From an uncultured Verrucomicrobiae bacterium (GTDB lineage Bacteria; Verrucomicrobiota; Verrucomicrobiia; Limisphaerales; JAFGQR01): a stretch of 64,000 nucleotides of DNA. Under the pieces are notes generated by a model that was not told the origin of the DNA, did no database searches, and saw only the letters and a program-made list of their open reading frames with translations. A program made the position numbers and the translations under genes. The stretch is from positions 96,001 to 160,000 of the forward strand of contig CAWBHS010000072.1 in assembly GCA_963788655.1 (NCBI GenBank), written 5' to 3'. This document shows positions 1 to 64,000 of the stretch, in pieces (the first letter of the stretch is position 1; every line of letters begins with the position of its first letter).

Positions 1-1
1 G

Positions 2-3000
2 ATGACCCGTTGGGCCAAGGACGTTTCTCCGCAAAAGGCGCATCCGGAATATCCCCGCCCCCAAATGGAGCGCCAACAATGGATGAACTTGAACGGCCTG
101 TGGGAATACGCCATCACGCCCAAGGACGCGCCCAAGCCCACGAAATGGGATGGCGAAATTTTGGTGCCCTTCCCGGTCGAATCCGCGCTGTCGGGCGTGA
201 TGAAGATGGTCGGCCCCGACCAGATGCTTTGGTACCACCGCACCTTCAAATTGCCGGCTGACTGGAAAGAAAAGCACGTGCTGCTGCACTTCGGCGCGGT
301 GGATTGGGAAAGCCGCGTCTGGGTCAACGGCTGGGAATACGGCCCGCACCGCGGCGGCTACGATGGCTTCAGCTACGACATCACCGACGTGCTCAAACCG
401 GAACTGCCGCAGGAAATTCTGGTGGCCGTTTGGGATCCCACCGACGCGGGCACGCAGCCGCGCGGCAAACAGGTGCGCAATCCCCACGGCATCTGGTACA
501 CCCCCACCAGCGGCATCTGGCAGACCGTGTGGCTGGAACCGGTCAACGCCAGTTACATCGAAAGTCTCAAGCTCGTGCCGGACATTGACAACGGCCGGAT
601 TAACGTGTCCGTGAAAACCCGCGGTGAAATGGTCGGCGCCACGGTCGAAACCACCGCCACCATTGGCAAAGATGAAGTGGGCAAAGTAGTCGGTGCTCCG
701 GATGAACTGCACAAAGTGCCCGTGCCCGACGCCAAGTTGTGGTCGCCCGATTCGCCCTTCCTTTACGACTTGAAGGTCATCCTGCGCGTCAACGGCAAGG
801 TCACTGATGAGGTCACCAGTTACTTCGGCATGCGCAAAAATTCCCTTTGCAAAGACGACTGACGGCACGTTGCATCTTTGCCTGAACAACCAGCCGCTCT
901 TCCAATTTGGTCCGCTCGACCAGGGCTTCTGGCCCGACGGCCTCTACACCGCGCCGACGGATGAAGCCCTTCGCTACGACATCGAAGTGACCAAGCAACT
1001 CGGTTTCAACCTGGCCCGCAAACACGTGAAGGTCGAGCCCGCCCGCTGGTACTACTGGTGCGATAAACTTGGCTTGCTGGTTTGGCAGGACATGCCCAGT
1101 GGGGACCGTTCCATTCGCCGGAATCAACGCGATCTTCAGCGTTCTCCAGAATCCGCGGCGCAATATGAAGCCGAACTCAAGGCCATGGTTGAAGGGCGGT
1201 TCAACCATCCCTGCATCGTAATGTGGGTGCCGTTCAACGAAGGCTGGGGCCAGTTCGACACCGCCCGGATCGTGGACCTCATCAAGCAATGGGATCCGAC
1301 GCGATTGGTCGATGATGCCTCCGGCTGGACGGATCGCGGGGTGGGCGACGTGATGGATATTCATCGCTATCCGGGGCCGGCGGCGCCGTCAATCGAAGCG
1401 AATCGCGCCGGCGTGCTGGGCGAATTCGGTGGCTTGGGTCTGCCGGTCAAAGGTCACACCTGGCAGGACGAAAAGAACTGGGGCTATCGCAGTTTCCAGA
1501 ACGCAGACCAACTCACCGAGGCCTATCTGGGGCTCATTGAAAAGCTGCATCCCTTGACCGGGCGCCCGGGACTGGCGGCGGCCGTTTACACGCAGACCAC
1601 CGACGTGGAAATCGAGGTCAATGGCTTGATGACGTATGACCGCGCCCAGATCAAAATGAATGCCGACGCCGTCGCGGCGGCCAACCAGAAAGTCTATGTC
1701 CCGCCGCAACCGCGTCGCGCCGAAGGCAACAAACTGGTACCGCCGGCCACGCCGCTGGTGGCTTGTGATCCGTATTTCAGCATCTGGTCGCAAGCGGACA
1801 AATTAACCGACGTGGACACCACGCATTGGACCGGCAAGCCGCAGCGGTTGTCCAGCTTGGTGCGGATCGATGGCCAGGCCTATCGCGTCATGGGTGCCGA
1901 ACCGCGCCGCGTGCCGGCGCTCGACGCAAACCAGTCTGACCGTGCTGCCGACGCGCACGATCTACAACGTTCGAAGGCGCGGGCGTGGCGCTGACGCTGA
2001 CGTTCATGACGGCGGCGCTGCCCGAGAACATCGACCTGCTGTCGCGACCGGTCACGTATCTCACTTATGATTTCAAGGCGACTGACGGCAAGACCCACGA
2101 CGTGCAAATCTATTTCGGCGCTTCGGGGGAACTGGCCGTCAACACTCCCGACCAGCCGGTAACCTGGTCCAGCGAAAAAGTCGGCGACCTGACGGCGTTG
2201 AAGGTTGGTTCGACCACCCAGCAGATTCTCGGCAAGAAAGGCGACGATCTCCGCATCGACTGGGGCTATCTCTACGTGGCGGCGCCATCCGGCGAAGTGG
2301 CTTCCCAGGTCTTCGCCGGGCCGGCTGTAACCCAAAGTGGTTTCGTGGAAAACGGCATGCGAGCGGTGCGGGTGCTCAGCTTCGAAGCGCCGGAGACGGG
2401 CGGGGATCTCTGCACGGCGATGGCAACGCGCAGCTTCCAAGTCGGCGAAGAAGCCACATCCCGCTGGCTCATGCTTGCCTACGACGATCTCTATTCGATC
2501 CAATACATGAAGCAGAACCTGCGGCCCTACTGGCGGCGCAACGGCTGGGAGGCGGCCGATCTGCTCAAGGCCTCGGCGAAGGATTACGAGTCGCTCAAGC
2601 AGCGTTGTGCCGCGTTCGACGACGAACTGATGGCCGACCTCACCCGCGACGGCGGCGAGAAATACGCCAAGATTGCCGCGCTGGCGTACCGCCAGTGTTT
2701 CGCCGCCGGCAAGTTCGTGGCGGACGCGAACGGCCAGCCGCTCCAGTTCTGCAAGGAGAACCATTCCAACGGCTGCATCGGCACGTCGGACGTGTTCTAC
2801 CCGATGTCCCCGCAGTTCCTGCTGTTCGGCCCGTCGCTGGCCAAGTCGTTCCTCGTGCCGTTCATGAATTACGCGGCCAGCGACGCTGGACGTTTCCCTT
2901 CGCGCCGCACGACCTCGGCACTTACCCGAAGGCCAACGGCCAGGTCTATGGCGGCGGCGAACGCGGCGAGGACAACCAGATGCCCGTCGAGGAAAGCGGC

Positions 3001-4244
3001 AACCTGCTGATCCTGATGGCGGCCATCGCGCAGATGGAAGGCAACGCCGACTTCGCCGGGCTTTATTGGCCGCAGCTGGAGAAGTGGGCGGAGTATCTCA
3101 AGGACAAGGGATTTGATCCGGAAAACCAGCTTTGCACCGACGACTTCGCCGGGCACCTCGCGCACAACGTCAACCTGTCGCGCCAAGGCGATTTGCGGCC
3201 TGGGCTGCGTTTGCGCAAACTGTGCGACCTGCGCGGCGACCAGGCCCAGGCCGACGAGTATTCGAAGCTCGCCAAAGAGTTTGCCGCAGCGATGGATCGA
3301 AGGAGGCCGACGACGGCGATCATTTCCGGCTGGCCTTCGACAGGCCCGGCACCTGGAGCCAGAAATACAACCTGGTCTGGGACCGCATCCTCGGCCTGGA
3401 CCTGTTTCCCGCGAAGCCGTCAAGCGAAAGGAGATGGACTATCTACCAGAAGGTCGCAGAACCACTACGGCCTGCCGCTCGACAATCGACGGACCTACAC
3501 CAAGCTCGACTGGGTGCTCTGGACCGCCACGCTCACGCAGAACCGCGACGACTTCGAATGCGCTGGTGGATCCGGTCTTTCGGTTCCTCAACGAGACGCC
3601 CGACCGTTCGCCGATGACCGACTGGTATTTCACCACCGACGCCCGCAAACGTCGGCTTCACCGCGCGGCCGGTGGTGGGCGGCGTGTTCCTGCAGATGCT
3701 CTACGACGATGCGACTTGGAAGAAATACGCCAGCCGCGACAAGACCAAGGCCTCCGGTTGGGCGCCGATGCCCAAGCCGCCGAAAATTGTGACGGTGGTT
3801 CCCACCGCGCAGCAGGAGGCGGTTACGTGGCGTTACACCACCACCAAGCCTGGCGATAATTGGTTTCAACCGGGCTTCGACGACTCCTCCTGGAAACAAG
3901 GACCGGCGGGCTTCGGCACCCGCGGCACGCCGGGCGCCGTCGTGCGCACCGTGTGGAACACCCCGGACATCTGGCTCCGCCGCGAACTGACTTTGCCCGA
4001 AGGCAAAACTGACGATCTCCAATTGCTGGCCCACCACGACGAAGACATGACGGTGTATCTCAATGGTGTGCTCGCCGCGAGCGCCGGCGGTTACACCTCC
4101 GGTTATGATCCGTTTCCGATGAGCGCCGCTGCGTTGGCCGCGCTCAAGCCTGGCAAGAACGTCATCGCCATCCATTGCCACCAGACGACGGGCGGGCAGT
4201 ACATCGACGTTGGGTTGGCCAAGGTCATCGAAGTGGACGAGTAG
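2..4244 (+). CDS. Multidomain glycoside hydrolase: GH2 (sugar-binding domain + TIM barrel) fused to a GtaA/glutaminase-A-like module (DUF4964/DUF5127/DUF4965/DUF1793) and a C-terminal galactose-binding-like domain; probably 5'-truncated by the window, split by many frameshifts
   Basis: ORF pieces 2-862 ([29 protein letters not shown]), 807-1994 ([30 protein letters not shown], then [16 protein letters not shown]), 1985-3010 ([15 protein letters not shown]), 2605-3792 ([25 protein letters not shown]), 3672-4244 (WRYTT..P...[22 protein letters not shown]). Confidence 0.8.
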
Positions 4245-4317
4245 GCGGGTGGCGCAATAGCGCGCATCACTTGGTACGCCTGGCGGAATCGACCGGGGTC
4301 TTCAGACTTCCGCCAGG

Positions 4318-4522
4318 TTTTGGAGTGCGGCAGTCCTCTGCCGCTTTCGAACGAAAGGTACCTCCCCAAGCCAGTCACCGCGTCCGCCTACCTTGTCCCG
4401 CGCTCCCTTGCGTGCGAAAGCGCCGGCAAGCCGGACGCACTCCAAACGCTGGCGCGACGATGTGGCGGACCTTGTCGAACGTCGCGCCAGCGTTTGGAGT
4501 GCGTGGAGCTTGCTCCCGCTTT
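4318..4522. repeat. REP-like inverted-repeat cluster (GGAGTGCG family)
   Basis: AAAGCGCCGGCAAGCCGGACGCACTCCAAACGCTGGCGCGA (~4417-4457) faces TCGCGCCAGCGTTTGGAGTGCGTGGAGCTTGCTCCCGCTTTC (~4482-4522); the same family recurs at ~44510-44623 and ~49108-49213. Confidence 0.8.
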
Positions 4523-4639
4523 CGTAGGAAGCAAGACGTGTAAATCGCCGACGAGGTCCAACGTTCACCAACCCCATGAAGAATGTATTTCTGCCATTCG
4601 ACAGCGGCATGGAACCGACTCACGTGCGAGTTCAGCCAG

Positions 4640-5014
4640 CTAAATGGGCCTCAGCTTGATCTGGAGCTCTTGCTCAAGCGCCTTGAAATCGCCTTCCTTG
4701 TCGAACGAAAACACCAGTCTGAAGTTTTCGTTCATGTCCGCCACGGCATCGAGCCAGCACTTCTTCCCGCGCCCAATCTCAAACTCCAACAACGCCTGGG
4801 CGACCTCGTCGTATCCCGCTTACGCCCCGGCCATTATCCAGCGCCACGGCAGCGCCAGGAGTTCCCTTTCCGGCGACCGGGCTTGGCCGGTGGGGAACAC
4901 CACGCTGTGCCTGAGCATTGATTTCTTCTTGAGCGAATCGCGAAAAGCGCGCAGGCCCGCCCCGTTGGCACTGGTCACCTTGCGGCTGCGAACGGACTGG
5001 TCCTCAATCATCAC
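4640..5014 (-). pseudogene. Possible gene remnant with an in-frame TAA
   Basis: ORF 4820-5014 stops at TAA, but the same frame continues with protein-like sequence (AGYDEVAQALLEFEIGRGKKCWLDAVADMNENFRLVFSFDKEGDFKALEQELQIKLRPI*). Confidence 0.3.
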
Positions 5015-5110
5015 CCCCGTTGGTATGGACGCGCCAACGTTCTCCGGAACACAAAACTGAGCTTGCCACCCCCACGAGCAACCCGGAGGATATTACACCA
5101 CAATGCGATT

Positions 5111-6583
5111 ATGAGTGTTCCGCGTAATGCGCCCTGTCCATGCGGCAGCGGCAAGAAATACAAGAAATGCTGTCTCGCCAAAGACGAAACGGCCGCCCGG
5201 GAAAAGGCCCAGGCCGAAGCACGGGCCGCCGAAACGGCCCGTCAGGCGGAAGCGGCTGCCCAACTGGCGCGCCAGGAAGAAGCCGATCGCCAATGGAAAG
5301 AGCAGCGTCAAGCGGATCTGGTTCTCGATGACGAAGAGGGGGCGGCCGAGTCTGCCGAGATGCCGCTTGATCCGGAATGGCCACCGTTGGCAGCGGAGGA
5401 TCAGCAGCTCGTGAATGATTGGTGGGCCGCCGTCGAGCCGCTGTACGCTGACAAGGACACCCAAGCGCAATGTGGCCAATTACTGGAACGAACACTGGCC
5501 TTTCTGGACCAGCACCCGCGACTCTTTCGCTACCTGTATCTCCAGGAAGAGTTCCTGTTCCAACTCGAGGCTGATCTGGCCGTCGCCGGACGCACGGAGG
5601 ATTATCTGGCGCTGCTGCGTCGGCTCCGCCGGGAGCAACCGGAGATGTATTTCGAAGTCTTCGGCGACTTCGATCGTCAGTTGATCACCGAGGCGTTGCG
5701 GACAGGTCGCCACGAAGAAATCTCCACCTGGCTCGACTTGTTCCGGCAGCATCCGGTCAAAGAAATCGATGAACTGGCGAAGGTGGTGGACCTGCTGGCG
5801 TGGTGCGGTTGCGAAACGGAATTGCGCACGTTGCTTACGGACACCGCCCAAACCATCGCGGCTTCGCCCGAAGTATTGGGGGGTGACTTCGGCTTGTATT
5901 GGTTGACCCATCTCGCCATCATTCCCTTCCTGGAAGCCGGCAATACCGCGCCGGAAACAATTGCCCAAGCCAGTCGCACGGGAGCCGCCGTTGGCTATAC
6001 GGAGGATTCGGTAAAGACCCAAAACTGGCTGCTCCGTGCCGTGACGTTGTCTTCCCGGTCCGCGGCCGAAGCCAGATTGGACCTCAAGCAATCGAACGAA
6101 CGGCTTCACGGCGACACCGCCTGGAACTTCACCGGCTGGCTGCGCCGGACCAAGGGCTGCAATTGGACCCGCGCCCGCTTCCTCGCCGACTCCATGTTGG
6201 GGTATTGGGCTTGGAACGACGGCCAGAAGAAGAGACGCCCCAGTCCTTTTGGCTTGAGCGAGTCACGCTTGGACGATTACCTCGGTCAGCGCTGCCGTGA
6301 CTTCATGGGTTTGAACGGGATACGGGTTCTCTCCACGTTGCAAGCATTTCACTACTTCACGGAATATCTCCTGGCCCACGATTACTTCAGCCCCGCTGAT
6401 GCCAGCCGGTTGCAGTCGGCGGCGACCAGATTTTACGAAACCGTCCACAGCGTCGCGGCCCCCAGCGATCCTGCGTTCCGTCTCTATCCCACGTACGATG
6501 CGCTGGTCAACGGCCCAACGCCGCCACCCGTTTCCTCCATGGAGTCCGGTGTCGTCCCTGGTCCAACTCCAACGCCGCAATGA
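5111..6583 (+). CDS. SEC-C zinc-binding motif protein (N-terminal SEC-C, helical body)
   Basis: [18 protein letters not shown] at the N-terminus, then an Ala/Glu-rich coiled segment. Confidence 0.8.
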   Translation: MSVPRNAPCPCGSGKKYKKCCLAKDETAAREKAQAEARAAETARQAEAAAQLARQEEADRQWKEQRQADLVLDDEEGAAESAEMPLDPEWPPLAAEDQQLVNDWWAAVEPLYADKDTQAQCGQLLERTLAFLDQHPRLFRYLYLQEEFLFQLEADLAVAGRTEDYLALLRRLRREQPEMYFEVFGDFDRQLITEALRTGRHEEISTWLDLFRQHPVKEIDELAKVVDLLAWCGCETELRTLLTDTAQTIAASPEVLGGDFGLYWLTHLAIIPFLEAGNTAPETIAQASRTGAAVGYTEDSVKTQNWLLRAVTLSSRSAAEARLDLKQSNERLHGDTAWNFTGWLRRTKGCNWTRARFLADSMLGYWAWNDGQKKRRPSPFGLSESRLDDYLGQRCRDFMGLNGIRVLSTLQAFHYFTEYLLAHDYFSPADASRLQSAATRFYETVHSVAAPSDPAFRLYPTYDALVNGPTPPPVSSMESGVVPGPTPTPQ

Positions 6584-6682
6584 GCCCAAAATCCAAGGTG
6601 CGAACTTTTGCGCCAATGCCATCGTCAATGTCCCCTGCTATCGGACTTTGAATTTCGGATTTCGGGTTTATCCTGCGTCTCG

Positions 6683-8731
6683 ATGCAAGCGTTGATCGAA
6701 CAAGCACGTCAGTGTGAATTCTACCGGACTGCCCTGGAGGATTTGGCGCGGGCGTTGCCGTCCGATGACGGCGAATTGAACGCGGTGATCACGGAGGCGA
6801 TTGCCGCCCGCGACGAGCGCGCGTTCCGGAGCCTGTTCTTCGCGGCGATCGGTACGGGACGCCAAGTGGACGCCCAACACCTGGCCGAAGGTAGCGCCTT
6901 GTTCGAGGAACCGAATCAACTGCTCCATGCGGCGCGAGCTTGTGTCGGCGACGTGGCGAGTGCTTTGCTGGCCGCGGTCCAAGCCGGCCGGATGGGCGTG
7001 GAACGTGAAGCGAGCGCGCTCTTGCTGGCCTGGATTTGGTGCGAAGACCACAAGGCTGCCGTTCCGGCGGGATTCTGGGCAACCGCGCGCAGTCTGGCGC
7101 GACGAACCAGCGGAGACGTGCTAACCCAGAGTATGCTGGTGGGGCTGGCGCGTGGGAGCAAGGACGAAGGGCTTACCGCCATATTGGGCACCAACCGGGC
7201 GCCAGGGATGCTTGAAACGGCGGAGCACGTACTGCCCATGTGCCGCGAGATGTACCAAGGATCGCCGTGGGAGGCGGTGCCGGAGCGCCGCCCGCCCACC
7301 ATGCTTTCCGGATACACCGTCCGCCGGGCCGTGCCGCGGGTGGGCCGCAACGATCCGTGTCCCTGCGGTAGTGGCAAGAAATACAAGAAATGTTGTTTTG
7401 AAAAGGACCAACAACGACTCCTGCAATCCTCGGCCGTGGCCGGGATGACGGTGGACGAATGGCGTACTCAGCCGGAAATGGCGCTGACCATTGACCGCCT
7501 GCGCCAGATGCGTTCCTACGAACTGGTGAAGCTCGATCCCGTCAAGGTGCCGCCCGAATTGCACGAACACTTTTTGGACCGGCTGCTTGTGTTCAAAGAA
7601 CACGAGACGATCATCCGATATTTCGAAACCATTCCCTTTCATGAGGATCTTGAATTCTATTGGGATTGGGCCATTGAAACGGCCGGTAGCGACCGGCAAC
7701 TCGAGGTGGCCCGGCGTTTGTTGGCCGTGCGCCCGGGATTTGATCCGACGCAACTGCCCCTGAACGTGCGCCTGTTGCTGGCGGGCGACGAAGGGGCCGC
7801 GCTGCTGGATCTGGTCGAAGCCGAAGCGCGCCTTGGCCTGCGCGACGGGGACGGTCCCTCCGCCATGGTGCCCCTGGCGTACTCGCTGCTGGAGAGCCGC
7901 GCCCCGGCGCTCGGCGTGCTGGTCGCTCGCGGTTTGTTACCTTTGGTCGGTCCCATGGACGGCGATATGTTGCTGGATTCCCTGTTACAAGCCCGGGACC
8001 AGCTCGAATTGAGCAGCGACGATCCGATTGAAAAGATCTTCCAGGAGCGTTTTACCGAGGCGGAAGAAGCGCCGCGCGAATCGGAAGCGATGGCAGCGGT
8101 GCAGCGGGATCTCGAGTCCAAGAGCGACCAAGTCAACCGACTGCGCGCGGAACTCAAGAGTGTTTATCGCGAAATGGAAAAACGCCGACATCGCGCAACG
8201 GTGACGGCGGTCGAAACCAAGCCCGTTGCCCCAGACGACAGCGCCATGACCGAATTGCGGGCCAAGATCAATTCCTTGCAGAGCATGCTCAAGGAGCGAC
8301 ATGGCGAACGAAATCAACTGCGCCGCGAGCTGCAGCGAGCGCACGAACAACTCGCCCGGACCGCGCCGTCGCCACCCGTGGCGGAGCCGAAAGCCGACGC
8401 CGCTAATCGGGAAGACGAGCTATTGCTCGCGGAACCCACGCTTGGAAAACAGCCGGTGCGTGTTCCCGAGTTCCCGGCGAAATTCGCCCACACGATGGCT
8501 GATCTGCCCCGTTCGGTCGTGCGCGCCGCATTGGTGCTGACGGCGCGGTTGGCGGCGGGCGAAGCGGCTGCGTTTGTCGGTCTCCGACCGCTGCGGGCGT
8601 GGCCTGAAGTGTATCGGCAACGGGTGGGCGGCGATTATCGGTTGCTCTTTCGCTTGCACGCCGACCGGCTCGAAGTGGTGGACTTGATCAACCGCCGCGA
8701 TCTCGAACGCACGATTAAGAGCCGGGGTTGA
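6683..8731 (+). CDS. SEC-C motif protein with coiled coil and C-terminal RelE/ParE-like domain
   Basis: [19 protein letters not shown] internally; heptad-rich segment in the C-terminal third; C-terminus [32 protein letters not shown]. Confidence 0.75.
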
Positions 8732-8764
8732 GAGGACCCAAAGGCGCTTCTTTGACGGCGGATT

Positions 8765-9253
8765 TCACGGGTTCAATTCCTCAAAGCATTGCTCGGCGGC
8801 ATTCTTCCGACTGCGCGCCGGATCGAAGATGCGACCATTCATGGCCAGATAAACGCCGGGTGGCAGGGATTGCACGGCGGCCACCGCGGTGCCGAGGTTG
8901 AAGACCGCATCGGTCCCACGAAACCGCGCCGGCTGCATGGCCCCAGTCAGGACGATGGTCTTGCCCGACAGGCCGTGCAAAGTGAGCGCGGTTTGAATCA
9001 TCGTGTCCGTGCCGTGGGTGATGACGATCCGCGTGGAAGGTTCGGCGGCCACCCGGTCGCGGATGAGCTGGCGGTCGGCGTCGGTCAGTTCGAGACTGTC
9101 TTTGCGCAGGAGCGTTTCCACCTCGAAATCAAACCGGACGTTGACGTTGCGCAGCAACTCCATCACCTGCGGTGGCCCGACCTGGTATTCACTGCGCGCG
9201 TCGAAATAGATTTTGTCGATGGTTCCGCCGGTGGTGATGAATTTAATTTTCAC
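8765..9253 (-). CDS. Small single-domain asparaginase-family protein
   Basis: TTGGTIDK, ITHGTDTM, VLTGAMQP motifs; GTG start inferred. Confidence 0.85.
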   Translation of the reverse strand: MKIKFITTGGTIDKIYFDARSEYQVGPPQVMELLRNVNVRFDFEVETLLRKDSLELTDADRQLIRDRVAAEPSTRIVITHGTDTMIQTALTLHGLSGKTIVLTGAMQPARFRGTDAVFNLGTAVAAVQSLPPGVYLAMNGRIFDPARSRKNAAEQCFEELNP

Positions 9254-9258
9254 GGCCC

Positions 9259-9591
9259 CTACAAAGCCGAGTCGGCCTTCGCGGCAAAAACGAAATCGCT
9301 CTCGGACAGGCCGTCGATTTTGTGGGTCCAAATCTGGAGCCGGACTTGTCCCCAGGTCAGGTAGATATCGGGGTGGTGATTCTGCTCCTCGGCGACCTTT
9401 CCCACCCGATTGGTGAAGTCCAGTGCTTCCTGGAAATTCTTGAACGAGTAGCTCTTTTCCAGGTGGTGCTCATTGCGGACCTGCCACTCGTTGCCCAGTT
9501 GGTCGTGGAGTTGCTTGAGTTGATCGCCTTTCAAAGGAGGGACGTCGCCGGCGCACGCCTGGCATTGTTTGTTCGCGAGTTCGGATGACAT
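9259..9591 (-). CDS. phhB: Pterin-4-alpha-carbinolamine dehydratase
   Basis: AEEQNHHPDI..WG.V...IWTHKIDGLSESDF signature. Confidence 0.9.
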   Translation of the reverse strand: MSSELANKQCQACAGDVPPLKGDQLKQLHDQLGNEWQVRNEHHLEKSYSFKNFQEALDFTNRVGKVAEEQNHHPDIYLTWGQVRLQIWTHKIDGLSESDFVFAAKADSAL

Positions 9592-9863
9592 ATTCTTCGT
9601 TGGTTGTTCGGTTATCGGTTTCGTTCGTTTCGGTTCTCGATCCGCCGGCGGAAGCCTTCGCTTTTGAGCTTCGGCCCACGGTCACCGGTTCTCATCATTC
9701 AAATTAGCCGCCAACGGGCAAACCAAAATCAGGGTAAGGCGGAATTGGCCCGGCGCAATACCCGAGCGAAAAGGGCTCGCCGCCACCACCAATCAACGGC
9801 AACGTGGCCGCAAGTTGCGACGAAAGTCTTTGCCCGCAGCGTGGCCCTAACCGCAAAAGGTTT

Positions 9864-9957
9864 GGACGGCTTGATTCACCGCCAAGACACGAAGAGCGCA
9901 AAGGTTTCAGCAACATCCTTTGCGCCCTTCGTGTCTTGGCGGTGAATCAAGCCGTCC
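9864..9957. repeat. Long intergenic hairpin (41-bp arms, 1 mismatch, 12-nt loop)
   Basis: GGACGGCTTGATTCACCGCCAAGACACGAAGAGCGCAAAGG ... CCTTTGCGCCCTTCGTGTCTTGGCGGTGAATCAAGCCGTCC. Confidence 0.85.
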
Positions 9958-10047
9958 GCCCGCTGCCAGGCTATTCGATGTCGATTTTCGTATTTCCTGG
10001 GCTACGGTTTCACACCGATGCGCTCTTTGTTCTGGGTGGTGAACCAA

Positions 10048-10326
10048 CTACTTTTCTTGGAATCCCGCTGAAGACGCTGGTCGCCGCCAAATTACCGTGC
10101 CGTCCTTGACGACTTCCCGGACGCGATGAAAGGGGATGCGATGCACTTGGCCTTCGGCGTCGGTCAATTGAAACAAATGTCGGGCGTCCGCGGGAAAATC
10201 CAGTTCCCGATATTCCACGCGGACAATCGCCTTGGTCACCCGGTCATAGTAGCCGATCAGAAAATGGCCTTGCCCAAAGTCCGCGTCCCACCGGATTCGA
10301 TTCAGCAATTCATGGATGGGAAGCAT
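10048..10326 (-). CDS. DUF504 / MJ1316 (predicted RNA cyclic-end recognition) domain protein
   Basis: LLNRIRWD...IGYYDR...IPFHRVR.V...G.VIW.R pattern. Confidence 0.75.
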   Translation of the reverse strand: MLPIHELLNRIRWDADFGQGHFLIGYYDRVTKAIVRVEYRELDFPADARHLFQLTDAEGQVHRIPFHRVREVVKDGTVIWRRPASSAGFQEK

Positions 10327-10353
10327 AATGGGCTTGGAAAACTGAAATGCCGG

Positions 10354-11724
10354 TTAACGAGCGGCACTGGCCCTCGCCCCGGCGCGGATCTCCAGCAGTT
10401 CATTTTGCGGAATGTGCAACTGCCCCGCCATGGGCACGGATACTGACACAGTCCCGTCTTCCCATTGCACCGATGTCGCCCGCAAGTCGGAGCCATCCGC
10501 CGTTATCACCCGAAAGGCGGCCGGCGCGGGGACCGGGTCACGCAATAACACGGCGACCAGACCATCCTCCGCCCGCAGACTCCGGTAACCATAGAGCACC
10601 GAGTTGACTTTGACTGCCCCGCTGGCTAAGCTCCGAAACTCGCCTTCCAGGAATTCGCCGAAGCGCAGCAGCACCCCGAAGCGATTGGTCGGGAACTGGT
10701 CGGCGGGTGACGGTGGTTCCAAAATCAACCGGGCCACGTCCCGCGTTCGCACCCGCAGTTTCTGGCGCCGCTCCGAAAAATGCACCTCGTCATCATCCAC
10801 GGAAACCAACGGATCGGCGATCACGGTTCCATTCCGCAGGACAATTTGCGGCACGAAGGGCGTGTTTTCTTGCAGGCGCCGCACGGCGACGCAATCCAAC
10901 GCTGCTTGTGCCCGGGCATTCGCATCGCGGTTGAACAGCCCCAGTCCCACGTAAATCCTTTCCGGGATGCGCGGGTCTTCGCGCTGCACGTATTCCCAAT
11001 ACTGCCCGTCGCGCGACCGATAGCCGGTCAAAGTGTTGCCCTGCCGTCGCAGCTTCACCCAAAAGGGTGCCGCCAGACCGGCCAAGCCTTGTTCCAATCG
11101 CAGTCCCTTCCGCTTCTCCCAACGGTAGAACGTGCTGCCCCCGCCCTGGCGAATGCCCATCAGCACGCTCAATGAATCCGAATCCAAGCTCGTGCGAATA
11201 ACCACGCCGGCTACTGGCCGCCGACGGCGGTCGCGATCGAGCAGACCTTTAAACTCAGCGACGCGCGCCACGATTTCCCAGTCACCGCGAAACGCCTGGT
11301 ACACGAAATGAAACGCCTCACGATTAGCCGAGCCATGGCCGCGGCTGCATTCGAGACGAAATGTGCCATCCTGCCATTGCGCCTGGCCGGGCATTTCCAT
11401 TTCGCCAATGTCAGTATCCTGCCACGGCACGGGCAGACCGGCAGCATTCACCGCCACGTTGGTCGAGCCGTTGGTGGCGCTGGCCATGCTGAGCGAGTAA
11501 GCCTCCGCCTCGAAGGACAGGCGCCAGAGATTGGTCAACGCCACGCTGACCGCGTCGCTGTGATCGCTTACCACCACCAGCGTTGAGAGCGGCACAAAGC
11601 GCACTTCCCCGAGGAAATTGCGCCCATCGCGGGTCTGGACCAACGCGCCTCCAACCTCGGTGTTCGCTGAAAGCAGGAGCCACGCGACGCCCCAAACTAC
11701 ACCGATTGTTCCAAGCTTGGACAT
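10354..11724 (-). CDS. Secreted hypothetical protein with ConA-like/DUF1349-like beta-sandwich
   Basis: Signal-like N-terminus; PWQDTDIG...FHFVYQ...GD.EIVARV...WVKLRRQGNTLTGYRSRDG..W...YVGL. Confidence 0.6.
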   Translation of the reverse strand: MSKLGTIGVVWGVAWLLLSANTEVGGALVQTRDGRNFLGEVRFVPLSTLVVVSDHSDAVSVALTNLWRLSFEAEAYSLSMASATNGSTNVAVNAAGLPVPWQDTDIGEMEMPGQAQWQDGTFRLECSRGHGSANREAFHFVYQAFRGDWEIVARVAEFKGLLDRDRRRRPVAGVVIRTSLDSDSLSVLMGIRQGGGSTFYRWEKRKGLRLEQGLAGLAAPFWVKLRRQGNTLTGYRSRDGQYWEYVQREDPRIPERIYVGLGLFNRDANARAQAALDCVAVRRLQENTPFVPQIVLRNGTVIADPLVSVDDDEVHFSERRQKLRVRTRDVARLILEPPSPADQFPTNRFGVLLRFGEFLEGEFRSLASGAVKVNSVLYGYRSLRAEDGLVAVLLRDPVPAPAAFRVITADGSDLRATSVQWEDGTVSVSVPMAGQLHIPQNELLEIRAGARASAAR

Positions 11725-11766
11725 AACACCGCCACGACCTTCCCCCAATCGCGGGTTCGCGCCAAA

Positions 11767-13314
11767 TCAAAACGTCGGGCCCAACGTCCAGGGCGCAAAT
11801 TCCTCGTCGCCCAGGCCGGCCTGTTCGCTCTTCGTTTGTTCGCCGCCGGCCACCGCGATAATTTTTTCCAGAATCCGCTGCCCCACTTGCGCGACCGTTT
11901 CCGTTCCGTCGAGAATGGTGCCGGCGTTCAAGTCCATGTCGTCCTCCATCCAACGATAGAGCGTGGAGTTGGTCGCGACTTTGATCGTTGGGGTGGGCTT
12001 GCAGCCGTACACGCTCCCCCGGCCGGTCGTGAACACCGCCACATTGCACCCGCCCGCCACCAGACCGGTCATGCTCACCGGGTCGTAACCCGGCGTATCC
12101 ATGAAACAAAACCCCGGCGTGGTGATGGGCTCGGCGTAACGGTAAACCGCCGCCAGTGGGGACTGCCCGCCCTTGGCCACCGCCCCCAGGCTCTTCTCAA
12201 AAATGGTCGTCAATCCTCCGGCCTTGTTGCCCTGGGTGGGATTGTTGTCGATCGTCGCTCCGTGGATGCGCACATGGTCTTCCCACCAGCGAATAATCTC
12301 GAGCAACTTCTCGCCGACGGCCGGCGACGCAGCCCGACGCGTCAATAAATGTTCGGCGCCATAAATCTCGGGCGTTTCCGCCAGCACCGCCGTGCCGCCA
12401 TAACGCACCAATTCATCCGCAGCCACTCCGAGGGCGGGATTGGCGGTGATGCCGCTGTTGCCATCCGAGCCGCCGCACTCCTCCGCGAGCATGAGCTGGC
12501 TGACAGGCTGACGCGAACGGCGGCAGGCGTTGGCTTGCGGCAGCAATTGCACGACTGCCGCCGCCGCGGCTTCAACGGTCTTGCGCACACCTCCGACATT
12601 TTGGATGTCCATGAAAACCGGCGCCGATTCTCCGACCCGGTCCAGAGCAAATTCCTGTCGCAACGCCTGCACCTGGTTGACCTCGCACCCGAGGCCGATC
12701 AGCACGTAGCCGGCGATATTGGGATGCCGTGCCAGGCCCGCAAACACTCGTTGCAGCATCCGCAACGGTTCCCCCGGTTGCAGGGCGCAGCCGGTTTTGT
12801 GCGTGAACGCCACGACGCCATTGACATTGGGAAAATCGTGTCGCAGCTCCGGCCCTTTGAAACGTTCGGCAACGTAACGCGCCACGGAGGCCGAACAATT
12901 GACGCTGGAAATGACGGCCAGATAATTGCGCGTGCCCACTCGTCCACCGGCCCGCGCGTAGCCCGGGAAGAAACGCTGCTGTTCCGGCGGATAATAGTTC
13001 ACCGGTCGAACGTCGCTGCCGATCTGGCAATCGCGCGAAAAATCCTTGGCCGCCAGGTTGTGGACGTGGACGTGTTCCCCCGGCGCAATCCGGCTCCGGG
13101 CAAAGCCAATGATTTGACCATACTTGATTACCGGCTGGCCTTCCGTTACTTCGCTCAGGGCGAGCTTGTGTCCGGCGGGAATGGGCTGAGCCGCAATGAT
13201 GCGAAGGGTGTCTCCGGCCAGGGGCGTGCCGGTTTTGAGCGGGCGCTTCAGCACCGCGACATTGTCGGCGGGGTGCAGGCGCAAGGCGTAATCATCAAAG
13301 CGCTCTTCGGTCAT
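11767..13314 (-). CDS. uxaA: Altronate/galactarate dehydratase family (SAF + D-galactarate dehydratase domain)
   Basis: IPAGHKLA..VIKYG.IIG, GTRNY..ISSVNCS, GLGCE, ECGGSDG.SG.TANP, EKSLGA..KGG, FTTGRGS. Confidence 0.88.
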   Translation of the reverse strand: MTEERFDDYALRLHPADNVAVLKRPLKTGTPLAGDTLRIIAAQPIPAGHKLALSEVTEGQPVIKYGQIIGFARSRIAPGEHVHVHNLAAKDFSRDCQIGSDVRPVNYYPPEQQRFFPGYARAGGRVGTRNYLAVISSVNCSASVARYVAERFKGPELRHDFPNVNGVVAFTHKTGCALQPGEPLRMLQRVFAGLARHPNIAGYVLIGLGCEVNQVQALRQEFALDRVGESAPVFMDIQNVGGVRKTVEAAAAAVVQLLPQANACRRSRQPVSQLMLAEECGGSDGNSGITANPALGVAADELVRYGGTAVLAETPEIYGAEHLLTRRAASPAVGEKLLEIIRWWEDHVRIHGATIDNNPTQGNKAGGLTTIFEKSLGAVAKGGQSPLAAVYRYAEPITTPGFCFMDTPGYDPVSMTGLVAGGCNVAVFTTGRGSVYGCKPTPTIKVATNSTLYRWMEDDMDLNAGTILDGTETVAQVGQRILEKIIAVAGGEQTKSEQAGLGDEEFAPWTLGPTF

Positions 13315-13324
13315 GGAACCGGTG

Positions 13325-14281
13325 CTACGCCCCAAAAACTCGCCGCACAAACTCCCGGCTCAAGCGATGGTTTTCGACGCCTGACCGCGTGACTTTGGTG
13401 CCGCCTTCCAAGGCCAGCTCCACCGTGAAGCGCCGCGCCAGGTGGTGGGCTTTGGCGTATTTGGCCACCGCGGCATAGTCGATGTCCCCCGTGTCCAGGA
13501 TTTCATACCAAACCCCATTTCGGCTTTGGCGAAGGTGCCAGGTGACTATTCGGTTGCCATATTGCTGGAGCACGTCCATGGGCATCAGGCCGCCCTTCCA
13601 CACCCAGTGGACATCGTAGCACAAGCCCACCAGGTCGGGCTTCGTGTGATCGTAATTGTAATGGAACTCGCGGGCATGATTGGCCATGGCGGGCAAATGA
13701 TTGTGAATGCCCAATTGCATGCCCAATTCCTTGAGTCCCTCGCCCAGCTTGGTCAGCGCCTTGACTTGGGTCTGAAGTTCCGCGTCGGTTTTTTCGCGGC
13801 CGATGGGATCGGGATTGCAACTGATCACCTCGAAGCCAGCCTGGCGGCACACCTTGGCGGCGGCCAGCAAGCGGGCCACCGTGTCATCGGCCTTGCCGGC
13901 TTCGTGCAAGCGGGCGCCGGTGTACAGGCTGACCGGTTTGAGGCCCTTGGCTTTCAGTTGATCGGCAAACACGGCGCAATTCTCCGGTCGGCCCACGTCC
14001 ATAAAATTCTCCAGGTAATCGTAGCCCGCGTCGCGCAACGCCGAAATCACGTCCTCGATATTCAACGGTTTCTTGTCGCGCTGCGCATATTGGGTCCAGC
14101 CGTAAATGTTTGAGCCCACCAAAGCTTTTTGGCTCGTTGCCGTTGGCTGGTCGGCTGCGAGCAAGCGGGCAACGGCGCCGGTATGGGCGGCCGCGGCACC
14201 CAGCACGAGGGCGGAGCCGGTTTGGCGAATGAAATGGCGGCGAGACTGACGAAGCGGATGCATCTGGATTGACTGTTTCAT
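13325..14281 (-). CDS. Tat-exported sugar phosphate isomerase/epimerase (xylose isomerase-like TIM barrel)
   Basis: SRRHFIRQ twin-arginine signal; HNH, D.HW, HLRQ, VELA metal-site pattern. Confidence 0.8.
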   Translation of the reverse strand: MKQSIQMHPLRQSRRHFIRQTGSALVLGAAAAHTGAVARLLAADQPTATSQKALVGSNIYGWTQYAQRDKKPLNIEDVISALRDAGYDYLENFMDVGRPENCAVFADQLKAKGLKPVSLYTGARLHEAGKADDTVARLLAAAKVCRQAGFEVISCNPDPIGREKTDAELQTQVKALTKLGEGLKELGMQLGIHNHLPAMANHAREFHYNYDHTKPDLVGLCYDVHWVWKGGLMPMDVLQQYGNRIVTWHLRQSRNGVWYEILDTGDIDYAAVAKYAKAHHLARRFTVELALEGGTKVTRSGVENHRLSREFVRRVFGA

Positions 14282-14650
14282 GACGTGATTCAACGCCGCG
14301 GGCCAGGTTTTGGCCACAAAAATCTAATACGCCGGAGAAGGCCAAGGACCAAGCATCAAGAACCAAAGAATGATCGAGGTCCAAGTGCCACTGCCAAGTC
14401 TGGTCTCAAACGACTACGGTCCAGTCCCGCGTCCTGAATTCACTGGCTGATCACAAGGCTGGAACAGAAGAGTTGGATGGTATGACCACATGCGCCCTCT
14501 TTTGCCCATTGCCAAGCATACATTTACTTGGGAACCGCGTGCGGTCTATTCCAGAATTATCTCTAAGAACAAGAAAAACTTTGGTACCTGGACCAGACGC
14601 GCAGGGCAATCGTTCGTTTCCAAGATTGCTGTCGCCAATCGATCCGCACT

Positions 14651-15313
14651 TCAAGGTTTGACCTTGTTGCGCAGGATGACTTTGCCATTGGTGACTTGAA
14701 TGCTTTCGAATTTCGCCACCAGGGACGCCGCTTTCGGATCCTTCGCGATCTCCGAGGCGAAATTCTCCTTCTTCAATTCGGACATGATCAGTCCGGGCAA
14801 CGGTTTGCCTTTGACTTCCAAGTGTTCAATTTGCAGCCGGAGCGTGTCGTTCTGCAACCAAACCTTCAGGATCGCCTGCCCGTTCAGGTAGCGGCCTTTG
14901 AGTTTCAACGGCCCCAGATCTTGCAGGGGAATGCTGACAAGGCCTTGGAGCCGATCTCCGTCGATATTCACAAATATTTTTGGCGCGTTTGTTTCTCCGG
15001 CGGTTTTTTCCTCGATCAGCGCATTGATTTCATCGGCTGACAAAACCAGTTCCTGCGCGTTGGTTGGCGCGTCCAGCGCGGCTTCAAAGGCATCGACGCG
15101 GGCCTTCAGTTCCTGGAGGTGCGTGGGGGAAAGCTCCACCGTGGGCAGGGTCTCAGGTGCTGGAGCGGTGTATTTGAGCGCTAAATCCTGGGCCGAGCGC
15201 ATGGCATACCGAATTGCAAAATATCCTCCGACTGCGGCGATGAGGACACAGATTGCCAGAGTTAGACATCCGTAAAAGAGACATCCCCGTTTTTTGGTTG
15301 CCGCCGTTTGCAT
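14651..15313 (-). CDS. Membrane-anchored hypothetical protein
   Basis: KKRGCLFYGCL followed by a single hydrophobic helix and a soluble domain. Confidence 0.65.
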   Translation of the reverse strand: MQTAATKKRGCLFYGCLTLAICVLIAAVGGYFAIRYAMRSAQDLALKYTAPAPETLPTVELSPTHLQELKARVDAFEAALDAPTNAQELVLSADEINALIEEKTAGETNAPKIFVNIDGDRLQGLVSIPLQDLGPLKLKGRYLNGQAILKVWLQNDTLRLQIEHLEVKGKPLPGLIMSELKKENFASEIAKDPKAASLVAKFESIQVTNGKVILRNKVKP

Positions 15314-15553
15314 GCGACTATTCTGCAAATGGCCCGTGTCCTGGCAAGCTCTGTGTTTGCGAGCACTGTCTTCGATCTTCCACTGCGGGGGCGCTCCTCT
15401 CGGACGGAAGGCTCTTCCCCGGGGTCGGAAACGTTGGCGGGAGCCTGATCAAAATGCAGGGCATCCCATTGTCGTTGCTCGACAAGGATTCCGACAGAGA
15501 ACCAACCGTCTCCGCGAGTTCGGCTACGATACCGGCACCAACCGCTGGGTGGA

Positions 15554-17059
15554 TTAGAGTGAGTTCTGCGGAGCGGACGGGGGGGTGGCGTTGGGTTTCG
15601 GAACGGCTGTCGAGTATTCCGGCAGGACTTCTCGTTGGGGCTCCGGAAGCCAGAAGGAAGCCACGAGTCCCACCAAGTAAACAAAGAACGCTACGCCGGC
15701 GGCGGTGTAAGCCAGTTTGGCTGGGGCGAAAGCGTGATTCGAAGTGGCGGCGATGGTGGTGGTGACCCAGGCAAACGACGTGCCGATCATGCGCCCGCCT
15801 ATGTTGGCCGCAAAACTTTCACCGGTGCCGCGCAGGTGGAGGGGATACACGCGGGGCAGGTAGTTGCCCCAAAAACTGAATTGCCCCACAGTTAACAACC
15901 CGGCCAGAAACATCCCGACATAAAGCCAGCGCAAACTGGTGACGGCTGCGACGGCGAAAACCAGCGGCAAAATCACCAATCCGGGCACTTGAAACAGCCG
16001 CAATAACTTCTGCCGGCTCACCAAGCGCACGACCAAAATGGCCAATAACACCCGGCCGACCAAGCCACCGATCTCCTGCACTTTGGCCACACTGGACGCC
16101 ACCGACTGCTCAACCCGTTTTTGTTCCCGTGGCGGTTTGCCCGCAACCATCTCCTTGACTTCCGATAAACCTGGAATCATCCGCGGCATGTGCTGAATGG
16201 CTCCGAATGCCGCCCCATACGAGCATGCGAAAATCAGAGTAGTGATCAACGTCGTTCGCCGGAGTTGCGGCGAAAACAACTCGGCCAGGCTGGGCCGTTG
16301 CAACGTTCCTTCTTCGTGCTTTTGACGCCAAGCCGGGGACTCCGGCAGGAAGGGCCGGATGAGAATCAAAGGGATGGCCGGCACCAAGCCCGAGATCAAC
16401 GTGTAACGCCACGCCGCCTGCGGATCTTTGATGGCGCCCCCAAAGAAGTTTAACCAGTCGGGTAAGTGCAACGCCGGGAGGGTCAGAGCGGGAAAAGTAA
16501 GCTCTCCCAACAGGGCGTATGGTTTGCCCGCCGACCAAGCCACCGCCAGACCGTTGGCCACCGCCACCAGCAGCCCGCCGATCGACGAAAAGGCTTGCGT
16601 GTATCCCAGCACGTTTTCGCGCTGTTTGGGATGCGGAAACAATTCGGCCAACCAGGCGACCGCTGCCACAAACTCGACGCACACGCCCACAAATGTTGTG
16701 CAGCGGAAGAACAACAACATACCCGGGGTGGTCGAAAATCCGGCGGCAAACGCCGAAAACGCATACACCAGAATGCTGTACGTGAGCACCCGCCGCCGTC
16801 CAAACCGGTCCGTCAACCAGCCGCCCAGCAACCCAAAAGCACCCCCGGTAATTGCCGGCAGAAAGAACAACAAACCGACCCAGTGACTGAACTCGGGGCT
16901 GCCCGGCACGGCGCCGATAAGTTCCTGGAGTGCCGGACGGACGATCAACGGCAGCATGAGCAACTCGTAAATGTCAAAGGCAAACCCGATGACGGCGATG
17001 AAACATACCAGCCATTGAATGGGCGTCAGTCGGTTTGGCCCTGTTTGCGTGTGACTCAT
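15554..17059 (-). CDS. MFS transporter
   Basis: GWLTDRFGRRRVL motif A; multiple TM helices; YPLHLRGTG. Confidence 0.9.
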   Translation of the reverse strand: MSHTQTGPNRLTPIQWLVCFIAVIGFAFDIYELLMLPLIVRPALQELIGAVPGSPEFSHWVGLLFFLPAITGGAFGLLGGWLTDRFGRRRVLTYSILVYAFSAFAAGFSTTPGMLLFFRCTTFVGVCVEFVAAVAWLAELFPHPKQRENVLGYTQAFSSIGGLLVAVANGLAVAWSAGKPYALLGELTFPALTLPALHLPDWLNFFGGAIKDPQAAWRYTLISGLVPAIPLILIRPFLPESPAWRQKHEEGTLQRPSLAELFSPQLRRTTLITTLIFACSYGAAFGAIQHMPRMIPGLSEVKEMVAGKPPREQKRVEQSVASSVAKVQEIGGLVGRVLLAILVVRLVSRQKLLRLFQVPGLVILPLVFAVAAVTSLRWLYVGMFLAGLLTVGQFSFWGNYLPRVYPLHLRGTGESFAANIGGRMIGTSFAWVTTTIAATSNHAFAPAKLAYTAAGVAFFVYLVGLVASFWLPEPQREVLPEYSTAVPKPNATPPSAPQNSL

Positions 17060-17169
17060 AGGTCGAATTTTTATCATTAATGGTTCGAAGTAACAAGTGA
17101 CTTTGTGCGGCGGGGTGTGCCTGTCCATGTTTGCCCATCCGAAGTGCCCTGGGGCATAAATACGTTGAC

Positions 17170-17304
17170 GTGGCGCCGACTTCCAGCCTGCCGTATCGCG
17201 GAGTTCCAATCCGCTGGCCGCACGCCCACCGTGGTCCACGCCGAATTCTTCCACGCGCTGCCGACTGGAAGTCGGCGAGACAGCAGGTGGGAAACCGGCG
17301 CTAC
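17170..17304. repeat. REP-like doublet
   Basis: GTGGCGCCGACTTCCAGCCTGC... and GCCGACTGGAAGTCGGCGAGACAGCAGGTGGGAAACCGGCGCTAC (GTAG end on - strand) between divergent MFS and PKS. Confidence 0.65.
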
Positions 17305-17455
17305 GAGACGTCGCCCGGCAATACGTCACCGAACTTACGCCCCGAACCACTCAGTGACGATCTTTCAGCCGCGCCCGATGCTCATCCATGAGCCCCCGGA
17401 CAGCGCTTCCGCGTTAAACGATGGCGGAGCGACGCCTCCTGCGCTATGGTCTGTC

Positions 17456-18514
17456 ATGTTTGTGAAAGGAATCGGCACCGCAGTTCCCCCGTCGCACTAC
17501 ACGCAAGCCGAATGTTGGGAAGCGTTGCGAGCCGCGCCTGAATACGCGGAGTTGACCACCCGTTCCCGGGCCCTCCTGCGGAAAGTGCTCTTGGGCGACA
17601 ATGGCATCGAGCGACGTTACCTGGCACTGGATCCATTGGCTGAGGCGTTTTGCTTGACGCCTGATGCGATGCACCATCGCTTTCTCAAGCATGCGCCGAC
17701 ACTCGCGGCGAAGGCCGCCGAGCGGGCGCTGCGGCAGGCCGGTGTCGCGACACAAGAAATCGATGCCCTCATCATCAGCACCTGCACCGGGTATTTGTGT
17801 CCGGGGCTCACGAGTTACGTCAGCGAGCGTCTCGGATTGCGCAGCGACACGCTGGGATTGGATTTGGTGGGACAGGGGTGCGGCGCGGCGTTGCCGAACT
17901 TGCGAACGGCCGCCGCGTTGTTGGCGGCCGGCAATTGCGCGAACGCGTTGTGCGTCTGTGTGGAGGTGTGCAGCGCGGCGTTCTATGTGGACGATGATCC
18001 CGGCGTGCTGGTCAGCGCCTGCCTCTTCGGTGACGGCGCGGCGGCGGTGGTGGTGTCGGGGCAACCATCGGGGGTTGGACGGCGGATTGCGTGGAGGGAC
18101 GCGGAGTCCCTGCTGAGCCCGGCGGATCGCGACGGCCTGCGCTTCGAACAACGCAATGGCATGCTGCGGAACATTCTGACGCGCCAAGTGCCGGCCCTGG
18201 CGGCCCGGCATGCCGAGACGGTGCTGAGCACGGCGTTGGCGCGCGCACATGTCAACCGGACCGAACTCACCGGTTGGATCCTGCACGCCGCCGGCCGGGA
18301 CGTGCTACTGGCGCTGCGGGAACGGTGGGGATTGGCCAACGAGGATTTGCGCTGGAGTGCGGCAGTGTTGCGCGAACACGGCAACATGAGCAGCGCCAGC
18401 GTGCTGTTCGTGCTCGCGGCGGCACTGACGGCCGGCGCCCCGGGCGGCTGGTGGTGGATGTCGTCCTTTGGCGCCGGCTTCACCTGCCATGGCGCCTTGT
18501 GGGAAGTCGAGTAA
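17456..18514 (+). CDS. Type III polyketide synthase (chalcone/stilbene synthase family)
   Basis: Catalytic Cys (GQGCG), His (WILHAAG), Asn (HGNMSS); LFGDGAAA; FGAGF. Confidence 0.92.
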   Translation: MFVKGIGTAVPPSHYTQAECWEALRAAPEYAELTTRSRALLRKVLLGDNGIERRYLALDPLAEAFCLTPDAMHHRFLKHAPTLAAKAAERALRQAGVATQEIDALIISTCTGYLCPGLTSYVSERLGLRSDTLGLDLVGQGCGAALPNLRTAAALLAAGNCANALCVCVEVCSAAFYVDDDPGVLVSACLFGDGAAAVVVSGQPSGVGRRIAWRDAESLLSPADRDGLRFEQRNGMLRNILTRQVPALAARHAETVLSTALARAHVNRTELTGWILHAAGRDVLLALRERWGLANEDLRWSAAVLREHGNMSSASVLFVLAAALTAGAPGGWWWMSSFGAGFTCHGALWEVE

Positions 18515-18555
18515 ACCGCGCATCACCCTGCGAAAATCGTTGATTGTTTTTACGC

Positions 18556-19260
18556 ATGACCTCTCGTTTCGTTCAACCCGAATTACTGGATGAACTCCCC
18601 CCCACCAGTCCCGACGCTTTGCGATCACGGCGTGACATCAACCGCATCAACGCCTGGCTGGGCCACGCGCGTTACTTCGCGCGCGCGCTGCGGGAATCCT
18701 CGCGGGCGGCGCCGCTTCGGCGAGTGGCGGACCTTGGTGGTGGCGACGGCACGTTTTTACTCCGCGTTGCCCGGCGCCTTGACGGTCTCGAACCCCCGAA
18801 GGAAGTGACCTTGGTGGATACGCACCCGATGGTTTCCGCCGCCACCCGCGATGCGTTGCGTGCCCGGGGGTGGTCACTGCATTGCGTCCGCGCGAACGTG
18901 CTTGATTGGATTCGTAACGAAGGGGCTTCGAATTATGACATCCTGCTGGCCAACCTGTTCCTGCACCATTGCTCGGCCGAACAGCTCCGGGCTCTCTTCA
19001 CCGCCGCGGCGCAACGCACCCGACGGTTGGTTGCGGGTGAACCCGCGCGGCGTCCTGGTGCGCGGCTCGGCGCCTCGCTGCTCTGGCTGCTTGGCTGCAA
19101 TCACGTCACGCGTCACGACGCCCGCGTCAGCATCTGCGCCGGTTTTCGGGGACGCGAACTCTCGACATTGTGGCCTGGCGACGGTGAGTGGCAGTTGCAA
19201 GAAAAGCCCAGCGGATTGTTCAGCCACTTCTTTTATGCCTGGAGGGCTGACGCGAAATAA
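18556..19260 (+). CDS. Class I SAM-dependent methyltransferase
   Basis: ELLDEL, VADLGGGDG SAM motif, NLFLHH, TRHDA..S...GF. Confidence 0.85.
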   Translation: MTSRFVQPELLDELPPTSPDALRSRRDINRINAWLGHARYFARALRESSRAAPLRRVADLGGGDGTFLLRVARRLDGLEPPKEVTLVDTHPMVSAATRDALRARGWSLHCVRANVLDWIRNEGASNYDILLANLFLHHCSAEQLRALFTAAAQRTRRLVAGEPARRPGARLGASLLWLLGCNHVTRHDARVSICAGFRGRELSTLWPGDGEWQLQEKPSGLFSHFFYAWRADAK

Positions 19261-19281
19261 GTGCCATGCGATGAACGTGCC

Positions 19282-20322
19282 ATGACCTCGCGCCAACCCA
19301 TCACGATCGTCGGCGGCGGACTGGCTGGGCTTGCCTTGGGTCTGGCATTGCGCCGGCGCCAGGTGCCGGTCACGCTGTGGGAAGCCGGACATTATCCGCG
19401 GCACCGCGTCTGTGGCGAATTCATCAATGGCCGGGGGGTGCAAACCCTTGAGCGACTGGGGATGCTTGAACTAGTATTGCAAGCTGGCGCCCATTGGGCT
19501 CGCGAGGTTGCCTTCTTCGCCACCGACGAATTGCAACTCAAGCGTTCGCTCCCGCGACCGGCTTTGTGTGTGTCGCGTTACGTATTGGATGATTTGTTGG
19601 CGCGCGAGTTTCGCCGGTCGGGCGGCGAGCTGCTGGAGGGCCGGCGGTGGACGGCGAGTACGTCCGGGAACGGTATTGTCCGGGCCAATGGCCGGCGACT
19701 CCAAGCGGTGGTGCGCGGGTGGCGTTGGCTGGCGCTGAAGGTGCATGTTGGCGAGGTTCCACTTGCCGCTGACCTGGAAATGCATTTGTCGTCCGACGGC
19801 TACGCTGGTTTGTCGCGCGCCAACGGCGCCATCAATGTCTGCGGATTGTTTCGGAGCCGCGGACCCTGGCCTCAACTGCGTGAGCATTGGCGCGCGTTCT
19901 TGTTTGGGCCGCCGGATTCCCCGCGGCACTGTCGGCTGAGCCAGGCCGAGTTGGACGACAATTCGTTTTGTTCGATTGCTGGATTGTCCGTGGAACCGCG
20001 GCTGGCCATCGATGACGATTCGTTGGCAGTGGGCGATGCGTTGACGATGATTCCGCCCATCACCGGCAACGGCATGTCCATGGCCTTCGAATCGGCTGAG
20101 CTCGCCGCCCACGCGCTTGAACCATATTGCGAGGGAGAGCAATCCTGGGCGTCCGCGCGCCAGCGGTATGCCCGCCGATGCCGTCAACAATTTGGGTCGC
20201 GACTGGTGGCCGCGGCGCTGTTGCACCGGGTCATGTTCGCTCGCGGGGCGCGACACTTCCTGGCGGCATTTCTGAAACACTGCCCGTGGATGTGGCGGAT
20301 CGGCTTTCAATTAACGCGATAA
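19282..20322 (+). CDS. FAD-dependent oxidoreductase/monooxygenase
   Basis: IVGGGLAG, YPRHRVCGEF, VGDA..MIPPITGNGMSMA. Confidence 0.85.
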   Translation: MTSRQPITIVGGGLAGLALGLALRRRQVPVTLWEAGHYPRHRVCGEFINGRGVQTLERLGMLELVLQAGAHWAREVAFFATDELQLKRSLPRPALCVSRYVLDDLLAREFRRSGGELLEGRRWTASTSGNGIVRANGRRLQAVVRGWRWLALKVHVGEVPLAADLEMHLSSDGYAGLSRANGAINVCGLFRSRGPWPQLREHWRAFLFGPPDSPRHCRLSQAELDDNSFCSIAGLSVEPRLAIDDDSLAVGDALTMIPPITGNGMSMAFESAELAAHALEPYCEGEQSWASARQRYARRCRQQFGSRLVAAALLHRVMFARGARHFLAAFLKHCPWMWRIGFQLTR

Positions 20323-20578
20323 GCTGAGCTTGGAATGTGGTTTTTTGGATGGCGCAATATATGGTTAGTGAAGGTTAATTAATGTATAGCCTATCTTGGC
20401 GGCCACCTTTACCAATATTGCTGTGCTCAACAACTCATACTGTCGGTTAGCGGTACCCGATTGGGGAAATGAGGCTATTGTTCTTGATGACTTCCGGTTC
20501 GAATCAAAGTACTAAATGGGCTTCGTTCACGTCTTGTCATCTTTAAGCCAGTCACCGCGTTACTAAACTCTGGATGCT
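20323..20578 (+). promoter_or_regulatory. AT-rich intergenic region, likely promoter of the hydrogenase operon
   Basis: Visibly more AT-rich than flanking CDS; short palindromes TTAATTAA and CAATATTG. Confidence 0.45.
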
Positions 20579-21550
20579 ATGATTACCTCGCGCCGTACCT
20601 TTCTGCGATACTGCTCGCTCAGCGCCGCCGCGCTCGGACTGAACACGGGCAAGTTGGGGCTGTTGCAAAACGCCCTGGCCAATCCCAATGGCCCCTCGGT
20701 GATCTGGTTGATTGGCAGTGCCTGCACCGGATGTTCCGTCTCTTTTCTCAACCGCATTTCCGACAAGGTGGGCGAACCCGCCACAGTGGCCGAAGTGCTG
20801 ACCGAAGCTGTGAACCTAGTGTTCCATCCCACCATTATGGGGGCGGCGGGAGAAACCTCGGTGGCGGCCCTCAAACGAGTGTACAACAGTGGCAATTATG
20901 TATTGGTGCTGGAAGGCGCCGTGCCGACCGCCTTCGGGGGCCATCCCTGTGTGGTGTACAGTTACAACGGGGTCGAAGTGACCTTCCAACAAGCGGTTCA
21001 GGAACTGTCGGCCCGGGCCAACGCCGTGGTTTGCGTGGGGACTTGTGCGTCCTTCGGCGGCATCCCGGCTTCCGGCTCCAACCCCACGAAAGCGATGAGT
21101 GTGCGGCAACTCACCGGTCGGCCGACCATCAACATTTCCGGCTGTCCAGCGAACCCGGACTGGGTGGTTTGGGCCATCGTGCAATTAATCCTCGGCGCCC
21201 CGGTGCCGCTCGATGAAGACGGACGCCCGATTGCCATTTACAGCACGGATCATCAAGGGGCGGCGGCGGAACCGTTCATTCATGACAAATGCCCGCGCAA
21301 TCCCGGCCTGCATGGCGTCCTGGAAGCCGAAAATTTCGGTGAACAAGGCCATTGTCTGCGCTATTTGGGGTGCCGGGGTCCGTTCACTAAATCTCGCTGC
21401 GAAGCGTCCTGGAACGGCATTGGCGGGAACACCTATCCCGATCCCCACCCCGGCAACTGGTGCATCGGAGTCAATGCTCCATGCCATGGTTGCGTGGAAA
21501 AAACGTTTCCCGGTCCGCAATCGTTTTCCGAAAACTACAATCCCGAATAA
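20579..21550 (+). CDS. [NiFe] hydrogenase small subunit, Tat-exported, group-1a-like, no C-terminal membrane anchor
   Basis: SRRTFL Tat signal; proximal CTGC / GTCASFGG / SGCP; distal HDKC..CL..LGC; medial C...WC..NAPCHGC (Cys where [3Fe-4S] enzymes have Pro). Confidence 0.93.
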   Translation: MITSRRTFLRYCSLSAAALGLNTGKLGLLQNALANPNGPSVIWLIGSACTGCSVSFLNRISDKVGEPATVAEVLTEAVNLVFHPTIMGAAGETSVAALKRVYNSGNYVLVLEGAVPTAFGGHPCVVYSYNGVEVTFQQAVQELSARANAVVCVGTCASFGGIPASGSNPTKAMSVRQLTGRPTINISGCPANPDWVVWAIVQLILGAPVPLDEDGRPIAIYSTDHQGAAAEPFIHDKCPRNPGLHGVLEAENFGEQGHCLRYLGCRGPFTKSRCEASWNGIGGNTYPDPHPGNWCIGVNAPCHGCVEKTFPGPQSFSENYNPE

Positions 21551-21568
21551 CCCCCAATTGAGAATCGT

Positions 21569-23034
21569 ATGCCAGTCATCACGGCAGCCATAGATCCGAT
21601 CACCCGCATCGAGGGTCACCTCAAAATCAACGTCAAGGTCGATACGGTGAACGGCGTCCAGCAAGTGGTCGATGCCTTTGCCATCGGCACGCTGTTTCGC
21701 GGTTTCGAAAAACTGCTCGAACAGCGCGATCCGCGGGATGCCACCATCATTACCTCGCGGATATGCGGGGTTTGCCCGAACGTCGCATGCGATGGCTGCG
21801 GCGCTGACGCTCGACCAGGCCTACGGCGTGAACGGCGACACTCTGCCGCGTAGCAATTCCCGGTTGTTGCGCAACTTGGTGCATGGGGCCTGCTACATCG
21901 AATCGGCCATCTTGCACTTTTACCTGCTTTCTCTGCCCGACTTTATTCAAGGGTTGCCGATGGCGCCCTGGCTGCCGGGTTGGGACGTCGGGCGGCGATT
22001 TGATCGCGACACGCAAAATCGCCTGACCGGTCATTTCCTCGAAGCCGTTACCATGCGCCGCAACGCGCACGAAATGGGCGCCATTTATGGGGGCAAATTG
22101 CCCCATACGCCTGGTTACATCATGGGCGGGTTTACGGCGGTTTCCACCCCGGAGAACAAAACCCTCTTCGGGCAATACTTGGACCAGATCATTGCCTTCG
22201 TCGAAAACACCCACATTCCCGATGCGGAATTGCTGGCGTCCCTTTACAGCGAATATCAGACACTCGGCCGGGGCTACGGCAATCTGCTGTCCTTTGGCGT
22301 GTTTCGAATTGGATAACGGGGCCGAACCGCAATTGCTGTTGCCCCGCGGTCGGGTGGAAAACGGTGGTTCAACGGTCCAACCGGTGGACGCGGGGCAAAT
22401 CACCGAACACGTACGCTATTCCTGGTACACCGACAGCGACAACGACAAGAATCCCACGGTGGCCGATACCGTGGCGCAGTATCCGAAAGGTGATGCTTAT
22501 TCGTGGTTGAAAGCGCCCCGTTACAACGGCCTGCCACACGAGTGCGGACCGCTGGCTCGCATGACGGTTTCCGGCGAGTACACCAACGGCATTTCCGCCA
22601 TGGACCGGCATTTGGCGCGGGCGCGCGAGACGCTCAAGATTGCCAAAGCGATGCGCGATTGGCTGGCGGCGGTGACCCCCGGTCAAGGCGGTTACACGCA
22701 TCGTGATGCGCCGGCTTCGGCCACAACGGCGGGATTGACCGAAGCGCCTCGCGGCGCGCTGGGCCACTGGCTGGAGGTAGCGGATGGAAAGATCGCTAAA
22801 TACCAAGTCATCACCCCCACCTGTTGGAATGTGTCACCCAAAGACAGCGCCCAACAGCGTGGTCCACTGGAACAGGCGTTGATCGGTGTGCCGGTCAACA
22901 ACGTGGATAAACCCATCGAAGTGCTGCGGATTGTCCATTCTTTCGATCCCTGCCTGGATTGCGCGACCCATGTCACGCGCGCCGAACCCGGCGCCCAAGT
23001 GTTTGCGCTGGGTGGCCTCCCTGCCAACGTCTGA
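21569..23034 (+). CDS. [NiFe] hydrogenase large subunit (two apparent frameshifts, ~21780 and ~22303)
   Basis: IDPITRIEGH, L1 RICGVC, YSWLKAPRY, EAPRGALGHW, PTCWN, L2 DPCLDCATH plus cleavable C-terminal tail; ORFs 21569-21853, 21672-22316, 22087-23034. Confidence 0.92.
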
Positions 23035-23045
23035 ATCCGCTGACA

Positions 23046-23548
23046 TGGATGATTCGCCGCGAATCCTGATTGCCGGAGTCGGCAACGTGTTGCTAACCGA
23101 CGACGGGATTGGTGTCCACGCCGCCCGGCAATTGCAGCAGGAGGATCTCACGGGAGTGGAAGTGGTTGAAATCGGTACGGCGATCCTTCACGGGTTGCAC
23201 TTCCTGGAAGGCGCCGACCGGGTTCTGATCATCGACGCCGCACGCGGAGGACAAGCTCCCGGCACGATCTATCGGTTCGACGCGGGCGAGCCGACCTCGC
23301 CCAACCAGTTGCTTTCCGTTCACGCCGTGGGCTTGCAGGAGGCGATCCGGCTGTTGCCACCCGAAGTCCCGCCGCCGGCCATTACCGTGTTGGGCGTTGA
23401 ACCGGAATCACTCGATTGCGGAATGAATTTGTCTCCGCGACTCCAACAAGTGCTGCCGCGCGTGGTTTTCCTGGCCCAGGAAACCGTTGCGGCCTGGAGG
23501 CTGGAAGCTTCGGAAGAATTGGCCAGTTTTGCCGGAACGCTCAGATGA
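23046..23548 (+). CDS. Hydrogenase maturation endopeptidase (HyaD/HybD family)
   Basis: ILIAGVGNVLLTDDGIG, IIDA, SVH, GVEP. Confidence 0.92.
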
Positions 23549-23583
23549 ACGCTCCATTTTCGCGACAACCAAAAAGAGTTGCT

Positions 23584-26500
23584 ATGAAGAATCGCTTGAA
23601 ATTCCTGTGCGCCGCGATGTTCGGCCTGGGGCTCGTTGGAACTGCGCCCGCCGCCACCACCGACGGGTCCGTGACCTTCACCGTTACACTTTACAATGCC
23701 GGCGGCAATTATCAGCCGCGACACGTCGATGCCGTGTGGGTGACCGATGACGCCGGGAACTTCATCAAGACCCTGCGCCGCGAAGGCTCGAACTGGTCCG
23801 GCGAAGGTACTCGTCACCTCGATCAATGGCAGGCCACCCGCAATGGCTCCCAAGTTATTGACGGCTACACCGGCGCGACCACCCGGAACTACGATCCGTT
23901 CACCGTCCAATGGAATTGCCGCGATGCGAACAACACGGTGGTGCCGGATGGGGTTTACAAGTTTTTCGTCGAGACGACGGATCGGAACGGCCAGGGTCCC
24001 TGGACTCAGGGTGGGATTGCCTTCACCAAGGGACCGGCACCCCAGACGATTTTTCCTCCCGATTTGCAGTATATTAAGGGGATGCGGCTCGAATACATGC
24101 CGGCGGGGCCGCTGCCACACGATGTGGCAGTGCTGGGGATCGAGCCGCTGGTCTTTGCCAAAAGCACTTTAGCCCGTCCTTATGTGATTGTGACCAACCT
24201 CACGACCACGCCGGACAGCTTCAATCTTTCATTGAGCAACTTGACAACGGGAACACTGATCCGCAATCAGACCGTCAATCTCGCAGCCAATGCCGGCCAA
24301 AGTATTCCCATGCTATGGGTCATTTCCACCACCCCGGTCGGCACTTATCTCCTTGAGGCCAGAGCAACCCCCATCGATGGCGAAACGAGTCTGGCGGACA
24401 ATGTTTTCACCGCCGAGGTAGCCATCCGGACGCCAACGCACGATGTCGGCATTACCGGAATCACTGCATCCGGCGTAATACCTCCGGACACGCTCACCAA
24501 TATCGAAGTGACCGCCAGCAATCTTGGTGATTACGCGGAAACCTTTGCGGTGACCCTGACCGATGTAACCACCTCCATCCTGATTGGTTCCAACCTCGTT
24601 TCCGGATTGGCGGCCGGCGGCGATTCAGTGCAAACCTTTCCTTGGGATACTGCCGGTTTGGCTCCGGGCTATCACACGCTGCGCGCGTCCGCTGCTTCGG
24701 TAACAGGGGAACTCGAATTAGCGAATAACGATTTTGAGCTGATGGTGCCGGTCGCCGCCAGTGTGCAAACGGTGCGACTGGTGCCGATGCAAAGTGTCTG
24801 GCGCTATAATGACACCGGCATTGACCTCACTCAGACGCCCTGGCGGGAACTTGCTTACTACGACACATTCTGGGCGCAAGGACCGGGCCCCTTGGGCTAC
24901 GGTGAACTCAGCGGGCTGAACACGGATACCCTGCAATTCGGTCCCGATTCGGATAACAAGTATCCGACCTACTATTTCCGGCAGACCTTTAACGCCGACT
25001 TCCTGCCGCTGGAATTAACCTTGCGCTTGCGCCGCGACGACGGTGCGGTCGTGTATCTCAACGGTGAGGAAATCGCGCGCGACAATATGCCGGACGGCCT
25101 CATTGCGTTCACCAATCTGGCAACCACGACCATCAGTGGCGCCGCGGAATTGGCCTATTATTCGTTCAGCGTGCCTGCCTCCAAGGTCCGGTCGGGTGCC
25201 AACGTGCTGGCGGTGGAAGTGCATCAAAGCACTCAGGACAGCCCCGACCTTTCCTTCGATTTGGAACTCGAAGCCGTCGTTCCGCAGATCCCCGCCCAGC
25301 ACGAGGTCGCTGCGGTGCAAGTCAGCCCGGTTGCCGATGCTCTGGCTGGCGATCTGATGCCGGTCGCCGTCACCATCACCAACCAGGGCAATATCACCGA
25401 GACGGTTATCGTCATCCTCCAAGACACCACCGCCGATCAGATTTTGGGAACCCAGTCGGTGGGTGATGTGGCGCCCAACTCTGCTGCCTCTGTCCAGTTC
25501 AATTGGCAAACCCTTGGCGCCACGGCCGGCGGCCATCAACTGGCTGCCTACACCGTGGTCAATGGCGTCACCAATCTGGCCGGCACCGCGACCGCCACCG
25601 CGACGATCAGCGGAACCGGCCTCGGGGCGAATGCCGTCAATGCCCTCGGAACCATTGGCGGTCGATGCACTGCGGTGGCCACTTCCGGTAATCACCTGTT
25701 ACTGGGAGCGGGGGCCGCGCTGGAAATTTTCGATAAGTCCACGCCCACCACCCCCGTCAAACTGGCCGCGCTCCGGCTGCCCGGAGTGATTGAAGATATT
25801 GTTGTCGCCGGCTCCGAAGCGTATGTCGCCTGCGGCAATGCGGGAGTTCAGATCGTGAATATTGCCACGCCGGCCAATCCCGTGTATCGCACCACCTTTG
25901 ATTCTTCCGGCCACGCGTACGGCCTGGCGGTTAGCGGCACGTACCTGTATGTCGCCGATGGCGCCAGCGGGTTGCGGATTCTGGACATTTCCAATCCGGC
26001 CTCGCCATCGATTGCCGGCTCGTATCACACGACTGGTCCGGCCCGCGCGGTCGCGGTGTCCGGCTCGACGGCTTACGTTGTCGATTTGCAGAATGGAGTG
26101 GTCGTGCTCAACGTCTCCAGCCCGCAATCGCCCACGCTTCTGGGGGCCAGCAGTGCCTTCGATGCGGGCCAGGCCCTGGCCGTTGCCGGGGCGAATGTTT
26201 ATGTTGTGGATGGCAACCGAATGCTCCACGTCATTGACGTTTCCACACCGAATACGCCCACGGCGGTGGCCAATTTCCTGTTGAGCGCGGTTGGACAAGC
26301 GGTGACACTGGACGGTTCCGTTTTGCACGTCGCGGCCGGCAACTCCGGTTTGTTGACCGTGGATGTGTCCACGCCGTCCGCGCCCGAGGAACTCACCCCG
26401 CAGGCCACGCCGGGTGAAGCCGCCGATGTCACCTTGGATGGCGCCTCCCTTTACCTGGCCGAAGGTTTCGCTGGCTTTCAAGTCTATGATGTTTCCTCAC

Positions 26501-27780
26501 CGACCGCTCCGTCACTCCAAGGTGAATTTGCTGAAGGCGTGCGGGCGGCAGACGTGGTGGTGGCGAATGGCAAAGCTTACGTGGGAGCCGGCGAGGCGGG
26601 ATTGCAGATTTATGATTTGGCCAATCCCGCTGCACCGGTCTTGCTCAGCCGGTTCACCGAGACCGCGAACGCTCGTTGTCTGGCCCTCGCTGGCAACATG
26701 GCGTGCGTCGGTGACAGCCAGTATGGATTGAAATTGGTGGACGTGGCCGATCCGGCTCATCCCGCCTTGCTCGGGACTTTGTTGAGCGCCGACTTGAGTT
26801 ACCTCCGCAGCATTGCCGCCGTCGGCACCCAGGTGATTGTCACGGACGGACGGAAGATTGGATTGGTGGATGCCTCCGATGCCGCGCATCCGGTGCTGAG
26901 TGATACTTACGATGCGCCTGCCTTTGCCTACGCGGTTGCGGTCGCCGGCTCGCACGCTTACGCCGCTTGTGGCAACGCCGGTTTGTTGATTCTCAACGTC
27001 GGGGCCAACAGTCTTTCCTTGGCCGGTTCGTACGACACTCCGGGTTTGGCCCAGGGAGTGGCCGTTGCCGGAACCACGGCGTTTGTGGCGGACGGAGGCA
27101 GCGGTTGGCTGACGTTGGATGTTACTGATCCGGCGGCGCCGGCGTTGCTCCAATCCTCGTCCAGTGAAGGACCGGTCCGCGACATTGCGGTTTCCGGCGT
27201 TCTGGCCGCCCTCGGCAGCGGGGCCAATTCGGCGCAACTGCTGGATGTCACCACTCCGGTCACGCCGGTGCCACAACAAGCCTTTGGACCGCTGGTGCAT
27301 GCCTTGCGGGTGGCTCTGAATGGTCAAGTAACCCTGACCGCCGAAGACGAAGCCGGTGTTGCCATCCTGGGCATGGTTGCCAATCCCGAGGATACCGACC
27401 ACGACGGTTTGCCCGACGACTGGGAAATGCTCATCGTCAACGCGAATCCCAATGATGCCATCACCGGTATTGAAGACGTGCTGCCGACCGATGACTTCGA
27501 CGGCGACTCGCTTTCCAATTACGCCGAATACCTCGCCGGCACATCTGCCACTGACCCAAGTTCCAAATTCATGGTGCAGGTCAACGGCGGCATTGGTGGA
27601 ACCGGCGCCAATCTGCAGTGGGACAGTGTTGCGGGTCGGATTTACACCATTTACCGGACCACCAACTTGGCGGATGGCTTCACCGAGTTGGACAACCATA
27701 TCCCCGCTACCCCGCCGCGGAACACCTATCCGCTCAGCGCCGGCGGCGGCACCGCGTTTTACATCATCAGCGTACGGTAA
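23584..27780 (+). CDS. Large secreted protein: DUF2271 (flavinylation motif) + CARDB/Ig-like repeats + jelly-roll domain + LVIVD beta-propeller repeats + Ca-binding/C-terminal module
   Basis: Sec signal MKNRLKFLCAAMFGLGLVGTAPA; AVWVTD..GNFIKTL...W......VIDGYTGAT...WN..D....VPDG.Y (DUF2271); three HDV/HEV-initiated Ig-like units; RDDGAVVYLNG..NVLAVEVHQ; repeated Y.A.G..GL.I.D.S.P..P; DTDHDGLPDDWE and DFDGDSLSNYAEY.AGT. Confidence 0.85.
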   Translation: MKNRLKFLCAAMFGLGLVGTAPAATTDGSVTFTVTLYNAGGNYQPRHVDAVWVTDDAGNFIKTLRREGSNWSGEGTRHLDQWQATRNGSQVIDGYTGATTRNYDPFTVQWNCRDANNTVVPDGVYKFFVETTDRNGQGPWTQGGIAFTKGPAPQTIFPPDLQYIKGMRLEYMPAGPLPHDVAVLGIEPLVFAKSTLARPYVIVTNLTTTPDSFNLSLSNLTTGTLIRNQTVNLAANAGQSIPMLWVISTTPVGTYLLEARATPIDGETSLADNVFTAEVAIRTPTHDVGITGITASGVIPPDTLTNIEVTASNLGDYAETFAVTLTDVTTSILIGSNLVSGLAAGGDSVQTFPWDTAGLAPGYHTLRASAASVTGELELANNDFELMVPVAASVQTVRLVPMQSVWRYNDTGIDLTQTPWRELAYYDTFWAQGPGPLGYGELSGLNTDTLQFGPDSDNKYPTYYFRQTFNADFLPLELTLRLRRDDGAVVYLNGEEIARDNMPDGLIAFTNLATTTISGAAELAYYSFSVPASKVRSGANVLAVEVHQSTQDSPDLSFDLELEAVVPQIPAQHEVAAVQVSPVADALAGDLMPVAVTITNQGNITETVIVILQDTTADQILGTQSVGDVAPNSAASVQFNWQTLGATAGGHQLAAYTVVNGVTNLAGTATATATISGTGLGANAVNALGTIGGRCTAVATSGNHLLLGAGAALEIFDKSTPTTPVKLAALRLPGVIEDIVVAGSEAYVACGNAGVQIVNIATPANPVYRTTFDSSGHAYGLAVSGTYLYVADGASGLRILDISNPASPSIAGSYHTTGPARAVAVSGSTAYVVDLQNGVVVLNVSSPQSPTLLGASSAFDAGQALAVAGANVYVVDGNRMLHVIDVSTPNTPTAVANFLLSAVGQAVTLDGSVLHVAAGNSGLLTVDVSTPSAPEELTPQATPGEAADVTLDGASLYLAEGFAGFQVYDVSSPTAPSLQGEFAEGVRAADVVVANGKAYVGAGEAGLQIYDLANPAAPVLLSRFTETANARCLALAGNMACVGDSQYGLKLVDVADPAHPALLGTLLSADLSYLRSIAAVGTQVIVTDGRKIGLVDASDAAHPVLSDTYDAPAFAYAVAVAGSHAYAACGNAGLLILNVGANSLSLAGSYDTPGLAQGVAVAGTTAFVADGGSGWLTLDVTDPAAPALLQSSSSEGPVRDIAVSGVLAALGSGANSAQLLDVTTPVTPVPQQAFGPLVHALRVALNGQVTLTAEDEAGVAILGMVANPEDTDHDGLPDDWEMLIVNANPNDAITGIEDVLPTDDFDGDSLSNYAEYLAGTSATDPSSKFMVQVNGGIGGTGANLQWDSVAGRIYTIYRTTNLADGFTELDNHIPATPPRNTYPLSAGGGTAFYIISVR

Positions 27781-27947
27781 CCAACGGCGCGGTTGAGGTC
27801 GTAACCAACGGTAAGGCGGGCGCGGGCAGTCCTCTGCGCGTGGCGGACATGAAGAACTCGTGGATGCATTGCTTTTTCCGGCACAGAACATCCAGCAAGG
27901 GTTGTATGTGATTATTGTCGGCTAAGTGGAGACGCTACAGAGAAGTA

Positions 27948-27973
27948 TGGGCTCGACGGAGTCTCGCCCTACC
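27948..27973 (-). repeat. GTAG-type REP-like palindrome
   Basis: GGGCTCGACGGAGTCTCGCCCTAC, i.e. GTAGGGCGAGACTCCGTCGAGCCC on the - strand. Confidence 0.55.
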
Positions 27974-28125
27974 GGGATTAATTTGCAAACGCGGCGAACA
28001 AAGCGCGCATCTCCTCCTCGACTTGCTCGGGATGCGCCAGGATCCGATGCCAAGATGGCCGCGCGTTCAGGATCCCGCCCATCACCGGTCTTGCGGCCGG
28101 AATATTGCTGGGCTAGGCTGGCGGT

Positions 28126-29536
28126 ATGAAGATTTGGGCGGCGTTATTCTTGACACTGATTACGTTCGGTAGGGCAGGGGAGTCCACGCCCGCGTTGTCC
28201 ATGCCGGCCTAAAAAGGTTTTTATCCTGCCCATTCGTCAGGACATCGATCCGCCGTTGCTTTACTTGGTTCGCCGCGGGGTGAAGGAAGCAATGGAAGCG
28301 CATGCTGGCTTGTTGGTCGTTGATATGGAAACCAACGGTGGGCGTTTGGATACTTGCCGGGAGATCATGGCCATCCTCGGTCAGTTCCCGGGTGAGACGG
28401 TCACTTACGTGAACAAAGATGCTTTTTCGGCCGGTGCGTTCATCGCCGTGGCGACCCAGCACATTTATATGGCGCCGGGGAGCGTGATCGGCGCCGCTGC
28501 CCCGATCATGTTAAGTCCTGGCGGCGAAGGCGTCATGAATGTGCCCGAGACGTACGAGAAGAAAATGATTTCCGCCGTGCGCGCCATGATCCGGACCGTG
28601 GCCGAGAAGAACGGGTATAACGTCGATGTCCTCGAAGCCATGATTGACAAGGACAAGGGCCTGACCGTTGACGGCCAGGTTATCCTCAAAGAAGGCAATT
28701 TGCTCACTCTGACCAACACCGAGGCCGAGAAGGAATACGGCAAACCACCCAAACCGCTGCTCTCTTCCGGCACGGTGGCCAGCCTGGACAAACTGCTCGA
28801 CAAGCTTGGCTACGCGAACGCCGAACGCCATGAGATCAAGACGACCGGCATGGAGGACGTGGGATTCTGGCTCAACAAGATTGCGCCGATCTTGCTCATC
28901 ATCGGCATTGTTGGGTTCTATGTCGAATTCAAGACGCCGGGCTTTGGTATCGCCGGGATCATCGGGATCATCGCCCTGGCGCTTTACTTTTCCGGCAGCT
29001 ACCTGGCGGGGCTTTCCGGGATGGAATGGGTGCTGGTGTTTGGGCTCGGCATCGTGCTGGTGATCCTGGAGTTGTTCGTTTTTCCAGGCACCATTGCGTT
29101 GGGCCTGGGTGGGGCGGCCTTGATGTTGGTGGCCATCATCATGGCCGGCGTGGACATTTATCCGGGCGAGCCAACCATTCCGTCACTGCCGAAGTTCACG
29201 AATTCAATGCACAATTTGACCATCGCCATCGTCTTCTCGCTGATTATTATCCTGATCCTGAGTCGGCTCCTGCCGCGCACCCCGCTCTACAAGGTGCTCG
29301 TCTCGGAAGGTGCCAGCGGCGTGCGCTCCGAAGCACAGCAACAGCAGGAGCGTAGCGTATTGCTCGGCCAAGTCGGCGTCGCCGTCTCCAACCTTCGCCC
29401 CGGGGGCAAAGGGCAGTTCGGAGACCAAATTATCGACGTGATTTCGCAGGGCGATCTGGTGGACAAAGGCACGCGCGTTCGCATAATCGACTTCAGTGCC
29501 CGCGAGGCGATCGTCGAGGTCGTCTCGGAAGGGTGA
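28126..29536 (+). CDS. nfeD: NfeD-family membrane-bound ClpP-like serine protease (frameshift near 28210)
   Basis: Signal MKIWAALFLTLITFG at 28126, then +1 frame KKVFILPI..DI; T.GG, AFSAGAFIA, IGAAAP, EFKTPGFG, C-terminal OB fold LRPGGK. Confidence 0.85.
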
Positions 29537-29736
29537 TTTTACGTTCGGGCTGCTCGGTAACAAGGAGGAAGCCGATGGCCGCTCGATTGTCGGAAGAGAA
29601 ATCCGGTGCTGGCTAAAACCGAAATCCGAAGCGGACGCTGCCTTTGCGTTTCTTCGAGTTTATTGCGGCTGGATTGCTCCTTTCGGAGTGCAATTTTCGA
29701 TTTGCAGTCTTGGGTGGTTCTTCCGCACCTTCCGGC

Positions 29737-32432
29737 ATGCCTTTACCGACATGCAGACTGTTCTCGCGAACGGCTCAACTGGTGGTTGCCAGTGTGTTGT
29801 TCGGAATTTTTGCCCCGACCACCTATGCCGCTCCGGCGCTAACCAGTTTCGATTTCACCCAACCGGAGGTTGTCCAGCAGTGGCACGCGGAGCACCACAT
29901 TGCTTCGCTTAAAGCCGCGCCGGAAGGCTTGGAGGTCATGATCAACGGGCCGGATCCCTATTTTTCCGGACCACCGCAGGATTATCCGGTGGAGATTCCG
30001 TTGTGGGTGACACTGCGGTTAAAATCCGAGGCCGGTGGCAGCGGGCAATTGTTCTTCTACCGGGACCATCCCCGCGAGGAACAGTCAGTGCATTTTCCCG
30101 TGTTTCCTGGTGACTGGCGGGAGGTGCGGGTGAAGTTGCCGCCGCTTGGCCCCGGTTTTCGCTTCCGCATCGATCCACCCGGCGCGCACGGTCAATTCCT
30201 GCTGGCTGCGATAACCATTATGCCGGCCGTTGCGTTGCGTGCGCCGGAATGGACCAAAGCCAGCCCGCCGCGTTTGGCCGGTGATGAGGCTTCGATTCAA
30301 TCCGGTGCGCTCCGATTTATTCAACCCGTAGTGAACTGGGGCAGTTTGCCGTGCAAGTCGCCGGCAACCCCATGGCCATTGGGCACAATCGGCAGCAGAT
30401 CGGCTACCTGCTAGACGATCACTTGCACTGGTTCGCTTTGGCGCCGGCGTCCACCCGCAGCTTTGAAGTCCGCCAGGAAGGCCAGACCATTTTCGTGCAA
30501 GGCCGGTATGTGGACCCGAACCAGGGTGTTTGGGAAGTTGCCCAACGGTTTTCGCCGGCGACGATTCCCGATGCGATCGATGTGGCAGTGACCGTGCAGG
30601 TCAGCGCCGCGCGTTCGGTCGTGTATCTGCCGCTACTGACCTTGCTGCCTGGGGTCGGCAGTTTCGGCACGAACAAACATCAAGGGTTGTTTGCCGGTTT
30701 GGAATACCTGGCCAACGAACCAAGCAGTTCGGAGGCGGACCTCCGCGGACCGGCGGCCCATCGTCTGGTGCCGGATACGCTTAAGATCACGTTCCCGCTG
30801 ATGGCCATTCAGGCGGAGCAACGTTATGTAGGTCTGATTTGGGAAATGCAGCCGGAGTTCAGCGCCCTGTTTGATTCACCGGATCGCACCTTCAACAATG
30901 GCGGGCACGCCCTGGTCATCCTGTTTCCCGGCTCGAACGGCGCCAACCGCGACGATGGGCAACTGCTCCCCAACGACGGAACCGTGATCCAACCCGGACA
31001 GCCTGTGACCTTGCGGGCAACCATCCTTGGCGGCCGCGGAGACAGCGTGGTACCGGCGGTCGAAAACTATGTGCGGCTACATAAGTTGCCACCGCTGCCG
31101 GAAGCCATGACGATGAAAGATTACCTGCGCGTGGCGGCCGGCGGTTGGCTGGATTCGGGCTGCCGCGAAGGCAATCGTTTTCGGCACGCGGTCTGGCCCG
31201 GGTTTGGCGCTCAACCCGCCGCCGACGCTGCGTTCTACATGGACTGGCTGGCGCAGCAGACGGGCGATGCGGATTTATCCATGCGCTTACACGATACCGC
31301 GAGTCAAGCCTTGGCGGCGGTTCCCCTGGAAAATTATTATGCCTCCGCCGTCAGTCACGTGCGTTTTCCGGTCGTACCATTGGTGTATGGCCACGTGCTG
31401 GAGAGCGTTCAACAGGCGACAGCTATTGGGCGAAATCTGTTGCACCGGTTCGAGCCGGATGGGCGCGTTTTGTATCGCCCTTCGCCCAACAAGCCGGATT
31501 ATGGTTCGACCCATTTCGCGCCGGACGCCAATGGCTTGACGGCCCAAGTGGTCATGAGTCTGTTGGACGCCGCGGCCTTCTCCGGCGACGCCGATTTGAT
31601 TCACGAAGGCTTGCAAAGTCTTCGGGCATTGGACCGTTTCCGCAACACCGTGCCGCGCGGCGCGCAAACCTGGGAAGTCCCGCTGCACACGCCCGACATC
31701 CTGGCGGCGGCTTACCTGGTGCGCGCCTACACGATGGGGTATGAACTGACCGGCGATCCGGAATTTCTCGACGCGGCGCGGTACTGGGCTTGGACGGGCG
31801 TGCCGTTCATTTACTTGCGCGATCCCTCGCCCCAGCCCATTGGCCGTTATCTGACGCCGCCGGTGTACGGCGCGACCAGTTGGGTGGCTCCCGTGTGGAT
31901 GGGGCTGCCGGTGCAGTGGTGCGGCCTCGTTTATGCCGATGCTCTGTATCGACTGGTGCGTCACGATTCCCAAGGGCCATGGCAACAATTGGCTCAAGGG
32001 ATTACGATCGGGGGCGTGCAAGTGACCTGGCCATTGAGTGACGTCCAGCGCCAGGGCTTGTTACCGGATGTGTTTCATCTCCGCGAACAACAGCGTGATG
32101 GTCCGGCCATCAATCCCGGCACCGTGCAATCGTGCGCCGTGCGGTGGTATGCCGGGCAACCGTTTTACGATTTTTGTTCGGTGCGCCCGGCGGGCTGGCG
32201 GATTCATGCGCCGGGAACGATTGAACTTTTGGACGCTGAGACGCGCCATGCGAAGATTAAAGTGACCGGCTGGCCTACCAAACCTTATTACGTCTTGGTC
32301 AATGGTCTGAGCCGGGCTCCCCAACTTAAGATCAACGGTCAGACGATTGGCCTCGAAGCTCCGAACATTTACCAGAACGGTCGCTTGGTGTTGCTGATCA
32401 AGGGGACGGCGGAGATTGCGATTGATGACTGA
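29737..32432 (+). CDS. Secreted hypothetical protein with CBM-like N-terminus and probable (alpha/alpha)-barrel C-terminus (frameshift ~30325)
   Basis: ORFs 29644-30414 (signal; DPYF..LRLK..FRIDP) and 30351-32432 (RGAQTWE.PLHTPDILAA, YELTGD..FLDAARYW). Confidence 0.6.
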
Positions 32433-33480
32433 CCTGCAATTTCGTGTCCATCCAGGCCAATGTTTTGTCCCACATTTCGGGCAAGTACACGTGGCCCACG
32501 CCGGGATAAATGAGACTCTGAAACTCGGCCTCCTTGCCAAATAGCCGCCATGCGGGCCGAGCGCGCTCCTCGATGGTGCGAACACCCGTGACGGGCGAAC
32601 CAAAATCCTGGTCGCCGGTCATGAGCAAAATCGGACGCGGTGCGATCAAGGCAATTACCGCTTCCGTGTCGAAATACTGGAGCAGGTTCGGCACGAAATA
32701 ATAAATGCCGTGATACGTAAGTCCTTGCGTGCGGATCAGATCCTGGTAGCGCGTGAGACAACCCACCGCCACTCCGGCGCGGGGACGTTCATCCAACGCC
32801 ATGAGCCACCACGTGCGGGTGGCTCCCATGCTGATGCCAGTGACGCCAATCCGGTTCGTGTCCACTTCGGGGCGCGAGCACAGATAGTCCAGCGCCATCA
32901 AGTCGTCCCGTGCGATCATGCCCCAGAGGGTTCGTCCCACCCACAGATTAAACTTGCTGGCGGTCAGTTCGCCGGCGCCTCCCGTTTCCTGCGGACCACT
33001 TGGTCCTTGACCATTGCGTTCGCCAAAGCCGTAGGCATCGATCGCGCAGACCACATAGCCTCGTTGCGCCAAAGCTGGGCCGGCGGGAACCGGCGTGGCG
33101 TTCGTGCGGAACAGTTCTTCTTTCCCGATGTCGTATTGCCCGCCGTGCCAGTGACAATAGAGAATTGCCGGCGCCCTTGCGGTAACGCCGGCGGGCAGCA
33201 ATAAATAGCCTGGCACGGTAGCGCCCGCGCCGTTGTCGAATTGAAATTTCTCCAACCCATAACCATCACGTTCTACGCGCGATAAGGTTTCGACCTGCGG
33301 GAGCTTCGGGCGTGGCGGGAGGTTGCCGAGCAGACGCCACAACTGGTTGCGGACCTGGGCTCGTTGTGTTTGCCAGTCGGCCACGGTGGACAGCACGGTG
33401 AAGGCGGGAGCAATAGCGGCATTTGCGAGCCAGCATTCGGCGGTCGTGGGAGCTGGTCGGGCGTCAAGGTTGGCGGTCAC
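32398..33480 (-). CDS. Alpha/beta hydrolase (dienelactone hydrolase / carbohydrate esterase-like); start uncertain
   Basis: HWHGG, IDAYGFGER, GISMG nucleophile elbow, LIAPRP, GVGH. Confidence 0.85.
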   Translation of the reverse strand: MTANLDARPAPTTAECWLANAAIAPAFTVLSTVADWQTQRAQVRNQLWRLLGNLPPRPKLPQVETLSRVERDGYGLEKFQFDNGAGATVPGYLLLPAGVTARAPAILYCHWHGGQYDIGKEELFRTNATPVPAGPALAQRGYVVCAIDAYGFGERNGQGPSGPQETGGAGELTASKFNLWVGRTLWGMIARDDLMALDYLCSRPEVDTNRIGVTGISMGATRTWWLMALDERPRAGVAVGCLTRYQDLIRTQGLTYHGIYYFVPNLLQYFDTEAVIALIAPRPILLMTGDQDFGSPVTGVRTIEERARPAWRLFGKEAEFQSLIYPGVGHVYLPEMWDKTLAWMDTKLQVSHQSQSPPSP

Positions 33481-33562
33481 GATAAAATGTGTAGCAAGGA
33501 TCCTCGCGCGAAGGCAATGCTTTGCTTGCTTCGACAAACCGTCTGCGCGTACTGTGCCCGCG

Positions 33563-35044
33563 ATGGTTTTGGACAATTTCCAATGGCTCCGGACGCTCAC
33601 AGTCGGCTGTCTGCTGGGCGGCTGGTTGCCGGCCTGGGGCGCGGGATTGAACATGAACGATATTGATCGCCTCATTGAGATTGGCAATTGGCGGCAAGCG
33701 ACCGCGGCAATCGAGCGGCAACTCGAGCGGCCTGACTTGGCCTTTCCGCAACGCGCGAACCTCCGCTTTCAGCAGGAGCGGATGGCGCGCATCCGGCTGG
33801 ATTTTTACAAGACGAAGGCCCAGGTGTTGCACGAGGCGCAACAGATCCTGCCGGGATTGGCGCCGGCCATGTTCGACCAGTGGGAAAAAGCCGGGGCGGT
33901 GGAAAGCTTCAACATCGACGGTGAACGATGGTATTTCGAACGGGCGGCCGGCAACCTTTTTCGGATTCAACCACCAGCCCAAGCCTTGCTGGCGGCACGT
34001 CAATCCGATGTCTCACCAGTTCCCCAACACCGACTCGCCAACCTGCGAGAGATTCTTCATCGATACGATGAAACCGGGAAAACCGCCAACACCCCGCAGC
34101 AGTGGCACGTCATTTACACGCTCACCGTAAAGCCCGACGCTGTTCCTGCGGGTGAAACGATCCGCGCCTGGCTGCCGTTCCCACAGACGGGAGGCCGGCA
34201 GACGCAGGTGCAATTGCTGACCAGCGATCCGCCGGTTTTCGTGCGCAGCCCGGAAGACCGGGCGCTGGCATCCATCTACCTGGAAAAAATGGCTCGGGCA
34301 GGGCAACCAACGGGGTTCCAGATTGAATTTGAATACCGCACGATGGGTTTCCATCAGCCAGTCGATCCGCAACGAGTGCAGGCGCTGCCGGCCAACTCCC
34401 CTGCGGCAAAGTACCTGGTTGAACGCCCGCCGCACATTGTATTCGACGAGTCCTTGTGCGCGCTATCGCGGGAGATTGTCGCCGGGGAAACCAATGCCTA
34501 CCGCATCGCGCGGCGGATTTTTCAATGGGTCCATACGAACATTCCGTGGGCGGGCGCGCGGGAGTATTCCACGTTGAATTCGCTGCCGCAGTATGCGCTC
34601 GAACATCGTCACGGCGATTGCGGTATCCAAACGATGTTGTTCATATCTTTGTGCCGCTTGAACGGCATTCCCGCACGCTGGGAATCCGGTTGGACCACCG
34701 GTCCCGACCGAAACATGCACGACTGGTGCGCTGTTTATCTTGAACCTTACGGCTGGCTGCCGGTCGATGTTTCCTATGGGTTAGTGCCGAGCAACGACGA
34801 ACGCGAGAAATGGTTTTTCCTCGGCGGCATCGACAGTTACCGATTGGTGGTCAACACGGATTACGAACAGCCGCTCTATCCGGCCAAGATGCACTTCCGT
34901 TCTGAGATCGTGGATTTCCAGCGAGGCGAAGTGGAATGGCGTGGCGGCAACTTGTATTTCAACCAGTGGACGTACAATTTTCACGTCGAAGATATGACGC
35001 CACAAAGTCTCGACCAAGCAACGGACACGTCCCATTCACCATGA
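33563..35044 (+). CDS. Secreted transglutaminase-like domain protein
   Basis: Signal peptide; GDCG (Cys), MHDW (His), GWLPVD (Asp) triad. Confidence 0.85.
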   Translation: MVLDNFQWLRTLTVGCLLGGWLPAWGAGLNMNDIDRLIEIGNWRQATAAIERQLERPDLAFPQRANLRFQQERMARIRLDFYKTKAQVLHEAQQILPGLAPAMFDQWEKAGAVESFNIDGERWYFERAAGNLFRIQPPAQALLAARQSDVSPVPQHRLANLREILHRYDETGKTANTPQQWHVIYTLTVKPDAVPAGETIRAWLPFPQTGGRQTQVQLLTSDPPVFVRSPEDRALASIYLEKMARAGQPTGFQIEFEYRTMGFHQPVDPQRVQALPANSPAAKYLVERPPHIVFDESLCALSREIVAGETNAYRIARRIFQWVHTNIPWAGAREYSTLNSLPQYALEHRHGDCGIQTMLFISLCRLNGIPARWESGWTTGPDRNMHDWCAVYLEPYGWLPVDVSYGLVPSNDEREKWFFLGGIDSYRLVVNTDYEQPLYPAKMHFRSEIVDFQRGEVEWRGGNLYFNQWTYNFHVEDMTPQSLDQATDTSHSP

Positions 35045-35092
35045 GCGCGCACGAAAGGTTCGATTTAACCTGCCGGCATGAGACTGGCGCAA

Positions 35093-35357
35093 CGTGCTGC
35101 CGGCGTCCCGCCGGCAGTTTGGAACTGGACGTTCGAATTTCCTTTGGCGCCAATTTGCTGCCGACCTGGAGCGTGGGGACAGTCGGCGGAGTTGGGAGCG
35201 TGATCCGGTATCCGATCTGCCGGCAGAATGCCGGCAGCACTGTAGGACAGGCGTCTCGCCTGTCTCGGGTTTACAAAACACGTTCAGTTGTTCCTACAAC
35301 ACTTCACTGCGGACGAATGGTTGCAGCCGTTCGGGACAGCCGGGACGGCTGTCCTAC
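35093..35357. repeat. Two adjacent REP doublets (GTGCTGCCGGC family and GTAGGACAG family)
   Basis: GTGCTGCCGGCGTCCCGCCGGCAG ... CTGCCGGCAGAATGCCGGCAGCAC, then GTAGGACAGGCGTCTCGCCTGTC ... GACAGCCGGGACGGCTGTCCTAC. Confidence 0.8.
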
Positions 35358-35369
35358 GTATATCACCTC

Positions 35370-37235
35370 ATGAAAAGTCGCCCCGCGCCATTCCATCGTT
35401 CTCGCCATTCCGGTCCCGGCTCGCCTCCAAGCGCGGGACTGGATCCGACCTTTTCCGCCAAAGCACGTTCCACCTGGGAAATCATCCGACGAGTCAGCAA
35501 GTATCTTTGGCCGTATCGTTGGATGGCGGTAGCCACGGTGGCGTGCGCGGTGATGTCGCTGGCCTTTGCCTTCGCGTTTCCCAAGCTCACGCAATTCATC
35601 ATTGATGAAGTCATCGATCAAAATCGGGCGGACCTGTTGACGCCGGTCATTCTGGCTCTGTTGGTGGCGTTCTTTTTGCGGGATGCATTCAACAGTCTGC
35701 GCATCCGCATCAACAACCGGTTCGAGCAAAACGTGATTTTCGACATGCGGTGCGAAGTGTACGCCCGCCTGCAACGTCTGCCGGTGCCGTATTTCGATCA
35801 ACGGGCTTCGGGCGACTTGATGACGCGTGTGATTGAAGACGTAAACGCTGTCGAACGAGTGCTCATTGATGGGACGGAACAAGGCACCGTCGCCCTGTTG
35901 AGCATTGCGGGCGTTTTGATCTTCTTGTTCTCGATGAATCCTTCCTTGGCGGCGGTCGCCTTGGTGCCGGTGCCGCTGCTTATGGGCGGGGCGTTGTGGT
36001 ACACCCTGACCGCCCATCGCCGGTATCGGGCCCAGCGCGAAGCCGCCAGCGCCATGAACGCACTGCTGATGGACAACCTCCAAGGCGTCCGCCAGATCAA
36101 GGCGTACGGCCGGCAGGATCATGAAGACGACCGTTTCAGCCAGCGGGCGGATGCGTTGCGACAGGGCACCCTCCGCGTCATGCTGGCCTGGGCGAATTAT
36201 TCACCCGCCATGAACTTTGCCGCCGCGCTGGGCAACGTGCTCGTGCTTTGGCTGGGCGGGCGGGCGGTGCTGGCGGGCGGAATGACCCTGGGCGAACTGG
36301 TCGCGTTCCTGTTTTTTCTCAACTTGTTTTACGACCCCGTCAGCCGGTTGCACGGATTGAATCAAATGATGCAATCCGCTCGCGCGGCCGGCGAACGCGT
36401 GTTTGACATTATGGATTTCTCGGCGGAAATCACGAACCCCCGCCGCCAGCACACGCTCCGCACGCCGGTTCGCGGCGAAGTCATTTACGAAAACGTGCAG
36501 TTCGGCTATGGCCACGAACGGCAGGTGCTGCGCAACATTTCGTTGACTACCAAGCCCGGTCAGATGATCGCACTGGTGGGCCCCACTGGCGCCGGCAAAT
36601 CGACCTTGGTCAACTTGTTGCCGGCGTTTTACGAGCTTACCGCCGGGCGGATCACCATCGATGGTCAGGACATCGGCACCATTACGTTGGAATCGTTGCG
36701 GTCGCACATCAGCGTCGTCAGCCAGGAGGCCTTTCTGTTCAACGGCACGGTAAGGGAGAACATTCTTTACGGGCACTTGAACGCCCCCGAAGCGGAGTTG
36801 GTTGCCGCGGCCCAGGCTGCGAATTGTCATGACTTTATTTGTCAGTTGCCGGAGGGCTACGATTCGCGGGTGGGGGAACGCGGGGTCAAACTTAGCGTGG
36901 GGGAAAAACAGCGTGTCAGCATCGCCCGCGCCTTGCTCAAGAATGCTCCCATTCTCATTCTGGACGAAGCCACCGCCAGTGTGGACACGGCGACGGAGAA
37001 ACTGATCCAGGAGGCGTTGGAACGGTTGATGGCTCATCGCACCAGTTTTGTCATCGCCCACCGGCTGAGCACCATTCGCCAGGCGGATCAGATCCTGGTG
37101 TTGCGTCACGGTGAGATCATCGAGCGGGGAACGCACGAAGAATTGTTGGAACGCGCCGGGCTATACAGCAAGCTGGCCCGGATCCAGAACACCACGTTTA
37201 TCGAGGAAGGTTTCGAACGATTGTCCGTAGAATAG
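35370..37235 (+). CDS. ABC exporter, fused permease/ATP-binding protein (MsbA/MdlB-like)
   Basis: TM domain; Walker A GPTGAGKS; LSVGEKQR; ILDEATAS; IAHRLST. Confidence 0.93.
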   Translation: MKSRPAPFHRSRHSGPGSPPSAGLDPTFSAKARSTWEIIRRVSKYLWPYRWMAVATVACAVMSLAFAFAFPKLTQFIIDEVIDQNRADLLTPVILALLVAFFLRDAFNSLRIRINNRFEQNVIFDMRCEVYARLQRLPVPYFDQRASGDLMTRVIEDVNAVERVLIDGTEQGTVALLSIAGVLIFLFSMNPSLAAVALVPVPLLMGGALWYTLTAHRRYRAQREAASAMNALLMDNLQGVRQIKAYGRQDHEDDRFSQRADALRQGTLRVMLAWANYSPAMNFAAALGNVLVLWLGGRAVLAGGMTLGELVAFLFFLNLFYDPVSRLHGLNQMMQSARAAGERVFDIMDFSAEITNPRRQHTLRTPVRGEVIYENVQFGYGHERQVLRNISLTTKPGQMIALVGPTGAGKSTLVNLLPAFYELTAGRITIDGQDIGTITLESLRSHISVVSQEAFLFNGTVRENILYGHLNAPEAELVAAAQAANCHDFICQLPEGYDSRVGERGVKLSVGEKQRVSIARALLKNAPILILDEATASVDTATEKLIQEALERLMAHRTSFVIAHRLSTIRQADQILVLRHGEIIERGTHEELLERAGLYSKLARIQNTTFIEEGFERLSVE

Positions 37236-37762
37236 GGCCCACTGTATTTTGATTCGTTTGGCAGCGTTTGCGTCTGGGGATTTGCCGCGTCGTCGCCTCC
37301 CGCTCGGTATGGGCAAACGTGACGTAATCTTCCTTGGCTGAAGTTGGGACATTTGTACGGTGAGACAGCCCTGGAACTCGCCGGTGAGATTGGCCAAATG
37401 ACAAGGACGAGCTTGTCGGAGCGCCTATGGCGGGTCCAAAAATCCGTACAAGTACGAGCTTGCAAACCTTACTGACCCTAGGGTAATTTCTTAGCGGTTC
37501 GGGTGAACAGAACGTTTCTTCAGCGGAGTCCCCCAACTCCCACCTCCTTGGCGTCTGTTACCCGAGCCAATTTTTTTGTCTAAATTTCCCCACGAATTAC
37601 GGATCAGACGCCTTCTCCTCGGCAAACTGCAACGGTGGAAATCCTCCGTCTGCCCGATTGGCCATCCAATTGGTATTTCAGAACCCTCATTGGACCCGCT
37701 GCAAGAGATCCACTTCTTTCACCCATTCCGCAGTTCCCCACACCTTCATCGCATCCAATATC

Positions 37763-37929
37763 TGGCATCCGGAATCAGGCATCCGGAATCAGGCATCCCG
37801 GCATCCCGCATCCCGCATCCACGCATCTCGCATCCTCCCCATCCCCCATCCCCCATCCCCCATCCCCCATCCCCCATCCCCCATCCCCCATCCCCCATCC
37901 CCCATCCCCCATCCCCCATCCCCCATCCC
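37763..37929. repeat. Heptamer simple tandem repeat (ATCCCCC) x ~12-13 preceded by degenerate 7/14-bp units
   Basis: Perfect 7-bp periodicity 37841-37929; upstream GGCATCCGGAATCA x2 and GCATCCC units. Confidence 0.95.
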
Positions 37930-37976
37930 TCCCTTTCATTCTTGCCAACCGCCACCGTCATTCCTATGGTCTCGGC

Positions 37977-38369
37977 ATGGGACAATCGCAAATCGTCCAG
38001 TATGTGCCGGTGCTGATGTTGCTTCTGCTCGCCATCCTGTTTTCGATGGGCATGCTGGTCGGCTCGGCGTTGCTGGGTAAACGGGGCCGGCGCAATAAAT
38101 TCAAAGATACCCCTTACGAATGCGGTATCGAACCCGTCGGCGAAGGCGCGCCGCGCATGTCGGTGAAGTTCTACCTGGTGGCCATGCTGTTCATCCTGTT
38201 CGATATTGAAGTCATCTTCCTCTACCCGCTGGCCGTGGTGTACAAAGACATGCTGGCCAATCCCGCCACGAAAAACATGATCTTTTTCGGCACTCTCGTG
38301 TTCATGGGAATTCTTACCGTCGGCCTGCTCTACGAAATCAAGAAACGCGCGTTGGATTGGAAAAAGTGA
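37977..38369 (+). CDS. nuoA: NADH-quinone oxidoreductase subunit A (orphan)
   Basis: K..PYECG..P.G, FYLVAMLFILFDIEVIFLYP, ALDW. Confidence 0.93.
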   Translation: MGQSQIVQYVPVLMLLLLAILFSMGMLVGSALLGKRGRRNKFKDTPYECGIEPVGEGAPRMSVKFYLVAMLFILFDIEVIFLYPLAVVYKDMLANPATKNMIFFGTLVFMGILTVGLLYEIKKRALDWKK

Positions 38370-38391
38370 GCCAGTCGGCGAACGCTGACCT

Positions 38392-40795
38392 TTGAAGCCG
38401 GTGTGCCATCAACTCAGAACCGTAGTTTACCTGGGATGCCTGCTGCGGTTGCCATTGATCGCTGTGGCAGTGGACCAATCGCCGCCAACCCCGGCCGACC
38501 AAGCCGCTATTGAAACCGACTGGCGCCGGCAGGATGGCATTGGCACCGCCCGTGTGCCGATCGGTTTGCCAATGGCCATTCAACGGACCCTCGATCACGG
38601 TGATGCCTTGCTTCATGACCTGACTACCCACGACGTGTCAATGCCGCAGGAAACCGTTGAATGGGAAGCCGCCCGCCGCGAGTGGCAAACGATGTCGTCC
38701 ACGGGTACGACCAACGAAGCTGCGTGGGAAAGCCTGTGGCGTCGCGTTCACTGGATGCGCCGCCGGATTGTTTTCGCCAATCCACTGGCTCCAAACCGGC
38801 CCTTTGGTTTTCATCAAGCGGTCGCCGAGCATTTTCAGCCACCAACTCACGCAGTACTACGGAAGCTGCGCCCGTCCGGGTGGCGGGGTGTTTGTTTTGG
38901 ACGCCCCCGGTCGTTCGCTCCAATGCCGCCAACTGGCGGCGGACGCTTTCCCGTCGGGCAGTTTCCAGCACTTGGACGTTTCCTTTGATGGCCGCCGGAT
39001 TTTGTTTGCCTTTTGTCACGCCGAAACGACTCCGGCGAATCGCGAAGAACACCTGGACAGGTTCTATCACCTGTATGAAGTGGGCACTGATGGCACCGGG
39101 TTGCGCCAATTGACCGACGGTCCGTTTGATGATTTTGCCCCGCGTTACCTGCCGAACGGACAACTCCTGTTCATCTCGACGCGGCGGGGTGGGTTTCATC
39201 GCTGCGGACGCGGCCCGTGCCCGACCTACACGCTGACCCTGGCCGAAGCCGACGGTTCGAATCCCCACTCGATCAGCTTCCACGAAACCCATGAATGGGA
39301 TCCGGTCATACTGGCCAACGGTCAAATTCTTTACACGCGCTGGGATTACGTGGACCGCCACGCAGTGTTCTACGAGCAATTGTGGTCGGCGCGTCCCGAC
39401 GGCACCGGCGTGAGCGCGTTCTACGGGAATAACACGTTCAATCCGGTCGGCATTTGGGAACCGCAGTCGGTGCCGGGTTCGACGCGCATCATGGCCACCG
39501 CCGCCGCCCACCACGCCATGACCGCCGGCTCGATCGTGCTTTTGGACACCACGCAAGCCCGTGACGGCCTGCAACCAATCACCCGGTTGACCCCCGACGC
39601 CCCGTTCCCGGAAAGTGAAGTGCCCGTCGCCAACCGCGGCAATCCTCGCGCTTGGTACGCGCCCGTGGGGGTGAGCCACCCCGCGCCGATTCCGGAAGCG
39701 GCGCAACGTTGGCCGGGACACTGTTATCGCACGCCGTTTCCCTTGTCGGAAAAATACTTCCTGGCGGCTTACAGCTTCGACGCGCTGATTGGCGAACCCG
39801 ATCCCAATCCGGCCAACATGTTCGGGCTGTACCTGGTGGATTGCTTTGGCAACCAGGAACTGCTGCATCGCGATCCCGATATTTCCAGTCTCTGGCCGAT
39901 GCCATTACGCCCGCGCTCGCGGCCGATGGAAATGGCGTCGTTGTTGGAGGAAACCCATCGCGATGAAGGCCGGTTCTTCGTGCAGAACGTCTATCGCAGT
40001 TGGCCGCCGCTGCCGCCCGGCTCGATCAAACGCTTGCGGATTGTTCAAGTGTTGCCCAAAACCACGCCGCACATCAACGAACCGCCGGTGGGCCTGGCCA
40101 ATGCCTCACCAGGCAAACAAGTGCTCGGCACCGTGCCGGTCGAGGCGGACGGATCGGCATATTTTCGCGCCCCGGCCAAAGTGCCGCTGGCGTTTCAGGC
40201 GCTGGATGACCAGGGACAAGCCGTCCAGGTGATGCGCAGCGTGACGTATCTGCAACCGGGCGAAACCGCAAGCTGCGTTGGCTGTCACGAAAACCGCCAC
40301 ACTGCCCCGACATCCCGTCCGGCGCTGGCGTTGGCGCGCGCCCCGTCGAGTATCGAGCCCGGGCCGGAAGGTTCAAGCCCGCTGAGCTACCCGCTCCTGG
40401 TGCAGCCGGTGCTCGACCGCGAATGCGTGCGCTGTCACAACCCGGACCGACCCGATGGCCAGGTCGTGCTGACTGATGATCCACAAGACCGCTTCACGAA
40501 ATCGTATTTGGCGCTGGCGCCGCGCGTTTCCTTTTCCGCGTGGGGTGGCAAGCCCGGCGACTTCCGCGTGGCCAACAGCGAACCGCTGAGCCAGCCGGGA
40601 TTCTTTGGCGCCCGTAACTCGCCCCTGATGACCTTGCTCCGCGCCGGCCATGAAGGCGTTTCTCTGAACGCCGCGGACCTGGAGCGCTTGATCACTTGGA
40701 TGGACGCCAACGCGTTATTCTACGGAACCTTCGATCCTGCCGACCAAGCCCGCCAGCTTCACGGTGAACTCATCGCTGGACCGAAGCTGGAATAA
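38392..40795 (+). CDS. HzsA-like (hydrazine synthase alpha-like beta-propeller + middle domain) protein with two CxxCH heme motifs (frameshift ~38790)
   Basis: LRQLT.GP.DD..P.YLP.G, YTRWDYVDR, LGTVPVEADGSAYF.AP...L.FQALD, SCVGCHE, ECVRCHN. Confidence 0.8.
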
Positions 40796-40804
40796 CCATC
40801 CGCA

Positions 40805-41986
40805 TCAAAACCGTTCCACCAGCTTTTCGATCAGGAAGGAGCTTTCGCGCATGGCTTGTTCGCAGAAGGGGCCGAACCATTCGGCAATGCGCTTGAATTC
40901 CTCGCTGAATTTCTCCGCATTACCGCTGGCGATCAGGGCCTGCGTATCTTCGACTGAGCGGACGAATTGCTTGAGCAAAGCGCGCCGTTCAGGCGAGGCG
41001 AAGATGATGTCCGCATACAGTCCGGGATCCTGGGCAAACAGGCGTCCCACCATGCCAAGTTCCAAACGGTAAATGGGGCTCGAAAATTCGAGCGTGCGGT
41101 TGAGGTTGATCTGCCGTTGCGCCATGAACCGGCCGAAGGCAAACGAGGCAAAGTGGCGGATGCCCTGCACCAGGTCCATGGCTTGATCGTGTTCAGTGGC
41201 CTCGACGGTCATCACGACGTTTCCCCACGCTGCCAGTTGATCGAGCAACCACTGGCAGGCCTCCTCATCCCGGCCTGGACTCGCCACCACGATCTGTTGG
41301 TCCATGCTGGCTGTCGAAGGTCCAAACAAGGGGTGCAAGCCCACCACCGGCCCGGCATGAGCGGTCAACATCGTGGCTATGGGCGCCTTCTTGATACTGG
41401 TGATGTCCGCCAAAATACACTGCGACGGCAGGCTCGGTCCCAGCCTGGCAATCACGTCGGTGGTGAAATGGATGGGCACGCTGATCAGCGCCAGGTCGAT
41501 TCCAGCGCAGAGTTCGTTGACCTGCGGCCAATCGTCCTGTTCAAGGATGCGGACTTCGTAATTCGCTTCGCCGAACCACCGCCCGAAATAGGCCCCCATC
41601 TGGCCGCGTCCGCCCACAATGAGCACCTTGGCGCCGGGCCGCACCCCGCTCTTGGCGGCGTGAACCGTCTGGCGCACGCGCGATTGTCGCATGATGCTGC
41701 GATACAATTCCTCGATGTGGTCCGGATCCAATCCAGCCTGCCGGGCTTGGGCGCGTCGCTGCGAGATGAGGTTTTCCTCGCGCGCGGGATGGTGAATGGG
41801 CAGGTGCGCTGCTTTCTTGAGCGTCACCACGCGTTGCACCACGTCGTGCCGGCGCGCGAGCAAATCCACAATTTGCTCGTCAATGGCGTCAATTTCGCGC
41901 CGCAAATCTTCGAGCGCCGCTGCGGTAGTGGGCGTTGGGGCTGCCGCGGAAGCGGAAGCAGCTTTAGAAGGTTGATCGTCGTTCAT
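40805..41986 (-). CDS. tyrA: Bifunctional chorismate mutase / prephenate dehydrogenase
   Basis: N-terminal CM (LRREIDAIDEQIV.LL.RR); IVGGRGQMG, DITSIK, GLHPLFGP, HD.AM..VQG.RHF, SSPIYRLEL. Confidence 0.92.
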   Translation of the reverse strand: MNDDQPSKAASASAAAPTPTTAAALEDLRREIDAIDEQIVDLLARRHDVVQRVVTLKKAAHLPIHHPAREENLISQRRAQARQAGLDPDHIEELYRSIMRQSRVRQTVHAAKSGVRPGAKVLIVGGRGQMGAYFGRWFGEANYEVRILEQDDWPQVNELCAGIDLALISVPIHFTTDVIARLGPSLPSQCILADITSIKKAPIATMLTAHAGPVVGLHPLFGPSTASMDQQIVVASPGRDEEACQWLLDQLAAWGNVVMTVEATEHDQAMDLVQGIRHFASFAFGRFMAQRQINLNRTLEFSSPIYRLELGMVGRLFAQDPGLYADIIFASPERRALLKQFVRSVEDTQALIASGNAEKFSEEFKRIAEWFGPFCEQAMRESSFLIEKLVERF

Positions 41987-42267
41987 AGATTGGACTTCTG
42001 GCGTCGGACAGTGGGAAGTTCCCGCGCGCCGGGGCGGTTTTCCAATATCCTTAAAACCACAATCAGCGTGGCCGGCTGGGCTTCGTCAACGATGCCCGGT
42101 ACCAAAGGGCAACTGGTTTTGTCATCAAGCGATTCAAATCGTGGTTGCGTTCCGCGTCAAGGACGCCGCCCAAAAAAGTCGGACCGGAGTCCCGACGTTC
42201 CGGACTTCTGGAACGCGTTCGCCTTACCATCGAGCGTCCGCCCACTTGGGGACGCCTTCGCCTACTC

Positions 42268-42473
42268 GGGACAGCCGAGACGGCTGTCCTACGTTGGTGG
42301 CGCGACATATGAGCATGGTGCGTAGGACAGGCGTCCCGCCTGTCCCGGACTCCCCCGCCGGATCCACCGTTTCATGAGCTTCCGGTTGTTGAAGCGGCAA
42401 CGCAGGGAGCGCCGACCTTCTTGTCGGTCCGGAGGTGGCGCATGGTTCGAGCCGACAAGAATGTTAGCGCACC
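42268..42473. repeat. REP-like elements (GTAGGACAG family plus a second pair)
   Basis: GGGACAGCCGAGACGGCTGTCCTAC and GTAGGACAGGCGTCCCGCCTGTCCC; GCGCCGACCTTCTTGTCGG / CCGACAAGAATGTTAGCGC. Confidence 0.75.
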
Positions 42474-42528
42474 AGGCTACGTTAGCGTTCTGGACTTGCC
42501 GGAAGCCATGCGATACAACACTTGCATT

Positions 42529-44200
42529 ATGACAAGCAATTCCACGTGTTCGGTGGCCGTGCGGTTCACGTTTTCAATATTGGCGGCCCTGTTCTTGTTG
42601 CCTAATCCGACCAGCCTGTTCGCCGGTGGTTTGGCGGATTTGGCCAAGCCGCAGGAAGGACGTTCCATGCGGGCCACCTCGACCATGCGCGTGGGTGAGG
42701 TGCGCCGCGGTGGGTCGGAGCAGAAGATCAATCCCCTCGCCGAGCCGCGCGGTGATCTCGACGAAGCCAGCAATTCGGACAACTTCCGGGTCGCGCCTGG
42801 AGCGACGCACGTATTGCTGGACGCCCAAGGCCCGGGAGTGATCACGCATATCTGGATCACGTTTCTGGGACCGGAGCCGCAGGCGTGGGCCAAGCAAGGT
42901 TCGGCCAATCACCAGGAGATGCTCTTGCGCATGTATTGGGATGGCCACGAACGCCCGGCCGTCGAAGCGCCGGTGGGTGAGTTTTTTGCGAATTGTTTTG
43001 GCAAACGCAGCGAAGTCATCAGCCTGCCGGTGATTGTCGAGGACGCCGATTCCTACAATTGTTTCTGGCAAATGCCGTTTCGGAAATCGGCGCGGATCGA
43101 GATCGTGAACCAGAGCGAGAAACCGATCAGCCTGCTGTATTACAACATCGATTGGATCAAGAAGAAGAGCCTGCGCAAGGACACGCCGTATTTTTATGCG
43201 CAGTATCGGCAGGAATATCCGGTCGAACACGGCAAGGATTACGTGATCCTCGACACCAAGGGCAAAGGCCACTACGTCGGCACCGTGCTGGCAGTGCGCA
43301 CCCGCAGTCCCGCGTGGTTTGGCGAAGGCGATGAGAAGATTTACATCGATGGCGAGGCCAAGCCCTCGATCTGGGGCACCGGCACAGAAGATTATTTCCT
43401 TTCCGCCTGGGGCCTCAAGACCACCAGCACCCCCTATTTCGGCGTGCCCGTATTTCGATCAATGGGGAATTGTGGGTGGCCACACCAGCGCGTATCGCTG
43501 GCACATCAATGATCCGATCGTGTTCAATACCGGCATCAAAGTGACCCTCGAGCATTTCGGCTGGATTTCACCGGACGAAAACCCGGACAATAAATCAACC
43601 AGTTGGAACGAGCGTCAGGACGACTACTCCAGCGTGGCCTTTTGGTATCAAACCGGCGAACCGACCTTCTCCGCCCGCGCCCCATTGGCGGCGGAGCGCA
43701 CGTTGCCCAGCCTCGAACGGTTGACAGTGTATGCGCGCGATTTTACGGATGACAAATATCATGGCGCCGGCAGTGTGGCGCCCCAACAACTGGAGCTGTA
43801 CGACGGCAAGCAACTGTTGTATCGGGCGCCGCAAGCCGAAGGCGCCTGGTTGGAAATTCCTTTCACCGTGAAGAAGAAAGAGCCGTTGCGCCTACTCCTA
43901 AACATGACCAAGGCGCCCGACTTCGGAAAATACCAAGCCTATTTGAACGGAGTGAAGCTACGCGGGGCAATGGACTTCTACAATGCCGATATCGTCAGCG
44001 AGGAATTTCATCTGCTCGATTTCTGGCCCTCCCCGGGCGACTATACGCTGCGCCTGGAGTGTGTGGGGAAGAATCCGCAGTCCACCGGTTACTACCTGGG
44101 GATGGAGTCAGTCCGTTTGCGCGAACGGCGTCCGCGCGTGACCACCTACGGCTTCGACAAAGACAAAGATTGGAAAACGCATCCGGTGCTGTACCGATAG
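42529..44200 (+). CDS. GH172 (DUF2961) glycoside hydrolase with C-terminal beta-sandwich domain (frameshift ~43450)
   Basis: GPGVITHIWIT, YWDG...PAVEAPVG.FF, MPFRKSARI, WFGEGDE, GTGTEDYF, YRWHI.DPI.F. Confidence 0.88.
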
Positions 44201-44273
44201 CGAAGGGGGCGCCATTTGTTTGCGGACGGATTACGGAGTCGAAGAGCCCTAATCCGAACATCTCACACGCGCT

Positions 44274-44623
44274 GTAGCCGTCGAGGTGAGGAGGCGGAGT
44301 GCAGGAACTGGATCCAGTTCCGCCTCCTCACCTCGGCGGCTACGGGCTGTCAGCGTTCCATGCTTGCTGTGAAGTATTCGGATTAACGGCATCTCGACGG
44401 AGCGGCGCTGTTGTCGAAGTGCGGCGTGGCATGATAACCAAGCTCCTCTGCGAAGGGAATCAAGCCACGCTGGAGAATTTCCCAATTGGATGAACCGGTT
44501 GCCAGTTCGTCGCGCCAGCGTTTGGAGAGAGGCTGTCGATGTTTTGTTGGACCGACTCTATTTGTGACGCGTGGGTTTAACGAAAGCGGGAGCAAGCTCC
44601 ACGCACTCCAGACGCTGGCGCGA
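44274..44623. repeat. REP doublets (GTAGCCG family, GGAGTGCG family)
   Basis: GTAGCCGTCGAGGTGAGGAGGCGGA ... TCCGCCTCCTCACCTCGGCGGCTAC; AAAGCGGGAGCAAGCTCCACGCACTCCAGACGCTGGCGCGA. Confidence 0.8.
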
Positions 44624-44680
44624 CCTTGCAGGCGATTCGGGCGATTGGGCGTTTGTTTTGTACGAACGGCGCGTTCCGAA

Positions 44681-45167
44681 CTGCCAGCAAGATGCCGGCA
44701 GCACGCTGCCTAACGTGCTGCCGGCGTCCCGCCGGCAGAAACGGAAGCACCGGAAAGATTCGAACTGACACCACCGGCGGCGATTGGTGCGCTCGCCCTT
44801 GCTTACCAATTCGTGGCCCTCTCTTCCGGTCGATCTGCCGGCAAGATGCCGGCAGCACGCTGCCTAACGTGCTGCCGGCGTCCCGCCGGCAGAAACGGAA
44901 GCACCGGAAAGATTCGAACTGACACCACCGGCGGCGATTGGTGCGCTCGCCCTTGCTTGCCAATTCGTGGCCCTCTCTTCCGGTCGAACTGCCGGCAAGA
45001 TGCCGGCAGCACGCTGCCTAACGTGCTGCCGGCGTCCCGCCGGCAGAAACGGGAGCCCCGGAAAGATTCGAACTGACACCACCGGCGACGTTTGGTGCGC
45101 TCGACCTTGCTTACCAATTCGTGGCCCTCTCTTCCGGTCGATCTGCCGGCAAGATGCCGGCAGCACG
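44681..45167. repeat. 154-bp tandem repeat (3 units + partial), BIME-like REP array
   Basis: Units start at 44681, 44835, 44989, 45143; each is CTGCCGGCAAGATGCCGGCAGCAC + 10 nt + GTGCTGCCGGCGTCCCGCCGGCAG + near-identical linker. Confidence 0.92.
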
Positions 45168-45177
45168 TTCCGAGGGC

Positions 45178-48100
45178 TTACGCGCGCAATTCGACTTCCA
45201 CCGCCTGGCCTTCGGTGACGTTGGCCGTTTCCGCCAGCTTCAACCGCACTTCATTACCGTTGCGCTGGAGCATGGCTGGCACTTCACGTCCGCCGATGCG
45301 AACGGTGGCGGCTGGAGCCTGGGCCTTATCGGGGAGTTCAAATACCAGTTCCTGGAGTCGTAGTTTGCCGTGGCGCAGTTCGATGCGTTCGCGTTGAACG
45401 GCTCCGTCGCGCTCCTGGACGAATAAGCCCCAGCCTTCCGGTGCCGTAAAGAACGAGCGATGGTCAGTTGGTTGCCAGTGCGGACGAAATCCCAGCACGC
45501 CCGCCGGGCCATCAAGCACGAGTCCCTGGCTGGCGATCAGCAACGACCACGAACTCATGGCGCGCGCGTAGAACTTGCCGCATTCAAGTTCGTTGAACGG
45601 ATTGCCCCCAGGACCGGAATTCAATCCATCGCGCCGGCGACCGTCATAACGGCTCCGGGCCATTTTCACGATGCGCCGCGCGGGTTCGATCAGGCCCTCG
45701 AAAATCATCAGGCCGGCGGCGGCGTATTCGATGCCGGTCCAGACTTCGTCCGCATAGAGCACGAACGATTTGGGCCGGTCGTTGTGTGGCCAGGTACAAA
45801 TCAGCAGCCCACCTTCGTCATCGGGAATGTAGCGCCGTGGGGACTTGTTTGAAACCGGCAAACGTCTTGCGAAAATTGTAGCGGCCCACAGATTCCATCG
45901 CCTGCCGCACCCGCTCCGGTGGATACAAATAGCCGACGCCCAGCGTATGGGCCCACCATTGGCCGAGCAATTGGTCGCTTAGACAGCCGTTGTTGTAATC
46001 GCGGTCGGGGACGGCACTCGGAAGCTGGATGAAATACTCGCCGTTCCACAATTGCGCGTTCTGGTTCTTCATTCCCGCCTCGCGCACGGTGCGCCATTGC
46101 CGGGCTTTGTCCGCGTCGTTCATGGCCAGAGCCAATTGCTCGGCGGCCGCCAGAGCGGAAAGGTATTGCGAGCCGATGAACGTGTTGGCGCCGGAAACCG
46201 CGGTGTCATACGTGTTCCATTGCTTGCCGTCCGGCACGCCGTCGTGGTCGGCATCGAACTTCTCGATCATCCAATCGGTGGCTTTCTGCAACCCCGGCCA
46301 GATCCGTTCCAGAAACTTCCGGTCGGGACTGAGTTGGTGTTCGCGCAACGCCGCTTCGATGGTGGCGCAGTGGCCGTCGATGAATGCGCCGTGCGGACTG
46401 TGCTGGCGGTGCGACGTCTCGCCGTCTGGGTGCAGATAAGTCACCAGATCGGAAATGCGCATGTTCCGGCCAATCTCGGGGAACAGCCGCGCGTGCGATT
46501 GGGCGTAGTTCCAGACGTGCGTGCAATTGAGCGGGCAGCAACCGTAACAACCTTCGAATCCCGCAAAGTAACCCGCTTCCGACCACCAACAAGTCGGCCC
46601 GCGAAAAATCACCGATTGCGAACTCATCGCATCGAGAAATTCCTCCGGCAGGTTCGACTGATAGAAAGTCTCGTGATAGAGGCGCGTGCGTTGCCAGAGC
46701 GCGTCCGCGTTGGCTCGCGACGTGACGCGCCACCGCCAGTGCGTCCGGCCAGCGGCGCGCATACAGATTGCCCTCGTGGCCGAAGCGTTCGACGTTCGGG
46801 AAATGCCAGGCCAGCACGAAGGTTACGGTGCGTTGCTCACCGGGCTGGAGCGTAAATGGTACGCTCAGCGCGGCATTGAACGTTTCGCCCGCAGCACTTT
46901 CGCCGGAGTCTTCGCCCGGCTTCAGGCCGGCGACGATTTCATCGCGTGACGTCCAACGTGGCGTGGCGACCGCTGCGCGATCCAACGCCGCCAGGGTCAT
47001 CGTACCCCAGCCCGGCACGGCGGGCACCAAGTGGTGACCATCTTTTAATGATTCGCCTTCCGCTGCGAGCAGCGCCTCCGCCCAACTCCACGGCAGATTA
47101 TCCGCCAACGCCAGGATGACGCGCCCTTTGCCCAGCGGCCCGGTGATCAGCAATGGATCGCCATTGGGAGCGGTAACGAGCGCGTGATAACCATTATCGC
47201 CGTCGCGGAATCCCTGGAGCTGGGTGTAGTTGGTGATGGCCCATGGTTCTTTGACCCCTTTCCAAGTGGCGTGGAAATCACCGTCCAACATGGCAGCCTC
47301 AGCCGCAGTGAACGGTACCGTGAATTGATCGGCTGCCGACCGTAGCGGCGAGCCCAGTTGTAACACGGCTTCCGGTGGAATGTCGGAGAAAACGATCTGG
47401 TCCACGTTAATGTGACCCCAGGCATCCGAGCGGCGGTCCACAATTTCCAAGACCGCCTGCTGGCCCTTGAGGTCGGCGACGTCCCAACCGGCGGGCGCGA
47501 GCTGTTCGCGGTCTTTGCCGGTCGCCGTGCGGACCACCTTTCCGCCAACGCGCAGGTTCAGGCAGGTTTGGTTTCGGTGCGCGCCGCCGCCAATCAGGAA
47601 TCCGATGTAACGTCGCTCGATGGTAAACGGTTTCGAGGTCAGCGTGCCTTGAGGTCCATCGCCGGGCAGGTACGTGTTAACCAATCCGCGGCCCGCGAAA
47701 CCGCTGACCTGTTGCTGATTGGGATGGGTTCCCGTCGAAGGCGCTTTACCGAAGCCTTCGCCGCTGGCGGTCCAGCCGTCGTAGTTGCCTTTTTCGAAGT
47801 CCTCGAACACGGTGTAGGCGCGCTTGAGTTCTTCCGGGTTCCCGCGCAAGGCGGCGATATTGGCAAAGAACGACGATTGGACGGCGCCCGCCATGAGGGT
47901 GCCGCCAGCGTTGGCCAGTCGAACCACCGTGTTGGCGGTCGGCGTCGAAAGCCCCGGAAGTTGCGCGATCCACTGGCGTTCCGCCGCGGACACAATTTCG
48001 TCGGAGGCAGCGCGAACTTTCACTGCAAGCTGGGCACTGGGTCAAGGGCCTTTTCCATTGCTATGGCCACCAGGTCGCGCTCGCGGATCGTGCGGTTGCG

Positions 48101-48808
48101 ATTGCGTCCGTAACCATGAAACCGCACCCCCTGAATTCCACCTTCACCGCGGCTCCCAATGGCATTTTGACAAGTGCTGATCAGGGCCACTTCAACTGGC
48201 GCGGCGCCGGGATTGCGCGCCGTGAACCGGAACATTGCACACGGAATGGACGAGTTGGCTGCATCCGTCGGGATGAAGGGATTGAAGCCCTCAAGTCGCA
48301 CCGCGACGGGCAGGGCCGGATCATTGTAATCAAGCCGGGCAATTGGGTAGCCGCCTTCGTAGGTCAGCGACGCTACTGGTTGTAGTGGTTCTTCCGCCGT
48401 GGTTTGCAGCACGCGCAGGACTGCGGGTTGATTGCCGACTTTGGCGCGTACCGCAAAGAAGCTGTCCGGGATGCGCGACTCGCCGAAGTTGTTGAAGATT
48501 TGCCAGACGCCGAGTCGTCCTTGGCCATCGAGCCAGACGGTGCCGGTGCCAATGCCGCCGATGGGCATGCCGACGGCCTCGAGGTTTGCGCCGCGATATA
48601 CCCGCGGCGGCGTGAGCGGGTAACGCCAGGTGTCGGGGATTTTCGGCGCGGTCAACGCAGCGGTGGCCGAGGGGGCGCGGAGCAATTCGGCGCTGACCGC
48701 GAGTCCCGCAGCGCCGGCGGCGATGGATTGAATAAACTCGCGCCGGGTCAGTTCGGGGGGCAGGGGAGGGCGGCAGCGGCCGCCACAACAACAATTTTCA
48801 TCTGACAT
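45178..48808 (-). CDS. Tat-exported GH116-family glycosidase with inserted CBM38/levanase-associated-like domain (frameshifts ~48020, ~46735, ~45840)
   Basis: TRREFI Tat motif; GMPIGGIGTG, NPFIP.D..NSSIP; insert DFE...GW...G.GFG...FLIGGG...RTATG...WGHINVD; FEG..GCC..NCTHVWNY, NTYD, DQLLGQWW, EVWTGIEY, RYDG, NPFNE.ECG..YAR.MSSW. Confidence 0.85.
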
Positions 48809-49107
48809 AATCGGTTCTCCTTAAAGGCTGAGGTTAACGAATGGAAATGCGCACGACTCGAGTTTTGTGAACGGTGCTCTGGTTGATGACTTGCAAGCAG
48901 ACACCTCCTGATTGCTCGAACGCGCCGTTCCATTCGCGGTCGGTGCGAGGCGCACCGACCAACAGGCGTCTCGCCTGTGCTCTCCGGCACTCCCAATGGA
49001 ATTAGGACGGCCAAACGTCAGGATGGCTGGTTGCATGACCGTCAGATTAAGCGGAGCGGTGGCGCCTCGTCACTAATCTTTTGGGCGCGCCTGCCCTCGT
49101 CGCGAAC

Positions 49108-49213
49108 AAAAGCCGGAGCAAGCTCCGCGCACTCCAAACGCTGGCGATAGATTTGACAGGGCCGCAGAAAGGTCGCGTCAGCGTTTGGAGGGCGTCCGGC
49201 TGGCCGGCGCTTT
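49108..49213. repeat. REP doublet (GGAGTGCG family)
   Basis: AAAGCCGGAGCAAGCTCCGCGCACTCCAAACGCTGGCG ... CAGCGTTTGGAGGGCGTCCGGCTGGCCGGCGCTTT. Confidence 0.75.
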
Positions 49214-49230
49214 GGCGGGCCAAGGCGCTG

Positions 49231-49659
49231 CTACAGGCTCAACATTTCGTCTTGCGTCAGGAGGTGCAGGCCGCGTTGGGCCAGGACTTCCCGGGCGCGG
49301 GCGAGGTCGTGAACTTCCACCACCAGGATCGCGCGATTGTTCGCCACGAACCCGGACGTGTTTTCGAGGTTGATGTTGTGTTCGGCCAGCGCCTCCGCCA
49401 CGGCCTGCAACGCGCCGGGACGATCCTGAACCTCCACGGCCAGAGCTTCGAGCAATGTGGCCATCACGCCCTGCTGCTTGAGGTGTTGAATCGCCGCGTC
49501 GGGCTGGTCCACCAGGAACTTCATCACGCCGAAGGTGCCGCTGTTGGCGATGGTGGCCCAGCGGAGGTTGACGTCCGCCGCGGCCAGAATCCCTGTGATG
49601 CGGGCCGTTTGGCCCGGCTTGTTTTCGGCAAATACCGCAATTAGTTGAACCGCACTCAT
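49231..49659 (-). CDS. Tandem ACT-domain protein (PaaK-associated)
   Basis: QLIAVFAENKPG...LA..DVNL; AVEVQDRPGAL..VAEALA..NINLE. Confidence 0.88.
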   Translation of the reverse strand: MSAVQLIAVFAENKPGQTARITGILAAADVNLRWATIANSGTFGVMKFLVDQPDAAIQHLKQQGVMATLLEALAVEVQDRPGALQAVAEALAEHNINLENTSGFVANNRAILVVEVHDLARAREVLAQRGLHLLTQDEMLSL

Positions 49660-49715
49660 AATTGATTTGCAGGACAGTTTGAGTATTTCACATTCCGCAG
49701 AAAACACCGGCGAGA

Positions 49716-49780
49716 GTAGCCGCCGACGTAAGGAGGCGGACCACGATACACCTGCTCCGCCTCCTTACGTTAGCGGCTAC
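49716..49780. repeat. REP doublet (GTAGCCG family)
   Basis: GTAGCCGCCGACGTAAGGAGGCGGA ... TCCGCCTCCTTACGTTAGCGGCTAC. Confidence 0.8.
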
Positions 49781-49801
49781 CACGGCCTTAAGACATCCGA
49801 G

Positions 49802-51095
49802 TTATAGCGATCGCTTGTCAATCACTCGTATGGCTTTGCCCTGGCTTACGGGCAATGTACCCGGCGGCACCAGGTTCACTTTGGGTTTGACCAGCACTTC
49901 GGCCCGGATCTTTTCCGCAATCTTGGCTTGCAGTTGGGCCAGGTGTTCGACTTGTCCGTCGAAGCCGGCTTCGGCTAACTCGACTTTGATGGTCATTTCG
50001 TCCAACCCGTCGAGTAGGATCAAATAGTTTCGTCCCAGCGACGGCAGGCCCATCAACACACTTTCGATTTGCTGCGGATAAATGTTCACGCCGCGGACAA
50101 TCAGCATGTCGTCGGATCGGCCGGTGATGCGGTTGATCCGGCGATGGGTGCGACCGCACGCACATGGCTCCGCAATGATCGAGGTCATGTCCCGCGTTCG
50201 GTAACGGAGCAAGGGCATGGCTTCGCGACTGAGCGAGGTCAACACCAGTTCACCCAGCTTGCCCTCGGGCAGCGGATCACCCGTTTCCGGATTCACGACT
50301 TCCATCAGGTAATGGTCTTCCCACAGGTGCATGCCGTGTTTTTCCTCGCACTCGAACGCGACGCCCGGGCCGTTCATTTCGGAGAGGCCATACGAATTGA
50401 ACACCTGGATACCGAGCGCATCCTCGATTTTGCGCCGCGTTTCCTCGGTGTAGGGTTCGGCGCCGACAAACGCGCGGCACAAGGAGAGATCACGGCGGGG
50501 ATCAACGCCTTTCTTCTCAAGAAAATCTGCAAAGTAAAGCGCGTATCCGGGCGTGACGTGGATGGCGGTGGTCTTGAAATCCTGCATCAACATAAGCTGC
50601 CGCTCCGAGTTGCCCGGCCCGGCGGGAATGACCAGGCACCCGACCTTTTCCGCGCCGTAGTGCATGACCAGCGCGCCGGTGAACAGTCCGTAGGTCATCA
50701 TGTTTTGCAGCACGTCCCCCTGGCGCACGCCAGACATGATCAGACAGCGGGCGATCAAATCGGCGGCGGTGTCCACGTCCTGGCGGGAGAAGAACAGCGC
50801 CTTGGGTTTGCCGGTGGTCCCGCTGGAGGTGTGCAGCCGGACCGGTTCACTCAAGGGTACCGCCATCAGGCCAGTCGGATAATTGGCCCGTAGATCCGCG
50901 CTCGTGGTGAATGGCAACTGGTGGACATCCGCCAGCGACTGGATGTTGTCCGGCTTGAACGTCTTGTTCAGCGAGTTTGGTTCGGTAGAACGGGACGTTC
51001 TGCGCGACGCGGCGGACGGTGTCCCGCAGTCGGGTTACCTGCAACTGCTCCAGCGCCGTGCGGTCGATGGTTTCAAGTTCGCGATTCCAATACAT
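49802..51095 (-). CDS. paaK: Phenylacetate-CoA ligase family (frameshift ~50958)
   Basis: HTSSGTTGKP, YGLFTG, GAEP, YGLSEMNGPG, RYRTRD, GRSDDMLIVRGVN, GKAIRVID. Confidence 0.9.
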
Positions 51096-51104
51096 TGCCG
51101 GCCT

Positions 51105-52199
51105 TTAATCTTTCCATAAATCTTTGGTTCGTTCCGCCAAGTCGGGCATGGGTGGCAACGGGGCGCTGGGCACCGGTTCATACCAGAACGTGGCCGCCGA
51201 CCAGTCGTCCTGCCGTTCGTACAGCCCGTTCTTGTAGCCGATTTGCTGGATGGTTATCCGACCACTCTTTTGCCAATAAATCGGGTCCGGCAAATGCCAA
51301 CGGTACATGGACACGAAGCCCTTTTGGTCCAGGCTGCAACCATTGTAACGAAACGGCGTTTGTTGCATGCCCCAGGACAAGCCCACGTAGTCTTCGCTGC
51401 CGGTGCCGCAGATGGTGGGAAATTCCTTGTCGCCGTCCATAAACACCTTCACTTCCCCTTCGCCCCACCAATTGCCTTCCAACGCGCGAATGCCGATGAG
51501 GGAACCGATGAACCGCCCTTTGGCGTTGCGTTGCGGGAGCAGTTCGAAGTCCTGCTTCAGCGTGGTTGGATTTTCGCGACGAAACAACACGTGCAATCGG
51601 CCCACGTCCTTGGGATGCTTGTCGCCGAGGGTGTAATCAATCTGGTAAAAGAGCGGTGTGGCTTTGCTGCCTTCGTGCGTGAACGTCATCCGGACGCCTT
51701 TGCGAAACGGCATCGGCAACCAGATGTTCATCCCGGCATTCTGGCCGACCGAATGAACGGCCGACTGGTAGGCCATCACCTTGCCATGGGCCATGCCCAT
51801 AAAATCCCCAACCGGGCATTCGATGCTGGGATGTTCTTGACCGTCCCAATACGCTCGCAGCACACAGGCCCGGAGCGTCTCCGGATCGTGGTGCATGGTG
51901 ATCCAGATATGCCGGATGGTTCCCTCGCCCTGAATGTCGCACAGCGTTACCGCCTCCCCGGGCTTAATGGTGCGGGCCGGTGCGCCTTTGCGACCGACGC
52001 CCAATTGACTGGCGGCTTTTCCTCCGGCTCCCTTGGCGCCAGTGGGATTCTCGAACGAAATGGAGCGCGACACGAGGCCGTTATCCAATTGGTAGGGTTG
52101 GTGGATGACATCGGGTGGTGGTGCCGCCAGAACGTTCATTTCCAAGATTCCCGTCAACGCGGCGGTCAGCACGACTGAACAAATCAGATTCCTTTTCAT
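51105..52199 (-). CDS. GH172 (DUF2961) glycoside hydrolase, secreted
   Basis: Signal peptide; SRSISFENPTG.KG.GG, IRHIWIT, YWDG, WWGEGE, GTGSEDY, YRWHLPDPI. Confidence 0.9.
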   Translation of the reverse strand: MKRNLICSVVLTAALTGILEMNVLAAPPPDVIHQPYQLDNGLVSRSISFENPTGAKGAGGKAASQLGVGRKGAPARTIKPGEAVTLCDIQGEGTIRHIWITMHHDPETLRACVLRAYWDGQEHPSIECPVGDFMGMAHGKVMAYQSAVHSVGQNAGMNIWLPMPFRKGVRMTFTHEGSKATPLFYQIDYTLGDKHPKDVGRLHVLFRRENPTTLKQDFELLPQRNAKGRFIGSLIGIRALEGNWWGEGEVKVFMDGDKEFPTICGTGSEDYVGLSWGMQQTPFRYNGCSLDQKGFVSMYRWHLPDPIYWQKSGRITIQQIGYKNGLYERQDDWSAATFWYEPVPSAPLPPMPDLAERTKDLWKD

Positions 52200-52346
52200 G
52201 GTGGTGGATTTACCGGTTCACATTGTGTTTTCGCTGTTGCAGTGATGCTGAAGCAAGGCATCCCGGCATTCAATAAAGAAAGTGGCCGGCCCGTCTGGAC
52301 CGGCCACTCGCGCAGGAGTGCGATCTTGGCGATGCCGCCGTCGTCG

Positions 52347-53853
52347 TTAGTAAGTGAAGAGCAGTTCGGCGCGCAGGAAGGAGAGCAAATCGCGCTTGGC
52401 GTAGTAGTCGCCCTGCCAGACAAACTCGCTCCAGAGATGGCCGCTGATGTGGCTGTTGAATTTGTGCTTTAGCACGGCTTGGGCGTAATGGCCGCGGAAC
52501 GTGCCGTTGCCACCATTGAAGGCACCAAACAGCGCTGGATTAATGGGTACGGGTCGGCACTTTCTGATTGGCCAACAACGCGCTGTAATTCACCAGGAGA
52601 CTCATGTTCTTGATTGGATTGAGGGACCAACCGGCGCCAATACGATGAATATTGTTGAGTTGGGCAACTTTTCCGCTGGTTTCGTAAATGTACGAATAGA
52701 TGTACAACTCGCTGAAGCGCGGCCAGCGCCCCCAGAGCACGTCGAACATTTCATCCTTGCCGGTGGTTGAAGGATCGTCCCCGGAAAGGAACTCATAGAA
52801 TAAATATGGCTGGTTGTTCAGCTTGTCTTTGAACTGGTAACCGAGTTTGGCGTTGACGCCGAAAGCGCCAATGTCTCTCTTAACGTTGCCGATGCCGGAG
52901 GCGTCGTGGGTCAAGGTGGGATCGGTCTTGTCCCCAAATTGGTAGGCGCCTTCTGCGGAATAATTCCAATGGTCGGCAAACGTGCCCGTTACTTTGCCCC
53001 CGACCGTGTAAATGTTCGCATCGTCGCCGTTGCCCAGCGTCCTGATGCGGCTGTCACGCTTGTAGATGAAGTAGCCGTCAAGCTGGGTGTTCTTCAACGA
53101 CTTGTTCGAACCATAAAGAATGACTCCCTGCTCATTCTGTTCGGTCAAGTAGTACGGTTTTGGAAGGTTTTCTCCGGAACGCCCGAGCGTCGGAATCCAT
53201 TCGTCCGGCAGAGCGTTCTGGTGAATGTAGATCACGTCGAACTTGGTTTTGATGTCTTTCGCATCATAGTTCAGCCGGATGCTGTCGAGGAAGAAGGTCC
53301 AGGAACCGTCGCCTGGCGTGCCGTCGGCCACCAACCACCAGTTATAAAAGTCGCCCAACAGGATGTCCTGCCGGCCGGCAGTAATCGTGAGCGGTTGATT
53401 GAACGCGTTATTCCATTTTACGTTCGCGTTGTCCAAAATCCCGTAGCGTTCCTCAAAGCCAGATCTGTAATCGTATTGCCCCGCGTACGACGGCTTCATC
53501 CACTCGCGGGCTTCATCAGAAAACCGGGCATTGATGCTGAGATCTTTCACCGGCTTCACGGAAGCCCAGAGACGGCCTCGAAAGCGGAAATAGTCCTGCT
53601 CATGCCGGGCCGCGGAATCAGTCAAGCTCAGGATGTTGTTGAAATACTCGTTGCGCACCCGAAAATCCGCGCCCCAACTGAGCCAAGACGTCGGATTTTT
53701 GGAATCCTTGATGAATGCCTCGAGGCTGCTGCTCTTGGTCGGCGGCGAGGCACTGGCGGCTTCGGCTGCCGGCGCCTGCGGGCTAAGGATCAAGGTTGCG
53801 CCGGCGACCATCGCCGACCAACGAATCAGGAGGTGAGTTGATTTAGGTCTCAT
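52347..53853 (-). CDS. Alginate-export-family outer-membrane beta-barrel (two compensating frameshifts ~52545 and ~52470)
   Basis: Signal; D.RVRNE, RFRGRL, AGRQDI.LG, EGAYQFG, LSGDDP, FD.LW; recovered C-terminus LRAELLFTY* ends in an aromatic residue. Confidence 0.8.
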
Positions 53854-54388
53854 AGTTATGATGTTGTGAGTTGGGTTAAAAATGGTTTGCCATTCTTTGC
53901 GGAGAGCGAAATTCAGGAGGACTTGACGTGGCGGCCAAAAGTTGCGGGAACGTGCTCCCAATTAGAGAGGAGGCGCGCGCCGCGCCAGTTAAAAACGCCC
54001 AATTGTTTTCGATCCCGATAACCATCGTTCTTGTTAAAAACGCCGCATCAATAGGTCGTTTACGAGGGGCAGCATCTCCTGCTGCCATCAATACCCTGGC
54101 CGACGTTCTAATCAAACCAGCATACGGACCCGCAAAGACAGACACTGGCATTCAGTTATGACTGCCGACAAACACAGTGAAATCGCGTCCTTTTTACTAA
54201 AATGTAAGCCGATGTCCAGAAGATATTATTCGAGTTATGCTAATGCGTGAAATTAAGGTCTATTGCGAGACGGCGCGCTTTGGCGTCGAGGAACGTTTCT
54301 TACCGGGGTGCTGGCGCTAACACGACAGCGTTTTGGAGTGCGGCCGTTCGCAACGTTCTCAGTAGCCTTGGTCCGGTGTGCCCGCATG

Positions 54389-54503
54389 GTAGGACAGGCG
54401 TCTCGTCTGTCCCGAATCACGGCAGCGTTTGTTTACGCCAGGAACATCGTGCGACCAATCGCCTGGTCTTGGTTGTTCGGGACCGCCGAGACGGCTGTCC
54501 GAC
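54389..54503. repeat. REP doublet (GTAGGACAG family)
   Basis: GTAGGACAGGCGTCTCGTCTGTCCC ... GGGACCGCCGAGACGGCTGTCCGAC. Confidence 0.75.
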
Positions 54504-54507
54504 TGGG

Positions 54508-55704
54508 TTAGGTTTGCGTCGCGCTCCAGGACCGCGGTTCCACGAAGCGCACTTCGGCCTCAACCCCAAGCCGGTTTAGGAACTCTGATTGAATGTCGCG
54601 CTGGAGTTTCTCGATGACCCAGATCGTGTCGGAGAAAAAGCTTTCGTCCATGCGGATGTAAATGACCAGGTGGCGCTCCGAAACCTCGGCCTTGAACGGC
54701 TGTCGGGCTACGGGAGTCTGAGCCAGCACCGCTCCGATCTGACCATCATAGAGCGGGGTTTCATTGACGCGCAGGCGGCGATCTAAACGCGCGCCGGGTT
54801 TCAAAGTGGCTCCGGTGCGGCCGCAGGCACATTGGTCGCGGCTGATTTCGCAAGCCACGCCGGACCGATACCGCAGCAGCGGCATGGATTCGCGCGTGAG
54901 CGTGGTCAGCACCAGTTCACCGTCCACGCATTCGGCCAGGAAATGATCTTCTTGTACGTGGAAGTTGCCTTCCTGGCATTCGACACACAAACCGGGATCC
55001 AACACTTCACCCAGCCCAAAATTGCAGCGGATCGCGGCGAATAGCCCGGCGCCGATTTGTTCGCGCGTGCTATGATCGACGGGACGCGAAAGCAGCACGG
55101 TCCGCAGATGAAAAGCCTGCGGATCGATCTGCCGTTGCTCCAGCAGCCGGATCAAGTCATTGGCATTGCTGGGCGTGGTAACCAGCACGGTCGGTCGATA
55201 GTTCTGAAGCATGGCTACTTGGTAATCGATGTGGTACGGATCCTCGGCGATCACCGAGGCCTCGATCAATTCCGCGCCCAGCACGTAGCCGGACGCATTG
55301 GGATATATGCCCGCACCCAGACAGATTTGCACCACATCGTTGCCCGTCACGCCACACGCCGCCAACTGGCGCGCCACGAGCCGGCTCCAGTTTCGCAGGT
55401 CATTCTGGGTGTGCCCGATGACCAACGGTTGTCCGCCGGGCCCGACGGTGGTGTGCAAGCGGATCACTTCCCGCAGCGGAAAGGCAAACATGCCGTAGGG
55501 AAAACTCTCGACCACGTCCTCGGGACTGGTCAGCGGTAGTTGAGCCAGGTCCTCCAAGGATTGAATCCGGCGGCCGACCAATTTTTCCCGGTAACGGCGC
55601 ACGTTCCGTTTGAGGCGGACCAGCAGAGCTTGAAGGCGTTCGAGTTGGAGTTGCTCCAATTCGGCCCGCGGCATCGTTTCGTAACGAGGGTTGAAAATAT
55701 TCAT
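54508..55704 (-). CDS. Phenylacetate-CoA ligase-like protein with degenerate adenylation motifs
   Basis: Colinear with PaaK (ETMPRAELEQLQLERL, YPYG-like FPYGMFA, EDHFLAE, LVLTTL.RE.MPLLRYR) but the P-loop reads HTTVGPGGQP. Confidence 0.8.
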   Translation of the reverse strand: MNIFNPRYETMPRAELEQLQLERLQALLVRLKRNVRRYREKLVGRRIQSLEDLAQLPLTSPEDVVESFPYGMFAFPLREVIRLHTTVGPGGQPLVIGHTQNDLRNWSRLVARQLAACGVTGNDVVQICLGAGIYPNASGYVLGAELIEASVIAEDPYHIDYQVAMLQNYRPTVLVTTPSNANDLIRLLEQRQIDPQAFHLRTVLLSRPVDHSTREQIGAGLFAAIRCNFGLGEVLDPGLCVECQEGNFHVQEDHFLAECVDGELVLTTLTRESMPLLRYRSGVACEISRDQCACGRTGATLKPGARLDRRLRVNETPLYDGQIGAVLAQTPVARQPFKAEVSERHLVIYIRMDESFFSDTIWVIEKLQRDIQSEFLNRLGVEAEVRFVEPRSWSATQT

Positions 55705-55720
55705 GTGCGCAGTTCGTTCT

Positions 55721-56440
55721 TCATTCCCACACCTCGCGGTAACCTTTGCCCAAATAGGCGCGTTTGACTTCCGGATTGTGCAGCAGTTCGGCGGCTTCGC
55801 CTTCGAGGATAATCTCGCCCGTTTCCAGGACGTAGGCGCGGTCCGCAATTTGGAGCGTGGCCACGGCATTCTGTTCGACCACGAGGACCGTTAGGCCCGT
55901 CTCGGTCATGCGCCGGATTTCGGTGAACACTTCCTTGACCAGCAGCGGCGCCAGCCCCATCGAAGGCTCGTCCAGCAGGAGGAGTTTCGGGCGGGCCATC
56001 AAGGCGCGGCCGAGGGCGAGCATCTGCTGTTCGCCGCCCGACAGCGTGCCGCCCATTTGGTGGATGCGCTCGCGAAGGCGCGGGAAACGGTCGAGCACAA
56101 TTTCGAGCTGCAGATTCCGATCGGGGTTGTGGTAGCCGCCGACGAGCAAATTTTCCCGCACGCTCATGTCCGCGAAAATCATCCGGCCTTCGGGCACGAG
56201 CACCATCGAACTGCTCACGCTGCGCCAGGGCGGTTGGCCGCGCACGGGTCGTCCATCCATGCGGATTTCCCCCTCCCAGGGCGGCAGCAGTCCGACAATC
56301 GACTTAAGGAGCGACGTCTTGCCGGCGCCGTTCGCGCCCAGCAAGCCCACGATTTCCCCGGCGCCGACGTGCAAGCTGACGCCGCGCACCACCTCGAGGC
56401 TGCCGTAGCCGCACCTAAGATTTTTGATCTGCAACAACAT
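55721..56440 (-). CDS. livF: Branched-chain amino acid-type ABC transporter ATP-binding protein
   Basis: GANGAGKT, LSGGEQQMLA, LLDEPSMGLAP, VEQN. Confidence 0.92.
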   Translation of the reverse strand: MLLQIKNLRCGYGSLEVVRGVSLHVGAGEIVGLLGANGAGKTSLLKSIVGLLPPWEGEIRMDGRPVRGQPPWRSVSSSMVLVPEGRMIFADMSVRENLLVGGYHNPDRNLQLEIVLDRFPRLRERIHQMGGTLSGGEQQMLALGRALMARPKLLLLDEPSMGLAPLLVKEVFTEIRRMTETGLTVLVVEQNAVATLQIADRAYVLETGEIILEGEAAELLHNPEVKRAYLGKGYREVWE

Positions 56441-57203
56441 GCTGAAAATCTCCGCCCAGATACACGCTGATCACCTTGGGATCATTTTGCACCACCGCGG
56501 GACAACCCTCGGCAATCGGCACCCCGTTGTGCAACACGAGAATGTCCTCGGCCAAATCCATCACCAGTTTCATGTCGTGCTCGACCAGCAAAATGGTGAC
56601 CCCGCGGTCGCGAATGCGGCGAATGAGATCGCCCAAATCCTCCTTTTCCCGGGTGTTCAAACCGCTGGCTGGTTCATCCAACAGCAGCAAGTCCGGCCCA
56701 GTGGCCAGGGCGCGGGCCAATTCCACCATGCGGCGCTGGCCAAAAGCCAGGCTGCCGGCGGACAGGTTCGAAAGCTCCACGAGCCCCAAATGCTCGAGTT
56801 GCGCCAGGGCGGCGTCGCGAATGTGGCGTTCCTCGCGGCGTTGACCGAACAGCCGGAACGCGCACGCCGCGAATTCGGACCGGGACCGGGGATGCCGGCC
56901 GACCATCACATTTTCAAGCACGCTCATGTGCAGGAACAGACTCGGATTCTGGAAGGTACGGGACATGCCTCGGCGCGCAATCTCGTAGGGCTTGAGACGC
57001 CCGATGGGTTTGTCCTTGAAAACAATCCGGCCCGTCTCCGCGCGCAATAGCCCGGAGATCACATTGAACAAGGTGGTTTTGCCCGCTCCGTTCGGTCCGA
57101 TCAAGGCCTTGATCTGCCCCGCCTGGACTTGAAACGTAACCTGGTCCAAGGCCACCAAGCCGCCGAAGCTGCGCCGCACGTTCTGGACTTCAAGCAAGGC
57201 CAT
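56415..57203 (-). CDS. livG: Branched-chain amino acid-type ABC transporter ATP-binding protein
   Basis: FGGLVAL, GPNGAGKTT, RTFQN, LLDEPASG, VEHDM. Confidence 0.92.
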   Translation of the reverse strand: MALLEVQNVRRSFGGLVALDQVTFQVQAGQIKALIGPNGAGKTTLFNVISGLLRAETGRIVFKDKPIGRLKPYEIARRGMSRTFQNPSLFLHMSVLENVMVGRHPRSRSEFAACAFRLFGQRREERHIRDAALAQLEHLGLVELSNLSAGSLAFGQRRMVELARALATGPDLLLLDEPASGLNTREKEDLGDLIRRIRDRGVTILLVEHDMKLVMDLAEDILVLHNGVPIAEGCPAVVQNDPKVISVYLGGDFQHVVADQKS

Positions 57204-57204
57204 A

Positions 57205-58341
57205 CTATCCGGAAAGGGTGTTCGGCGCGGGCGGGACCGGCTCCTCGGCTTTCGGGCCCACGGCGGCCGGCGCGGGTTGGGATTGCCGGCTTCCCAATAG
57301 CCGCCGAAGCCATTGGCCGAGGGGTTTCAACGGTCCCTCCGGCGCGAGGGAAATGATCACGATGAGCAAGCCGCCAAACACAGCGTGATCGAACGAGCCG
57401 AACCAACCGCGCAACGAGCAAAAATTGATGGCCGTGCTGATCACCACGGCGCCCCAGAGGTTGGCCATGCCGCTGACGGCAGCCAGAGCCACGTAGCGCA
57501 CCGACTTTAGTGCGCCGGCCTCCGACGGTCCAATGCCGCCGTTGTAGTGCGCGTAAAACACTCCCGCCACGGCGGCCAGCAAAGCGCTGGTGACAAACGC
57601 CTTGAGTTTATAAACAGACGTGTTGATGCCCATTGCATTGGCGGCGGTTTCCCGATCATGAATGGCTTGAAACGCGCGGCCGATTCGGGATTGAACCAGG
57701 TTGCGCAACAGGATCAACAGCACCAGCACCACCGCGACCGCCATATAATAATTCTGAACGCGCAAGGGTCGTCGGCCGGAGATGGTCAGGCCCAAGCCGA
57801 TGTTCCACGGTGGCACTCCGGTAATGCCGTCCGCGGCACCGGTGATGGTCGTGCCCAAAACAATCTTGTACACGATCAGTCCAAATCCCAACGTGGCCAT
57901 GGCGAGGTAATGTCCTTTGAGCCGCAACGCCGGATAGCCGATGAGATGCGCAATCACAAACGTGGCCAGCATCGCCACCAGAAAAGCCACCCAGGGCGTG
58001 GCGGTCATGATTTCATTGCCATATAAATTCTCCTTGAGCACAAACACGTGCATCTGCCGGAGCCAGACGGCCCAAGTCGCGTCCTTGATGGCGGAGAAAT
58101 CGTGGGTGGTCAGCACCGCGGTGGTGTAGCCGCCGATGGCAAAGAACGCGCCGTGTCCGAGCGAGACCTGCCCCGCGTAGCCCATCACCAGGCACAAGCC
58201 CATGACCACGATGGCGTAATACAACGACATCGTGAGTTGGGTCAGGTAATACTCCGTCTCTGCTGCCTGCATGAGGAGCTGCGCCGCGACGGCCACCGCC
58301 GCGCAGATCAGGTAGGGAAGCGCTCGTTTGAAGCCGTTCAT
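57205..58341 (-). CDS. livM: Branched-chain amino acid-type ABC transporter permease
   Basis: GYAGQVSLGH, LRLKGHYLAMATL, GRAFQAI...E.AA..MGIN. Confidence 0.9.
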   Translation of the reverse strand: MNGFKRALPYLICAAVAVAAQLLMQAAETEYYLTQLTMSLYYAIVVMGLCLVMGYAGQVSLGHGAFFAIGGYTTAVLTTHDFSAIKDATWAVWLRQMHVFVLKENLYGNEIMTATPWVAFLVAMLATFVIAHLIGYPALRLKGHYLAMATLGFGLIVYKIVLGTTITGAADGITGVPPWNIGLGLTISGRRPLRVQNYYMAVAVVLVLLILLRNLVQSRIGRAFQAIHDRETAANAMGINTSVYKLKAFVTSALLAAVAGVFYAHYNGGIGPSEAGALKSVRYVALAAVSGMANLWGAVVISTAINFCSLRGWFGSFDHAVFGGLLIVIISLAPEGPLKPLGQWLRRLLGSRQSQPAPAAVGPKAEEPVPPAPNTLSG

Positions 58342-59234
58342 CAATGTTCTCTCACCCCTTCCCCCACCGGTTTGCCGAACAGCCCGTGCGGTCGTACGAA
58401 CAGCACCAGCAGCAAGACAGCAAATGCGGTCACGTCGTTGTACGCCGCTGGCAGCACGCTGACGCTGAACGCCTCGAGCACTCCGACCAACAAACCGCCC
58501 GCCACGGCCCCCATCGGATTGCCCAAGCCGCCAAGGATGGCCGCGGCAAAGCCTTTGATGGCCAGCGGTACGCCCATGGCATAATGCGTCATGGTGATCG
58601 GCGAAATCACGCACCCTCCGAGCGCACCCAGACCAGCGCTCAAGCCGAACGAGAGCATGCGCATGCTGGGAATGTTGATCCCCGCGAGCATGGCGGCTTC
58701 GGGATTCGAGGAACATGCCCGCATGGCCCGTCCTTGCCGCGAGTATTTGAAAAACAAGTGCAGCACCACCACCATCACGCCGACCGCACCCAATACCCAT
58801 AACACCTGGGGTGAAATGGCGGCCCCGAGGAAGCGAATGGAAGATGCCTCGTTACCGGAGAAATAGGGCAGCGACCGCACCTTTTCATCCCAAACGTGGA
58901 GCGCCACTTCCTGGATCACAATCGAAAGGCCAATGGTGATGATGATCATGTGCAGCACCGAGTGGTTTCGGAGCTTACGGAAGAACACCACTTCCAACGC
59001 ACACCCCACCAGGGCCACCACCACGACTGCCACGACCACCGCCACCGGCAGCGGGGCAAACGCCAACAGCGTCACCGCAAGCATGCCTCCCAGCATGACA
59101 AATTCGCCCTGGGCAAAATTCAGCACGCCCGTCGCGCTATAGATTAGATTGAATCCAATCGCCACGACCGCATAAATGCTGCCTTTCGTTACTCCGGACA
59201 AAAAGTATTGCAGGGCCAGGCTGCTGTTTTCCAT
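58341..59234 (-). CDS. livH: Branched-chain amino acid-type ABC transporter permease
   Basis: G...GSIYA..AIGF, NFAQGE, GRAMRA, KGFAAAILGG.G. Confidence 0.92.
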   Translation of the reverse strand: MENSSLALQYFLSGVTKGSIYAVVAIGFNLIYSATGVLNFAQGEFVMLGGMLAVTLLAFAPLPVAVVVAVVVVALVGCALEVVFFRKLRNHSVLHMIIITIGLSIVIQEVALHVWDEKVRSLPYFSGNEASSIRFLGAAISPQVLWVLGAVGVMVVVLHLFFKYSRQGRAMRACSSNPEAAMLAGINIPSMRMLSFGLSAGLGALGGCVISPITMTHYAMGVPLAIKGFAAAILGGLGNPMGAVAGGLLVGVLEAFSVSVLPAAYNDVTAFAVLLLVLFVRPHGLFGKPVGEGVREH

Positions 59235-59254
59235 CGTCAGCGTGTTTGTTTAGC

Positions 59255-59287
59255 AAACGGCCCCGGTCAGTCCGCCCGCCGGGGCCG
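59255..59287 (-). terminator. GC-rich stem-loop after the substrate-binding protein gene (partial terminator / mRNA stabiliser)
   Basis: CGGCCCCGG ... CCGGGGCCG inverted repeat followed by TTT on the - strand. Confidence 0.5.
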
Positions 59288-59318
59288 CGTCAAAGGACAT
59301 CAATTCCTGAGTTAGGAA

Positions 59319-60485
59319 TTACTTCTGGTAAATGGCAAACTTGCCATCCTTGACGGTCAGCATCTCGAACGCGCTCAGGTCCAGACCGGTGTGGTCGGCG
59401 GGCGAGAAATTGAAAACGCCGCCCGTTCCGGCAAAGCCCTTCAAGCTTTCGATGGCGTCGCGAACCTTGTCGCGATTGATCGAATTGGCCTTGCGAATGC
59501 CCGCGATCACGATGCTAAACGCATCATACGCATGACCGCCAAAGGTGCTGACATCCTCGTGATAGCGTCCCTCGTAGTCGCTTTTGTATTTGGCCAACAC
59601 TTTTTTCTGCGGATTGGTGTCGGGCAAGCCGTCCACCACCAACAGTCGGCCCGCTGGGAAAAGAATGCCTTCGGCCGCCACGCCTGCTTGTTGGACGTAC
59701 TTGGGATTGCCAAAACCGTGGCTCTGGAACAACGGCACGTTCAGGCCAATCTGTTTCATGTTCTTGGGAACAATCGATTGGGCGGGGACGATGGACCAAT
59801 TCACCACCGCCTGCACCCCTGGGGTGCCCTTCACCTTGGTCAGGATGTCGGTCAAATCCGTGGCGGTTTTGTCATAGACCTCGTTGCACACAATCTGGAT
59901 TCCTTCCGCACCGGCCATTGCCGCAAGCTGCTTTTTGCCGGCATTGCCAAAACCGGTATTGGCGCTGAGCACCGCGATTTTGGTGATGCCCTTGTCCTTC
60001 ATGGTGCGATAAATCCAAGTGACGGCCTGGCTGTCTTTTTGCGGTGTCTTGAACACGTACTTTGCCACCGGATTGACGATGACTTCGGCCGCGGCGCAGG
60101 AAACCAGGATCATTTGCTCTTCTTCGCATAGCGCCTTGATCTGCATCGTCTCGCCGCTGGTGGACGGTCCGATAATGGCCAGGACGTTGTCCTCTTCGAT
60201 CAGTTGTTTGGCGAATGAGACAGCCTTTTCCGGACTGCCGCCGCTGTCCTTGAGGATCAATTGGACTTTTCGTCCCAGCACGCCGCCCTCGGCATTGAGC
60301 TGGTCCACGAGCATTTGCGCGGTCTTGGCTTCCGGCGCGCCGAGGAACGATGCCGGCCCGGTGACCGAGAAGATGGCGCCGATTTTGATGGGACGCCGGC
60401 CGAACAGCGCGGCATGAGTTTCAGGAGTGTGGCAGGCCAGGCCGAAGAACATCAGGCCCGTGATAACCTTGAGTAGTCGTTTCAT
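59319..60485 (-). CDS. ABC substrate-binding protein (LivK-like / aromatic-compound-binding type I periplasmic fold)
   Basis: Signal; IKIGAI.S.TGPAS.LG, N..GGVLG, G..G.FNFS..DH.GL. Confidence 0.9.
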   Translation of the reverse strand: MKRLLKVITGLMFFGLACHTPETHAALFGRRPIKIGAIFSVTGPASFLGAPEAKTAQMLVDQLNAEGGVLGRKVQLILKDSGGSPEKAVSFAKQLIEEDNVLAIIGPSTSGETMQIKALCEEEQMILVSCAAAEVIVNPVAKYVFKTPQKDSQAVTWIYRTMKDKGITKIAVLSANTGFGNAGKKQLAAMAGAEGIQIVCNEVYDKTATDLTDILTKVKGTPGVQAVVNWSIVPAQSIVPKNMKQIGLNVPLFQSHGFGNPKYVQQAGVAAEGILFPAGRLLVVDGLPDTNPQKKVLAKYKSDYEGRYHEDVSTFGGHAYDAFSIVIAGIRKANSINRDKVRDAIESLKGFAGTGGVFNFSPADHTGLDLSAFEMLTVKDGKFAIYQK

Positions 60486-60977
60486 AGTTCAATGCTTTTC
60501 TTGGTATTAGACCATTTTACCCCGCACGGAGTCGCTCCGGGGAAGTGGATATGGCATTAGGCTGCCGAAAGCTGCCGACGCTGTCAAGCTCGCCGGGAAA
60601 TCGATACGAGAAAAGCCAGAGCTGCTCCCAAGGTCACCACCACGCGCGGCAAGCTGGGTTCCGAATTAGGTTCGAAGTCCGGGTTCTGAAGGGTTCGAGC
60701 GCCACGGAACATTTGCCTGGCCGGCGCGCAAAAGGCCGGAGTTGCTTGCGGGCATCGGATTGCTTTTGGGGGTTGGCCTGCAAACTTCTGAGTTACGGTT
60801 TGGTGCTATTTCGTGTCGGCTTTGCCACGGCCGGGTGGGTTTGTTAACTTGGAACCACGGACAATGATGACAATTCCGCGAAATATCAAATGCCCGACGT
60901 GCAATTTGGATGCCGCACTATCAGAAGACGAAAGTGGCGCTTGCCGAATTCCCATGTTTTAATGCGGTGTGATCAAC

Positions 60978-61958
60978 ATGCTTAAAACCGCTGCCATCTT
61001 TGCCGTGTGCCTGCTCCTGACGGGCAAAGTTTACGCTGCCTCCTACGACCCGTTGACGGTGCCGTCGGACTTCAAAGCAGTGCAACTCGACCTCACTATC
61101 CACGACGCCAAACGCGACCGTGACCTCCCCATCCTGGTTTATCTTCCCGGCACCCAGACCCCCGCGCCGGTTGTGCTGTTCAGCCACGGCTTGGGCGGGA
61201 CGCGCTACGGGAGCAAGTTTCTTGGGGAGCACTGGGCGGCGCGTGGCTATGTGGCGGTGTTTCTCCAACATCCCGGCAGTGACGATTCGGTCTGGCGCAA
61301 CCAGCCGGTTGCCGAGCGCAGGCACGCAATGAACAGCGCCGCCTCGTTGGCCAATTTCCTTTTACGGGTCCAAGATGTACCAGCGGTTTTGGATCAACTT
61401 GAAGCCTGGAACGCAGATTCAACCCAGGCACTGGCCGGCCGGATGAACCAGCAAGTCGGAATGAGCGGACACTCCTTCGGTGCCGTCACCACCCAGGCGG
61501 TGAGCGGTCAGGCGCTTCCGCTCAGTGGGCAACGATTTACTGATCCGCGTATTCAGGCGGCGATTGTTTTTAGTCCAAGCACCCCCCGTCGCGGCCGCGC
61601 GGATGAAGCGTTCGGCGGAGTGAAAATTCCTTGGATGCTGATGACGGGAACAAAAGATTTGGCACCCATCGGAAATGCCGACATGAACTCCCGCTTGGGC
61701 GTGTTCCCAGCCCTGCACGGTGCGCCGAAATACGAAGTTGTCTTGCACAATGCCGAGCATTCCGTCTTCACCGACCGCGCCCTGCCGGGCGACCGGGAAC
61801 CGCGCGACCCCAATCACCACCGCGTCATCCTCGCCTTGTCCACGGCATTCTGGGATGCGTATCTGCGCGGCAATGCGGATGCGTTGGCGTGGCTCAAGGG
61901 TAGCGGTCCGCGCACGGTGATGGAGGAAGCGGATCGGTGGCAGTTTTCGTCGCAGTAA
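60978..61958 (+). CDS. Secreted alpha/beta hydrolase (dienelactone hydrolase/PAF-acetylhydrolase-like)
   Basis: Signal; VVLFSHGLGG, QHPGSD, GHSFG nucleophile, GTKD, AEHSVF. Confidence 0.85.
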   Translation: MLKTAAIFAVCLLLTGKVYAASYDPLTVPSDFKAVQLDLTIHDAKRDRDLPILVYLPGTQTPAPVVLFSHGLGGTRYGSKFLGEHWAARGYVAVFLQHPGSDDSVWRNQPVAERRHAMNSAASLANFLLRVQDVPAVLDQLEAWNADSTQALAGRMNQQVGMSGHSFGAVTTQAVSGQALPLSGQRFTDPRIQAAIVFSPSTPRRGRADEAFGGVKIPWMLMTGTKDLAPIGNADMNSRLGVFPALHGAPKYEVVLHNAEHSVFTDRALPGDREPRDPNHHRVILALSTAFWDAYLRGNADALAWLKGSGPRTVMEEADRWQFSSQ

Positions 61959-62575
61959 AGGTGACCCCAGCAAAGGGTCCGTCGAACTTTCCACGCCCAT
62001 CGGGCATCTCCCGGACAGCTTGGTCGTCAAGAAATGCGGCGGCAAACGCCAGCCTGCGCTCGCGGTTCTTTATTCCGATGTCGGCAAATCACTGGGCTTC
62101 CGGGACCACTCAAGCATTAACGCTTCAATCGAATTCGGTGCGGGGGGTTTGGCGGAAATTGTCGCGCTGAGCCCCTCGATAATCTCGATCCGCTGCGGCT
62201 CCTTCAATTTCGGAAATTCGCCGAACAATTCCCGCATCCGCCTCTGAATGTCACCCCAGTCCGCGTCCCCTTGGAGCAGCCGATTTCGTTGGTAGTCAAA
62301 CAGACATCGCGCCAGCAAGAGTGGAGGATTCTTGACTTGCTCGATGACCCAATCGAACGGCTGGCCATCGCTCCACCACTCCGCGGCACTGAATCGTTGC
62401 CAGATGACTTGGGCCTGAGACTCGTTGCTCCGGACTGCCAATTGAAGATGCAGGGCCTAGCACTACAGCGACAATTTCCACAAATCGCGGATGGAGCGAA
62501 GTGCTAGGGACCGGAAACGATAGTAAACGGCAGCACGCTTGCCCGTCGGGTTCCGGGTGTGGGGGTATCGCGAAA

Positions 62576-62953
62576 TCACGAGGCAGGCGGTTTCAGGAGT
62601 GCCCCGCCTATGTCAAACATGTCCCGTCCAACTTTGCCCAACAAATCGTGCTTCGATCCCCCGCCAACGGTGCGATGCGTGATGGCGGGATGCGTGTCTT
62701 CGGCGGACCGCTCCCGGCGGATCGAACCGCCACCGTCAAACATATCCCGCCCGCGCCGCCCCAAGAAATCGCGTTTGAGCGCGTCGGTAAAGGGGTGGCC
62801 CGGGGCTTTGGCAGGACTGACCGCAGGTTGGACGGTGCGCCCAGGGGTATCCGGCGTGGTTGCCTTAGAAATTGAAGCATCGGGTTGGGCGTTGGCCGAA
62901 CAGAGTCCAACTCCACCAACAAGAAGAATGAGCAGGTGTTTGCTTGTTTTCAT
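62576..62953 (-). CDS. Small secreted protein with a duplicated D[FL]LG..GRDMFD.GG motif
   Basis: Signal MKTSKHLLILLVGGVGLCSANA; DFLGRRGRDMFDGGG and DLLGKVGRDMFDIGG. Confidence 0.55.
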   Translation of the reverse strand: MKTSKHLLILLVGGVGLCSANAQPDASISKATTPDTPGRTVQPAVSPAKAPGHPFTDALKRDFLGRRGRDMFDGGGSIRRERSAEDTHPAITHRTVGGGSKHDLLGKVGRDMFDIGGALLKPPAS

Positions 62954-63053
62954 AGTATTTGGGATTAAGTCGGAGAGCTATGCCCTCCCAAAACAGTAGC
63001 CACAAATCCCCAAAGTGCCAGGGCTATTCTGCGACAGCCGAAGGTGGCATCGT

Positions 63054-64000
63054 TCACCACGCCGAGTCGTACCGCAGGTCTCCCATCCTTTGCCCTGCTT
63101 TGGTCCGGAGGACCGGCTTGCCCGCATCATCAATCCGGTCTGGCCCGATGCTGTACAGAACCCAATTCGTACCCGTGGGGCGGTAAACAAGCGGACGGCT
63201 GCTGAACGGGTCTGACGGCATTCGTTCAAAGTATTTGGGAAGAAGGTGTTGGAGACTTACCGGTGCGTTTCCGTGGTCGCAGCGGTAACGCCGCAACGCC
63301 AGTTCGGTTGTCAGCAGGCGAAGATGGGCGGCGGCCAAATCATGCTTTTCTTCGGCAGATTCACTGACTTTGCGGGCATGTAACCAATCTGACACAAGTC
63401 TAATCGGATTCGGATAGCTGCCCAACTGACCGCGAGCAAAGCGGTTTTCATTTACAATCACTTCGCGCCACGTGACGGTGCTACGGTCGATCTGTTCTAG
63501 TTGCGAAACCAGAGGTCGCATCTGGTCGCAGTCGAGTTTGGAGATGAGTCTAACCAGACGAATGCTTCCCATCGCCTCGCACGCGATCCCTACGAGCCGG
63601 TTTACGATAAGGCCGCCACGGCTCATGGCGGTTCCCAGACGCATGGAGTCGATGTAGCTGCGGGCGGCGTCCGGCCAACGGTTTTCCATCTCGGCCAATC
63701 GCCCTTCAGCGGAGAGTAGGTTTGCCAGTGATTTCAGCCCCATCAGGTTGCCAGTGAAGGTTCCAAAATTCGCAATGGCGGCGTCGGTCGGCACCGCGCA
63801 ATCGCGGGTCAGCCCCAGACGCAATAACCGCAACGCTTCAGCGTTGGTTGTTACCAGGGCCCGAAGCTCGTCATGGTCGAGGTCGGCAACGTCAACAGTG
63901 TTTCCAGTGATGGTCTGCCCAGCCTGAACGAGGTCGTCATACCCGTTCGGATTTGGCAGTGGCGACGCAGGTGATCGACCAAAAGTGAAAACGAACGCCA
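63054..64000 (-). CDS. Hypothetical helical protein with GspG-C-like tail; 5' end lies beyond the window
   Basis: Frame stays open to the window end (PLPNPNGYDDL...); C-terminus P.SL..L.PKY...P.DPF...L.Y......LYSIGPD..DD.G. Confidence 0.65.
   Translation of the reverse strand, partial: AFVFTFGRSPASPLPNPNGYDDLVQAGQTITGNTVDVADLDHDELRALVTTNAEALRLLRLGLTRDCAVPTDAAIANFGTFTGNLMGLKSLANLLSAEGRLAEMENRWPDAARSYIDSMRLGTAMSRGGLIVNRLVGIACEAMGSIRLVRLISKLDCDQMRPLVSQLEQIDRSTVTWREVIVNENRFARGQLGSYPNPIRLVSDWLHARKVSESAEEKHDLAAAHLRLLTTELALRRYRCDHGNAPVSLQHLLPKYFERMPSDPFSSRPLVYRPTGTNWVLYSIGPDRIDDAGKPVLRTKAGQRMGDLRYDSAW

Follow-up and report, generated by a model that had tools for sequence, protein, structure and literature searches.

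The locus lies in a window of 64,000 nucleotides, the whole stretch of DNA analysed here, from an uncultured member of the Verrucomicrobiota, and comprises four genes on one strand, in which the two subunits of a [NiFe] hydrogenase are followed by a maturation protease and a giant secreted protein (Table 1). The tight packing described in an earlier note made from the sequence was borne out, with gaps of 18 and 35 nt, save that the middle gap measures 10 rather than about 11 nt, and the ATGA at 23545–23548, in which the alternative start of the giant overlaps the stop codon of the protease, is indeed present. The claim that the operon encodes no cytochrome likewise held, no cytochrome family having matched any operon gene in a profile scan. 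Scans for promoters and terminators were uninformative: no promoters were returned, and the six terminator-like sites, none of them located at the operon ends, compare with 9.5 that chance would give. A plasmid search found nothing, and the sequencing runs comprised one DNA run containing 8% of the words, with no RNA run listed.

Table 1. Features of the hydrogenase operon and of its giant secreted protein (positions are those of the window).
Feature	Position	Strand	Basis or remark
[NiFe] hydrogenase small subunit, 323 aa	20579..21550	+	Oxidored_q6 and NiFe_hyd_SSU_C matches
[NiFe] hydrogenase large subunit, group 1a-like, Cys at L2	21569..23034	+	Three frames as assembled
Hydrogenase maturation protease (HycI/HybD superfamily)	23045..23548	+	HycI match
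Giant secreted protein, 1398 aa from ATG 23584	23584..27780	+	Same length in protein database
Alternative ATG of giant	23545	+	Start 23545/23584 of the ORF to 27780
Sec-type signal peptide of giant	23584..23655	+	By eye: basic N-terminus, hydrophobic core, APA-A cleavage site
DUF2271 domain of giant	23656..24102	+	Ig/FlgD-like beta-sandwich in AlphaFold model, pLDDT 88.8
ApbE flavinylation motif DGYTGAT	23860..23880	+	Last Thr is the predicted FMN site
Stalk of giant	24109..25614 (boundaries approximate)	+	Three CARDB-like Ig domains and one unassigned beta-sandwich
LVIVD repeats of giant	25642..27378	+	About 14 blades, 42-aa spacing; probably two propellers
TSP3-like calcium-loop segment and uncatalogued C-terminal beta-sandwich of about 70 aa	27379..27780	+	

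The small subunit begins with S-R-R-T-F-L, and the proposed twin-arginine (Tat) leader was corroborated by this motif, its RRxF element being kept in 7/7 aligned orthologues; the Pfam model TAT_signal gave no match to the protein. A C-terminal transmembrane helix is lacking, as the earlier note had it, the maximum 19-residue hydropathy being 0.26, whereas the outgroup small subunits in the alignment possess a C-terminal anchor. Ligands for three FeS clusters are present. The substitution of Pro by Cys at the medial cluster yields three [4Fe-4S] clusters, a feature of group 1a, and the medial site reads W-C in all rows of the clade and its sisters and W-P in 6/6 outgroup rows. Two loop insertions specific to the clade were also found near the distal and medial clusters, these being absent or of different form in the sister rows.

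The best PDB matches of the large subunit are of the [NiFeSe] type (5JSU and 1CC1, with 365 bits against 253 for the next class), and the nearest PDB entries and NCBIfam models belong to the NiFeSe/1a type, although an intact relative scored 512.6 against a cut-off of 600. The L1 (RICGVCPxxH) and L2 (DPCxDCxxH) motifs are each found in 119/120 homologues; in the window, L1 is cut by a frameshift and L2 reads FDPCLDCATH, containing the clade signature DPCLDCATH. A selenocysteine enzyme was ruled out by the TGC codon at L2 and by the Cys in all 119 homologues bearing the motif. The clade of such group-1a-like hydrogenases comprises at least 120 sequence clusters at 60% identity or above.

The large subunit had been read as one ORF, which proved incorrect, the gene being split over three frames (21569–, 21672–/21765–, and 22087–/22294–23034) by +1 frameshifts, overlooked at the time, each due to one additional base, the first at about 21779 and the second at about 22301–22305. 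The first falls within the L1 nickel motif, and the full-length large subunits of relatives are single ORFs of 466–487 aa. Contigs built from the DNA run did not cover the gene. That this organism's copy is a recent pseudogene, whatever the function of the system, would fit the two frameshifts, the damage to L1, the loss of an adjacent apbE, and a Poisson model at the mean background rate, which gives about 4% for two frameshifts in a gene of this length. It is nevertheless unlikely, since errors cluster in this assembly: 23/128 control genes of the genome carry at least one frameshift and 11/128 two or more, and hypD, the hoxF/hoxU region, and the neighbouring nfeD are broken too. Codon-position identity to five relatives (0.76–0.81, 0.85–0.89, and 0.46–0.51 for the three positions) lies within or near the range among intact relatives, and the 4.2-kb giant stays open. 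The frameshifts are probably assembly errors, given the control genes with two or more, and the copy is probably intact in the organism.

In the fourth gene, the DUF2271 domain recognised earlier was verified at 29.9–33.8 bits against a gathering cut-off of 27.3 (PF10029); the profile scan also recovered LVIVD (214.7 bits), while the third predicted family, CARDB, fell just under its cut-off (22.6 against 22.7). The motif DGYTGAT was confirmed at its predicted place. Its pattern has 54 matches in stop-to-stop ORFs across the genome, most of them in spurious frames, and is by itself weak evidence; here, though, it occupies the conserved DUF2271 site. About 90% of the giant is non-redox and no CxxCH occurs in it. 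The giants span 1400–2100 aa, with stalk, propellers, and carbohydrate-binding-type modules; a standalone DUF2271 protein of about 200 aa is encoded in the same genome, and elsewhere members of the same DUF2271 subfamily occur in fusions with type IX export tails and with a dockerin. Foldseek with the DUF2271 model gave nothing at E ≤0.001, and a fold search with it named no function, its best match being a C2 domain (Z 7.7, rmsd 3.1, 104 residues aligned).

The C-terminal tail of about 70 aa is common to 50 proteins of the genome, many of them very large, and stands at the extreme end in 48. It matched no Pfam or NCBIfam model, Por_Secre_tail/CHU_C being found in 0/17 tails, and its best fold match (Z 6.2, rmsd 3.5, 71 aligned, none reaching Z 8) named no function. 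In the ESM Atlas, the whole giant found no match and the tail only unnamed Verrucomicrobiota clusters. A signal-peptide heuristic did not discriminate between tail proteins (17/36) and the background (1434/2941), and thus gives no evidence of signal-peptide enrichment among the former.

Flavinylation of DUF2271 at the ApbE motif has been demonstrated experimentally (PMC8238504). The apbE gene lies directly 3′ of the giant in 14/18 complete relative loci, and where no adjacent copy is visible, one was found elsewhere in 5/5 genomes tested. The window's operon has no apbE next to it; its genome encodes three, as the earlier note would lead one to expect, among which that on contig C81 groups with the operon type at 49–54% identity and is probably the paralogue serving the giant. 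The Asp and Thr of the flavin site are invariant in 27/27 domains (26 aligned, at a median pairwise identity of 44%, and a 27th), and the pattern D-x-x-[S/T]-G-A-[S/T] is strict in the window and in 20/27 domains, with Ser for Gly in six and one degenerate form (DGTAGST). Given the position of apbE in the relatives and the invariance of Asp and Thr, it is very likely that the giant is flavinylated. A search of this genome, which is 86% complete, for FMN_bind and RnfD/NqrB genes gave none, so that its ApbEs have few other known clients. Rnf/Nqr was also rejected as a general partner of the system, RnfD/NqrB being present in only 7/18 operon genomes.

The gene order is conserved in relatives, where apbE appears as fifth gene, and the checks by computation that the earlier note had proposed, on DUF2271, apbE, and gene order, all came out in its favour. 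In a quick tree with SH-aLRT support only, 24 distinct full-length large subunits followed by a DUF2271 giant form one clade (SH-aLRT 100). Two samples of 401 genomes each yielded the clade hydrogenase in 19 genomes from 15 families, with the giant alongside in all: within the order, the hydrogenase and a DUF2271 giant in that position occur in the same 10 genomes and in no others, and the phylum sample added nine carriers with the same pairing. An LVIVD-type giant away from the clade hydrogenase was found in neither sample. The sole possible exception, locus L059, holds a fragment of a clade large subunit followed by unrelated DNA; it is a probable chimeric contig, because it matches locus L058 at 99.9% over 891 nt and then diverges, while L058 runs on into the protease. 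The locus flanks differ between relatives, as judged by eye. The earlier note knew of no described hydrogenase-DUF2271-LVIVD arrangement, and none was found in the literature searched; the word “hydrogenase” occurs 0 times in the main text of PMC8238504, the large cluster tables of which might list such a cluster.

Maturation of the large subunit by Hyp proteins and export of the dimer by Tat are established for this hydrogenase family, and the parts are present here. The reading favoured, at a probability of roughly 0.4, is that the [NiFe] hydrogenase, which would be soluble, of group-1a type, and exported by Tat, has a haem-free redox partner of its own, through which electrons would pass outward. 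The host Hyp machinery and the operon protease would mature the large subunit, the dimer then being exported by Tat, while the giant would be exported by Sec and receive FMN from ApbE on the Thr of DGYTGAT, a step that is strongly indicated and highly probable. H2 would be oxidised and its electrons led via the FeS chain to the FMN, which would replace cytochrome c3; that the FMN is the acceptor is probable, and the suggestion of the earlier note that it stands in for a cytochrome is now the best-supported reading, though drawn from gene context only. If so, it is somewhat more probable than the contrary that stalk, propellers, and tail would position the flavin at the outer envelope or outside it, there to reduce external acceptors such as Fe(III) or humic quinones.

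The H2/H+ couple has a potential of −414 mV. For one ApbE substrate with several FMN groups, a potential of −184 mV has been measured (PMC12052999), and electron flow from H2 to FMN would accordingly run downhill. Prediction of the complex of small subunit and DUF2271, both supplied as alignments, scored 0.00 and was uninformative either way. No charge would be moved across the inner membrane, and the benefit is therefore likely to lie not in direct respiration but in mineral reduction or in a sink for the H2 that the cell itself makes with its cytoplasmic enzymes. Every operon genome tested encodes cytoplasmic hydrogenases, those of group-3 type being present in 9/9 operon genomes within the order against 36/121 in the background, and [FeFe] hydrogenases in 9/9 outside the order; none of the latter was found in the window's genome. 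For the cytoplasmic NiFe enzymes, this co-occurrence has a confounder in that the operon carries no hyp genes and hence needs a host that has them, and related genomes are not independent.

Since Tat leads no further than the periplasm and the operon lacks a gene for an outer-membrane barrel, a flavin at the outer envelope would require either that the hydrogenase be exported jointly or that a conduit be supplied from another locus. A bolder form, tentative and rather unlikely, has the folded hydrogenase itself exported over the outer membrane and held on the giant at the surface, while H2 made in the cytoplasm by Hox or [FeFe] enzymes would traverse the two membranes without help and give up its electrons there, via FMN, to minerals, humics, or partner cells; if true, this would be extracellular electron transfer without haem or a porin-cytochrome conduit, with H2 as the wire.

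The electrons may instead pass inward, from a periplasmic giant to membrane cytochromes or quinone encoded elsewhere, in an ordinary H2 respiration with a flavin in place of cytochrome c3. Group 1a is given in HydDB as electron input to anaerobic respiration (PMC5037454, Table 1), flavin-for-cytochrome swaps are described in other respiratory enzymes (PMC8238504), and such a scheme would conserve energy and be free of the topology problem. The window's genome encodes, outside the operon, 21 ORFs with three or more CxxCH and five cytochrome-b561-type matches over cut-off, and a multihaem c/cytochrome b fusion on contig C97 is one of several candidates for the role. This scheme is unlikely all the same, as it leaves unexplained a carrier of 1400–2100 aa with stalk, propellers, carbohydrate-binding-type modules, and a shared tail, when a standalone DUF2271 protein is already at hand in the same genome.

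Both these cytochromes and the hydrogenases of the sister clades had been overlooked in the earlier note. At 5/13 sister-clade loci, an unrelated large secreted Ig-stalk protein occupies the giant's slot, either a beta-propeller, MBG_2, and P-domain protein (three loci) or an FGE-sulfatase and Big_9 protein (two), neither with haem (CxxCH) or a DUF2271 site; at the remaining eight, no gene of this kind follows immediately, one of these loci being cut off by a contig edge. The slot may therefore be one for a scaffold rather than a redox partner, and the giant might be an adhesin or scaffold holding the hydrogenase, or be only co-regulated with it, the FMN serving another reaction and the hydrogenase using a cytochrome or a solid surface. 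The largely non-redox composition of the giant agrees with this, but the retention of apbE in the operon, the invariant flavin-site residues, and the loop insertions near the distal and medial clusters that set the DUF2271 clade apart from its sisters make it a distinctly unlikely account.

[NiFeSe] enzymes are good H2 producers. The nearest solved relatives being of that type, the flow might run in reverse, from reduced minerals, humics, or partner cells via FMN to H2, which would diffuse inward to the H2-using cytoplasmic enzymes present, as for the corrosion hydrogenase of Methanococcus, a secreted, surface-anchored NiFe precedent (PMC11452385); with a potential near −0.2 V, as measured in one example, a covalent FMN would be ill suited to donate electrons to protons unless H2 were very low, and the proposal is improbable.

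Taken with its relatives, this operon of uncultured Verrucomicrobiota suggests an undescribed haem-free route from H2 towards the cell surface. Its hydrogenase would be the first known to use an ApbE-flavinylated partner, as far as the literature searched reaches, and the flavin-for-cytochrome swap would be extended to H2 metabolism. The enzymes form a distinct group-1a-like clade which automated pipelines would enter among the ordinary uptake hydrogenases of respiration. Should the flavin face outward, fermenting Verrucomicrobiota could couple H2 disposal to iron or humic reduction by a route invisible to cytochrome-based screens.

Among known systems, the Desulfovibrio HysAB type (group 1a) is alike in its soluble twin-arginine small subunit, medial W-C, and adjacent protease; here, in contrast, Cys replaces Sec within the DPCLDCATH signature, and the neighbours are the DUF2271 giant and apbE in place of a cytochrome c3 or b. 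The DUF2271 PepSY-like systems of Meheust et al. (2021, PMC8238504) share the domain, the motif site, and a clustered apbE, whereas the present operon lacks DUF4198 and any PepSY-like or other membrane electron-transfer protein, no PepSY-like transmembrane component being found among the operon genes or scanned flanks, and its DUF2271 heads a stalk-and-propeller protein of 1400–2100 aa with a hydrogenase as putative partner. FohAB of the Methanococcus maripaludis MIC island (PMC11452385) offers a possible analogy in its Tat export, its proposed hold by a surface protein, and its use of H2 as carrier over the envelope, but belongs to an archaeon without an outer membrane, has no flavoprotein partner, and works in the H2-evolving direction. 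The type IX cargo of Bacteroidota (Por_Secre_tail) likewise includes many large secreted proteins that end in a small beta-sandwich, whereas the Verrucomicrobiota tail, with its putative role in export, falls outside all Pfam and NCBIfam models.

The operon sits on contig C72 of an 8.96 Mb genome (86% complete, 5.6% contaminated). Its small subunit, protease and giant ORF lie where the earlier note had placed them, and the tight packing described there is borne out by intergenic gaps of 18, 10 and 35 nt. The large subunit, read there as one ORF, actually occupies three frames, with single extra bases at two points. When proteins of other genomes were used as queries against 128 non-overlapping genes of the same assembly, at least one frameshift was detected in 23 and at least two in 11; a Poisson calculation at the mean rate gives a chance of ~4% for two frameshifts in a gene of this length, the shifts observed in this assembly being clustered, unlike the Poisson assumption. 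Also broken in this genome are hypD, the hoxF/hoxU region and nfeD, the gene next to the operon on its downstream side, whose signal-peptide segment lies in another frame than the rest, probably through another assembly indel. Codon-position identities of the large subunit against five relatives resemble the values among intact relatives, and its frameshifts are probably an assembly error. The argument on conservation and function was based on the intact relatives, not on the broken gene.

Coordinates of features in the window and in the comparison loci (L-numbers; G000 is the window genome)
Feature	Location	Position
Upstream type III polyketide synthase, methyltransferase and FAD-dependent oxidoreductase genes	window	17105-20322
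Extra base, large-subunit gene	window	~21779
Extra base, large-subunit gene	window	22301-22305
Giant	window	23584-27780
nfeD	window	28127-29536
Standalone DUF2271 gene	L016 (G000:C72)	9648-10238
FGE-sulfatase-like protein	L024 (G000:C66)	6890-8029
PepSY-type cluster of genome G597, with its long DUF2271 ORF	L183 (G597:C1)	3912-14973
Two tandem giants	L126	6670-17424
Beta-propeller slot protein	L111	4983-8438
Beta-propeller slot protein	L112	6817-10029
Beta-propeller slot protein	L113	10592-13300
FGE-sulfatase slot protein	L131	11390-13654
FGE-sulfatase slot protein	L132	7490-9478

The gene order is kept in relatives. A genome scan returned 18 loci, and the arrangement small subunit, large subunit, protease, giant, apbE was present in all five close ones (70-73%) and absent in the 13 distant ones. 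A metagenome scan added 12 loci: the giant lies downstream in seven, four end before its position (one of these, L066, carrying apbE upstream of the small subunit), and L059, which runs on into unrelated DNA after the hydrogenase match, is probably chimeric. Among 401 genomes of the order, the large subunit found a match in 15 (E 1e-100 or better), of which 10 reach ≥67% identity; the DUF2271 profile matched 24 of the same 401, and the 10 with a DUF2271 giant or contig-cut ORF are exactly the 10 with the ≥67% hydrogenase, in the same place, the remaining 14 encoding short proteins only (172-756 aa). Across 401 genomes of the phylum, the clade enzyme was found in nine further genomes with the giant alongside in every one, giving a total of 19 genomes from 15 families. 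In a quick tree of 42 large subunits, from which partial genes, the broken window copy and duplicates (L055, L061, L063, L103 and short search loci) were omitted, the 24 DUF2271-linked sequences fall on a single branch (SH-aLRT 100). Eighteen relative loci have a complete giant with sequence beyond it; apbE comes immediately next in 14 of them, and in the remaining four the genome carries apbE at another place. The window genome has three apbE genes, the copy on contig C81 grouping with the operon type. The five-gene module is real and conserved, and built from known parts. Variants were also seen: two tandem giants stand behind one hydrogenase in L126, the second with a different C-terminus, and the L118 operon is without a protease gene. 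The genes directly upstream of the window operon (see table) were not seen by the operon in the relatives inspected.

Meheust et al. (PMC8238504) demonstrated flavinylation of DUF2271 by ApbE at a [S/T]GA[S/T] motif, with loss of the modification on Thr-to-Ala exchange, and an ApbE review (PMC12052999) gives the seven-residue motif as D-x-x-[S/T]-G-A-[S/T]. The DUF2271 domain proposed for the giant matched the profile above cut-off. Its motif Asp and final Thr are invariant in 26 aligned domains (median identity 44%) and recur in a 27th, too distant for the alignment set; over all 27, the motif is strict in 20, has Ser for Gly in six and is degenerate in one. AlphaFold predicts the domain with confidence (pLDDT 88.8), and fold searches with this model gave no clear solved-structure match. 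We strongly infer that the giant's DUF2271 is flavinylated. No FMN_bind or RnfD/NqrB genes were found in the window genome. On the operon's own contig, some 50 kb upstream, a standalone secreted DUF2271 protein of ~200 aa (DGITGAT) adjoins an OPT oligopeptide transporter gene, with no apbE adjacent, and a secreted-looking FGE-sulfatase-like protein on another contig, with DGVSGAT near its C-terminus, is a possible further ApbE client. The other long DUF2271 ORF of the phylum set, from genome G597, encodes a different protein: at 2166 aa, it has 20 Big_9 repeats and no motif, sits in a PepSY-type cluster and ends in a C-terminal tail that is similar by eye. That cluster also holds apbE, a ferredoxin/FNR and PepSY-like membrane protein, a 168-aa DUF2271 (DAVTGAT) and an outer-membrane barrel of the DUF5777 type; as a whole it resembles a complete envelope-spanning flavin chain.

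Besides DUF2271, the giant comprises CARDB-like Ig domains, LVIVD repeats whose spacing points to ~14 blades, a TSP3-like segment and, at the C-terminus, a beta-sandwich; CxxCH motifs and strongly hydrophobic stretches are absent. The terminal domain (~70 aa), predicted to fold as a six-stranded sandwich and matched by no Pfam or NCBIfam model, is common to 50 proteins of the window genome after one profile iteration, many of them very large, and ends at most 15 residues from the stop in 48. The wider DUF2271 family includes fusions to type IX export tails and a dockerin, as well as multi-copy forms (33 of 152 scanned proteins), one being a three-DUF2271 version of the giant. Judged from sequence, the shared tail and these fusions favour a surface location. 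Proteins P0126 and P0128-P0132, with two to four DUF2271 domains each, mostly intact motifs and in some cases the Verrucomicrobiota tail, are candidate multi-flavin wires.

The earlier note proposed H2-driven extracytoplasmic electron transfer, with covalent FMN on DUF2271 replacing a cytochrome. The sequences establish which parts are present, how they are ordered, that they are inherited together and that the flavin site is conserved; electrons from H2 would pass through the FeS chain to FMN on the giant, a reading to which we assign a probability of roughly 0.7. Given that step, onward transfer from FMN to extracellular acceptors would be somewhat better than an even bet, and since no outer-membrane barrel is found among the operon genes, it would need hydrogenase co-export or a conduit in trans. 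Pulling the other way, the window genome holds 21 ORFs with at least three CxxCH motifs plus several cytochrome-b-type genes, so that a redox partner encoded in trans is possible. Furthermore, DUF2271 and apbE are absent from all 13 sister-clade loci (50-55% identity), three of which have a secreted beta-propeller, MBG_2 and P-domain protein in the giant's slot, and two a secreted FGE-sulfatase and Big_9 protein, its gene inserted between large subunit and protease of an exported hydrogenase. Haem motifs are lacking in these five slot proteins, as is a DUF2271 site in the first three; exported hydrogenases of the lineage therefore tend to adjoin big surface-type proteins, redox-active or not. 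As for the source of H2, a group-3-type cytoplasmic NiFe enzyme occurs in all nine other operon genomes of the order versus 36 of 121 in the background (that of the window genome lying, by eye, in a hoxEFUYH-like cluster), and [FeFe] enzymes occur in nine of nine operon genomes outside the order, a count with no background rate for comparison. This co-occurrence fits an H2 sink, but kinship and the operon's dependence on Hyp proteins of its host are confounding factors. The boldest reading, a surface hydrogenase for which H2 serves as trans-envelope carrier, is less likely than not.

The earlier note knew of no described hydrogenase-DUF2271-LVIVD arrangement. Our literature search, which did not extend to subscription journals or to the large tables supplementing PMC8238504, found no published hydrogenase with a DUF2271, ApbE or LVIVD partner; the hydrogenase-giant-apbE module is apparently undescribed. 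The small subunit is indeed without a C-terminal anchor, and at the medial cluster a Cys replaces the Pro found in the outgroup. In the DUF2271 clade, it bears two loop insertions near the distal and medial cluster ligands, which could form a docking surface, and the DPCLDCATH signature of the hydrogenase is near-constant. The nearest solved structures are periplasmic [NiFeSe] enzymes, placed in group 1a by HydDB (PMC5037454, Table 1); the clade hydrogenase differs from these enzymes in having Cys in place of Sec.
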